This document shows positions 1 through 64,000 of a stretch of 64,000 nucleotides of DNA, in pieces (the stretch's first letter is position 1; the number at the start of each line of letters is the position of its first letter). The notes under the pieces were generated by a model. It was not told where the DNA came from, did no database searches, and saw nothing but the letters and a program-made list of their open reading frames with translations. This stretch comes from Amphiscolops sp. MND2022. Its lineage: Eukaryota. The DNA lies in assembly GCA_964187785.1 (NCBI GenBank), contig OZ076417.1, positions 16,740,001-16,804,000 on the forward strand, in the 5' to 3' direction. The position numbers and the translations under genes are program-made.

Positions 1-3000
1 GGTTTCCGATATCGGATACAGAGTTGTCAAATGGGTGATGAACAGTGAGTTGTGCAATGCGATATCCACCGATACTTTAACGAACATTATCCTACAGCAG
101 AATAACATACAGGTGTAAGCATTAAGATACAGTGAAATTGAATTTGTCTTGTTCTACGCAATGTAAAGACTTAATCGAGAGGCAAAAGATTTTATTATAT
201 TTCTTTACCCACCTGTTTTCTCTTGAATACGGTGGGTTTGTGGATCGTGTGTCATACAAAGTCCAATCCGGCAACTTTTTGATGGTCAAGGCTCTGCTTT
301 TTTGCAAGATGAAGAAAAACTTTTATAATTTCATTACGATTTGCTGAAATTTCGAGCGTTTTGTTCTGAGCAAGCTTCCAAGATCTAGTGACACTAAACT
401 GCATACTATTGGCTGCATTTTAAATTGAATTTCGTTCTCTTATTTTCCAGGTGACGTTTAGTTCCGCTGGGTACAAAGTGTTTCCTTTTTGACAAAAATC
501 AATGTAAGTAACGAAACTCGCCTAATCCATTGTTGTTTCTTCCAAGGCATTCAAATTTTGCTGTACACTCCGTAAATTCGTCTCAATCTCAAAAAGTTAC
601 AGAGGTACTCTTCTCATACAAAATTGATGGAAATATGTCTTTGTCCAGAAAATGGAAACAAACCACCTGACGTCACAAGCTTGAAAGTTCGATGGGCAGT
701 TTAAATGATTTTTTAGAGCTGACAGTGAAAGTGAACACTTTGAAAGCTGTCAATCTGTCATTTAGGAAAAATACCTACCTGAGCCGCGCAACTGCCCAAT
801 TTAAATTTGCATCAATTTCTTATATCCAAATCTTGGAGGTTTTTCCGAAAAATTCACCATCTGAAAAAATAAATTCGTAGCGTATGTACTTATGGGAACC
901 CTTTAACTTATTCGAAAAACAGCCTTAAAATCAGTCAAAATGACCCTAACACTAGCCAAATATCATCATATTCCAACTTTTTTAGGCAATTCTTGGTTTT
1001 GCACTATTTTTTTTGATATTCGACTCCTCAACTCGAACATCTTGGTATGTCGCTAAGAAAACGTTGAGTGCATTTTCCAAAGTTTTGATTTTGATTCTGT
1101 CACTACCTTTACGTTATATCCGGAAACTCCATTCCTTTAGTACAATTTGAAACCAGTAAAAAACGACACTGATGCACGTAGTTGGCATCCGGAGCAAACG
1201 CTCTGGCCCCCAGGTTATGGAATCTCACATTCACGTGAGTACGCATCTAGTGTAGTCTTTCTGGAGGATAGTTTTGACAGGTGGAGAAAAAAAGCCCAAC
1301 TGAAGACGCATTGGAGGAGAAAACAGAGATGAGAAGATCAACGGCGGTATTGCTTCTAGCCATTGTGACATTGAGCAAGCCATTTCCATGTTATACCTTA
1401 TGGTCGACAATTGCTCGGCCACTCCGCTCTTGTTTGGAGCTTTTCTGCAATTTTTAGTTTTTTAGCTACGTTTGAGACTTGAGAAAATGCAGTCGCAAAA
1501 ATAGTCTGGGTCTGAACATCTGTTGCTCAACGGGCGTCTTGTTGTTGAGATATTGAAGGCTGGGCAACGTTTTTGCGTCAATTTCGTTAAATTCGGAGCA
1601 TCTTAGAGCAATCTTCAGATGTTCTTTTCAAAACTAGTGTTTGCCGTGTCAACAAATGCTTGTTTTTCTCAAGTAAAAGCTAAGAAAGAGAAAGCTAAAA
1701 ATAAATTTTAAAAATAAAAGGTTCCCGCTGCAGCATTGATAGGAACACTTCCAGGTGATGACAAATTCCCACTGGATAAAAAATTGATTCCATTGATGAA
1801 AATATCAATATTCAGCGCACTATCAGTTGTTTTCCCTTCAGAAACTTTTAAAAGTTTGTCACACATGTCGCAGCTGCATCTTGGAAAATTACAGGTGTCT
1901 ATAATTTATTCATACGCATAAATGTCGGCCCAGGAAATGATGTTGGGTTGATGAATTTTTAACGAGCATTCACAACTTCAAAACAATTTCCAGACCAACA
2001 GGAAAGATGAGAACTTGGACCTCCAACAGTCTTCAATTGCAAAACTGAATTTAAATAGTAAACAGTACCCAATATTTTATTAACCACCAATTGGTCAAAA
2101 CACCATTATCTATTTATCACTTCTGAAATGACGCTTGCTTTGCTTGATCAGCGAAACTTTTCAGAAGGGAAAAGGCGAAGAGCCAATCTGAAATTTTTCA
2201 TATGAGATGTCAGTTTTCTGTCGATGATTATCGGGTTGATTTCAAAAATTGAATTCAACGAATGAACGAAGATCATGTTCAACATGAAACAAAAACAAAT
2301 AATTTTGGCCTAACTGGACTCCTAAGATTCTTCCAAGGTTCCGTTGTAATGTTCTGCTTCTAATGTTCCATTTTTTAAGCATTTTCTAAAATATTTCGTT
2401 GTGTGTCTAACCAAACCACTGCTTGTACTAAAGATTTGCAAATTTGTGGCTGCATTTTATCATAAACTTCGTGCCAATAATTTGGAACTGACGCTCAAGT
2501 CTTGTTGAGTAAAAGATGCTTTTTTGAATGTTGAAAATTAATTGAAAAATGAAAACAAAACTTTATCTCTGAATCAATTGCTTTTTCTTCCGAATCAATT
2601 GAAACTCATTCACGAAGAACGAAAAACTGAAAAACTGCCTTTAAAAATTGCAGAGGTTCTGCTCTTATACTTATTTCAAGTATTTTGTTTAAAGCTTAAA
2701 TATGAGCTTCATAGTCAATTATAAGAAAATTGTTTGAGGATTTTAAAGCAGGAGAAAGTAGTTTATTGTCATTTTGTTGATGAGTTTTCCGCTAACAAGT
2801 TACAGTAAAAATGATCGTATAAAGTGCTTTACAATTCAATAAAAGAAAATTTTATGTGATGAACGCAGATTAGAGTGAATTAATTTGCGACACTGGTACA
2901 TTGTGCCTAGATAAAATATAAGTGAAAGCAAATGGTTTTATCGTCAGAGGAAAGAAGATGAGCATATGATCCGACCGGATTTGGTAAAGTTTTTGAATAT

Positions 3001-3695
3001 TGTAGCAACACTTTTGGTGAACAAGGTTTTTTGCAAGAGCATTACACATTGAATGAAGACATCGAAAGAGTTTAACGAATAGGAAAGAGAATAATGAATA
3101 GGTGTTTGGTTTAAAAGGATTATCTTTGCTCATATATTTTAACCTTTTAATGCTCCTGTTCTTACATGGAGTTCGAGCAATAAGAATGTCATTTTTGAGA
3201 CAATTTGATAGTGGTGGAGTTGGGTTCAACAAGGTGAAAGTTGGAGTCAAATTAAGTTGGGGGTAAAAAAGTTCTGATTTATTCCTAAGGGTTATTATTT
3301 CAACATTCCTGCTCATGTGGTGAAGTAAGATACATGTTCTTTATTTTAAAGCTTTCATCATCCAGAATATATGTTTTGTCTTTGATGTCAGTGGCGTTTG
3401 AGTGGCAGCATTCTATTTGTGTGTTCATTTCTCTCCATGAAGCACAACGGTTGACTATTTTTCAGCGGCGTATTGACACAAAATTTGAAGCATGGGCAAG
3501 GAATACCGAAAACTTGTTACCTTTCATTTCAACTAAGCACAAATCTTTTTAGCAAAAGCAAATTCAGATTCAATCAGTGGTTGAAAATGCCTCATTGGTA
3601 AAGTGGCCGGGCATGAATAAAAACTTTTCAAGAGTAAAAGTCGTTGTTGTTCAACATCAGTTCAGGGACGTACTGTCAAAATAGAAGTTTATAGT

Positions 3696-5514
3696 TGTTG
3701 GAGGTCCCTACGGCGTAAGACGACGTCGCAAAGGAACCACCGTTTTGCTTGTTTCGTTCTTCGTTCTGACTTATGATCTTTTCCATAAGAGACTTCAGTA
3801 TCGACATTTCGTCTTGTAGACGATTAAATCTTTCTTCGTTCGCCGTTTGAGTATGATCTTCGTTCGTCGGCGAATTCCTACCCGATTGGTTTATCTCTTC
3901 TGAGAAATTATTTGAGGATTCCATGTTAAGATTGGGAATATTATTCGCGTCGATCGAGGAAGTTTCCGGTAAAGAATTAGATAATACCTTTCCGTTTCTA
4001 AGTATTTTAGCGGATTCGATACTCATGAGCAATGAAAAGCAGGAATGTCGGATAAGAGTTGAATTATGAGAGTATGTAGTAAGACTAAGGCAATTATATA
4101 CGTATTGTAGAACTAACAGAGAATGTAAGCGTATCGTACTGGTATAGCAAATCGTGTGACTTAGTTGGTAGCCTTCTCACCAGATCGATGGTAAGACGCA
4201 ATTCTTACCATCGCTTCCTTCTCATTGGATGTCGGGTGAGTGCTAATTAGCACTTGGTCACGTGACCGGTTGTTTTGCATGCCGCAAGAGGGCTACCAAT
4301 TAGCAATTGCGCAATAACACAATTCAAATCAATTATCATGAATTTATAATGAACTAATGTCAGCAAGCGCTCTCTGAGTCATGATAGTTACTGCAATTGC
4401 GCTAAGTCAGTGTCTAAAATGGATAGAATACAAATTCGGAGGCATGGGGATGTATAAATGACAACTTGCTAGCACTGAATCGATAAAAGGCAAATTATGA
4501 CAAGTTTTGTCGTTTATTCATCGTTGAACTGATTAAAATGCAAACTATAACAAGTTTTGTCGTTTTCCCATCGCTTTCACTAGTTGACCACGTTAGTATG
4601 GTAATGGGTGAAATGTTGATGAATGAGTTCCGCTCTAGTGTTGAATTGATCAACTAGATGTGAAAACGATGAACTGAGTTATGGGGAGAGCACTGAATAT
4701 AATTCTGGAGTAGTTACATCACTTTATCATCGTTAAAAGGTGATTTTTAGCTATAGATGGGAAAGCGATGAAAGATTTCCATCGCTTTTCCATCGTTCGC
4801 CGTTTAGCACTGTAGTCGGGTCTTGGAAGCGTGATTTGAGCTGTAGATGAGAAAACGATGAAAGATTTCCATCGCTTTTCCATCGTTCGTTGGTTTAGCA
4901 CTGTTCTTCAGGACTTCAGAAGCGTAAGTGATGCATAAACGATGAAACATGTGGTCACAAGTATTCAATCAAGTAGCTTCATCGCTTTTACATCGTCTTT
5001 TCAATTCTCTCGTTTTTTGGTGTTCTGGTCATGTTTGAGCGATGTAATATGGATGAAACTAGTTAGATTGAATCAAATCACGAGTTCTAGCACTAATAGC
5101 ATCGTTATTTCATCGTTTCATGTATTTCAAAGAGAGGAGGCTTGTCACGCTAGTTTCCTCTGAGGCAGGAGTTCCCTAGCGAGTATCCATCTTGTCTATT
5201 CGTTATGGCGGTCCAGTTTGACCGAGAAACTACTTTCTTTTCTCGTGACAAGCCATTAAATATACAATAGCATCAATTGCTTATTAGCACGATCATGAAT
5301 TGCGGGCAAACGGAACTAGAATGCTCAGTATTAGATAAGTAAATAGCTCAAAATCTCAATGGGGGAATAGGGGGTTAGGTACAAGTAACGTAGGGTTGCT
5401 CACAACCATAAATCTTATTATATGACATCATATTGCCCATATCTAAGTACATAAGACATATTATTTACATTACAGATATTTAGTAGATTATATTTCCATC
5501 ATGCTGGCATGACA
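3696..5514 (-). repeat. Element 1 3' LTR (1819 bp)
   Basis: Matches 18186-19913 apart from about 9 small differences counted by eye and one extra ~90-bp unit; minus strand reads TGTCATG...CCTCCAACA. Confidence 0.96.
4519..5115. repeat. Cluster of CGATG/CATCG dimers and full palindromic units in the Element 1 LTR (equivalent region at about 19010-19515)
   Basis: Full units at 4755-4795 and 4845-4885; half-unit dimers near 4666, 4717, 4929, 4980, 5040 and 5100. Confidence 0.85.
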
Positions 5515-6471
5515 CTCCCGGGGGGGATTTGGAAGAGGAGTGCAGGGGCCAAATGTGCAGAGGATGGTTGTCGCAGCGTGGGCTTTGACATGTTCCTTCG
5601 TTGGTCTCAGGGGAGTGGCCTTCGTTGGTTCTCAATGGTTTTGAGCCTTCGTTGGTTCTGTCTCATTTGTGTCTTCTCTGAGAAGGAGACGTGTTTCATC
5701 GGATTGATATCTGGTGTGTGCTCGGTTATTTCGGTTAAGTTTGGACGCGTCAGTTCTAGTTCTTGGCCCGTCGATTGTCCGCAGATCGGCTTGAAAATGG
5801 CGGTCAGGAGTGATTTGTAGAATCTCGCTGGAATTTGTTCACAATCGGAATTGGTAGCGTCGTTTCGTCTGATAGATTGGAGAGAGTGAATAACACGTGA
5901 CCGGAGAGCGGTGAACTTGTGATGGAGAGTTGAATAAGCGTGAACGAAGTATTATGTAATAACTTGCGTGGTGGAGAGGCAGTAATTCCAACTGTGTGCG
6001 AGACGGAAACGTTCAGTTATCTTGAGGAGTCATTAAGTAAATAAAGTAGCCACAATTTCGAGTGCGTCTTTCCGCTGAGTGTGTAAATCATTCAAATTGC
6101 TAACGACGCTGGCAGCTGCATCTAACACTTTGAGAAAATTTCCACAGTATTTTGAGTAAATTGGTCCATTCAAACTGGTGTTTCCTCTGCTAGTTGGTGG
6201 AAGGAGGCAGTGAAATTGAATCAATATTGAAGAAATTTGAGCAGATTTTTTGTCTTTTGAGAGTGTATTGTTAGATGTAGTCGAAACGTTTTGCTTCTTT
6301 GATATTTTAAGGTTGAAATCGACCTCATATCACGGTTGATCAGGCCATTATATTTGTCGATTACTGTTGATTTCGTTTCTTCAAATTGAGTTCACATTTA
6401 CTATCCTTCTTTCAATCGTGTCGTGTTTTTTTTTCAGATTGCAATCGTTGTTTCCATTTGTCATCGTCAAG

Positions 6472-9400
6472 ATGTATGACGACCAACATATGAATCCTTT
6501 CCGTGATTCTAACCCAATTCGTTAGTTATTCGTTCTTCATCTTCACGTCTGTGGTGGATTGGGGCAACTCTAATGTGAATAAATTTCGTTTAGCTGTTGC
6601 AGATCAAGCGACGCCTTCTGGGTCTGGGAGCCCTAGGGTGTATACTCAACTGACAGGGGTGGGTCCGATCCCGCCTGTACAGACCCCCATTGTACACCAT
6701 CCACTTGTGCCCGTGTATCCACAGAGTGAGTCTTCTACCGTCAGTCTATCGTTTCCATCGTTTATTCATCGTCAGACAATCCCAATGTTATTTCAGTGTA
6801 CACTCCCTGGCAGCAGTCTCTTGGGTCGCTGTCATTGGGCTGGTACGACGGGTATTTGCGGAGCGCAGTTCGTGAAGAGCTGGCCAATTCCAGTAAGTGA
6901 AAGCTATGTTTCTGTTTTCGTGATTAATAGGTCTTGTTATGACATTAAGACCGGGTCGCATATGTTTCATCTGTTTCCCATCGTGACTGTGGTAGCGATG
7001 TCAAAACGATGAATACTGTTGCTTTTAGTCCCGAGAGAGGTGAGAGGCGTGGAGAGGCCTGTCATTCGTCAGGTGGTGTCCGTTGCGTGTGGTCCCGAGC
7101 AATCAGGGGCTCCTCATGATGTGGCGACTCAAACAAGACGGGCATTTAGTATTGTGTCGTCTTCTAGTAGTGAAGGAGAATTAGGAGCAGCCGCTACTGA
7201 AGATCCAATGGAGCCTGGAGGCTCAAGTGTGGAAGCCATAGTGGGTGTTGCCGAACTGTCAGAAATTTCTGATGGCAATGTCGAGTCGGGTGTGCCTGTC
7301 GTCGGCAGTCCTCTCGTGGGCAGTGCGGTAGCTCCCAGTGGTCGTGTTGTTCGGTCAGGTAAACTAGACAGCTTCAACAATCATGTGATTTACTGTAATT
7401 CCGAGTTGTTATTATTACCTTATTTACTTAGGTTGTTATTTGGGGTTTTTATTACGTTTTCTAGTTTGGTTGTTTGCTTTGGTCAATTTTTCCTTCTTTT
7501 TGTTTTTGAGTTTTCAGTGGCGTTTTCGTGCCATTTTTGGTACGTTGGTTGACCATTTTTGTAAAGCTTCAAGCTTTTGTCGTTTTGACTTTTCAGATGT
7601 GGTTTTTAGTGAAAACATCGTTTTTTCATCGTTTGACATAAGAAAATGTTGTTTGAGTTTGTCCCCTGTTAGAGAGGGGTTTCATCGTTTTTTCATCGGT
7701 TTTTGTTTTAGTCGCAAAGAACAGCATTCGATCCAGTTGGTTTCAGCATCCGTACGCAGGGATGTTTCTGGGGTTTGCGCGGACTCACAGGTCGTCTGAT
7801 GCGTACGTGCGATGTCTCTTGTGTCGGTGTGATTTGAAAGTCGGGAGCCGTGGCATATCGACATTCTTAGAGCATTGTCGCGGCGTCATTCATCACAGAC
7901 TGGATTGTTTAGTTCGTTCGCGGCGTGGTCTCTTTCTACGTCGCCGGACCGGTGCAGTGATGAGTGCTGCAGAGGCGGCTGACATGGGAGAAGAGTTGCG
8001 TGGTTTGGCCGTGCCAGAAGTGGAGCTATGTCCTGCTTTCTCAGTTCGTGATGTGTTCTCAGTTGAAGCGCGGGGTGGCAGCATTTGGGATTCCGGTGTG
8101 CGTGAGGTGCCTGACAATGCCAGAAGCCTGAGGTTTTTCTTGTGCTTCGTGATCGACGCATTATACCGTGGTGGAGATGTCACTGCTCTTACCCATCTGT
8201 GGGACTCAGTTGCAATGACCGACGTTGGTTATCAGAGCCTATTGGGCGGTGGTTCTCGAAAAGAAGATGTTATTGTAAGTGCATGTTACATGTTTTTCAT
8301 GTGTTACATTTAGATATGTGTTTTCGTGATGACTTGTACCGTTGCCTACTATCGTTCGTGATGTTGTTCGATTTTGTGTGTACTTCAGGCAGTACTGCTC
8401 TTCGGGATGTGGCCTTACGTGGTGAGGGCAATTTCAGCTGTCCTGAGTGCTGGAAACTACGTTGGTTTGTACGTGGAGATCGATCGGGACATGGTGCGCT
8501 GTTCTGTGACAGTGGCTGAGTCAGGTGTCCTCAGCGGGTACGTTCTGTTCGAAGTGGAGTCGACGGGTCAATGGGAACGGCGCGTAGCAGACTGGATAAC
8601 GAACTATTGGTGTTGCATGTTGGAAGAAGTCAGGCCAGTCGGAATCAGTTGTACTGTAATGCCCTCTTTGCGCGGATTGACGGACGGCGAGACTGGCTCT
8701 GGGGGTGTGCTACTGGATCCAGTCCGATTAGAGTCAGTCATGCGCGTGGTGACTTCAGCTGGGGTGTCTGTGCTCCCTGGTCAAGACGTTCATGTTGTGG
8801 CGAATTTTTTGCTGATAAAGTTGCGTGAATGTCTGAGTGATCCAATCTTGACAGCGTGCCCAGCTCTCGTTCGAGTGAGTGTGAATTATTATCTTTTCAC
8901 TGAACGTTGCCCTTATGTTGTTTTATATATTTTTTTGGGGGGGGGGACGTAGAGAGTGTGAGCAATTATTGTTCTCGTTCGTTGTTATAATTGGTCGTTT
9001 TAGTGTATAATCTCTGGTGAAATTTCAAATTGGGAGATTGTGACCGTGTTGGAGGAGCTACGTGTGTCATGGGAGAGTCTAGTTGAGCTGGTGAGGCGGT
9101 TGGATCGATTGAGTGGCAGTGTGGACCCGTTGCGGATGGAGCTACTAGTGTTGCAAGAGTCTGGGCTGTCTCTCAAGTTCCATGCAGTGGGAATGGTGTA
9201 TAGATTTGGTTAATATATTATTTGTTTGTGTAACTTTAGTTATTGTAACTATTAATCTGGTCGCTAGTTGACTGGTATAGGTTTCATCGGTAGTACATCG
9301 TCGATTTGCTCTTTTAATTTTATTTGTGAATAAGTTTCGTCGGTTAATCATCGTTTTTTCTAAATGTGTTCTTTATTGTTTGTATGGCTGTTTTAGTGCT

Positions 9401-10304
9401 ACAAGGGATGCAACAGACCTTCAGTGAGCGGCTCTATCGTGGTATTTAAGGTATTGTTGAAATCTTGGGCGTAGTCCGCTGTCTCTGTCTGATGGTAGCT
9501 GAAGAAGAAACAGTTCCGCAGTCATATGAGTTGCATCGTTGGGGCAGTTTTGAGCTGTCTAATTTGCGGTTGAGTGGAGGAAAACAAGCCCTAATGTTTC
9601 AAACATTTGCCAGCCATCGTTCTAGTTACACGTGTGGGGGGGAATACCAGCATGCTGTTACTATTGTTGAAGAATTTGTTATAACAGTTGCCATGAACTT
9701 GTTGAAGTTATCTCCATTGTCTGATCATGTCAACCGAGCCTTGGCCTGTTGGAGTCCCGATATGTTGTTGCATGGTCACGTTGATGAGATGGAAGAGCTA
9801 ATGGGCTGCTTCTTGGAAATGTTGGAGCGGACTGGGCGTGTGAATTATGCTGCTAGAACGGCCATGCTCGAGTCTTTCGTGCGATTCATTAGACGGTTTA
9901 GTGATCTGTGGCAATATGGGTCTGCTGACGTTGCTTTGTGTCGACTGATGAAATTGTGTTTCTGTGTGAGCGGAAGTGTCAATCAGAGCCACAGTTTCGT
10001 GAACATGAGTTTACCCTCATTGTCGTCGGAGGACCTCTGTAGTGTGTTAAGGACAATTGCGAGCTGGTGTCAGAATCAGGGTGTGAGAGGTCTACAGAGC
10101 ATTCCAGACGCACTGGTATCAGACAGTAGTGATGCTATTGGGCGGGTTTTAGAGTTAGCAGCAGTCAACATGGAAGATTTATGGGATGAGGTCGGCAGGT
10201 CAGCGACTGACGAATACAAAGAGTCCGTTTTCGAGCGAATGGGTCTTACTGCTAGTGGAGAGCGGGCGGCCAGTCCTGAGATTGGAAGTGAACATCGTTT
10301 TTGA
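6472..10304 (+). CDS. Antisense multi-exon gene in Element 1: C2H2 zinc finger plus catalytically degenerate hAT-transposase-like protein (~900 aa). Proposed exons (6472-6502), 6603-6725, 6797-6892, 7029-7358, 7712-8274, 8389-8874, 9004-9208, 9397 or 9451-10304
   Basis: All junctions are GT..AG and phase-compatible (e.g. ATT|GTAAGT at 8275, TTCAG|GCA at 8388, CGA|GTGAGT at 8875, TTTTAG|TGT at 9003). Zinc finger CLLCRCDLKVGSRGISTFLEHCRGVIH. The spliced product aligns by eye along its length with the antisense ORFs of Element 2. The first exon and the last acceptor are uncertain: acceptor 9396 leaves an in-frame TAA at 9447, acceptor 9450 avoids it. Confidence 0.75.
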
Positions 10305-10776
10305 ACCAGTTTGTTTTTATGGCGTTTGTGATTGTTAGTATTTCGTACGAACTGAACTATATACAATGTAATCGTTTTAGTTAGATTGTTTGTAGAGATT
10401 TTGATATATGCTGATCATTTGTTCTTGACCGAAAGGTTTATTGTTTACAAGACTAAAAATTCGGCGAGTAATTAATTATTACGTCGGTGATTTATTTTTT
10501 TTGTAGTGGCTTTCGTTGTGTCTAGGTGACTTGACGGAGGCGGTTGAAAAGTTCTAACTTTTACGTTAGTGTTAGTTGGGGCTTTGATTCCTGTATGTAG
10601 GCGTACTTTTTCCAGTAATTCCGTGAGAGTTTCTTTTTGGGAGGATTCATGATTACATATAAGGTTTTCGTTAAATAGAATAATTTTCAAGGAGTGCACT
10701 GTTGAAATGCATGTTTCTTTTGTAATCTGTATACTTTTGTTTACATGTAATGAGTGTTTTTCATGTACTTTTGACT

Positions 10777-11790
10777 AGATGTGTAAGCGATGGAAAGTTC
10801 CCATCGTAATCACATCGTTACAAAGTCTTGCGTGAGAGTAGTGTTGTTATTGGCGGCGATGATTGAATCGGTGAAGAAAATTCATCGGTTCGTCATCGTT
10901 GATTAAGTGTTGTGGGTGTTTTTGTTTGACTTCTACGAGCGATGAGCAATCGATGGTAAATTTCCATCGTTTGTCCATCGTGTTACATTTTCAGATATAT
11001 TGTGGCGCTTGGATTAAACGATGGAGAGTTTCCATCGTTTTGGCATCGTCGTGGTGAGCTTGTTTGTCTAGCCTGATTGTGGATGCAGCGATGTGAGAAC
11101 GATGAAACATTTTCATCGTTTCTCTATCGTTAGTTATTGACTCGTTCATTTTGGGTTGGAAATTCTAGAAGCGATGAGTAACCGATGAACTATTATCATC
11201 GGTATTCCATCGTCGTCTAATAACTAGGTAATTTTGTGTTGGGGAGTTGTGGCGATGAACTAACGATGAAAGATTTCCATCGTTTTTTCATCGGCGTGTG
11301 TCTGTTGGTGCTTTAGCCTTTGAATAGCAGTTGTATCTTTTCGGTGTCCTCAATCAGGGCGGTAATGAACCGAATGTCAACCCAAGGTAAGGCCTGTGGT
11401 CTGTTGACGATTGAGGATTATTCTCTTTTGACTGAAGGTAGTGTAGAGAGAAAGTGGATGTAGAAGTGATGGAGAAAATCCATCTCTTTTACATCTTGAT
11501 GTGATAATTTTTGTGCAAGGGTGATGGTTTGTCTAATGGCCATCGAGTAGTCGGTAATCACTGATTGAGTTTTTCATCGACTGAGTGTCGTTAAGCAGAT
11601 GTTAACACGAGGCGAAGCCTACGAATTATTAACAGGTAGGTCGTGGAAACTGTATGATTTTGTGGTATGGTCGAAGAGAAGCTGGGGATGAGAAAACGAT
11701 GGGTGTGAACCATCATTAAACTCACTTGAATTTTATGTGTTTTGTAAGCGATGTGGTACCGATGGAAATGTTTCATCGGTTTTACATCGT
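10777..11790. repeat. Array of ~41-bp imperfect palindromes CGATG-N6-CGATG-N9-CATCG-N6-CATCG
   Basis: Units at about 10777, 10856, 10939, 11018 (partial), 11088, 11171, 11252 and 11748, plus degenerate units near 11465 and 11686; the spacing is invariant while spacer sequence varies. Confidence 0.9.
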
Positions 11791-11882
11791 TCCTGGTAAT
11801 TTCACTGTTTCCTCACGATGGAGTGTTATTTAACCATCGTTTTGATGTGAGATTGTCGTTTACATGTTTTTCCTCTCGTTTT

Positions 11883-14800
11883 CTATTGCAGAGTGGTGTT
11901 TGTTTTGCGTAGAGCGTTTCGAGCAGTCGAGATTTCATGAATTAGAAAGTCTGAGTAGCGTTTTGGCTGAGGGTTTTCGCGTAGACTATATTTGCTTTTA
12001 TTTGTCCTTGTTGCTATCAGATTTGGCGTTTCGTCATCGTTCACCTGTTGGGGCGTCTCGGAGTTGGTAGGTATTTTTAATGGTTCTGGCGGTTTCGATG
12101 TGTCTTCAATGGTATCTTGTGGAATTATCTCATCGTTTTTATTGAAGTGCACCTGTGGGACATTTTGAGGTGGGTCGTCTATGACTATTTCTGGCTGTGG
12201 TGTTAACGACAGTCGGTTCGGTAGTCGATTTAGCGGTCTGTCGCGTCTGATTGCTTGTCTGTAATCTGGAGATCTTAGTCGAATGACTCTGTCAACTGGT
12301 GTTTCTTCATCAGTTTCTGGCTCATCCGGTTCCGAGGTTGTTTCGGGTTGTCTCGGTACGTGCGAGTCGAAAATATCAGAATCTTCGGTGCGATCCGTGT
12401 CAGCGTATATTGGTTGGTTACCAATGTCTACGTCTTTTACAGGGAACTCTGGTTTGAAAATTTTCAATCGTATGCGATGAACGCATTACGTCTTGAACGT
12501 TCCTACTTTCCGAATGATGTAGTTACTGTCGGATAGCACTTTCATCACTTTGAACGAACCCTTCCAGTGGAAGGTCTTGAACTCTTCTTTACAACCCTGA
12601 GAGTCGTATTTGGGGTCAAGTAGGAAAACAAAGTCGTTTACCTTGAGAGGTTGGGCTTTGGCTTTTCTGTCATAGTAAGCTTTGTACTTGTGGTACGCAG
12701 CTACTATGTTGTCGGTGTTGTCTCGGTAAATGTCGTTCATGCGGTCTAAGATTTCGTTGACGTCTCCAAATTTGGTGTCGACTCTTCTTTCAGGGTTAGA
12801 GTATTTTAGGTCCAAAGCGTTGTATGGAGTGCGTCCGTGAAAGATCTCAGTTGGTGAGCATTTCAGAGAAGCGTGGTACGTGGTGTTGTGGGCCATGATT
12901 GCTATGTCGACATAGCGGTCCCATTGTGGTCTGTCTACATTTACATGTATTTTTAAAATCTTTTTAAGTTTTGCATGACTTCTCTCGACCATGCCTATAG
13001 TTTGTGCATGTTTTATCGTTGCATGGGAGATTTCAATGCCGGCGGTTTTTGTGAGTTGTTCGAACAGTTCAGCGGTGAAAACGGATCCTTTATCTGTGAG
13101 GATGTGTGTTGGAACGTATGCGTGTTTGGCGAATACCGACAGAAGGGCGTTGATAACAGACTTTGTGTCAGGTTTACGCAGTGGTACGGCAAACATATAA
13201 CGCGAAAATACGTCGATTGCGGTCAAAATGTGGGTATAGCCGTTCGAAGCGGGCAGTGGTCCAACTATATCTATCTCCAGAAGGTCAGTAGGGCCGTTAC
13301 ACGGATCGTATATCTTCTGCAACGGCGGGCGGAGGTTTGATTCATTCGTAGATTTTGATCGCATGCAATTTTCACAACTTTCTAGAATTTTTTGTGTTTT
13401 TTCGGCTAAACTGGGAGAGTAGTAGCGTTTTCGTAGTTCATGTAGCATCTTTTTAGAACCAGGGTGTCCCTGCACGGGGTTGTTGTGGAAAAACCTGATT
13501 ATTTCTAACATCACTTGTTCAGGTACAACAATTTGTTTATGGGACTCAAGGCCTGTATGGTCATAAAAGATACGGTACAGGACTCCGTTTACATTTTCAA
13601 GGCGCTTTCGATTTTTGTGAAGTTTTTGGAAAAAAGTTGACATCAAGTTTACAGAGTGATTCAAGGTAGTTTCTCCAGACAAAATTTTTAACATCAGTTG
13701 TATGTCGCTATTTGTTTTTTGAGCTAAAATTAGATCGACTCCCCCGGAGGGGCTAACCTGCTTCGTTACTGGGTTTAGTAACGATGTTTTAATGATGAAT
13801 TTTGTGTACACTGGTGATTGATCATCAGTCATGAGTCGGTAGATCTGAGGGCAGCTTGTGTGGTCGTTCTCAGAGGCCTGTGGTGCTGATTTTACACAAT
13901 TAATCGTTTTGTCATCGTCATTAATTGTCGTCGTCTTCACGTCAACTGTTTTCATCGGTTTGCCATCGTCGAGCATCACTGTCTCAGGGTTGGTCACTTT
14001 CATCGTTTTTACATCGTGTGACTTCCTCTGTCTCAGTGGTTCGCTTGGAGGGAAGTAGTCTGGTTCATCGTCCTCCTGCTTTGGCGTCTTCGAGGCAATG
14101 TCAATCTCTATGTAATGGACTGGAATGGAATCAGTTAATTTTAAATGAACACGTTCTTCAGGTCTAATTTCCAATCTGGATAGGTAATCCGCCGCGGGAT
14201 TCTCGATACCTAGTACATGTGCTAAAATAAAATTAAACTGGAGTGTCTGGTCGCAAAAATTCCAAAGTGACGGTGGTATGTGTTTGGCCTGAAAGAAACG
14301 GGTGAGTGCTTTATTATCTGTCATTACAATTATAGGCTTCTTCGAACCCCACAGAATGTGACCGAACTCATCGAATGCGAAATGCATAGCCAAAAACTCT
14401 TTGGCGTACATTGTTAATGACATCTGTCCACCCTGAAATTTCTTAGAGCCAAAGGCAACTGGCGCGTACTTCTTTAAGCTACCCGATTGTGTTTCAGAGT
14501 AGTCTTCTATCAGAAGGACATAACCTGCTGCATGCTCACTCGCGTCACACATGATTACTAGTTGTTTGTCCGGGAGGGGAAGTTTCAATGACAGTTTAGT
14601 AGCCTTGAGTAAACTTTCGTTGATGTCAAAAATTACATCTTTGTGGCGTTGTTCTAATTTAAAAATGGTGTCTTTTTGATTAACTCGTGAAGAACGGCTG
14701 TTTTGTCGGCCAACCGGGGAATATAGGACCTGTAAAAGTTGACAAATCCTAAGTACCGTTGGAGAGCTTTAACTGAATTGGGTGGTTTGAGCTTTTTCAA

Positions 14801-17035
14801 ATAATCTGTTATTCGTTTTTCGATGGGTGCTATTCCGGTGCTAGAAATAGATTTGCCAAGGTATTCAATTTGCTGTTGGCCAAATTCACATTTATTCATG
14901 CTGAGTTTCAATCCAGCTTTGGTCAACTGCTGAAAAACAAGTTCTAAATTTTCAATCAATTCATCAGGCGTGTTTGCTGCTATGCCTATGTCGTCAACAT
15001 ACTGGGCACAGCGGTCCGCTTTGACCAAGGGGTCCAAGTACTCACGGACTACGCTCGTGAAGGCTGAAAGAGAACGGTTAAGACCTTGAGCTAGCCTAAG
15101 AAAGGCAAAGGTACGTGATCCAAAATTAAAAGACAAAAGTTGTATCGACTGCTCATCGGCCACTGGAATGCAATGGTAGGCCTGGGAACAATCTAGTTTA
15201 CAGAAGTATTTTTTTTCGGCCATGTGCTGAGCAGCGTCTGCAACAGTTGTAACTGGGTGGTTATGTTCTCCGTAATCGTTCTTGATCAGGTGGTTGATTC
15301 TCCGCAAGTCAACTAAAATCCTTAGTTTACCATTCGGTTTACGTTGTGCAAATATCGGTGAAGAGTATTTGCTGTAAGGAAGAGTAGTTATAATCCCGTA
15401 CTCCTGCATTAACGCTAATTCTACAGGCAAGTCATCTTTTAGGTTAGTGGGAGTAGGGAGACTTTGAGAGTAAACTGGTTCTTCATGCTGGGGAGTTAGT
15501 TTTACCTTAAAATCAGTATTCATGCCGATGTCTAAACGATGTCTAGCAAAAATGGAGTTGTACTTTACCAGCAACTCCTCTACCTGAGCTTGTTGAGACG
15601 GAGAGAGAAGCGATTCGTCCCACTTGAAGTTCTGCAGGAACTTGACTCGTTCGTCATGGGAGCGGGCGGGATCGAGCTTCTCCAGTTCTCTGAGAGCCAC
15701 AATCTCATCGAAAATGCGTCTTTCGATCTGGTTGAGTTTGTCTGGCTCACTACACGTCTCTGGCGTCGGGTACCATTTTGTAGACTTCATCTCAGGATTC
15801 ACAAAAAGTTGATTGATCACGGCTGCTGCATCCTCGGGGTGGTCTGTGATCAACTTCAAGTGCTCTACTGGCATCGGCGTTATGTTGGCTGCTTGATGGG
15901 GCGTTGGTATTCTGAAATTGGCCAGGTTCGTGTTGGCCTCGAGTGTGTACACGTGCTCATTGGGGTTGGTGACCTGAATCATCGTTTTTCCATCGTCTAG
16001 GTCAACCACTGCTGGAGACACCAAGAGGCACGTCTTGCGCATGAATGCTGGAGTCCCTTCGACCGTGCCAGTTGTACGTGATATGTCCGCGTCACTGTGG
16101 ACCTCAATCAGTACTTGATGGCGGGGAGGGATGATTGTTCTGCAGCTGGAATACAATTCAATTAATCCAGTTTTGAACTTCTTATTCGTCTGTTGTCTCA
16201 CTTGCATTGACATCATGTGATTAGGGAAATGGACTAGGTGATTTTTAATGTCCAGGTTGACAGAATATTTTTCGAAAAACGACATGCCAATCAGTATCGT
16301 TCCCATCGTGGGGAGGACTAAAAAGACTTCTTCAAAGACTTTTCCTGCTATGAAAAAGCGCAAAAGAACTAGTTTTCGAATCGGGACTAGATTGCCGTTG
16401 GCTATCTGAACTTTAAAGTTAGGGGGTGGTAGTTCGTCTAGCACTGCTTCAGGATGAGCAGCGGTGATTTTGCGTAATTCTGCTTCTGAGAGTGCGCTTT
16501 GCACTGCTCCGGTGTCTAAAAGACCTTGGTTCTCGTAATTGTTAAACTGGAGGGGGACAAACAACATCTTATCCTTTTTATTTAAATGTAAAGTGGGACT
16601 AAGCACGTGAAATTGGTTATTGGTTGCATGTTTTTTAGTTTTTGGAATACTATTCTTGTCGTTTGCATGTGTTTTACTACTAATTCGTTTTGTCGATTTG
16701 TCATCGGTTGAGAGTCGGTCTGTTGATTGTAGATGTGGGGACATCTCTTTGGCATCGTGCGCAGGCCTCAATGCGTCGTTATGCCTGTTCATCGTTTGCT
16801 CATCGTGTGAATTTTCCAATGGAGTTAACCTGTTGTTGGTTTTCATCGACTTCATCGATTGTTCATCGGGTTGTCTGTGTCTTCGCAGATAGACTTCGTC
16901 TGCTTTGCGGGAATCACCAGAGGGCTGCCAAGACCTCTGATGACGATTGTGTTGAGTTTGTCGAGTAGAGTGAGTTGTTGAGTCAGAGTATGGGTGCGCA
17001 CGTTGGTTGTTCGCGGAGTGAAATTGTGGCTTTAC
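11883..17035 (-). pseudogene. pol: Pol (protease, RT, RNase H, integrase) in the -1 frame relative to gag; one 1-bp frameshift near 14675 and one in-frame TAA at 12486-12488
   Basis: Protease LLDTGAVQS; RT QYVDDIG; RNase H MCDASEH; integrase H-H-CxxC (HNNPVQGH...CENC), LEIDIVGP, TDKG, MVERSH. ORFs 14654-16855, 12486-14588 and 11883-12467 join once one A is restored to a homopolymer and TAA is read as CAA (KT*CVHRIRL). Confidence 0.95.
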
Positions 17036-18522
17036 TGAAAATCCTGTTCTTCTGAGGACAGGTCTGCGTTGTCATCTTGGATTTCCAGTTGGTTCATTGG
17101 GCGTTGTTGTTGTTTTAATTCACGTCGTCTTTCTTTGTTTTCCTGGTCGTCAGTTCGTTTGTATGGGAGTTGTCCATATGGAGTGCTGGTTTGTCTGGGA
17201 ATTCGTTTTCGGCAATCTCTAGCGGAATGTCCGGTGTATCCGCAAATCTGACAAACGAGTTTTGGATTGTATTTCGGTTTGTCGTCTTCTTGTCGTTTGG
17301 CTGGTTGTATGGCGTCTGGTTTGGTTGTGCCATTAGCCTCATCTCGTTGTCTTCCTCGGCATTCTTGTTTTCTATGTCCCTGTTTCCCGCAGTAGAAACA
17401 TTTGCCTTCGAATCGTTTGGTCTCGGTTTTGGGTTGGGATTGGTCAGATCGGGTGAATTCTTTTTTGGTGTTGTTATCGGACATCTGGTTGAACGGCTGG
17501 TATGTCGAGGTTGATTGTTGTATAACGTTTTGGTACTGGTATTTTCGGAGGAGGTATGTTTTTATCTCTTCAGGGCTGCTGTCTTCTTTATTAGCCATTG
17601 TCAGCTCTTGTTGGATGTCTACGGGTAATTTCCCGAAGAGGAACATCTTGATACATTTATCAGCTTCGTCGCCATAGGCTTGTTTGGCGATTTTCTTAAG
17701 GTCTTTTAGAAAGTCTCCGAATGATTGAGTGGTTGGGTCGTATTTGGCTTCGTTCCATTTGTATCTGGCAACTTCCCTCATGTCTTCTTTTGCAAATTCT
17801 TTTCGGAATAGTTGGAGGACATCTTGCAGTGTCGTTGTTGAGCTTATAGTGATAGTTTGCCAAAAATCGATGGCCTCGTCTCGAAGTAAGCTCTGGAAGA
17901 AGTGGATTTTATCTTCTTCCGTGATTTTATTGGCGATGGGGCGGAAATGATTGAGTAGTAAGTGTTCGAACTCGTTGTATTTGTCTTTTGATCCGCGGAA
18001 ATTTGGCACGTGAGTTTGAAGAAGTTTTGTGTTGGTTTTCTGCAATTTTCGAGGCAGGTCCTGGATGGCGTTGAGCAGTGCAGATTCCGTAGTGTTGCTG
18101 GGTGCGTCTTCGTAGTCGTCTTCGTCTTCTTCGTCTTGGAAATGATGTCGTTGATTTCTGTGAGTCCTGTTGACTCCTGTCACCATGTTGGAGGTCCCTA
18201 CGGCGTAAGACGACGTCGCAAAGGAACCACCGTTTTGCTTGTTTCGTTCTTCGTTCTGACTTATGATCTTTTCCATAAGAGACTTCAGTATCGACATTTC
18301 GTCTTGTAGACGATTAAATCTTTCTTCGTTCGCCGTTTGAGTATGATCTTCGTTCGTCGGCGAATTCCTACCCGATTGGTTTATCTCTTCTGAGAAATTA
18401 TTTGAGGATTCCATGTTAAGATTGGGATTATTATTCGCGTCGATCGAGGAAGTTTCCGGTAAAGAATTAGATAATACCTTTCCATTTCTAAGTATTTTAG
18501 CGGATTCGATACTCATGAGCAA
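17032..18522 (-). CDS. gag: Gag, intact ORF of 496 aa (first ATG at 18516); begins inside the 5' LTR
   Basis: Capsid-like region (FEHLLLNH...IHFFQSLLRDEAIDFW) and two CCHC knuckles, CFYCGKQGHRKQEC and CQICGYTGHSARDC. Confidence 0.93.
   Translation of the reverse strand: MLMSIESAKILRNGKVLSNSLPETSSIDANNNPNLNMESSNNFSEEINQSGRNSPTNEDHTQTANEERFNRLQDEMSILKSLMEKIISQNEERNKQNGGSFATSSYAVGTSNMVTGVNRTHRNQRHHFQDEEDEDDYEDAPSNTTESALLNAIQDLPRKLQKTNTKLLQTHVPNFRGSKDKYNEFEHLLLNHFRPIANKITEEDKIHFFQSLLRDEAIDFWQTITISSTTTLQDVLQLFRKEFAKEDMREVARYKWNEAKYDPTTQSFGDFLKDLKKIAKQAYGDEADKCIKMFLFGKLPVDIQQELTMANKEDSSPEEIKTYLLRKYQYQNVIQQSTSTYQPFNQMSDNNTKKEFTRSDQSQPKTETKRFEGKCFYCGKQGHRKQECRGRQRDEANGTTKPDAIQPAKRQEDDKPKYNPKLVCQICGYTGHSARDCRKRIPRQTSTPYGQLPYKRTDDQENKERRRELKQQQRPMNQLEIQDDNADLSSEEQDFQ
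18173..18185 (-). promoter_or_regulatory. Primer binding site TGGTGACAGGAGT (probably tRNA-Leu type)
   Basis: Starts with TGG directly after the LTR terminal CA; identical 13-mer at 22082 and 51264. One mismatch to the complement of the 3' end of a typical tRNA-Leu (TGGTGTCAGGAGT); tRNA identity is inference. Confidence 0.85.
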
Positions 18523-19913
18523 TGAAAAGCAGGAATGTCGGATAAGAGTTGAATTATGAGAGTATGTAGTAAGACTAAGGCAATTATATACGTATTGTAG
18601 AACTAACAGAGAAAGTAAGCGTATCGTACTGGTATAGCAAATCGTGTGACTTAGTTGGTAGCCTTCTCACCAGATCGATGGTAAGACGCAATTCTTACCA
18701 TCGCTTCCTTCTCATTGGATGTCGGGTGAGTGCTAATTAGCACTTGGTCACGTGACCGGTTGTTTTGCATGCCGCAAGAGGGCTACCAATTAGCAATTGC
18801 GCAATAACACAATTCAAATCAATTATCATGAATTTATAATGAACTAATGTCAGCAAGCGCTCTCTGAGTCATGATAGTTACTGCAATTGCGCTAAGTCAG
18901 TGTCTAAAATGGATAGAATACAAATTCGGAGGCATGGGGTTGTATAAATGACAATTTGCTAGCACTGAATCGATAAAAGGCAAATTATGACAAGTTTTGT
19001 CGTTTATTCATCGTGGAACTGATTAAAATGCAAACTATAACAAGTTTTGTCGTTTTCCCATCGCTTTCACTAGTTGACCACGTTAGTATGGTAGTGGGTG
19101 AAATGTTGATGAATGAGTTCCGCTCTAGTGTTGAATTGATCAACTAGATGTGAAAACGATGAACTGAGTTATGGGGAGAGCACTGAATATAATTCTGGAG
19201 TAGTTACATCACTTTATCATCGTTAAAAGGTGATTTTTAGCTATAGATGGGAAAGCGATGAAAGATTTCCATCGCTTTTCCATCGTTCGTTGGTTTAGCA
19301 CTGTTCTTCAGGACTTAGAAGCGTAAGTGATGCATAAACGATGAAACATGTGGTCACAAGTATTCAATCAAGTAGCTTCATCGCTTTTACATCGTCTTTT
19401 CAATTCTCTCGTTTTTTGGTGTTCTGGTCATGTTTGAGCGATGTAATATGGATGAAACTAGTTAGATTGAATCAAATCACGAGTTCTAGCACTAATAGCA
19501 TCGTTATTTCATCGTTTCATGTATTTCAAAGAGAGGAGGCTTGTCACGCTAGTTTCCTCTGAGGCAGGAGTTCCCTAGCGAGTATCCATCTTGTCTATTC
19601 GTTATGGCGGTCCAGTTTGACCGAGAAACTACTTTCTTTTCTCGTGACAAGCCATTAAATTTACAATAGCATCAATTGCTTATTAGCACGATCATGAATT
19701 GCGGGCAAACGGAACTAGAATGCTCAGTATTAGATAAGTAAATAGCTCAAAATCTCAATGGGGGAATAGGGGGTTAGGTACAAGTAACGTAGGGTTGCTC
19801 ACAACCATAAATCTTATTATATGACATCATATTGCCCATATCTAAGTACATAAGACATATTATTTACATTACAGATATTTAGTAGATTATATTTCCATCA
19901 TGCTGGCATGACA
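18186..19913 (-). repeat. Element 1 5' LTR (1728 bp)
   Basis: Direct repeat of 3696-5514; followed immediately by the PBS on the minus strand and bounded by the ATAGT TSD. Confidence 0.96.
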
Positions 19914-20699
19914 ATAGTATAGTGCAAGAGCGAGAAATTTGGAGAGTACATAGGATTTCAAAGAATGTATGGTCGTTGAATGGAAGAATATTAGCGTTCA
20001 ATTCATCAAATTTATTGTTGAAAGTTGGGGTAATGTTTTCAATACCTAAGGATTTAACTTTTTGTTCTTTAATAGGAGTATCAAGGATATTAAACGAAAC
20101 ATTTGGTACTGCATAGGGAATTTTTTTATTTACCAATTATTGAATGGAAGTGTGAAGTGTAAAAATTACATTAAATGATAGAGGTACTTTGGCTTTGTTA
20201 GCAACTGTTAAAGTTGTGAAATCAGAATTAGATGGTGGTAGTTCTGAACAATTAAGGACGTGATCGGCTAAGATTGTGAAGCTGGACATATTAGGGAGAT
20301 AGAAGCACGATCACCGAGTAGGAAAAGGTGTTCTAATTTTGAAGGTAAAAATTTATCTTCGATAGATTTATACAGATTTCGACATATGAAATCATACAGA
20401 TTTGTGAACCATGTAGAAGGAGTAACAGCAGTGGCTTGGGGTTGTATTCGAGTTTGAGTGAGATGATTTTGTGAGTGAAGGTTAGGAGAAGTTGAGTCAA
20501 TATTGGGTCAAATTATGTAATATTGGGTAGACTTGTAATGTTTTAGTTTGAGTTTGAATGAGGCCGACTTCTATATCAATTCGGACGTGGCTTTGAAGGT
20601 GTGCGATATGGTGATTTATATTGTCTGAAAGAGTTGTTATAACTCATGGAGCGTTCATGAGAAGGCGAATAACGTTTGTTTGGACTACAGAATGGGGAT

Positions 20700-21750
20700 T
20701 TTGTGCATATAAAGTTTTTGTGCTTGATTTTTTCTTGTGTGATAACCACCATCGGCCATATTAACAAGAGGCTGGAATGACTTTTAACTTTTTGGAAGGA
20801 CCACGGGTGGAAATTTTATTTCAACTGAGGTTAATTTTCCAGGGGTTTTCATTCCCCAATTTTTGAAAACACTTTTTTTGTGAAATACTTGAAAGCAAAA
20901 AGAGCAATCATGTTTATACACGTGTGGCAGACAGTTAAATCAATTTGAGGCTGTACCTACGAAAGAGACATATAAAAGTGAAATACGTCTAGACTGCCAT
21001 CTTGAATAGATTGAATTTTTGGGGGTTGAGATCCGAGTTGAAATGTTACCAGAGCACTAAGGTGAGCAGGAATTTTTTGATTTAAGTCATCAAGTTCAAC
21101 AGGATATGAGCGAGCAGCAAATGGTACTGAGAGAGTCATTTGAAATAAATGCTGTGATAGTTGAAAAGCATTTTAAGATAAAGGGCACAAATCAAGCGTG
21201 GGTAAAAAAAAATTTGGTGGTGAAAGAGATAAGGTCTAAAGTTGTGAATAAATTGAAATTTATGTAGGAGAGATGCTTAAGGATCATATGAGTTTGGAAG
21301 TATGCAAAGAAACAGTTTGTGAAAGAGTATATTGATTGGGAAGTTCAAAGTGCAGGAGAGTGTTGAAATGCGGTCGAAAAGGAAAGTTGTTGTTGTGTTT
21401 TTATTGGTTGAGAACTTTGAATTACTCAGAATGAGTGTAAAGATTGTGGAAATAAAATAGGAGCTGTGTATTGTTATCCGGAACCTTTGAGGGAGAGACA
21501 AGGGGACTGGTGTAAATTGAGGTGAATTTAAAGTGGAATGTTGGGTTGTAAATGGACGTGGAGGTGTGTATCCAAATTAGGGTTAAAATTGCCAACGGTG
21601 TGTGGATTGCAATACATTAGCGGATGATGGAAAAGGTTGTGAAGAAACATCGAGTTTGTTTCAAGAGTTGGATGAAGTGTTCGTGTTGAGTATGGTCGAA
21701 CAGGAGTTGGTAGTTCAAGACATTTGTTAATGCTCATGGAGTCTGTTTAA
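20700..21750 (-). pseudogene. Highly decayed older Gypsy-like pol remnant
   Basis: Translated fragments such as HNFRPYLF (resembles the RNase H FRPYL motif) and an integrase C-terminal-like STRGPSKKLKVI; many stops and frameshifts. Confidence 0.4.
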
Positions 21751-21891
21751 TATATTTTAAGTGATCTACAGGAAAATTGAGTAAGTTGTAAAAGAATGTT
21801 TATTCTCATTTTTTCTTTAAATTATATTTCTAAAAGTTTCATAGGAAAATGTCCAATTTCACAGTTTAAAAATTATGGTCAACGTGCAAGT

Positions 21892-24879
21892 TGTCACAAC
21901 CCGCTACCGGCTGTTATCGCTTTGAATGCGATAATTCAAATTTTTTCAAACCACTTGTCTCAACTCAAATATGGAAACTTGAGGTCAGAAAAGCGTGAAA
22001 GCACAATCATTGCACCTTCATCAACTACCATAAAAACTAAAACGACTACCCAAAATAAGACTCCGTTAGGGAGTCGCAGCATGGTGACAGGAGTTCAATC
22101 GATTCCACGAACGAACAAATTGACATCAACAGATGCGCAACAGGGACAGAACAGAAGCAGGGAGGACAGTCAAACTCATTCAGAACATCGAAACAAGAAG
22201 AAATTACGAATGGAAACCATAAGTGGTTACTTTAGAATGTAACGCTTGCTGTAACGTTTTGACCTCGAAAATGAGCAGTCAGTAACTGAAATTCCCCTCC
22301 AAAAACTGTGCCAACAATGAACAACTTATTTTGGTCAAAAAAGACTCGTGTAATTATTACCTAGTTCAGAAAAATGGATCACGGTATCTTCAATTTTTTC
22401 ACATTATTCGTCCCCGACTCACAACTTTAAGCCAAGGACTGCATGACGTGATAATCAAGACAGTAGAGGAGAATGGAGGCAACCCCACAGCACCAGAATA
22501 AAATTCGTCCGCAATGGTAGCGGGAACAGCTAAGGAAGTGCCAGGTTGAGGTACTGAAAATCAAGATCTGGATTCAGAGGCGTCAGGAAATCGGGTAAGA
22601 CTGTAATGGCTGATAACCAAAAAACAACATTCCAAACACCCATGGAAGTCAGAAAGATTTTACCAACCTGAGGCAACACGTGCAACTTCCACCTCCGATT
22701 CGACAACGTCATCATTAGAGTAAGTGTATACAGTTTCGTTCCCACTGATGAAACCAGTTGAAGCAACCGTGAGTGGGGGAAACAGCTTCTACGTTTTCCA
22801 TCGATAGCAGGAAACAGTGGAAATTTCTTCAAACTAATTGTCGACAGATAATTGCAGGACTGCCTACCCAGCAAACACAAGCAAATTTTGTCACCGGGTT
22901 TTCTACGTTACACATCTCTCCTAAAATGTTCCGTACGACACCCACAGATCATTGAGCCAGTACAGAAAGAAATGAAAGACAATATCTCTGTCACTTTTAC
23001 TCCAAGAGAGGGGGAAACATCTCGTTCGAACAAGATGTAGCAATTTTACCAGGATCAGTATAACACTGAGCAACCATAGAGAAAACATCTTCATGAACGG
23101 GAAGCTGACGTTGGGCGACGGGACAGGAATCCAGGTCTTGGGACTATGATTGATTCTCAATCGGCGCGCCAGAAAATCTAAGTTGTGACTCACATAGTGA
23201 AACTGGCCACTTCATCAAGGTGAGAATCACAAAGCCTAATGGAAGGAAGAATCTACAGACCAACTTGAGGAATAATGCGATTGGCGAACGTTCGTGTAAC
23301 ACAGGAGAAAAACACAAATTTGTTTTGCTAACAACGGGAACGCCCTGCAAAAGCATCAATTAGTTAAAGTACTGAACCCAAAAGACTACGAATTTTCTTC
23401 GGAAATTGACAATCCCCACAGATGTAAGAAACAAGTGAAATGACAAAAACCCGCATTTTGTCCCTTCGTTCCTTTCCGAGTGATCCTGTCACAGCCCGCT
23501 CCCGGCTTTTATCGCTTTGAATGCGATTACAATTAAATTGGCTTTGATGAACTACTTAGAATGATTTTTGTGACGTCATCAACACAGCTATGCTAGCAAT
23601 GCGTCGTTATCGAAATGATGTTTGTGACGTCATTAGTACCAGAATTGGAATGATTTTTGAGCTTGCCGTAATACCTCTGTAAACCACCGCTCAGGTATGC
23701 CTAATTTTAATACGTACGGAGCAGTAACGGAGCAAATTACAGCTATGACTAATCTTAATACGTACGGAGCGTCTACGGAGTGGTTTGTAAGCTTGCAAAG
23801 CTATGATTAATCTTAATACGTACGGAGCGACTACGGATCAATTTTACGATTGTAGTTACAAAATTAGGGAATTGAACACAATTTAGTATGAAATTTCCTC
23901 AGGAATTGATGATTGCAAAGATTTTGTGAATAGAATGCAACGTAAGGACATCGTCATATGAATGGATGCTTCCCTCCCGATGAACTTCATACCAGTGTTT
24001 CCATTGAGTGTTCTGCATTTATACTATTAAATCGAAATTGTCAATCGAAGTAATAACGTGCTCATGTTCTTAACCGATGTTCTGATTAGCATTTTTCAAA
24101 GTGTGCAATTTCTTGACCAAAAGGTCTCCGTTGTTTTAGTATTTATGTGATTGTATGTTTAGCTCAGATATATTTACGTCGTTTTATGTTCGTGCTAATA
24201 ATAATGGCAATAACTGGAAACTGTAATTCCGGCATCATTTGTTCCTTCTCATTAGTATTCAGATGCTTCCGCTGTCAAAATTATTTACTCCGTCTTAGTT
24301 ACGTCTTCATTTTTGCTAGTCATACTTTTGTCTTGAGCAATTGAATTCCCAACTTGGAACTTGACGAATTGATCACGCCGGCGTGCCTCCGTCGATGAAA
24401 ATATCAAGCAGGCTCTCATTTTGCCGCCATTTTGACGCTCAAACAGGAAGTGTATCGTTTGAACAAAAAAGATTTCAACAAATGTTACGGAAGGGCGACA
24501 CAACAAGGAATTTCGTTACCTGATTTTGTGACGCGGGACTGAAATAATATGAACCAACTGGGTTTTTGTGTGAACAAACCCGATTTTTATGATACCTAGG
24601 AATTTTTAGGTGAGAAACAAATGATGCTAGGAAAGTATAATTATGTTGGTTTTGTAAATTAAATCTGGAATGTTAATATTGATCATTGTTGCACTATTTT
24701 ACACCGTTGTTTTAACGATTTTCTTTTGGAAATTCAAATTTTTTCAAACTACTTGTTTCAACTCAAATATGAAAACTCGAGGTCAGAAAAGCGTGAAAAT
24801 ACAATCATTGCACCTTCATCAACTTCCATAAAAACTAAAACGACTACCCAAAATAAGACTCCGTTAGGGAGTCATAGCA
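21892..24879 (+). mobile_element. Element 3: internally deleted Gypsy-clade LTR element (~3 kb)
   Basis: TSD CAAGT at 21887-21891 and 24880-24884; 3' LTR 23487-24879 (TGTCACA...AGCA); 5' LTR 21892-22081 keeps only both LTR ends; PBS TGGTGACAGGAGT at 22082-22094; decayed internal sequence and no recognisable intact pol. Confidence 0.85.
23701..23840 (+). repeat. Three ~50-58 bp units in the Element 3 LTR, each carrying an ACGGAG-N5-ACGGA(G/T) dimer
   Basis: Motif pairs at 23716/23727, 23764/23775 and 23822/23833 (11-bp period). Confidence 0.85.
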
Positions 24880-26085
24880 CAAGTCACACAATGACAAATT
24901 ATGAAAACCCTTAGTTCGGAAATTTACTATATATGAAAACATTTCAGTCATTGCATAATGCTAATATGTATCAATTTTTTAATGACTTCTAGTTTGCAAA
25001 TATGATACATTGTATGCAGTAAACTTTATGTTAACTTGGCGACTTGAAATCTTTGGCGCCCTGAGAAACACTTGAATTAACAATCCAGCTGTATTTAGAA
25101 CTGTATATTGCCAAAACTAATTGTTTTATGATTTTCTGCTGAACACTTTCAACGGCTGAAACAATTTTCAGACGAAAGACGTAAGGTTTTGAGTCTTGAC
25201 TTTGCAAACACGTATATGCTAGCTGTGTTTCAATTATGCCACTTTTTCTGAATGACTTGACAAAAAATATAAACAAAGCAAAAAAATGATTTTTAGCATT
25301 CATTTCTTTTTCAAACATTGTTATCAAAATTCACAAATGAAAAGCGTCAAAGCATTTCCACAGTTGCTGCCCAATTTTTTAATTTTACATATTTCTCCGA
25401 AAACCAGGCGAGAAAATAGCCATTTACAACAAAGACCTCACAAAACTTGTTTTGTAGCTACACAATTGCTCACGTGATCCGCTGATAATGGATGTTCATT
25501 CCAAAGAATGAACTGTTAATAGCTTCAGTGAATGATAATGTCTTAGTTAATGATTGAAGTTAATATTTGGCTTCCCAAGGGTACGAAATTTGCAGTTTGA
25601 GCAGTACCAGTGTCACTCAATGAGACTCTTGAGCAAATTATCGCCTCAACACACGCCCCAAAAACCTCAAAAATCTCCACAAGAGAAGAGAACATGTTGG
25701 TGAATGAGCTAAACACTAGACTGAAAAGAAGAACTTTGTCCAATTTTTTGTCGCCAATATTATTTCAGAACGATTGAAGTAAGTTTCAACTCATTTTTCT
25801 TCTTGAAGTTTCACATCAACGTAATGTGTTGCTTTTCATTCAATAATTGTCTTAGTTCTCGATATTCTCTGTTCGTTCGCTCAAACAACTGTTTCTTCTT
25901 TCCCTCGTAGATTCTTTGTCTGTTTTCAACGAAAAATATAGAGGACGTAAGATTGTTGAACTATGTGATAAGATCAACAAACAAAAGTGACGTTCAAAAT
26001 GTCTCAATAAATCAGGTGCCGAGAGATTCAGTAGGTGATTCAGTAAGACAAACAAAGCGTTTCCTGAACATTGTAACAGTTACTG

Positions 26086-26087
<2 letters not shown>

Positions 26088-26120
<33 letters not shown>
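26088..26120. repeat. (CT)n microsatellite
   Basis: About 16 perfect CT units. Confidence 0.95.
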
Positions 26121-26125
<5 letters not shown>

Positions 26126-26647
26126 TAAATTATTGCAGTAAAAATTCAAACTAAAATTTACCATAAAAACTTAAAATGTCAAACTTTGAATCACACACAT
26201 ACAAACTATTACAAAGATACTTCGAGAGGAAAAGGGACTTGGCCTTGTTTCAAGCGGCACCTTACTTTAGACAGCAGCCTTTAAACGTCGTTTTTCAAGA
26301 CCCGTATAAAGTGGCAATTGCTCTGTGAACCCATTGAGTTTTAAAGTAAGTTTACTCGGGTGTTCAGAAAAATTCGAGACTGTTAGAAATTTAAAAGCTC
26401 CCAACAATTTATACATTCAAACAAGAGACTTTTCAACACTCGCAACAATACTGCTAATCGATTGTTGGAAGAGATAGAACAAAAAGACAAGAAAAATGAG
26501 GACTTTGCGCCTTTTTGTGGCTCATAAGAGCGGTGCTGCCTAAAGACGTTTGGTAAATTTCAAAATTTGAGGTCCCGTTAGGTATGTTTCAACAAGACAG
26601 CATCGTTTGTGACAACCAGGCTAGGAGTGATATAACAGCCATTTGTT

Positions 26648-27407
26648 TCAAGCTCTGTAATGAACGAGTACTTCGCAGAAGTTGAGTTTGTCCCATGAAT
26701 GGGTTTCCATGAAAACGAAAGAACCCTCTGTGACTTCTCCACAGATGAGATAATTCCAATGGCCGTGGTAAGTTAGAAATTCGCCACAATAGGCACAGTC
26801 CATTTTTTCGGATTGTTTGCAAATGTACACTTCTAAGTTCTTCAATTTATCAGCTGGAAAACAATAAAAGTTTACCGAATAAAAATGTTCCGCTTGAATT
26901 GAATGTTGTTTTCTAAACCTCAGTGAAGGTGTAACGTCTTACTTACGAATCACATTGGAATAAAAAAACACTTCGCAATAACAAAGGCATTAATTAGTTC
27001 AATTTTTTAAATAAAAAATCCCGATCGCACACAAAACTCTTGGAAGCCAGTGAAATTCTTTGAAAACAACATCGAGGCAAACTTTTTTCGACTGATGCCA
27101 TCAATGCCAAGAAATTATCAGAAAAAATTATCATCACATACAGCGAGAAAAATTTTGGCAAAAGATAGATCATTACCGAAGGTCGAACCAAATCTGTTCA
27201 AAATTGCTACAGCTGTGATGTAGTAAGCACCATCCAATTCGAGTTCCACAAAATGGTAATTTGCATTCGACCAATCTGTTAAGAAGCACTCGCCGTCGTG
27301 ATAGTCCCCTTCGCGACCCAATTTACCGTCAATTAGGTTACTCACGTCGTGTTCAACTAAACCGCGATAGGCAGATGAAGCTGATGTGTTTATTGGCTGG
27401 ATCCAGC
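26648..27407 (-). CDS. Two exons (27407-27177, 26853-26648) of a host gene encoding an F-type lectin/FTP (F5/8 type C-like) domain
   Basis: A phase-1 GT-AG intron at 27176-26854 joins SASSAY...SNLIDG...CFLT...ELELDGAYYITAVAILNR to ADKLKNLEVYIC...CGEVTEGSFVFM...LNFCEVLVHY, matching the fucolectin-like consensus (NR.d...L...eI; C...GryV; L.lCEV.V). Confidence 0.75.
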
Positions 27408-27779
27408 CTGAAAAAAATACCATCCAAAGAATTAACCACCGAACGTTTTAATGGCTAAAGTTGTCCAAAAAAGGAACTCGAAATAGCTCTAGTGATTGGA
27501 AGGGAAAAAACGGAGCAATGTGTCATTACCGGTCAAGTGATTCCTTTCAAAGAAGACCGACAAGCAGGGGCAAGGGTGGCAATTGTATATACAACTTGAA
27601 ATATTTCGAGTTAATGGCTATTTTATTTTAGGTTATTTTAGATGAAATATTGATTGAAGAAGTGGTTAGTAGTCTAAATGGGACTACTAACATTTGCTGT
27701 GTTAAGTCTGTCAAAGTACAACCTGAGATCAAGAGATTAAAATATTCGTGTGTATGGAGGTCAATTGAGATGCTAGCGT

Positions 27780-28600
27780 TCAGTTTTACAATAGGAACTT
27801 TCGAGTACGTCTTAGTAGAACTCTATCAGCTTTTTCGAGCTTTATGCGATTTCATCTAGATAAAGTTTCCAAAGCTGACCAACGTGTTCAATATATCGAT
27901 GATACTGGAATAGCTGCCAATGATGCTGAACAACTGATCAAAAACCTCAGATCAATGTTCAATTTCAACCAAATGGCAGGACTAAAACTAACAATGCATG
28001 CTCGCAACTTTGGAGCCACGAAACTGATTGTCTGGGACGTACCATCACTCCCGATGGGGTGAAGCCCAGAGACACGGGGTCCAAAGTTTACTGGAAAAGA
28101 CGAAACTACCGAAATCCAAGAAAGCCTTACATAGATACAAATGTTTTATGAATTAATACCACTTGCTGAAAACTGATAAAAACTCCAGGTAACACCGAAC
28201 CTGTTCGCAAAAATCACCGATATGAACAAGGCTCTTAACTGAGGTTTTGAACTTGCACTCAAACAACCCCTGCCAAACTAACCAAACAATTCTTTTCAAG
28301 GATGATCCGCCCAGAAGTATACATCAACGAGGAAGGCTTTCGCACCAGTAGCATACGGATCCAAGACCTTTAGTTTTGCCCTATTGAAACATCCAAATAT
28401 GCCAAAAAATTCCAAAGATCACAAATGTGTCAGTAACACCTGAACTGCCCAACTTTCCAAAATGGGATTTAGGTCAAGGCGTTGCACTGCAAATTGACTT
28501 ACTAAACAACTTGCCGCCGAGTAAAGGATATGAAAATTTTCAAACAGCTTTGGAAGTTTTTTCTACCTTTTTTACCCTCCTGCCTACCCTGTAGTGGATG
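27780..28600 (+). pseudogene. Decayed Gypsy RT/RNase H fragment of the same clade as Elements 1 and 2
   Basis: LDKVSKADQRVQYIDDTGIAANDAEQLIKNL...AGLKLTM is colinear with Element 1 RT (LDPLVKADRCAQYVDDIGIAANTPDELIENL...AGLKLSM). Confidence 0.85.
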
Positions 28601-28853
28601 CCTCAGCCACAAGTACGGCAAACGTGCTTATCGCTATCAAGACAAGGCACGCTTACTTGCCCATCACTCTGCGCTTAGTAGACGAAGTGGGGAAACCCTT
28701 AGGTATCCAGGAATACCTTAGGTATGTTTAATATACGTAGTTCAAAATGTTTTTCGTTGAATTTTTAAGTTTTTATATTTTTAGTCAATTATAAAGTGTG
28801 GTCACTCTATTTCCCAAAGACAAAAATGAAAAATTAAAAGGTAACGGAAAAAA

Positions 28854-29705
28854 TCATTTGAAAGAATTCTTTGAGAACCCGAAGAATCTACTGAAAATGT
28901 TAAATACAATAACCTCATCGTAATGACGAATGGTAAGTTTCTCGGCCACCATGCAGTTGCTCTCAAAGAGATGATTGATGCAACTGGTAAAATCTCTTCT
29001 GAGAATCCTCGGGGAAAATTCAGAAGTCTGACCTCGCAGCTTTGCACCATTGTCAACAAGGAAGATTGGTAACACATCGTTTTTGCCAAGGGCCGAAAAT
29101 CGTTTCTCAAAGTCTTGATGGCTAGTGTGTACAATAAAGTTTAAGTTTCCATTGAATGTGGGAACTGCATCAATAAACGTTTTGTGCCGCATTGCGTCTA
29201 GATACCGCGAGGAACACCCAGCTTGTGGTTGACTTTCAGGTACGAAAACTCGCTCGTCTGCTTCTTGTGGTGCAATGTCTTCAACAGAGGTTGTTTCGTC
29301 AATTTTCGGAAGTCCATTCAATTCTCGGGTTCGATTAACTTGGTCCATCGTTGGTGAGAATTGAAAAGCACTCTTTTTCTCCAGGACTTTTCGTAAGGAG
29401 TTGAAGCCTCTGTTCTCGATGAGTTTCGAGACGTTTTCTCTCGTAGGCATCATCAGTTTAATTCGGAGCTTTGCCGTGTACTTGTCCGATGACTGCCATT
29501 GTTCCTTCATTAATAGATGACACGTTTTACCGAGGCAATGTTCTGCCAATCTCCATTTGTCATTAAATGGTTCTCCACAAGGGCCATACCCACAGAAAAA
29601 GCATCGGGTTTTTTTCCGCCCTACTTTTGCATGACCCTCCAAATATCGTGCGATGCCTCTCCAAGGAAGATTTTTTGTTGAAAGTTTCTTGGCAAACTGA
29701 AACAT
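28854..29705 (-). CDS. Orphan 283-aa ORF with a Cys/His cluster
   Basis: Uninterrupted ORF in AT-rich DNA; CFFCGYGPCGEPFNDKWRLAEHCLGKTC; no family recognised. Confidence 0.4.
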   Translation of the reverse strand: MFQFAKKLSTKNLPWRGIARYLEGHAKVGRKKTRCFFCGYGPCGEPFNDKWRLAEHCLGKTCHLLMKEQWQSSDKYTAKLRIKLMMPTRENVSKLIENRGFNSLRKVLEKKSAFQFSPTMDQVNRTRELNGLPKIDETTSVEDIAPQEADERVFVPESQPQAGCSSRYLDAMRHKTFIDAVPTFNGNLNFIVHTSHQDFEKRFSALGKNDVLPIFLVDNGAKLRGQTSEFSPRILRRDFTSCINHLFESNCMVAEKLTIRHYDEVIVFNIFSRFFGFSKNSFK

Positions 29706-31379
29706 TCAAAAACGAAAAACATATAGGAATAAGTCTGCAGTTTCCTTCTGCTTCCTATCTGAAAAAGTTAAAAAAAATCCGCATTTCCCCTGCTTCCAAT
29801 TTGACAAAATAAACAATTTTGGCCGAGGTTGTAGCGGACTTGAAAAGAACCAAGAACATGAAAACAGTAGAAATGCTGCTCAATACTCCCAATGCATGTT
29901 TTTGAATGCTTTTCATTGAAGCGATTCCTTGATATGAAAAATTTCCAGCAATCGTTTTTTTGAAAGTAGACTTCATGTATTACTTTGTATCTGATAATGG
30001 TAATATTTAGATTCGTTTGGTTTTACTCAAAGTCTAACAATTCATCTGAAAGCAACGTTTGGTTATTCAAGGAGCGAACTTCGTTTTGAGGAAAATAGCT
30101 TACCGTTACAAAAGGGAATAGGATTCACCGAAGGGGAGTTCATCTTCTCGATTCTTCTGGAAGTTGTCCAAATGAGTATAACAGAATGAAAAGTGAATTG
30201 AAATTGAATTGAAAGCACAATTTTACAAAGTTCCGAACTGCAACAAACAAAAAACTGAACAAGTGAAATTTTGATGATGAATGCAAAAGTGTAACAATGT
30301 ACGAAATGTAACAATGGAAGCAAACGTGAATCGAATTCAAAAATAAGTAACCAGAATGCAAAGGCGTTATATTTGCGACTTGTTTGGGCTGCTGCACGTA
30401 CACTGAGTTGATACAGCGGTGTGATCAGTGTGTTCGTGTTGTGCATTGTATGACGTAATTGTATTACCTCATTACACAGGTTGTTGTCATCTCTGCATTA
30501 AAACGTGCAAAGGTTCCTAATTCAAAACCACAGTATTTACACTACACTGTAAATGTACACTGTACGAGAGTACATGTATATGAAACGGCGCTGCTTTGCA
30601 GTAGCCAGTTCTTTGATAAAGCGACAAAATTTGATGATGGTTCCAAATAGGTGAAACGTACAAACAGATGAAAAAAACTGGGATAATATTTATGGTATGT
30701 ATTTATTATTCCATCTTTTTTGTTGTGTATTATTTTACTACGAAAAGATATCCTGAACCATGTTCAATCCCCCTCCCCCAGGTACACCTTGTTGCGAATT
30801 AAACCCCGCCCCCCAACACAAAAGCACATATTGTTCTTGAAGAAGCTAAAATCGTATAAAAAGGCCTTTATTTAAACGCTATTTTCCTCCGTGAGCAATT
30901 TTTGACTGACAGTCAATGTAAAAGTAATGAAAATGCCGACATCATGTATTTTACTTCACCAAAATTTCAACTCAAACGATATCGACATAATAGTATTTGA
31001 ACCTTGGGCGGCCACTTGGGGGGATACGACGCATGGTCCGTTATCCCTTATAAATTATGCAAGGGGATCCCTTATATCCCTTAATAATTAAGATTCCCTA
31101 TTCCAGAAATTCATTTCAATTCGTTTTAAATTGACTAATTTTACAGAATATTGGTGACTTGAACTAGGACTCTTTTCAAGGGCTCCCGACCTCCTAATTT
31201 TGAACTTGAGACAAAAATTTTTTGCAGTCAATTACAAAGCGCCATAGCATTCACAATCTGTAAGTTGAATTTCTTTTTTTTCTAATGTAATAAAGAGCAA
31301 ATATTGTACAGTTAATGGCATTTTATTTGTATTTTTTTCTCTTTTGTTTCCATGCTGAGCAACTGAATAAACTGATTGG

Positions 31380-32100
31380 AGCATTTCCGTAAACTTCCCT
31401 ACAATGCACAATTGATGAAAATCATTTCGTAATTTTCATAAAAAATTCCAACCCAAACAATATCACGAACAATTGTTCAAGTCACTAATTTCTGCGACAA
31501 AGACAATTTTGTAGTTTCACCTTGCAATTTTAATAAAATGTTTCTGTGAAGTGAAAAATACTGAAGTGTTGTGGTTATTAACGTGGAAACTCCGACAATG
31601 CACTTTTTATGAAAATCACTAGGTAATGTTCATAAAAAGTTCCAATCGAAAAAATATATCACGAATAATGTTCTTTATGTCCATAAATTCCTCAGCAATG
31701 ATCACTTTATGATTTTCACCTTGTAATTTTCATTAACAGTTCCAACGAAGAAAAAATTTTCGAGGGTTTTGGTTATCATAATGAAATTTCTGCCAATGAA
31801 CTTTTTATGAAAATCACTACGTAATTTTCAGAAAATGTTCAAATTGAAGAACGGTATCCTGAACATTTTTATTTGGAGTCATATTTTTTGCCATTGATCA
31901 CTTTATAATTTTCACCATGTAGTTCTCCTAAAACGTTCGACTTATGAGAAAAACATCGGAGTAAAGTTTTACATGGAACCTCTTATCAGGAAAACTATGC
32001 CATTGGTCTTTTTAATGAAAATCAAAAGTTTCAATAAAATGGTCCAATCTACAAATGTATTACAATTAATTTGGATCTAGCTACTTTATGATAAACACTT
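31380..32100. repeat. Diverged AT-rich tandem repeat, period ~196 bp, 3-4 copies
   Basis: Recurrent atgaaaatca(c/t)t..gtaat(t/g)ttca..aaaa.ttcc block near 31415, 31610, 31808 and 32015. Confidence 0.6.
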
Positions 32101-32779
32101 TTTTTACTGTCCAAAAAGTATTTCTCACAAATAATTAAAGTCAATTATCAGCATATTAATCAAATCCAAATTGCAATGGTGAAAATATAGTACTAATTGA
32201 TTTCACTCTTGAAAATTGGCCTGCAAAATCGTATGAAGCTTGCAAACTGGTCATGTAAAGTGGCAAACTCTTATTCAAACCAATTACGTTCCTTCACGCT
32301 TTGTAAAAGCGTCTACTTTTTGTGGGTGTATATGAAACTTTTGAGGCGTTTAACAGGTGAAGAGTCCTAAGTGTCAAATTTTAGCTTTCTTGCTGAAAGT
32401 GTTGCAGGATAAATCATTCATTCAACACTTTCCTCAAATCAAAACAAGTTGCTCCATTTCCTCATATTGAAAAACAATAACCTTATTCTCTAAACTTTAA
32501 ATTTAATATATCGTTAAGATTAAACAGATTCGCTAACTTTATTCTTCATTAGTCTTCATTCTTCAACATAATTCCATAACCTCAAAACTTTGCCTGATTC
32601 TTTAACATTCAATTCTAACAAAGCTGCAAAACCTCCAAACTTTAACTTGATTCCATAATCTTCAATTTTAACCTAATTTCCTAACTTCAAAACTTCAACC
32701 TGATTCCTTAGTTTTCAAACATAATTAATTTTTCAGAGATGCTCCCGAATCTCCGTTCACAAAACTCTCCGGGTTACTC

Positions 32780-33370
32780 GATCGGGCATTGTAACCAACG
32801 CCAATGCCAATTCAAAAAGACCAGCAGAGCAAAAACTTGTCGGACAAAAGCCAGCCGCAGGTTCTGATGTGGGCGCTCGCGTGATGAGGGGAAAACATGA
32901 CCTCGTGGAATCAACATTCAGAGCGGCTGTCTCTGTGAACGACAAAGCCAACGCAAGTAAACCTGCACACCAAAAACTTGTCAAACAAAAGCGAGCCGCA
33001 GCTTCCGTTGAGGGCCTTCGTGTGATGAGAGGAAAAAATATCCTCGTGGAATCAACATTGGAAGCGGTCGGCACTGGGAACGGCAAAGCCAACACAAGCA
33101 GACCTGCACACCAAAAACTTGTCAAATAAAAGCCAGCCGGGGCTTCTGTTGAGGGCCTTCGTGTGACGAGAGGAAAAAATAAGCTCGTGGAATCAACATT
33201 GGACGCGGCTGGCGCATTGAACGACAACGCAAGTAGACCTGCAGACCAAAAACTTGTCCAACAAAAGCCCGATTCGGTTTCTGTTGAGGGCGTTCGTGTG
33301 ACGGGAGGAAAAACTATCTTCGTTGAATCAACATTGGAAGCGGTCGGCACTGGGAACGGCAAAGCCAACA
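32780..33370 (+). repeat. ~141-bp (47-codon) frame-preserving tandem repeat, about 4 copies
   Basis: Unit starts at 32881, 33022, 33163 and 33298; plus-strand translation RGKxxLVESTLxA...KANxSRPAHQKLVxQK; one copy has TAA at 33127. Confidence 0.8.
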
Positions 33371-34007
33371 CTGGTGGATCAGCAGAGGAAAAACGTGTAC
33401 GGCAAAAGCCAGCAACTGCTGCAGTTGACGAATCGAAAGTGAGAACTGTGGAAAGGGTGACACGGGCTTCAAAGAAAGACTCAGAGACGAATAATGTCAA
33501 CGGAGACGAAGTTGACAGATTGGAGAGAGAAGCAAACAAAAAAAACAGTTGTCGTTGGAAGAGAGGCTGTGATTTCCAGGTAAGCAAACGTACGTTTTGA
33601 TATCTGAGAACGATAAATACGAGTACTCATACACGATAGATAAATTTTGCTATAAGTTTGCGAATTCCACATTATTGTTAATCACGATGATCGAGTTTGC
33701 GTTCTTAGTTATCCTGCACATTATCTGTTTTAGTCGGCGTTTTCGAAGAAAATCCCGACTCTTACAGTGGCTAGTTTTTTTCGTCAGTTCAACGCGTAAC
33801 GTCTACTTTTTGTGGATTAATCCAATTAATGCACATTTACCAACTTTTACCATATGTACTTAGTACTTCATTTTCAACCCATCCAAAGCGTCTAACATGA
33901 GATAAAAAGCGTCCCCCCTTTACATTTTTTGGCACTATACGACTTACCGGAAACTTCGAAAGAAAATTCGAAAAAATTCGGAAATTTTTTTCTCAATTTT
34001 TAGTTAT

Positions 34008-37000
34008 TTGAGAGCTTTTGTTGTCTCCAGTTGTAGAAAAAGTGGTTTTCGAGTCTTTTTGAGCCTTAGATATGGCGCCGACTTGGGCCTTTTTGGCTTG
34101 TTAACTCATACTGTTGTTTCCAATGCACCTAAGAGACATTTGCCAGTTGTAAAAGCAAACCCAGGAATAGATGCAATGCGTCACACAATCGAAGAAGAAG
34201 ATATCGAATTAAGAAACGAGGGGCCACAACTTGCAGGAACAGATGGTCCATTATGTGAAACGGCAGAGGAGGATGTGTCACCATCGCCAGTCGAATTGGG
34301 AGGCGAGGCGCCAAACCACGTGACAACGAACGGTCCAGGGTGTGAGACAGCTTGGGAAGACGTGTCACCATTACCAGTCGAATTGTCAAACGAGGGGCCA
34401 AACCATGAGGGAACGAATGGTCCATTGTGTGAGACGACAGGGGAAGATGTGTCACCATTGTCAGTCGAACGGAGAAACGAGGAGCCAATCCTCGTCGGAA
34501 CGAACGGTGCGGTGAGCACGACCACGCAGGAGGACGAGAAAAAAGAGAGGATTCACAGCAACATTGAACCGAACAGCTCCGTGAGTAAGATAGCGGAAGA
34601 AGTGTTGCCAAATACAAAGGAGTTGGGAGACGAGCGACAAAAGAACGCAAAAGTAACAGCTCCAATGACTCAGGAGAGCTGGGAAAACCTCGTCAAATCT
34701 GGACAAATTAATGAACGTCCTGATTTATTTCTGGGTGCTCTTGACGCGCAACTGACGTCAATGTTTTCAGATAATGCGCATCGAAAGTCGCATAAATACG
34801 TACAAATATCAACTGATATTGTAGAATTAGTGTCTCTTTCAGAAAAAAAATCAAAAAACTTTTTGATGCAATGCTGAAATCTTACTCCTCGTCTTTTGGA
34901 TACGTTAAGTATGCAGTTATCGAGGGGTATGATGGAATGACAGAAGAATTCAGTTTGAAATCACGAAAGAGAATAACGAAAAAGTTTATCATATAGGGCG
35001 TCGAAGGGTTTCTTGCAGACGCACCGAACGACCAAGTTCCTGCATTTTCATTGTTTGATGCTGACTCACGAGGCGTTGAGCGTATCATGTAAGGACCCAC
35101 AGGTTTCAATAATCACGATTGCCAACCGAACGCTCTATTTGTATGTGGTGGTGAAACACGATGTCAAACTGTCGTAAGGGTAGAAACTTTACGAGAATTA
35201 CAACCCGATGAAGAAATATTTGTTTTTTTACGGAGATAACTATTTTGGGGAGAACAATCTGGATTGAGATGTGCCACTTGTCTGAATAGAATTTTTCACC
35301 ATTACACAAATGCACCAGACTCTTGTGAACCCGTCAGACCAAAATTGTGCCCAGAAACAGAAAGACTAGACCCGAGAGAAGCCCAGAGACCAGGCACGGA
35401 CGAAGTAACGCAACATAAGTTGGCTGAAGCAGAAACCCCAGAACGTCCGTGCCCGGATGAAGCACAGAGACCACAGTCAGCTGGCGCGGCTCGACTTGAC
35501 TTGAACTCAAAGCAGCCAAGCGACAAATCCACTCAGTCCCGAGCAAAGCTCGACGAGGTGACACAGTGCCTAATTTGCGAGAAGAAGGCCAAGCGTATTG
35601 ACAAGCACTTAACCCAATGTCATCCTGAGTTGAGCAAGGACGAAATCGTACATTTGAAAGACTTTTTGAGGTTTAGACGATTGAATGCTAACACCAAAGT
35701 ATACTTTTGTAATGGTCATGGGCGAATGTTCTCAGACACATATGCACACAAACGACATTTCAAGTGTGACATGGCTAACACGACGCTGGTACCCAACTTC
35801 AAGAGCAAAAGATGTTTGCCAATGGCTCTTCGGCTTACGTTGTGGAACACATGCATGCCGCGCGAAGACCATTTGGATTTGGTGACATCATTCGTCAATC
35901 AGGAATATAGACTGAAGGGTGCACGACGAGAAGAGGACTGTGATGATGATGTTTCTGGCAAAGCATGCTTGAAACATGTTCTGGCCATTTTGTACAGGGA
36001 CACCTTGGGCCTCGCCGAACCAAAATCTTTGCTAATTGCCATTGAGCGTCTGGAGCTGCGTCGAAAAAGGGAGCCAACGACTGTCATCATTTACCTCTCT
36101 CATTTTAAAACCTTCCTTGAATACTGTGACTGCTACGAGAAAAATCGTTTGGACAAGGAAATCTCACTCAGCACGATGCTGAAGGCTGTGAGAGACTCTA
36201 GACGTCATTACAGTAATGTTGTTTCAAAGTGTAGACAGAAAAGGGACAAAGATAGATTCGAAAGCGTTCCCAGTTTGTTACAAATTTCAAATAGGCAGCA
36301 TGAAGTATTGAAAACCCTGAACGACGATTTGAACAAGCAACACCTGTCGTTGAACCAACTTAAGGCGCTGAACTTCATCTTGCTCCAAATCCGGCTGAAT
36401 GTAAGATCAGGGCCACTACTCAATATCACTTGGTCTGCATTTGATACGTATCTCAGAAATGTACTGGTCTATGAAACGAACGAGCACAAAACTGGAAACT
36501 ATTATGACGTTGATATTAAAATGGAGAGTGACCAGGTGTTGTTCATGAACGAGTTGAGGCAACGAATGCATTTTCAGTTCGGCAGTCCGTCGGTTTTTGT
36601 TTTTTCAAACAAGAAAAACTGGCCAGAGACACAGATGGCATTTTTGATCAGTGAGGCATTTACAGACCTGTACGGAGACAACCCCGCGGAAGTTCGTTTC
36701 AATGCAAACTCGGTTCGAAAGCTTTGGGAGAAACGCGTGACGGAACTCCAACTAAACGAGAATGAGAAGCAAGCTAATTTGGAACCAACGGCGCATTCTG
36801 AAACGACAGCTAACAAGCACTTCAAGAGGGTGAGTCATGCTGACAGACAGGCAGTGCTTAACATCTATAAAGAACAACCAGAAAACATCCCAGAAGAAAA
36901 CCAGGAGGACGATCAAGGGCAGGGTGAGACTCCAAGAAAAAGTCCACATGTTTCAGCGCCGGTCAAAAACACCCATGCAGTAGTGTCGAAAGCGAAACCA

Positions 37001-37400
37001 ATTCCCTTGATTCGTGCCAGTTTAAATTCGACGTTCGATTTAAACACACCCAAAAAGCGAAGAAACAGCGACTTGTCAAAAGGCACTGACAGTGGAGCCG
37101 ACGATGACGGCGATGATAACTACGATGATGACAATGATAGCAAAGATGACGGTGATGACGATGAAACGATGAAGCTCTGACAGGGTCCCACAAAACAGCT
37201 TCGCCTGCGCCATTGGCTCCAGCAGGCCCTAACACTTCAATTCCTCCTCCCGCGAAGAAATTGAAGAAGTCAGCACAAAGAGAAAAATTCATTAGGGGCA
37301 TGGAGATGTTTCGGGCAGCAAAAAACCCATGGACAGAGATTGAGAAACAGGCTTGCAAATTGTTTCACACAACATCACCTGGTGTCTAAGCGGAAGATGT
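34008..37400 (+). pseudogene. Disrupted large ORF: repeats, Suv4-20-like SET and post-SET, C2H2 fingers, tyrosine recombinase, acidic tail (Crypton-like element)
   Basis: SET: GVEGFLAD...FSLFDADSRGVERIM*GPTGFNNHDCQPN...LRELQPDEEIFVFYGDNYFGENNLD(C)RCATC at about 34865-35285, with stops at 34994 and 35090 and small indels. Finger CLICEKKAKRIDKHLTQCH. Recombinase motifs NVRSG (36404), EHKT (36485), NSVRK (36716) and AHSETTANKHF (36794-36823). Confidence 0.8.
34210..34515 (+). repeat. 87-bp (29-codon) coding tandem repeat, ~3.5 copies
   Basis: NEGPxxxGTNGPLCETxxEDVSPLxVEL repeats within ORF 34008-34877. Confidence 0.85.
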
Positions 37401-39911
37401 GCGATCAAGAGATTGAAGGAATTCGACTTTGATTTGCCGAGAGAATCCTGCACAAAAAATTACCACAAAATCAAGACAGCATGGTCTGGGGCTACGAAAG
37501 CAGCACAGTTTCAGTGAAAAAGATCTTTATATGTTTATGAAAGACTTTTTATACTTCTTCTATAGTTTTTTGGAAACAAAGGAAAACCATCAAATTGTTC
37601 CCCACAAAAGTGACCACAGGTTTTTAATTGAAAATTTTGTCCTTGTTTGAATGTTTTCCCACAAAGTACCACTTTCTCAGGTCTTGATTTTATAGTGTTA
37701 ACAAGGTATCCAGCTGTTTTTCAAACTTTCTCGAGGAGCCTTGCTTTCAATGGTTCAATGTGTTTCTTCTGCAAGGTTTTCTCGATTTTTTCTTGACACA
37801 TTTTTAGAGTATATTCAATTGAACGTTCTTCTTCACTGATGATACATTTCACCACACCAACTTTCAGACCACTGAGGACCGTAGTCTGTGGACATATACA
37901 AAAAAGTACCTCAAACTTGAAGTGTTTTTGCAAAATAAGACTGTGACCTGCACACTTCCAAATCATTGACAGATATCCTGAATCACTGACAGATGTCGGG
38001 CATAAGCACTAGCTACTATAGTCAAATAGCAACTAATAAACTCCAGCCCATTTTTTGTGTATTTATAGAGGCTCTGAGTTCGTGTAACACATAGTGTTTC
38101 CCTTAACAAGACCCACGACGAGAACGTGGCCTCTGGGGGTCTCAAATGGGAATAAAAAAATGTTTCGAGTTAGAGATCTCGCCAACACGTCTTTGTACTG
38201 TGAGGTTTTAGCTGTTTATATTGCGGGTATATTTTTCTGTATACCTCTTTTCCTCAAGAGTAGAACTTTTTTGGCTTCTTTTGATCCTTAAATATCATCA
38301 CCAATTTTCCAGTATTGATTGTTTTTCATTACTTCAGATGGTTGATTATCTTTTTTGGTTAAAGCTAATATTTGTTGCCAATTTGCCAGCTCTCGTAACT
38401 TCTTAATAAAAACCATGCCAATTTGCAAACTTTCTTTTTGTTGTTATTATTGTTTTTATTTTCTGGCAAAATGTCATCGCCCCTAATAAGAGTTTGCAAA
38501 TTGTCCCAATTTTTAATAAATTGTTTGCAATCTGGCATCATTTATTAATATTATTCCTATTATTAATATTAATTTTATTATTTCAATTGCGCCATTTTTA
38601 TCTATCAATCCTCAGACTCATTGTTCATCTCAATCAAGCAACATCATTGGCTACTTTCATTGATGCAGTCAAACAGACGGCAGGTCTTCGATGTGAACTG
38701 TTGACACAAATATAACGATCATAATTCTTCTGTCGTCATGTGACGCCTTTGGCTAAGTAAGCAAACTAAACTCAATGTGGCACTTAACAAGCAAGCTTCT
38801 TAGACTAGTTGGAATTTGTTGATGATAACATAATTCGGGAAAAGCCAAAAGAAGAAAACCCAAGAAAAGTTTGGGGGGCTTTTCCGCGTCGAATTCTAGC
38901 TAAACTTGGGGTCAGACCTAAGGTCAGATACACCGCACTGATTCATTCATCAACTCGTAAATCTGAAAATCATCTGATCAAAATTGAACCGAGCCAAAAA
39001 AGAGAAGAAAATCTTGCTGCTATCGTAGAGAGGAGATAGCCTTACATTGTAAAATTGAAGAACCTACTAGATCACTTGTAGACTTGTCCTACCAATCGTC
39101 AGATGAAGATGTGGGTGTGGATTCCACAACATCAACTGGCGACGTGGCAGGGTTACACAAGGAAAATGATGACATTTCAAATACAGGCAGGCTGGCGCAC
39201 AATCCCGGAGTTTCCGCCACAATTTGTCGCAAAGCGGACAATGACTACGGAAATAACACAAAGCCTAAGATATCTTACTTCACCTAAAGACGGATTTCCA
39301 GAATCTGTTTGAATTCTCTCAGAGCCTTCAGAACAATTGGTTGACTGTTAGTGGGGAACACTTCCTCCACATTCTATTTGCAACGTGCTATCAACCATCT
39401 TATAGCTTATAGTTCACGAGGGAGGGCTGCGATAAATCTGACAATCACTCGAGTGCCTACCCTGAAACCAAATAACTTCCGACGATCAATCAAAGTTGAG
39501 ATACATTGTCCCATTTTATAAATTACCCTCCACTCACGAACTTATTTTAAAGGACAGTTAATGACACTGTAAGGAGGCTCTGCAGCTTGCAGCGTAACGA
39601 CACACAAACTCTTTTCACTGACACGCCCTCCATGTACTAAGGGCAAAACCTTCCATCTTTACACTATATCCCTGTTTCAGTACGCGCGCTACTTTAAGGA
39701 AGAGAGTACGAGCATAAACAGAAGAAAACGAAAACAATATGTAGAAAAAAGATGAAAATGAGGAGAAAAATCTTATAGCTAGTGGCAGTCAATTGGACCC
39801 AGTGTCAGATTCCCAAATATTGCCTTCTCACGATCAGCGACCCACTCACGATTCTCAAAAATAACAATATATGGAATATACTGAAGCCTGACGGACTAAT
39901 CCTTACATTAC

Positions 39912-40400
39912 GGGCCTGGGAATTATCGCAAGTGGGATTTGCGGACAACATAAGGAAATCTGCCATTGTGGATGTGTCGTCTGTGGAAAATCTTCTCCAG
40001 CTATTAAAGAAGAACTCACTCTCGGGTACCTAAAGAGTACATACATCCCTGGTGAGACTGATGTGTTTCTTTGCTGGATCCAGCCTCAAAAAAAACAACA
40101 TCCGAAGAATTAACCACCGAACTTTTTGTTGACTGAATAAATTCGGAAAAAAGGAACTCGCGATAGCTCCTGTGATCTGAAGCGAAGAAAAACGGAGTGT
40201 CATTATCCGTCAAGTGATTTTTTTAAACGAAAACTGACATGCAGGGGCAAGTATGGCAATATTTTATACTCCTTCGAATACTTCGTGTTTTTGGCTAATT
40301 TGTATTGGACTATTTCAAATGAATTACTGATTGAAGAAGCGGTTAGTAGTTGAAACACGTGTTAAGTGTGTCAAAGAACAACTTGAAGTCACGATATTAA
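39912..40400 (-). pseudogene. Diverged paralogous copy of the FTP first exon (40084-39912) and its upstream intron
   Basis: 40075-40400 is clearly homologous to 27398-27720; exon starts GWIQ after AG and ends at the same gtaatg donor, but with a different phase and an eroded consensus. Confidence 0.5.
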
Positions 40401-41659
40401 ATTATCCGTGTGAATGGAAAATGAATTGAAAAGTGAGTAGAGATATTTCCACCTGATTCGTTAATGCAGGAGACAAAGTGTACACACCTAGACTAAATTA
40501 GCAGATGTGAGTGTTAAATGTTAAAGTGAAAGTCGCATCATCCAACCGGGTCTCGAGAAAGAGTATAGAGGTGTGCATAAGCATGAAATTGGGTTGGGGA
40601 TAGGTAATGATGTACACGAAGTAAATTTGCGAGATAGTTTGGATATCGCAGATTGCCGCCTGCGACGGACTGCTTTATCAGATCTGCTCAGAAAACGAAC
40701 ATAATAATCCCGGTCCCAGAGTCTTACCAATTAAACGTAAACGCAACACACTTACAAAATAATGGTAGTTTTGTACATCTCGGATTCACAAACACTGTTT
40801 TGTGTTGCCAGTGTTTCAAGGTTCATTTCAAATTCATGGTATCATAATTTTGACCTTAGGTCAACCTGGCTACAACCAATTACTTGTGCTATTTTATTAA
40901 TTAGGAAATTGGATGTCCTATAAGAGTTAGTTACGAACTAGCTCCAATATTTGAATATGCAGACGATTGTTTTTGTAATCATGGCTAGAAAGGCAGATTG
41001 GAAATCGATACAATTGCACAAATGCAGTACAAACCTTGTATAAGTAAAGGAAATACGTTCAACTAGTAGAGCGTTGCATGAGGGTGGACGGGTTGTCCGA
41101 TTTACTGACCCATCAGATTTGGTATTAGTAAATTGATGCAGTCAGGCTGACGTGAGGTCCGTAACTTAGTTAGTGTGTTACGTAGTGAGCAAAATTAGTG
41201 AGAGTAAATAAATGCGTGGAATGGAATGATGCCGTTGACATGTATATAGTTATATTAGTTTTGTTGCCGTTTTCATCTGCAGACTAAGACGTAAACTGAC
41301 ATAATGTTTCCGGCACTCTACAATCTATTTATTGATATCATGATGTAATAACTAATGTGTTGCTATTTTTAGCAATTGACCTCAATTCTATTTTAAGGCA
41401 ATGACTTTCGAAATACTGAGTGTGATGGTGCTAGAGGTATAAATACGAGAAAACCGTTGTTATGAGGAAACCAAAAGTTGCTACCACACTACAATTCATG
41501 TGATTGCAGTCAATCCAAATGCCTGACATATAGTCAGTAACTCCACTGACGTAGAGAAGAGTCCTGAAGTCACCATTTTGGCTATTTGAATATCTGGAAC
41601 CTGTAATACACAATTACTGTGTTTTAAACTTCGTCTTCTTAGCGTAATACACAATTCTG

Positions 41660-42254
41660 AAACTAATTTGAAACTTTTAACACGCTTTCAACTCGAAAGC
41701 AACAGGCTAGAGAAACGCTCTCGAGACAGACAATCTGACCTAATGTCAGATGTTGAAAATATGGATGTAATGCTAGGAAACTTTCCTGAAAACCGTTTCG
41801 AGAGACATGAAATAACAAGTGAGATCGAGCTTGACAGAATCAGAGAGACAACAAAAAGGCACTAATCAATTTGGAGATAACTTTAAGTCACGTTGATACA
41901 ATGATACTAGAGAGAATAGTGAAATCACTGCAATCAACTCAGAAATCTCTTCTGAAATGTTAAGAAACCTTGAAGAGATCAGATTGGACCTAATTTTACA
42001 CATACTTGAAGCTTTTATCTCCGAAATTGAGGAGAAGGTAATACCAAACTTTCAAAATGAAATAAAAGGGCCTGATAATGATTCTAATACAAAAGTGGAC
42101 CTTCGGTCTGATAGAACGCAGCAGAATCCTAATAGAGAAGTGAGTCGCAAAACACAGGTGGACTTCCCTAAATTAAATTCAGCTAATAGTAACCAAAAAA
42201 ACCACCCTAGAGTGAGTTCAACAGGCTCTCAGGAGATTGAAGATGGTTACGAAA
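41660..42254 (+). mobile_element. 3' part of a probable solo LTR of a fourth family, containing decayed Gag N-terminal ORF pieces
   Basis: ORF pieces 41668-41865 and 41957-42310 resemble LTR-encoded Gag starts; ends ...GGTTACGA(A/C)A (the duplicate at 48058 ends in CA). Left boundary and TSD not found. Confidence 0.4.
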
Positions 42255-43279
42255 TCAGATTTTTTAAAAAGGGAATTGGTGTACTGATCATTGTAGATAA
42301 AACGTTTTAAGTAAAGCAGTATGTGTTGATCTTAAAATACTAAAACGAAAATGGGTTACTTTCGTTTGGTATGAGTTCCAACATGAGTGTTATTGCGAAA
42401 CAAGCTTTAGAAATGAAATTAGAGTAATTTCAACTTTCTTAAATTTTTGTGAGGTCATTTAAACAATTAAGGTTGAAAGGTTTCTCATCGACAGGTCCCA
42501 TTAGAACATAGGCGAACTGAAACCAATTGTAAAGCTTGCTTCGATTCTTAGCTTGCTTTCCATCTAACCGTTTCTTTTTGAAGATAATTCCTCTCTCAGT
42601 TCGAGACATGAACAAAAGTGATAGTCGTTGTTGTTTAAACCTAGGTTACACTGGCTGGAAGTTTGAGTTTGACAAAGTAACCTTTGTGCGTTGTAAGTTT
42701 TACCATTTTCTTCTATTGTTAGAAAGGATGAAATCGTCGCACTAATCTTTGTATCTACCAGTTGAAAAATTCGGTGTTGTTAGTTTTTTCTTTCATTTTC
42801 ATCAGATGACAAAAGAATTGTGCATTCAAAAAGCGGTTAGTGCTTTCAAGGAAACTACAGTTTTACAATCGGTCCGTAACATCTCCGTGTGTATTAACAT
42901 TTAGCTATATTCGACCAGCGACGTGACGTAGGAGCTACGTCAGGCATTTCTAGAAATCATTCCATATCAAAAAGTGGTGACGTCACAAAATCGTTCTTAT
43001 CAGCCTGAGCACGTGAATATATCGGCCGAGAAGCAAAATTATTGGCCCACTGAATGTGTAAACTGGAATACTAGTTTTGCTGGGGGACGCGGCCATTACG
43101 TTGTGAATATTTGCTCAGATCACTTCTCTGTAACTTTGGTAAATTTTGAAGCTGAAAACAATCTGTAGTACTATTATGTGTATGTTTGTTTCTTTTTTCG
43201 ATCGTTCGAACTCCGTGGGGATTGCGCAGTTAGATTTTATATTGGGTATTTTCTTTCAGGGTGGAACAGAGCTAATTTC
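42167..43279 (+). repeat. ~1.1 kb direct duplication, copy A (copy B at 47970-49082)
   Basis: Colinear high identity by eye; copy B is cut by the Element 2 insertion. Confidence 0.92.
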
Positions 43280-44099
43280 TTTCTTAGATTCTATGTTTTT
43301 GTTTCGATACTTAGATCGGTATGGAAATCATCTGAAGAAAGAAACCGGAAGTGAGAAATAATCACTCGTCAAAAAATAGACCGGAAATTTCAGTTTTGGA
43401 AATTCACCTAATTCAAATTTTGCGTTACCTTTGCGTTAGCTTTCGTGTTCGAAATTCCCCTATCCTTATTTAGCTGTGTTGCAAGTATGATTAATTGACT
43501 AACTCATTTTACTGCGGAGGCAACAAGTTTGGTAGTTCTTTGCATAGCCATGCCCAAACCCTCTCGCGTATCTAATAATCCCTTGGTGATATGTAATACA
43601 TCAGCCGGGAGCGGGCTGCGGCAGTTGTATAAAGACTAATGGTAAGTAGTAATGTTTCCATCTGATTGGTTGATACAGCAGACAAAGTATTTAAGTCTAG
43701 TTTACGTTAATAGAAGTGAGCATTAGACGTGATTATCGAAATTGTATCACAAGCGTTCTGACTTTTGAACACATTGATCAAACAAAAACTCCCGAGGAGA
43801 TAAACACTTGAAAACCAGAAAAGTCTCTTCTAGTCCAAGGCGGAATTGTCAATTGATGACTGAACAAATAGAATTCCGCCAATAATTTCTGAAAATCTTG
43901 AATGCTTCTGTTGAGTGTTAGATGTATAAACTCATTGAAATTTTAATACGGCGACTTATCTGGTTCATTTTAAAGTACATATAACACAACTATCGCCATT
44001 TTTCTCATCACCCGGTACTGAAATGTTTTTCTGGTGCTTTTACAAAAAACAACCTTTATACAAAAAAACCTTCATACTTTTTTCAAATGTAACACTCAC

Positions 44100-44285
44100 C
44101 ACAGGTAGTTGTACAGCAGGGGGCGTTACACACAGGAAACTTGTTGACGTCACCATCGACGAGGAAGAAAGCATTCAAGCAAAAAATGTTATTCTTGTAG
44201 GTGGCAGCCATGAAATGGTCTTCGCAGACACAACCCCCCGAACAGCTTCTTGTTGGGCCCAAACTATCAGTGATGTAGTCTGTGC
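44100..44285 (-). CDS. Cys-rich host exon, WSC-like domain
   Basis: TTTCAG| acceptor and |GTGAGT donor, 186 bp, phase 1-1; SCSGGCVCEDHFMAATYKNNIFCLN...PVCNAPCCTTTCG; splices in frame to either GWIQ FTP exon. Confidence 0.5.
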
Positions 44286-44979
44286 CTGAAACCGGGTTTC
44301 TCGAGACAAGAAATGTCATAAAACTACTGAATAGAAATTTGTGGATATTTGAATGATTTATATTTTTGCCCGTGAAAAAGAATGGTATATTTTTTCTGGT
44401 TCTAATTCAAAGTTTACTTCGTAAGAAAGACACTTTTTCTCCATTTTTCTCCGCTGTACCAAGTCTCGATGCGTTAAAAATCATCATTACTATCATGAGA
44501 AAATAAGCTTGAATACTTTAGGCGTAAACAGGAATGACGACCAACGGCAATACGGCTCAAACTAGCTTTGTACTATGAGTCGGGACTAAACTTTGAGGCG
44601 GTTTTGAGAAACCACTAACCGGTTAGCAGAAACCAAAGTTACTGGTCAAACGGTTTACTGATCAGACAGCCAAAAAAAATCAAATTCGGAGAAGAGTCAA
44701 AAATAGCAAAATGAGTAAAGTGGTAAGAGAAAATTGCTTTATCGGTCACCAAGGTCAGTGAAATCAGCATTTAGAACAAGCACTCCAAGTCTAGGCGCTG
44801 GAAGTGGTTAGCATGACCAAAAATATAAGCTTTCTGCAGTGACGACTAACGCGACAGTACACGTTCAAAAGTAACAATAGTATCTGATTTTTAGTCAGGA
44901 TGTATCATGAAAAAATGTCTTTTTCCAAGTTAAATTGAAAATCAGCATTTCCGATAGGTCGTTTTTTATGTTAGTTAGC

Positions 44980-45063
44980 TTCTTTGTGGCTCGGTTGTTT
45001 ACCCTCGTGGCTTCCCAGGCATGAGGTCTTGGGTTCGGATCTATACAATACCAATTTTTTCAA
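44980..45063 (+). other. Degenerate tRNA-derived sequence (SINE head or tRNA pseudogene)
   Basis: A-box-like GTGGCTCGGTTG and B-box-like GGTTCGGATC at tRNA-like spacing; acceptor stem not intact. Confidence 0.3.
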
Positions 45064-46439
45064 AATTATCATTCTGAACACGACCAACAGTTTCCTCATG
45101 AAACATAAACAATTGGATGAAATTTAAATCAAACAAAATTGACGTATTCAGTTGCATCGTGTTTGTGTTCTGAGACCAAGATTCTCGTGTTTTGAATAAA
45201 ACAGTGCTATAGTGATTTGTTCACTCCTTCATTTGGAAACGTTGAATGACAAAATTTTGGAATCGTGGGACGTCAACATCAGTGACAAGTTAGTTGCACC
45301 TGACTTCAAATCAAATGAACAACAGCGAAAAGAAAAAAGATAAAAATTTGACTTTATCGAGGACTGTTTCGTAGCAAAAGAAACCAAAATAATGAGCGAA
45401 ATCAAGGAGTTGTGCAAAACGAATATGTTGAAGAAGACAGGACCTCAAGAGAGCTGCGATCTCTTGTGGTTATGAAAGTAAGGCAGAATCGCAGCTTCGA
45501 CAAAACAAAACGAGTGAAAACGAGCAAAAGCTTCGCAATTTCTCGTTGAATGAAACCCCCATGTCCTCTTGTATTAGAATCGCAAGCGTAGGGGAGAGTG
45601 TGGAAAGAGTCTTAAGCGAGCAAATCCCGGCGCTTGAGTTGCTTTCCGAAGGTTCCCTATTTAATCAGATATCAGTAATAATTCTCAGTGTTTTCGTTTT
45701 TTTGCCAGTCCGACTAAGGAAAGGACTTTTGTTTATGTATATTGTAAATGAAGAACTCAAGAGCTTGAAGTGTCTCTACAGAATGAGACATGGATAATTG
45801 AGGTATGGAACAAAACAGTGAAAAAAATAGTAAAAAATTGTTAGTGAATAAAAGCACTTTCAAAGTTTCAAACGTGTCAAGTGTGCTTAATGCTGATTTT
45901 TTCCAATCAACTGCGGTATTCAGCTCGGCTGATCCAACTCTTCAAAATTTTCAGTTACGCTATTCAAATAGTCAAACGATTCTCACTATAGCACTCGTTT
46001 TTTTCTGGAACGGTCGGGACGAATTTGTTGCGCTCTTCTTGATTCTGAAGCCGAAACTAGCTTCGTTACTAACAACTTTCTTCAGTGGTTGAATTAAAAA
46101 GGCCAAAAACGTAACCTTCCGATTCATAGCGGCGGAGGTGAAAACTTACCGCAATCAAACTGTTCAGTTGACTTGACGCTAGGCCAAGATTGTGATCTCA
46201 AGGTTGAATGCGCTGTCTTGACTAAAACAACGAACGCTCTGAAATCGGCCTATTTTCCGACGAGATACTGTCTTGTTTGAAAAACGTCAAAATTGCGGAT
46301 TCTAACTTTAATATTCCCAGTCGTATTGATATTCTTTTGTGCGCGGTCATATACGGTCACATTGTACTTGAAGCAAAAGGTCAGCAAAACAGTGTTTCCT
46401 TTGCGGAAGAATTTTTGATTGGATAGCATCAGGCTCCAT

Positions 46440-47950
46440 CGCTGATTGTTAGCGTTTGAATCGATTCGAATTTTTGAATCGGGTTCGAAGATGGAGATGG
46501 GAAGAAGAATCAATTTATCAAAAACAATCCACAGAGAAGTCTCTTGTGAAAAGCACGTCGTTGGAACAGCTGAGCAGCTTCCAAATGGCAGATTTAAAGT
46601 GGATTTGTCGTTCAAAAACGGAGCTCCTCCTGACTTCGATTTCAATGACGTCTCGCTGCTTCATACGTTTGGAAAAATGTTTGTTTTTCGGAAATGACGA
46701 ACTAAAAAACGACTATTGCGCTTTCATCAAAGCATTTGTTTACCTATATAGTCTTGACAAATTGAAAATTGACTCACCACAAGTCTTGGCCCGGAAACAT
46801 GTCTTCTTTAAAACAGACCTTGAGCAACGCAAAACCGCCGTTTTTCATTTTTTGAAAAACCCTATTTTTGAGAGCATATTTGACTTCGAACGCTTCTCTA
46901 GTTTTTCACAAACGGAACGAATTTTCCCATATGTTTATCAATTCATAGATAATCGCTGTTGGAAAAAGAAAAACTTTCAATTTCGATTCATTCAGGCTGA
47001 CCTTGATTGCACCAATTTTGCACCAAATCAAGAATTCGCTCCAGCAATTTCCACGCCTTGGAACGGCAAGCCGCTTTCTTCAAAATCTACGCTTTTGAAA
47101 TTCGCAGAATTTCTGAATAACGAAAGTTTAGTCGTTGTTGACTGCCGGCTGAACAATTCAGAATTACCCGACGTCACAGAAAACCATTTTGATATACGAT
47201 TGTCAACTTTCATATTTACTTGTGGAACATGCTCATCATCGAACTTTTCGTGTGTTCAATGAACCTAGTAATTGCCTATCTTCGTCAGGTTTTTGGGACT
47301 TTGAATGTTCGTGACCTGATTCGAAAAATTTTACACAACTGCGTGGACTGTATTCGACATGCCAAACCGAAAAAACCACCCATGATAGGCGATTTACGCT
47401 AAGAACGTGTTAAATCCAGTAAACCGTTCACTTTTGTTGGTCCTAAGTGTGCAGTTCATAACTTTGCTTACTCGTTGGCGTCGTCACGAAAGTCATTCAC
47501 CTGGATATTGTAACTTCGCTCTCGACGCCTGATTTTATTGCTTCGATGCATCAACGCTCGACACGGCCATCTGTCAGAGTTTTTCTCCGACAACAGATTG
47601 AACTTCGTAGCTGCTTGTAACGAACTTCGTGAGCTTCTTGAACTTATCAAACAGAAAGTATTAAAAACTTCGTACCCGAAAACAAGTGTAAGTGGAATTT
47701 CATTCCACCGTCTTCGCCCCACGTCGGTGCCTTGTGGGAACTTGTCGTCAAATCAGCTAAAACGCACTTGCGTAAGATCGTTGGTAGCCCGTCACTTAGT
47801 CTAAGAAATTGAACACTGTAATTCGCCAAAATAGGCTTGTCTGAATTCGCGTCGACATTGTCAGAACAAGAGACCCCAAGGACTCAAACACGTTGATGCC
47901 AAGCTACTTAGATGACTGCACAAACAACCTGCTGGGCCACACACAGTGCT
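46440..47950 (+). mobile_element. Decayed BEL/Pao retrotransposon pol remnant
   Basis: NGRFKVDLSFK (BEL GRy.V.LPfK); IAYLRQVF...KILHNCVDC...PPMIGDL*ERV..SKPF (integrase zinc-binding region); FSDNRLNFVAACNEL (SDNgtNFvga). Confidence 0.75.
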
Positions 47951-49082
47951 GGGAACTTTTTCAGAAGCTCCTTAAACTAAATTCAGCTAATAGTAACCGA
48001 AAAAACCACCCTAGAGTGAGTTCAATTGGCTCTCAGGAGATTGAAGATGGTTACGACATCAGATTTTTAAAAAAGGGAATTGGTGTACTGATCATTGTAG
48101 ATAAAACGTTTTAAGTAAAGCAGTATGTGTTGATCTTAAAATACTAAAACGAAATTGGGTTACTTTCGTTTGGTATGAGTTCCAACATGAGTGTTATTGC
48201 GAAACAAGCTTTAGAAAGGAAATTAGAGTAATTTCAACTTTCTCAAATTTTTGTGAGGTCATTTAAACAATTAAGGTTGAAAGGTTTCTCATCGACAGGT
48301 CCCATTAGAACATAGGCGAACTGAAACCGATTGTAAAGCTTGCTTCGATTCTTAGCTTGCTTTCCATCTAACCGTTTCTTTTTGAAGATAATTCCTCTCT
48401 CAGTTCGAGACATGAACAAAAGTGATAGTCGTTGCTGTTTAAACCTAGGTTACACTGGCTGGAAGTTTGAGTTTGACAAAGAACCCTTTGTGCGTTGTAA
48501 GTTTTATCATTTTCTTCTATTGTTAGAAAGGATGAAATTGTCGCACTAATCTTTGTATCTACCAGTTGAAAAACTCGGTGTTGTTAGTTTTTTCTTTCAA
48601 TTTCATCAGATGACAAAAGAACTACGCATTCAAAAAGCGGTTAGTGCTTTCAAGGAAACTACAATTTTACAATCGCTCCGTAACATCTCCGTGTGTATTA
48701 ACATTTAGCTATATTTGACCAGCGACGTGACGTAGGAGCTACGTCAGGCATTTCTAGAAATCATTCCATGTCAATAAGTGGTGACGTCACAAAATCGTTC
48801 TTATCAGCCTGAGCACGTGAATATACCGGCCGAGAAGCAAAATTATTGGTCCACTGAATGTGTAAACTAGAATACTAGTTTTGCTGGGGGACGCGGCCAT
48901 TACGTTGTGAATATTTGCTCAGATTACTTCTCTGTAACTTTGGTAAATTTTGAAGCTGAAAACAATCTGTTGTACTATTATTTGTGTGTTTGTTTCTTTT
49001 TTCGATCGTTCGAACTCCGTGGGGATTGCGCAGTTAGATTTTATATTGGGTATTTTTTTCAGGGTGGAACAGAGCTAATTTC

Positions 49083-51263
49083 TGTCACAGCCCCAGCTAA
49101 GCTGTGAAACCTGTCACACAATAAGCGCGGTCTTCGAAGAAGGAAATTGGAATTAGACCGAAACAGAAGAAAAGGCAAGTGAAATAACCAATATACAACT
49201 AACTTATTACTATTATAAATTATTACTTTAAATCAAATTGGAGCTAAAACTATTATTATATATGTATAAATACTAATAATTACATAATTTCATACAAGAA
49301 TATATACGTACACACACAGTGTACCAACAAGTACGGAGCTATTAGTGCAGTTAATAATAATAATAATACAGTGCTATATTATTAATAGTAATAGAATCAC
49401 ACCGCTCAACAAACGGTTTGAAAGATTAATGGCGGAACCGTGGCCTGGCGACCGGCCTCAGATTTACGCAATGAAGCGGCGGCCTGGCAAGCGGCCTGAA
49501 ACTGGAATGAGCTATTTAACACTATGCAGCAGTGAACGCGCTATTAAATGATTACAAGTAAAAGTGTTGATGCAAACAAAGACAACTAATGTGATGATTT
49601 ACATGTAATTCCCTGAGTAATGTACAAATTGTGTTGATTTTAACTGGAAGCAATGTACCGCGGCCCAGGAAGTGGCCTGAAATGTAAATTTATAAAATCC
49701 ACTGTAGAAATGGAAATTGTTAATACGGTTGATTATTTTTACCCGATAACTAAACGCTCACAATGAAAAATGACCGAATAATGGTCAAGAGTGTTGTGCA
49801 GTACTATTCACCTATGTAAACCAAGATTAATTATTAAATGTAATAAACTGTAGCCCAGGACACGGCCTGAAATCAGGTTTGTCCAAATCCATCCTAAAAG
49901 TGAAAATATCGGTACTCCCGATTACCCACCGTCCCATCAGTGAAACCACGTCCCAAATACGCAGTATAATAAGAATTAGTGGTTGATTACATGCAGTTTG
50001 TGACCATTTATCCATGTATCAATACTTAACTTTGAATGCATTAAACCACGGCCTAGACACCGGCCTGGGAATTAAATCGTTGACTTGAGTTATTTAATCA
50101 CTATTAATGATTTGTACTACCCTTTTAAAATTAATCCTCATTTAAACTGGATTGAGAAATGACCTGGATCGCATCCCCAAGTTGATTTAAATCACAAAAT
50201 TGTTAGTCGTTGCTATTTTTTGATAAATCAGTTATTTTGCTTTAATCGTCTCGGACCCCAACCTGAGACCGAGCTTTGTCCTTTCATACCTAATCAGTGT
50301 TTTCATGCCCACACGAGTGGTTTTACGAGCCTAAGTGCAGTTTCGTTGAAATAACTATTATCTGGAGTAATATTTAAATCAGTTAAATCGTTTTGGGAAT
50401 TTTCTAATTTCCATAATTGTCGTTGCTTTAATTTCATCTTTCCCGCTTTTTAAAAGCGAAATGTTGAATCATCGCTCATTTTATTGCTGATTTCAGCTTC
50501 GGCGTCCTGAAAAGGCGGGAATTGGAGGTGAAGGAAAGCGGAGTCGCAACTCAGGCAGGAAGTGGACGCGTGCTTTCCTCGGAAAGCATGAACAAACTGA
50601 GAGCCTGAGTTCGACAAAGCGGAACTGAACTTCCGGTTTCTCCGCCTTGAAAGGACGCCGGGCTGAATAAAGCGTGAAAGTGGTGCGGATTTTTCTCCGC
50701 TTCACGTGGGTGAAAGGTATATATACTTGGAAAAATTAAATAAGTGCAGTTGAAAAATAATAATTTGATAGATTTTGAAAATTCAATAACCGCTTCCTGT
50801 AAAGCAACTTTGTTTTCTCTTGTTACAAAACTCAATTGAAGATTAAAAATCTCAACTTTTCTTCATTCTTTGTCGAATAGTTTGAATCTGTGAACCTAAA
50901 ACCCAAAAATGCCCGAAAGATCCTCTAAAAGGAAAGCTAGAAGTGATTCAGTATCCAGTTCGCTAGGTGAACCTGAGGCAGCTAGCCAAAGGACTGAAAA
51001 TGCACCCAGTATTTCCGATCGCGATTTTTCCGAAATCTCTGAGAAAATCGAAAAATCAGTTGGTAGAAGAATAAAAGACGCCGAGACTGGGCAAAGGGAA
51101 ATTCTGAAGATGATCGAGAATTTATCTTCAAAAATAGATTCATTGTCCGGCCATCCGCCTAGATTCGAAAATCCCATAGTAGACCTCTACGAACCTGAAA
51201 ATCAAGCCTCGTCATCAAGGCCAACTACGTTGAACGAGTTGCACCCATCCCAGGGTCAACACA
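49083..51263 (+). repeat. Element 2 5' LTR (2181 bp)
   Basis: TGTCACAG...CAACACA followed directly by the PBS; the first 1048 bp match 62953-64000. Confidence 0.92.
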
Positions 51264-51276
51264 TGGTGACAGGAGT
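51264..51276 (+). promoter_or_regulatory. Primer binding site TGGTGACAGGAGT
   Basis: Identical to the Element 1 and Element 3 PBS; abuts the LTR terminal CA. Confidence 0.88.
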
Positions 51277-52472
51277 GTTCTCCCAAACAGAAGCACCGCC
51301 CCGATCATCGAGCCTACCGCCTCCTAACCAGAAATACCCGGATCACATAGTGGACAAGCTGCTAGAATCACTCAGGAATGTCACCCAACAAAACATAGGG
51401 CTCCCCAGATTGCCCAAGGCATTGTCAACAACCATGCCCACAATCAAAGGAAAGAACGACAAGTTTGAGCACTTTGAAGACCTCTTCATGACCAGCCTCA
51501 AAGTGTATCCCAACATATCAGAAGAGAAGCAGATCCACTATTTCCACTCCCTACTCAGAGATGACGCTCTGCAGACCTACCGCAACATGACCGACACAAA
51601 CCGTGCCAGCCTAGACGACATCATAGCGACCTTATGACCTTATGACATCATAGACGACGATATGTCCGCCCCCAATCTATCGCAACAGCCCGCTGCAAAT
51701 GGGAACAACTCCATTTTGACCCATCTCAACAAACCTTCCAAGACTTCTTGGAGCAGTCTCAAAAGCTGGCTCAAGAAGCATACGGTGACGATGCCCCCAA
51801 GTTCGTCGAGACGTCCTTCTTTGCCAAAATGCCAACCCAAATCAAACGAGTCCTGAACCAAGCAAGGCTAGAAACTGAATCTTACGAATTGATGGTCCAA
51901 CACTTAGAGAGAGAGATGGAGTTAAACGGACTGTTAGCCCCCAACGAGACCAACATAACAGGAGTGCATCAAATCGACGCAATAGACACACAGCAAGCTA
52001 CGAATCCTCCCAAACCGTCAGGACCATGCTACGGATGTGGGCACTCCGGCCATGTTATCAAAAACTGCAGGAAAGTAGCCCGCGAAGCCCGCAATAGAGG
52101 TAACAGGGTGCCCACCAAAATTGTCGATCCATGCGAAACTTGTGGCAAGAAAAGCCACACAACCCAAGAATGCTACTCAGGTGCCAACTGGGCAAATCGA
52201 CCACAGTGGTGGAAAACCCCCAAAGCCACGTCCCCAAATAACATCCCGATACCTCCACAATCACAAGGTCAGTATGCCAAAAACACTTTCCAAGCGACCC
52301 AACCACCGTGCCAGAACCAAACAACCAGCCAAATGGGCTACCTACCCCCTCTCCCAATGTCAACCCAAACACAAACCCAGTACCACAATCAAGCAACTAG
52401 CCAAATGGGCTACATGCCGCCGGCGCAAGCGACAACCCAACCCCAAAACCAACCCCAGGAACCGAATCAGTC

Positions 52473-52479
52473 AAAAAAC
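52473..52479 (+). promoter_or_regulatory. -1 ribosomal frameshift heptamer A AAA AAC just before the gag stop
   Basis: Canonical X XXY YYZ in the gag frame; the -1 frame is open and continuous with ORF 52575. Confidence 0.75.
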
Positions 52480-55400
52480 TAAATTCGCCACATCTTCAGT
52501 TTGGGAAGGAGGTCGACACACGACACTTCACAACATCGGAACCCCCAAACTCTTACGACCATGAAAAAATCACCGTGCGCTGTGAACAACCATCTCTCGA
52601 ATGGCAGCGAAGATGGCAAATCCACAGGCTCCATAAGTACAACCGTCAAAATACGACCAAAAAAGACTACCCACAATGGTACCTTAACAACCCGAACGAC
52701 TACGACACTCCAAAACGACCACTACCCGAAACTACTACCCCTGAAACCTATATACAAGATCCCGACGTCAACTGCGACCCCTATCACAACCCCAAAATCT
52801 ACGACAAAACAACTTTAACCTTTAAACAACGAGAGTGCACGCCATTTGAGGAATTTATCAAGACAACCGGGATGAATATATCCACAGAACCACGCCACAG
52901 ACCGAAAACCATCCAACCGGTCCCAGAGTACGACCAAGACACAGAACGAGTGACGGAAATACTAGTCGACGAATCGACTACCAGGCCAAAGTCCATACTT
53001 AAAAACCATGGATCCCAAACCACGGTTCCACAATCACCACCAAAACACCAAACAGCCAACTCCATCAGAGCCGGAATCGTACGATCCCCAACAATGGACG
53101 TGGCACCAGACTGTCACCAAACCCAAAAACTCACCGACAGGACCACGACTGAAGCCGTGGACCTGACCCAAACTACAACCAACACGGAGATAACAATCTC
53201 CACACCGCAAACAAGGAGAATAAAAAGGTCTCTACTCCTAGAGCCCCTCTCCTACAACGAGGCGTCGCCCTCACCCCCCTCCCCAAGAAGTCAGCCCGCA
53301 AATGAAGTCGAGGACCCTCGACCCATTACGGCTGCCGAAACCAACATGCAATCTGAATCCCCCTCAGGTGCTGTAATCGACACACCGACACAGGACGAAC
53401 CTCAGTCCTACCCCGAGGCTCAGATTGCAGAATACAAGAGACCCCATCACCAAAGAAGAATGCATCCCAATCTTCTCAGCGGTGACCCTTAAGAAGAAAA
53501 AGAAGATGCTATTCGCCCCCAATGGACTTCCAGGACTTGACCTTGGACGCCCTCATCGACTCCGGAGCACTGGTGAACTGCATCTCCGAAACCGATTACA
53601 ACAAAATCCTCCAGATGTCCCCCAAGGACATAGTCAAAGAACTGGAACCACCACCGTTCAAACTCCAAGTCGCAAACGGCGACATTGAAACCCCCACCAA
53701 GACCATAATCCTCCAATTCGAAATCGGGGACTGGAATTTCAAAGAAACGTTCATCGTCGCAAAACGACTCACAGGCCCAATACTCGGCCTCACATTCCTG
53801 AAAAACAATAGCGCCATTCTGGATGTAAGCCAAGGCCTACTCCACTTCCCCCATCTAACGTACTCGATTGAAACCGATGAATGTACCCGCAACAGAAAAC
53901 TATACAAAGTACAAGTCAAGAGTCCACTCACCATTCCTCCTGAAACAACCCAGACAATCACCGCCTACAGGGACATAACATCTACCATCGACACAACCGG
54001 TGTCATCAACCCAGCCACCAACCATTGCAGCGGTGACCCTTTGGTCGTAGCCAGCTCGATATCCACGGCCTCCAACCGGAAAATTGACGTCAGAGTAACC
54101 AACACTACCCCCACGCCTTACACCATAAAAAAGAATACAACTGTTGCTGAGTTCAAAATCATGTCACCCGAAGAAGCCAAAGAACTCAAACCACTCAACA
54201 CAGCAGCACTAAAAGTACTCACGGAGGACGACTCAGAAGACGCCATAATATACATCAACGAACTCCTGAAAACTTCTGACCAACCTTCTCACAGTCAAAA
54301 CTTTTGGTTCCCCACACCAGATAACCCTGGAGACCCAAATACCCACACGCCAATTCAGAGCAGGATACTGAGGGAATTCAAAGAACTGGAAGAGATCCAG
54401 AAGCTGGACCCCAACAACAACGCAGAAGACCGAGACGCATTCCTCAAAAACTTCAAATGGGATGACTCCCAGCTAACAGAAAATGACCAGAAAGACATCC
54501 AAGAAATACTGATAGAGTTCAATGATATCTTGGGAGGCACCGATTAGACATCGGAATTAACCATGATTTCAAACTCACGCCAAAAACGGACGACCCAGTC
54601 TACTCGCAAAGCCTGCCCTGCCCTATTAACTTGAAAGAGGACTTGACAGTGGAACTAGCATTAATGCATTACTTCGGGATCATAACAACCCTCCCGTTCA
54701 GCAAGTACGCCAGCCCAATCTTCGCCCAGCGCAAACCAAATGGACGACTGCGCCTCCTATTGGACCTCCAAAAGATCAATAATTTGATCTCCGACGACTA
54801 TGTTAACAATAACCATCCGGTCAGCACACTAACCGACGCTGCACAACACCTCGCCGGCAAGAAGTTGTTTTGTAAGCTTGATTGCTCACAAGCTTACCAC
54901 GTACTGCAGATGGCAGACCAGAAGTCCGTCCAGCTCATAGCCTTCAACTTTGCCAGCAGAACGTTCGCGTACCTGAGACTGGCCCAAGGACTGAGCCGCT
55001 CACTATCGTCCTTCTCAAGTTTCATGAGGGAATACCTGGACAAAGCCATAAAGGCGGACAAATGCGCCCAATACGTGGACGACATTGGAATCGCCACAAA
55101 CACTCCCGAAGAGTTGAAAAACAATTTGGGAGAGGTTTTCCAATGCATCCGTGCCGCAGGACTCCGGCTCACAATGGCGAAATGTCAGTTCGGCGCCAAG
55201 GAAGTCGAATTCCTTGGGCGAACGATCTCCCCATCAGGAGTGGCACCCCACAAGATCCAGAAATACTTACAAACACTCAAGTTCCCTCGAACGAAGAAAA
55301 GACTTCAACGATACATCGGATTCGTGAACTATTACCGAAACTACATTCCCCGATTATCCGAGAAGATAGCTCCTTTCCACGAACTCATCAAATCCGACAA

Positions 55401-57921
55401 ACCTGCCAAAATAGATCAAGAACTCATAACCAACTTTGAAGCCATCAACAAGTCGTTAGACAACGCATGTGACCTCTGGCTCAAACAGCCGCTGCCAAAC
55501 CGGCAGTATGTCCTAATGAGTGATGCGAACTTCAAGAACGCTGGCTATGCCTTGATGACTGAAGAAAACCCAGAACAGAAACTCACCTCCACCAAGAAAA
55601 CATACGCCCCCGTGGCATTTGGCTCTAAAACTTTCTCCCCGTCACAATTGAAATTGTCAATTTATGCCAAGGAGTTTTTAGCCATTTATTTCGCCTTCAT
55701 GGAATATAGCCACATTTTGTGGGGTTCCTCCAAACCAACCATTGTCCTAACAGACAATAAATCAGTCACAAGGTTTTTTCAAACCAAAATGATCCCACCC
55801 TCCCTGTGGAACGCCTGTGATTTTGTGCTTCAATTTTACTTCAAAATTGCCCATGTGCCAGGAAGGATGAACACGGCGGCAGACTTCCTCTCCCGATTGG
55901 ACATCAATCCAAAAGAAAAAGTCCTTCTCCAAATCAGGGAAGACATCCAGACCACGCCCATCCAAGTTAACATCCAATCCTCAGACATACATGAGGAGGA
56001 TCAATTCTACTTTTTGCAAGAAGACGATTCTGAAACTGAAGAAGATATCTGGGAACGCAAACAACGTGCCCGAAAGAAAATCTATAACCCCCAAGAACAG
56101 CCAACTGATCTTCAAATCGATACCACCGAACCAAGCTCACAAACAGAGAATCTGCCCCTGGTTTGCAACAACATCCAAGACCCGGAACAGGAACAAAGGC
56201 GTCAGCTACACAATGAAACCAATTTTCCTCGCAGCCTAAGACCACACCAGGACCAGGACCCCGTCCTCAGAAACCTCAAACTCAAAATATTGAAGGAACC
56301 GTACGACACCCAACTCCTCAATGACGATCCCAGAGCAACGAAGTATCTAGCCCAAGAAGATAGGATCATTATCAGAGATGGACTCCTATATAGGCAATAC
56401 TTTGGGGACACTGGAAAAGTCAAATATTTACAAGTGATGCTCCCCCAACAACTTGTTGATGAATTCATACAACACCACCATGGCAAATATGGAAAACACC
56501 CGGGAATAGCCAAAACTATCCAACAATGCCGCGAGAAGTACTACTTCCCAGGACTTGCCGCCCGAATAGCTAACCATATAGCGCACTGTATGGAATGTGC
56601 CCAGACAAAGAGAACACCCAACAGCACCATCACACCACCGCTGATCGACATGTCAAAAGTAGCAATGGGACCCGAAGATGCACTCCAGATGGACATAGTC
56701 CCTTTTGATGACCCATCAGGAGGCTATACCGCAGTCATTACTGCAATGGACGTGTTCTCCAGATATCTATTCGCATACAGTGTCACCAGAATCGATACCA
56801 AGACAGTCACACGAGTCCTCACAGACATCATAACCAGGCATTGCTACTTACCCACAACAATAATAACCGACAAGGGATCCCAAGTTATATCAGAAGCAAT
56901 GCATCAAACCACAGCAACATTGGGAATCCAATTGAAACACGCCACCACAAAACATGTCCAGACGATCGGCATTCTAGAGAGGACTCACGCCTCCCTGAAA
57001 AAAAGTCTCAAAATCATGACAGGAGAACGACGCACTATGTGGCACCAATTCCTACCGATGGCAGTACTGAACTACAATACCTCATACCACACATCCCTAG
57101 GCTGCGAACCCAGCAGGGTGTTTCACGGAAGAGTGCCCTACAACGTACTCGACTTGAAATACGGACTCAAACCACAGCCTCCTACCCCAATCAATCACTA
57201 AATAGCTGAGGAAGTGTTGCAGCAAACACGACAAATCCTCAACCAAAGTCAGCAAGCACTGATGCAGGCCTATGTACGTCATAAACGCTATTATGACAGA
57301 AAGGCATCAGCAAACCCACTGGTAGTAAACGACTACTGCTATGCATTGCATCCAAAGGCGCATAGCCAAGCCACAAAACTGCCGTTTCGGAAATACCTTT
57401 GGACGGGACCATATATCGTGGTCAAAGCCCTACCTAATAATAATTATTTAACCCGAAAACTCCAAACGAACCTCACCCAGATCCTGCACAGAATCAGACT
57501 AAGGCTATTCGCAAGCAGCCACAAACTGCCTGACATCTCAGTTTCGCCTAAAGATTTCCAGCAGGACACAGAGGTAATCATACAGCACGATGACCTCTCC
57601 GCAATGGCTTGGCAAGAACTTTATCAAGAACCCCCTACCCACCCCGGAAATAGCCAGTCACCCGAACCCGAAGTAATACCCCAAGCACCGGAAACAAACG
57701 ATGCCCTTATGTACCCCAGCCCTTTGAACCCCGACCCAATGCACGGGCCTGAAAGCAATAGTAACCACCCAGGAAGCCACACGGATGACCCAGTCCTAGA
57801 TACCGAAGATGAACCCGAAGATCATACACCCGTTCCTAAATCCCCCGAAAATCCCATTACAATCTCCGACGAAACCCAGCTTCAAATTGGAAATCAGATT
57901 TCGCATATTACAACGCCTTAG
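52473..57921 (+). pseudogene. pol: Pol (PR, RT, RH, IN) with several frameshifts and a nonsense codon
   Basis: LIDSGALVN, QYVDDIG, MSDANF, HHHGKYGKH...CMEC, LQMDIVP, TDKG, ILERTH; breaks near 53430-53520, 54540 and 57201. Confidence 0.95.
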
Positions 57922-58377
57922 AGATAAACTCTGAAAATTCCTTAAATCAGAACGAAGGCCTGGACGACGGCCCAGAAATACAGATTCTAGAGGACCTCGG
58001 CCCTGACAGTGGCCTGAGATCAGAAAACTGAAAAGGCCCCAGGCGCTAACCTGGACTGCTATACTGCGACTCATATCCAAATATCCTCAATTCATAATGG
58101 CTCTCTCTCTCTCTTACACTCTACTAATCTACAACTTGGATGAAAACAATACAGAGGCTAACTACTAAATTGACTGACCCAACGGATCATTGATCTGCCT
58201 CAAATTTTTTCCTATCGCTCCATAATATCAGAGCATGATTTTTTTTCTCTTTTTCTATCAAAGGAACCGACACGCGGAACCCAACTATATGAGAAGAACA
58301 ATGACTAATTCCAACAAGAACAATAAAAACAAAATACAAAGAAACAGTTTCATCAAAGTCTTTAGTTACGATATTAT

Positions 58378-61300
58378 TCAACACGACTTTCCCTGTCGAA
58401 CGTTCTTTTTACTCCCTTTCTTCTTTTCGGACGCTGGACTAGTAGTGCCCTGTTGAGATCCAGAAGCTACAACAAGAGACGCAGTATCAGCTACAGACGT
58501 ACCTCCAGAGGTCTCTTCTCGAGAAGACGGGCCGGCTGTATTACGAGCTCTCCACTCATCAATCTGCCCAGCATAATAAGCAGTATAACATCGAAAGATA
58601 CTTCCGAAGACATTTTCATATGGATGACGATTGAATCCACCCCAGGGATCAAAGGTACTGCACGCCAAGAACAGATGACCAACTAACAGATTACTCTTTA
58701 ATTCTGTAATACACTCCACTGTCAGAAGCTCAGTTGATACAAACTTGGGCTGAATAACAAATGACTGAACACCACTCAAACCAGTCTGGATCACTGACAG
58801 AGGCACACTACAACCACTAGTCGATATTTCAACGTGAGGAAGAGGACGAGGAGCAGGACACACAATCACGCGCACGAGACGAACGACCTGCCTCACATGA
58901 GCCCGGCACTGGAAGATATCAAGAGACTCCAAAAAACTGAATACTTCATCGATTTGGGAAGAATCCACAGAACGTCCCCGCAACTCCACGACCAAAGACT
59001 TGAACTCGTTTGATGCAGCCTCACGCTCCACACCATCTAGACAACCAGACTCCTGCAAACAGGCAACAAGGTCCTGGAATAAGTCTGCGACGTAATCGGC
59101 GTCCCCGCCCAGCAACATGTCCACACTTAAGGAACTCAACGATCGGGCAATCCGTGAATGGGCGTAAGGACTGGAACTGAGCTGCTTCAAAAGTTCAAGT
59201 AAACATCCCTGACACTCGCGCAAGAAAGAACGACGAGGGGACTCATCCAACCCTCGGAGAGCTTTCAAAATATTGGGTTCCCCCTGCAGACACTCAGCAA
59301 CTGTCACATTGGCCCAACTATTCAACGGCTTTGACACATACTAGGACCACTTATCGATTGAAGGCAATTGGCTGAGTTTCTTGACCTTGCTCAACAGGCT
59401 CCAATAGAAGAAACAGAAATCACTGAAGTTCCTGCAACCGTAGTCCCGCACAGAAGACTCAAATTGCTTTTTAAAATTAGAACGGAAACACAGAAACACC
59501 ACATGCAATAAAGCAAGACGAGGCAATCCCAAACTATTCGAGCACAACAACGAATCCAGATCAACAACGTTAACGTTCGTCTTCATCAAGAGAGTATCAT
59601 TCGACAGGCAAATCTTGATATCTGACCAATTATCCAGCAGCTCCTGGGCCACATCACACCAAGAGGCAGCAGGTATGACACCAGACTCCCGGTACGGAAT
59701 CGAGGCAAGTTCAATAACCAAGCTTGATGTCGGACTCGCTTCAGGCGCTGCACCAAGTATTCCACAGTCGCAAAGGGGTCCACTGACCCGACGCACATAA
59801 AACTAGCATCATGCATCAAACGACGCAGAACATCACAGTCGAAGACAATAGCAGCAATTGGAACAGGTCGACCGACAGCTTGGCACCAATCCACGTAGGC
59901 ATTGAACAGCACAGGAGGACAACCTTGGATGGAAACGGGGCCCTGACGAGTTGGCACAAGCGATAACACTCGAGCCAAACACTGAATCTCCGTCTCACAG
60001 GAGACTCCGCCAAACTCCACATCAACCAGACAGATCTCACGTACAGAATCGTCGGGACAACAACGGACGACACACTTCACTCCTGAGAGTGAAGACTGCA
60101 GCGCCAAGCTAAAAGGACTGTCACCCAGCCACGATTTCACACGTCGAAGAACGCGAGGGAAAAGAGTTTGGACAATAACAACCAAAGTCTCCGTCTTACT
60201 CCAGCTCACGGAAGCATAGGGACTCTCCACGGGCAAGGTCGTCCGAAATTGGTTCCAGAGACGACGCAGGAACACCTGTGACCCTCCACTCCTCAGCAAC
60301 TCGAAGAGGCATCCAACGAGAGTCGTCGGCGGTACATTGGAAGGGACGCCAACCAGTGCATCGACCTCGTCCTCCACAAACTTGTTCATTCTGCCGAGAG
60401 TGACAGGGGGCGTCAGTTCAATTTCAGCTCGTAATTCAGCAGACACCTCAGCAACGGGGATGGCATCTAAGTTCTCGCTGTAAATAACATCCTCATGGTC
60501 CAGACGGTAGCGGCGGTCTTTCAAATAATGCCCCTTGCACTTAAAATGCCTCCAGATGCCTCGGGGACCCCGGGATAAGAAGGAGACATCTTTCCGACAA
60601 ACGGCACAATTGAAACCATTGGGGCTTTTGTCAGTACGCCTGCTGACGAACAGACGCGGAATTGGATGATTGACCATAGCTTTAGTCAATACATGACGCT
60701 CAGTCTGTTTCTTCTTTCGCTCTTCATCGCGGGCCAACAATCGCTCCTTCTTCGCCTCCACAGGATCCAGGACGCGCCCAGGGTCACTTGCGTCGATCCC
60801 TTTTTCTTTTAAGAGCCGCGACAATTCTTCAAATTCTGCAACATACAACACCAATGAATGACCCAATATCCTATGACGAAATATCAACAACCCAAGTAGA
60901 ACAGACAAACAAAAGTAGACAACAACACAAGACCAGACGGAAGACAATCAGAGAACACTAGGAAATGAAACAACTTCAGAAAACGACTTACGCTTTGCCA
61001 GGGTCTTAGTCTCCTTCAGAGTCTCTGTCCGCTCAGCCCGAGCAGCACTACGAGCGAGCATCACGCACTGGGCAGCAGACATCATCATGGGCGACCCAGG
61101 AGAAACAGTTTTCAGACCCACTGAAAATACACGAAGATAAAGTACAAGCCACCCGTACATTATTTCCCCAGTTTAATACAACAAAACGATCACTAAAGAA
61201 AACGCAATCATCAACAAAATAACAACCTCATTCAACAATACCTTTTTCCCAGTCGTTGTACACGACCGAAGGCTCCAGTCCGATTGCATCACGGCCATGT

Positions 61301-61717
61301 TGCGTCCGAGACGTCTGGACACCCTCGTCAGCGAGCACAGATGCCGGGTCACTCCCAAAAGCAGGGGTATCACGTGCCTCCTCACAAACGAAAACGTCAC
61401 TGCCACTGGAGGCAGTAGCCCGAGGCACCACAGAAGCTTGCATCCCAGTAATAGGAGTTGGATCAGGGACAATAAAACAAAACGAAAGTATGCACAAGAG
61501 AACAGAACACATGCACTTAGCACCCTTCTCAAGCAACTTTAAACCAAGGAAGAAAAAAGACGGAATACCTACTTTCAAGAGTACGGGATGCAGAGACGGT
61601 TGGAGGAATGTAGTCATCTCCAGAACTATCAACCAGAACAGGTGGCCTGGGAATGGACCCAGCCACTACATCTGCCAGCCGCACCCGCTTAGCAGAACGC
61701 ACACTACTCGTCGACAT
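58378..61717 (-). pseudogene. Antisense gene in Element 2: zinc finger plus degenerate hAT-transposase-like protein, homologous to that of Element 1. Core exon 60835-58378 carries one frameshift (~59690) and one TAG (59341); small upstream exons include 61120-60992 and one ending at 61242
   Basis: Zinc finger CAVCRKDVSFLSRGPRGIWRHFKCKGH; LRSGGSQVFLRRLW vs LYRGGDVTALTHLW; SPYAHSRIARSLSSLSVDMLLGG vs SPLSDHVNRALACWSPDMLLHG; phase-1-compatible GT-AG junctions at 61241/61121 and 60991/60836. Confidence 0.78.
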
Positions 61718-62429
61718 AAACCGACTAGTCCGTTGTTTTGAACTGCTCTGAGATTTCGTCTGACTAGGGGGGACATAATCTTCATCGCTCTCATCATCAG
61801 TAGCTACAAAAAGTAGATTAAAAAGAACGCGTTCAAAGAAACCTAGAAAAAGCTGGCCACCTATTAATTTCTAGGAAAAGTTTATCTTTTATCCTTGCCA
61901 GGTAGTCCAGATCATGACGCTCCTCACTACAAGTCGAGTGGTAGGATCCAGTCTCCACACAACTTTCACCGTCCGAGTGCCCAGGACCTTCACCTCCAGA
62001 ACTGTCCTTCTCGCCAAAACCATGACCAGCAGAGATTCCACCGTCAGTTGCTTCTCCACCCTCCTTTTTGTCGCCATCCACAGTCACTTCTCTACCCTCA
62101 CGGACAACTGACTCAACCACAGACTCAACTTCCGCTCCACTCTCGACTAGCTCCGCATCACGACTGCGGTGCAACAATGCATTATCTTCTTCAGTCGAGC
62201 ACATAATCAATTGTCTGAAAATAACAAACCATGAAAAATAAAAAGAAGATGTGGCGTAAAATCAATGGAAATATTAATACTAGAAGTTATCTACTTTATA
62301 AGGAGAGTTGTTCAGTCTGCCAGCTGAACAATTCAAAAGCTCAACACAAATGGTGTGAACAAATTTTCAGGACGCGGATTAGTCAGTTATATTCCTAATC
62401 AACTGACAATCAGATTGCCAATCAAATAA

Positions 62430-63026
62430 ATGTACAATTCCCACTCCAACGATCAAACAAATGAAGACGTTTTTCTTCTCGACCGAGATCAACCAGCGCA
62501 GCCAAGACAAAGGCCCGGTACACCGCCGCCTAATTACAATCTCATCAACACAGCACAGCATACTATTACCTACGAAATAATCAAGACGGAAGATATACAT
62601 GTAGTCCTTGTTCACAAACAACCGCTTTTAAATGCAATTAACGTTGAAAACGAACAAGGAGTGATACGAAGGTTCACTACAGATAATCCGGTTATCCCAG
62701 ATGACGAATTCGTGAGCCCAATCCGGTGGTTCAATCTTGCGGACCGATACAGCCCTAACTCTACCGTCAGCAGTCCCTTGAGCCCATACAGCAGCTCAGA
62801 AGGGTACTGGTCAGGAAGCGACTGGGACTCGAATTCTTCGTGGAGATCCTACGACTCAATGCGCGATGATCTACCCAATTTGTTTGACACGCCAATCCGG
62901 TCGATATCCCAATTCCTTCTTCCAGATGAGACAGCGCATCGAAGCCGAGGACTGTCACAGCCCCAGCTAAGCTGTGAAACCTGTCACACAATAAGCGCGG
63001 TCTTCGAAGAAGGAAATTGGAATTAG
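62430..63026 (+). CDS. Sense-strand 198-aa ORF just upstream of, and running 74 nt into, the Element 2 3' LTR
   Basis: ATG-initiated open frame, Ser/Pro/Asp-rich; no recognised domain. Confidence 0.45.
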   Translation: MYNSHSNDQTNEDVFLLDRDQPAQPRQRPGTPPPNYNLINTAQHTITYEIIKTEDIHVVLVHKQPLLNAINVENEQGVIRRFTTDNPVIPDDEFVSPIRWFNLADRYSPNSTVSSPLSPYSSSEGYWSGSDWDSNSSWRSYDSMRDDLPNLFDTPIRSISQFLLPDETAHRSRGLSQPQLSCETCHTISAVFEEGNWN

Positions 63027-64000
63027 ACCGAAACAGAAGAAAAGGCAAGTGAAATAACCAATATACAACTAATTTATTACTATTAGAAATTATTACTTTA
63101 AATCAAATTGGAGCTAAAACTATATTTATATATGTATAAATACTAATAATTACATAATTTCATACAAGAATAAATACGTACACACACAGTGTACCAACAA
63201 GTACGGAGCTATTAGTGCAGTTAATAATAATATTAATAATACAGTGCTATATTATTAATAGTAACAGAATCACACCGCTCAACAAACGGTTTGAAAGATT
63301 AATGGCGGAACCGTGGCCTGGCGACCGGCCTCAGATTTACGCAATGAAGCGGCGGCCTGGCAAGCGGCCTGAAATTGGAATGAGCTATTTAACACTATGC
63401 AGAAGTGAACGCGCTATTAAATGATTACATGTAAAAGTGTTGATGCAAACAAAGACACTTAATGTGATGATTTATATGTAATTCCCTGAGTAATGTACAA
63501 ATTGTGTTGATTTTAACTGGAAGCAATGTACCGCGGCCCAGGATGTGGCCTGAAATGTAAATTTATAAAATCCATTGTAGAAATGGAAATTGTTAATACG
63601 GTTGATGATTTTTACCCGATAACTAAACGCTCACAATGAAAAATGACCGAATAATGGTCAAGAGTGTTGTGCAGTACTATTCACCTATGTAAACCAAGAT
63701 TAATTATTAAATGTAATAAACTGTAGCCCAGGACACGGCCTGAAATCAGGTTTGTCCAAATCCATCCTAAAAGTGAAAATATCGGTACTCCCGATTACCC
63801 ACCGTCCCATCAGTGAAATCACGTCCCAAATACGCAGTATAATAAGAATTAGTGGTTCATTACATGCAGTTTGTGACCATTTATTCATGTGGCAATACTT
63901 AACTTTGAATGCATTAAACCACGGCCTAGACCCCGGCCTGGGAATTAAATCTTTGACTTGAGCTATTTAATCACTATTAATGATTTGTACTACCCTTTTA
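62953..64000 (+). repeat. Element 2 3' LTR (partial)
   Basis: Direct repeat of the start of the 5' LTR, about 24 differences counted by eye. Confidence 0.95.

Follow-up and report, generated by a model that had tools for sequence, protein, structure and literature searches.

The window, a stretch of 64,000 nucleotides from the Amphiscolops sp. MND2022 contig OZ076417.1, contains two LTR retrotransposons, referred to here as Element 1 and Element 2, whose features are listed in Table 1. Their paired LTRs and the order of the pol domains found with Pfam identify both as Ty3/Gypsy elements; LTRs are present together with the order of protease, reverse transcriptase, RNase H and integrase that characterizes Ty3/Gypsy (Metaviridae), with the reverse transcriptase, RNase H and integrase following in Gypsy order on the minus strand in Element 1 and on the plus strand in Element 2. 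The two pol proteins are 40% identical over 609 amino acids. Each element also carries one gene that is antisense to pol and is sited between pol and the 3′ LTR, and its open reading frames are found where an earlier note on this DNA had placed them; as found here, they form blocks from 7712 to 10304 on the plus strand in Element 1 and from 60947 to 58378 on the minus strand in Element 2. The same antisense arrangement beside pol occurs in related elements of another assembly, one of which has an intact pol of 1911 amino acids. The gag carries DUF1759, which hints at an animal host. At TRF thresholds no tandem repeats were detected in either element.

Table 1. Features of Element 1 and Element 2, with positions in the window
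Feature	Positions	Strand	Remarks
Element 1 3′ LTR (in the element's own orientation)	3696-5514	-	Forms a direct repeat with 18186-19913 (identity 98.6-98.8%)
Element 1 antisense gene, upstream part with probable exons and introns	6472-7711	+	Islands conserved between subfamilies; boundaries approximate
Element 1 exon, HP motif and CxxC...H.....H finger	7712-8274	+	Predicted acceptor TTTTAG ends at 7711; predicted donor GTAAGT starts at 8275
Element 1 intron, GT..AG	8275-8388	+	Divergence 0.26-0.33 versus dN 0.05-0.10 in exons
Element 1 exon, RNase H-like core (three strands, helix, strand, helix)	8389-8874	+	dN/dS 0.13-0.23
Element 1 intron, GTGAGT..TTTTAG	8875-9003	+	GT..AG signature
Element 1 exon with W..V...L...W block	9004-9208	+	Matches SGD..V..VL.EL..W of the Element 2 family; dN/dS 0.04-0.11
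Element 1 intron, GTTAAT..TTTTAG	9209-9396	+	Sole frame-keeping donor/acceptor pair; donor is the least certain choice
Element 1 last exon, helical insertion-domain part, DMLLHG, C-terminus	9397-10304	+	Profile match to the Element 2 family (E 5.7e-13); dN/dS 0.12-0.13; broken here
Element 1 gag-pol	11883-18522	-	RT_RNaseH, Integrase_H2C2 and rve domains
Element 1 5′ LTR	18186-19913	-	Repeat partner of 3696-5514
Element 2 5′ LTR	49082-50127	+	97.5% identity to 62952-64000
Element 2 gag-pol	51748-57921	+	Protease, RVT_1, RT_RNaseH, Integrase_H2C2 and rve domains
Element 2 antisense gene, main body, intron-free	58378-60947	-	94-98% identical to database fragments, 73-80% to intact relatives of 746-766 amino acids; broken here
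Element 2 3′ LTR	62952-64000	+	Cut at the window end; pair of 49082-50127

The antisense gene of Element 1 appears to be interrupted by introns. Its four delimited exons total 2151 nt, a multiple of three, and the three introns between them all begin with GT and end with AG, dinucleotides that are preserved in 27-28 of 30 copies (28 of 30 for the intron at 8275-8388). The blocks that flank this intron lie in different frames because most copies have 2 extra bases there. The in-phase junction at the 8389 exon gives unbroken homology with the intron-free protein of Element 2, and removal of at least three introns restores both the frame and continuous homology with that protein. Residues that precede the ATG at 7762 in the finger exon are identical across subfamilies, and from this ATG onward the exon has a dN/dS of 0.10-0.19. 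In the upstream part of the gene, substitutions between subfamilies cluster at third bases at about 6640-6760, 6820-6940 and 7060-7240. From the sequence we infer that the gene is transcribed and spliced. Contigs from four sequencing runs, which represent DNA and not RNA, read straight through the introns with no GT..AG joints. The copy in the window is damaged: an in-frame TAA interrupts it at 9447-9449, with T at 9449 in every contig sampled from other copies, and 36 nt that other copies have near 9900-9905 are missing.

The Element 2 copy is also damaged, by a frameshift near 59688-59705 and by a TAG that falls in frame at 59341-59343. A splice acceptor predicted directly before the conserved EFEELS stretch would imply that one or more additional exons lie towards the 3′ LTR. 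The intron sets of the two families differ: the conserved body of the gene contains three introns or more in Element 1 and none in Element 2, which has at least one predicted upstream, suggesting that introns have been gained or lost inside the elements.

We find that the two antisense proteins are homologous. They are about 25% identical, end to end and collinearly, and both translations contain the motifs that had been picked out by eye (HP..x.F, CxxC..D....SRG...H.....H, GG.....L..LW, W..V...L...W and DMLLxG). The N-terminal parts match with an E of 1e-4 in BLASTP and the C-terminal parts with an E of 6.5e-5 in hhalign; a profile of Element 2 relatives matches the Element 1 blocks in the correct order (E 2e-6), and a broader profile finds the last of these blocks with the E given in Table 1. 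The middle, RNase H-like block is matched weakly (E 0.006-0.1), yet in register, and hhalign returned only a spurious match between this block of Element 1 and the Element 2 profile. Database fragments such as P0134 and P0187 are intermediates that strongly match both families. The end-to-end likeness perceived in the earlier note is therefore significant, beyond chance, in BLASTP, profile searches and hhalign.

The gene also appears to have been retained under selection as the families diverged, as the earlier note had supposed. Between Element 1 subfamilies it has a dN/dS of 0.11-0.16 at a dS of 0.3-0.6, with introns diverging by 0.15-0.35, and in the Element 2 family non-synonymous change (pN 0.15-0.24) is far below saturated synonymous change (pS about 0.78), for a dN/dS of about 0.1 or less. 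It was found in every sampled copy, as well as in the related elements of the other assembly, and is open in 10 of 30 sampled copies. Strong purifying selection between lineages implies that the elements need the protein to keep propagating. Recombination was considered as a cause of the faster evolution of the antisense gene, but in both genes the synonymous sites are too close to saturation (pS 0.65 versus 0.78) to bear on it. The 54 close matches and 626 profile matches to the gene all look like element copies or fragments, and no host paralogue was found among them. This genome also contains many genuine hAT transposons. Since nested insertions of mobile elements are common, hAT transposons are numerous here and both window copies are broken, the gene might be taken for a functionless, passive relic of a hAT transposon that inserted into the ancestral retrotransposon. 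Such a relic, however, would have become unrecognizable long before saturation of synonymous sites was reached, and we regard this explanation as extremely improbable given the low dN/dS in both families, the frequency of open copies, and the fact that position and orientation are the same even though the pol proteins are only 40% identical.

We present evidence from structure prediction that the antisense protein resembles a hAT transposase. An AlphaFold2 model of P0011, an intact relative of the Element 2 protein with 766 amino acids, was built without templates and has a pLDDT of 87.6 and a pTM of 0.76; it shows three strands, a helix, a strand and a helix at 189-267, and then helices. In a Foldseek search of the PDB the best 12 matches to this model are all Hermes, with probabilities of 0.99-1.00, and the next has 0.21. 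VIA-align gives Hermes a Z of 12.7-14.1 with 382-402 residues aligned (122-648 of the model with 116-609 of Hermes); the next entry has Z 6.0, and of the transposases with an RNase H-like core ISCth4 reaches Z 6.0 and P element Z 4.7. All 30 matches in the AFDB Swiss-Prot set are hAT-derived (E 2e-9 to 2e-4, approximately residues 9-700), and include ZNF862, EPM2AIP1, ZBED5, FAM200A/B/C and maize Ac, the last with an E of 1e-6. A shape search of the ESM Atlas leads to a cluster with Dimer_Tnp_hAT and DUF4371 (TM 0.59/0.70 over 560 residues; about 0.6 over 560-571 residues), and the language-model neighbors of the protein belong to these same families. The model thus has the RNase H-like core with a large all-helical insertion domain that marks hAT transposases (at 122-648, where the Z to Hermes reaches 14.1), and over nearly its full length its only strong matches are hAT transposases and host proteins of hAT origin. 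We consider a hAT transposase fold to be supported by the modelling. The core exon of Element 1 modelled alone has a mean pLDDT of 53, too poor for a fold search, and so for the Element 1 protein the fold rests on homology to Element 2; this low-confidence model has the same order of secondary structure as the Element 2-type model.

At an E of up to 1, Pfam gave nothing meaningful for the reading frames of the window, for four full-length relatives or for the 102 members of the family alignment. The hAT dimerization domain (PF05699) had no Pfam match in these 102 members, and the structural alignment extends to residue 609 of Hermes. A PDB profile search with the family gave no match, and hhalign against six genuine hAT transposases of the same genome gave, in both local and forced-global mode, a probability of 0.1% and a negligible match to the finger only; a DUF4371 search of the genome, which gave no match and in which the controls were silent too, is uninformative. 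Because the sequence methods all fail to connect the family with hAT, the matches to ZBED5-type motifs that the earlier note had made by eye are not confirmed, and the hAT resemblance it claimed stands by predicted fold. The lack of sequence similarity to hAT proteins by any method, and query-normalized TM-scores of 0.3-0.6 across the fold searches, could suggest that the likeness is convergence or a modelling artefact, and that the gene product is a zinc-finger protein of other descent whose RNase H-like domain is a generic one. We think this very unlikely, as the model is confident and template-free, Hermes scores 8 Z units above every other fold, three libraries agree, and the match is collinear along the DNA-binding region, the core, the helical insertion and the C-terminal helices.

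The zinc finger has been kept, as the earlier note had it. Both families conserve its pattern, C-x2-C-x16-H-x5-H, which is modelled as two strands and a helix, and its ligands are conserved across the Element 2 relatives (C24 in 44 of 46, C27 in 42 of 46, H44 in 38 of 46 and H50 in 42 of 44); no Pfam match to zf-BED was found for this finger in the 102 members. The genuine hAT transposases of this genome have D, D, CxxH, RW and E. In the Element 2 family, strand 1 of the modelled core (189-195) is without a conserved acid and position 252, after strand 4, is G, N or A, and alignment with Element 2 indicates that Element 1 is likewise non-acidic at these first two catalytic positions. The Element 2 family retains half of each of the two other motifs: C265 (41 of 49) is followed by V, M or R, not H, at 268, and W320 (35 of 38) is preceded by A, P or V, not R, at 319. 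This family also keeps C253, while Element 1 is without the W of RW. We assigned the catalytic positions by model topology and aligned ranges as opposed to residue-level superposition, which left the third (E) unplaced. On this basis the absence of a conserved DDE triad, with at least two of its three residues lost, is supported, and since the first two acids appear to be gone the protein could hardly cut or join DNA. The loss of catalytic residues that the earlier note proposed is accordingly supported for the first two acids, for the H in CxxH and for the R in RW; for the third acid it stays a proposal. Conceivably the protein has stayed active as a nuclease or transposase by means of non-canonical residues, since the Element 2 family has conserved acids near the core (E214, E220, D263 and D/E618; model position 618 is acidic in 74% of Element 2 relatives). 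None of these, however, is at the canonical sites (in strand 1 and after strand 4) or is shared with Element 1 in the alignment, and we know of no hAT enzyme that functions without the first two aspartates; we therefore find an active enzyme barely plausible.

Taken together, our favored reading, to which we give a probability of roughly 0.7, is that these elements belong to a Gypsy lineage with a third, antisense gene that encodes a disarmed hAT-fold zinc-finger protein under selection. Besides gag and pol, the lineage would have this gene on the opposite strand between pol and the 3′ LTR. Its product, of some 720-800 residues or more, would combine a BED-like C2H2 finger with a hAT body (a DNA-binding region, an RNase H-like core, a large all-helical insertion domain and C-terminal helices) and a family-specific C-terminal extension. 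Being antisense to the genomic RNA, the gene would keep its spliceosomal introns through reverse transcription; expression would be possible only from the integrated copy, presumably with its own promoter close to the 3′ LTR. Our best guess is that the protein has a non-catalytic DNA-binding role: it may be a sequence-specific and probably oligomeric protein that recognizes the element's own DNA or target chromatin, and may act as a transcriptional regulator or as an integration tether. We tentatively extend this to a hybrid of transposon classes, in which an essential protein of an old and abundant Gypsy lineage would read short motifs in the element's own LTRs and in the spacer next to the pol gene and thereby control transcription or steer integration, and in which the introns would restrict expression to integrated copies; the over-represented TTCATCG might possibly be the recognition site in Element 1.

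The earlier note had proposed that an ancestral LTR retrotransposon captured the transposase of a DNA transposon and converted it into a DNA-binding accessory protein. Fold, homology and selection all fit this proposal, and none of the outcomes that the note had named as refuting it was observed. DNA binding, a single ancient capture, and a source that was a DNA transposon as opposed to a hAT-derived gene of the host are the parts of it that we infer. If the gene was instead taken from a host hAT derivative that was already domesticated and inactive, such as a ZBED- or FAM200-like transcription factor, its present role would be the same. Such an origin would account for the absence of the catalytic acids in all family members seen, for the presence of introns, as in host genes, and for the domesticated host proteins that are its best structural neighbors in Swiss-Prot. 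Nevertheless, that list of neighbors is biased, as the hAT proteins of Swiss-Prot are mostly domesticated ones and maize Ac does nearly as well; the close and profile matches all look element-derived and include no host paralogue; and the differing intron sets suggest gain or loss within the elements. We thus consider a host-gene origin unlikely.

According to the model, the antisense protein has the same overall fold order as hAT transposases (Hermes and maize Ac) and their derivatives (ZBED5, FAM200A/B/C, EPM2AIP1, ZNF862 and P52rIPK), and like the domesticated derivatives it is without a working DDE triad. It differs from hAT proteins in having no detectable sequence similarity to them and no Pfam hAT domain, and in a predicted addition, at the C-terminus, of about 70 helical residues and a basic tail that is disordered. 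The gene itself is not a single-copy host gene but a multi-copy one that lies within LTR retrotransposons and moves as part of them, and as far as seen it has no flanking inverted repeats. Antisense ORFs are known from plant Gypsy elements of the Tat/Retand group (Grande, RIRE2 and Retand) in flowering plants, where they encode TRP28 / PF04195 proteins of unknown fold, are present in most copies and across lineages, and have been proposed to bind DNA and to have a regulatory role (PMC11963269, PMC7264820). The position between pol and the 3′ LTR and the retention across copies and lineages are thus shared, but the protein described here has no TRP28 match (Pfam, E up to 1), a predicted hAT fold and predicted spliceosomal introns. 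LTR retrotransposons of bdelloid rotifers, which are likewise animal elements that have acquired and kept an additional gene, have an extra ORF3 of the env, DEDDy, GDSL, CC or TM type in sense, downstream of pol; the text of that paper does not contain the words transposase or intron, and its single use of antisense refers to small RNAs (PMC5408684). Antisense genes of retroviruses include HBZ of HTLV-1, which is spliced, and APH-2 of HTLV-2, nuclear regulators that are expressed from the provirus via the 3′ LTR side (PMC11963269). These are small bZIP-type proteins unrelated to transposases; the role we propose would be like that of such retroviral antisense accessory proteins, whereas the chemistry would be like that of ZBED-type domesticated transposases of hosts. 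We found no description of a hAT-fold antisense gene inside retrotransposons in the literature searched.

Retrotransposons are set apart from DNA transposons as a class of their own, and each class is taken to have its own protein toolkit. In this case, a lineage of retrotransposons would have kept a transposase-fold protein under selection, and for so long that synonymous sites have become saturated and only about a quarter of the protein is still identical between families, a natural case of one mobile element domesticating the enzyme of another that parallels the ZBED-type regulators of hosts. The gene also offers a clean example of spliceosomal introns that persist in a retroelement by lying on the non-transcribed sense, and the differing intron sets of these sister families could be useful for studies of intron gain and loss. 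We also note that genome annotators will otherwise label thousands of such genes as orphan genes of the host.

The window contains two full-length LTR retrotransposons, in which Pfam detects protease, RT, RNase H and integrase in the Gypsy order, on the - strand in Element 1 and on the + strand in Element 2. Because their pol proteins share 40% identity across 609 residues, they belong to distinct families. Each carries a set of antisense reading-frame blocks, and every motif that the earlier note had listed for this gene is found in both translations. The gene recurs in three contigs of another assembly, again on the strand opposite a Gypsy pol and convergent with it; in one of these contigs pol is intact (1911 aa).

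Features of the two elements, in window coordinates
Feature	Position	Strand	Detail
Element 1 LTRs	3696-5514 and 18186-19913		98.6-98.8% identity between LTRs
Element 1 antisense reading-frame blocks	7712-10304	+	between pol and 3' LTR, strand opposite pol
Element 1 intron 1, predicted	8275-8388	+	GTAAGT..CTTCAG
Element 1 intron 2, predicted	8875-9003	+	GTGAGT..TTTTAG
Element 1 intron 3, predicted	9209-9396	+	GTTAAT..TTTTAG
Element 1 TTCATCG clusters	especially 4517-5115, 19007-19514, 10881-11778
Element 2 LTRs	49082-50127 and 62952 to window end		97.5% identity between LTRs
Element 2 antisense reading-frame blocks	60947-58378	-	between pol and 3' LTR, strand opposite pol

The two antisense proteins, which had been aligned by eye, are significantly similar by several routes. 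Pairwise BLASTP matches their finger-bearing N-terminal parts at E 1e-4, with weak matches further along in the same order. For searching and folding, the Element 1 exons were analysed as separate pieces; a profile of 15 Element 2 relatives (A1) matches these blocks in the correct order (best E 2e-6), a broader profile of 102 sequences (A2) matches the last block at 5.7e-13 and the first at about 1e-3, and hhalign gives E 6.5e-5 for the last block. Two database fragments match both families strongly: P0134 (7e-34 against the Element 2 profile, 5e-11 against Element 1) and P0187 (1e-21 and 2e-8). The middle block is weakly similar between families (E 0.006-0.1), yet aligns in register. Database relatives are many, all of them lacking Pfam domains; a search of 1.8 billion cluster representatives returned 626 clusters at E < 1e-3, mainly fragments, and uninterrupted reading frames of 746-766 aa (P0011, P0012) are present among the relatives.

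The proposed kinship with hAT transposases is borne out in predicted structure and finds no support from sequence-based methods. We modelled P0011 (766 aa), an intact relative of the Element 2 protein, from the 102-sequence alignment without templates (mean pLDDT 87.6, pTM 0.76). From N to C terminus the model comprises a finger (21-45; two strands and a helix), helices, an RNase H-like core (189-267; three strands, helix, strand, helix), a long all-helical region, C-terminal helices and a disordered tail. The top 12 Foldseek matches in the PDB are all the Hermes hAT transposase (probability 0.99-1.00; the next match, 0.21), and VIA-align against the PDB places Hermes at Z 12.7-14.1, with 382-402 residues aligned (model 122-648, Hermes 116-609), ahead of ISCth4, the next entry (Z 6.0), and the P element (Z 4.7). 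In AFDB Swiss-Prot all 30 of 30 Foldseek matches are hAT-derived (E 2e-9 to 2e-4, covering approximately residues 9-700), including ZNF862, EPM2AIP1, ZBED5, FAM200A/B/C, P52rIPK, Ac, RICESLEEPER and ZBED1/4/6; a search of the ESM Atlas by shape reached a cluster with Dimer_Tnp_hAT and DUF4371 (TM 0.59/0.70, 560 residues), and one by language-model features returned the same families. Pfam matched none of the 102 alignment members, a PDB profile search found no match, and six genuine hAT transposases from this genome, compared by hhalign, gave a probability of 0.1%. The link to hAT is structural only, but as modelled it is specific and full-length. We also note that no part of the Element 2 family is more conserved than EDEVDALVGVPSNVPPTTLVG (P0011 residues 101-121, approximately window 60370-60430 on the - strand), which contains several invariant columns. 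Part of this stretch falls in a loop with a modelled pLDDT < 50, and it may serve as a motif to which a partner protein docks.

The finger is retained, its ligands being conserved in the 102-sequence alignment (C24 in 44/46, C27 in 42/46, H44 in 38/46 and H50 in 42/44), and Element 1 has the identical spacing C-x2-C-x16-H-x5-H. Catalytic positions were mapped through the model topology and aligned ranges, by which the third position has no residue-level placement. Core strand 1 (189-195), where the first aspartate is expected, holds no conserved acid, and position 252, directly after strand 4 and the expected site of the second, is G, N or A. C253 and C265 are conserved and the histidine of CxxH is lost (268 is V, M or R); W320 is kept in 35/38, preceded by A, P or V instead of R. 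Element 1 has non-acidic residues at the aligned catalytic positions and lacks the W. Residue 618 is acidic in 74% of Element 2 relatives and corresponds to N in Element 1 in a by-eye alignment. The earlier note held that D, D, E, the CxxH and the R of RW had all gone while the finger remained; alignment and model topology support the loss of the first two acids, of the H of CxxH and of the R of RW, as well as the retention of the finger. Since the first two aspartates appear lost, DDE chemistry by the antisense protein is very unlikely. Genuine hAT transposases of this genome retain D, D, CxxH, RW and E. We note that the hAT dimerisation domain is matched at least 150 times in this genome, in many places (for example L044-L050), with several matches inside open reading frames of 600-700 aa that have these canonical motifs; genuine, possibly active hAT transposons therefore coexist here with the dead, retrotransposon-borne version.

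The Element 1 blocks are separated by stop-codon-bearing stretches, and several features of their sequence are evidence that these three interruptions are introns. With the predicted boundaries the four exons total 2151 nt, a multiple of three, and across the junctions the homology with the Element 2 protein is continuous, that protein being itself uninterrupted there. Of 30 copies, 27-28 retain GT..AG, some of them from subfamilies that share just ~81% identity. Most copies have two extra bases inside intron 1, which put the flanking exons in different frames, so that read-through cannot be the rule; the window copy lacks 2 nt in this intron (8318), and there alone the flanking exons share a frame by chance. 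The exon from 7712 is preceded by a TTTTAG acceptor, and the residues before its first ATG are invariant. Further exons probably lie upstream, because subfamily substitutions at ~6640-7240 are concentrated at every third base, in keeping with the start at 6472 that had been proposed for the gene. At least one upstream intron is likewise predicted for the Element 2 gene: in the window as well as in L031, a related locus of assembly ERZ25074608, a canonical acceptor immediately precedes the conserved EFEELS stretch.

Against five diverged copies, the Element 1 gene has a dN/dS of 0.11-0.16 at dS 0.29-0.62, far below 1 and seen in all four exons; its introns diverge by 0.15-0.35. Within the Element 2 family, pN against relatives sharing ~75% of residues is 0.15-0.24, and synonymous sites are saturated (pS ~0.78). 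These selection data exclude a passive nested relic. The antisense protein appears to change several times faster than pol does. Comparing Element 2 with L031, pol (54631-57201) is 92% identical in protein and 81% in DNA (dN 0.04), and the antisense gene (58378-60947) 73% and 69% (dN 0.16-0.29). Either the accessory gene evolves much faster than pol or it has a partly separate history, two readings that the saturated synonymous sites do not separate. We note that L031, L051 and L053 represent three diverged Element 2-type sub-lineages in a single assembly (~100x coverage), and their antisense proteins are 44-75% identical, which implies that many old lineages of the element coexist in one host.

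At least 43 matches of the Element 1 type and at least 46 of the Element 2 type were scored in this genome, and both window copies are damaged relative to intact relatives. The Element 2 gene is frameshifted near 59688-59705 and interrupted by an in-frame TAG (59341-59343). Element 1 lacks 36 nt near 9900-9905 in its last exon, compared with contigs of other copies, and has an in-frame TAA at 9447-9449, a stop private to this copy, all sampled contigs of other copies having T at 9449. All four exons are open and in frame in 10 of 30 sampled Element 1 copies.

Because the gene has the same position and orientation in both families and is homologous end to end in the same order, the simplest account is that an ancestral Gypsy element acquired a hAT-type gene once, in the distant past, after which catalysis would have been lost and the accessory gene retained as the families diverged. 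The donor may have been a DNA transposon that was still active, or a host gene domesticated by then. Full-text searches of the literature turned up no Gypsy element with an antisense gene that derives from a transposase or contains introns; closest among the described cases are the antisense ORFs of plant Tat/Retand elements, which carry a TRP28 domain (PMC11963269; PMC7264820), and the additional ORF3 genes of LTR elements in rotifers (PMC5408684). Analogy with the BED finger, with the DNA-binding body of hAT transposases and with host regulators of the ZBED type suggests that the antisense protein would most likely bind specific DNA sequences without catalysis, for regulation or targeting of the element. 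We count 47 copies of the 7-mer TTCATCG in the window, where 10.9 are expected and none of 100 shuffles reaches 47; 37 fall in Element 1 (3696-19913) and 5 in Element 2. Within Element 1 they cluster in the two LTRs, in the spacer that separates the antisense gene from pol, and in the introns. These 7-mers could be protein-binding sites.
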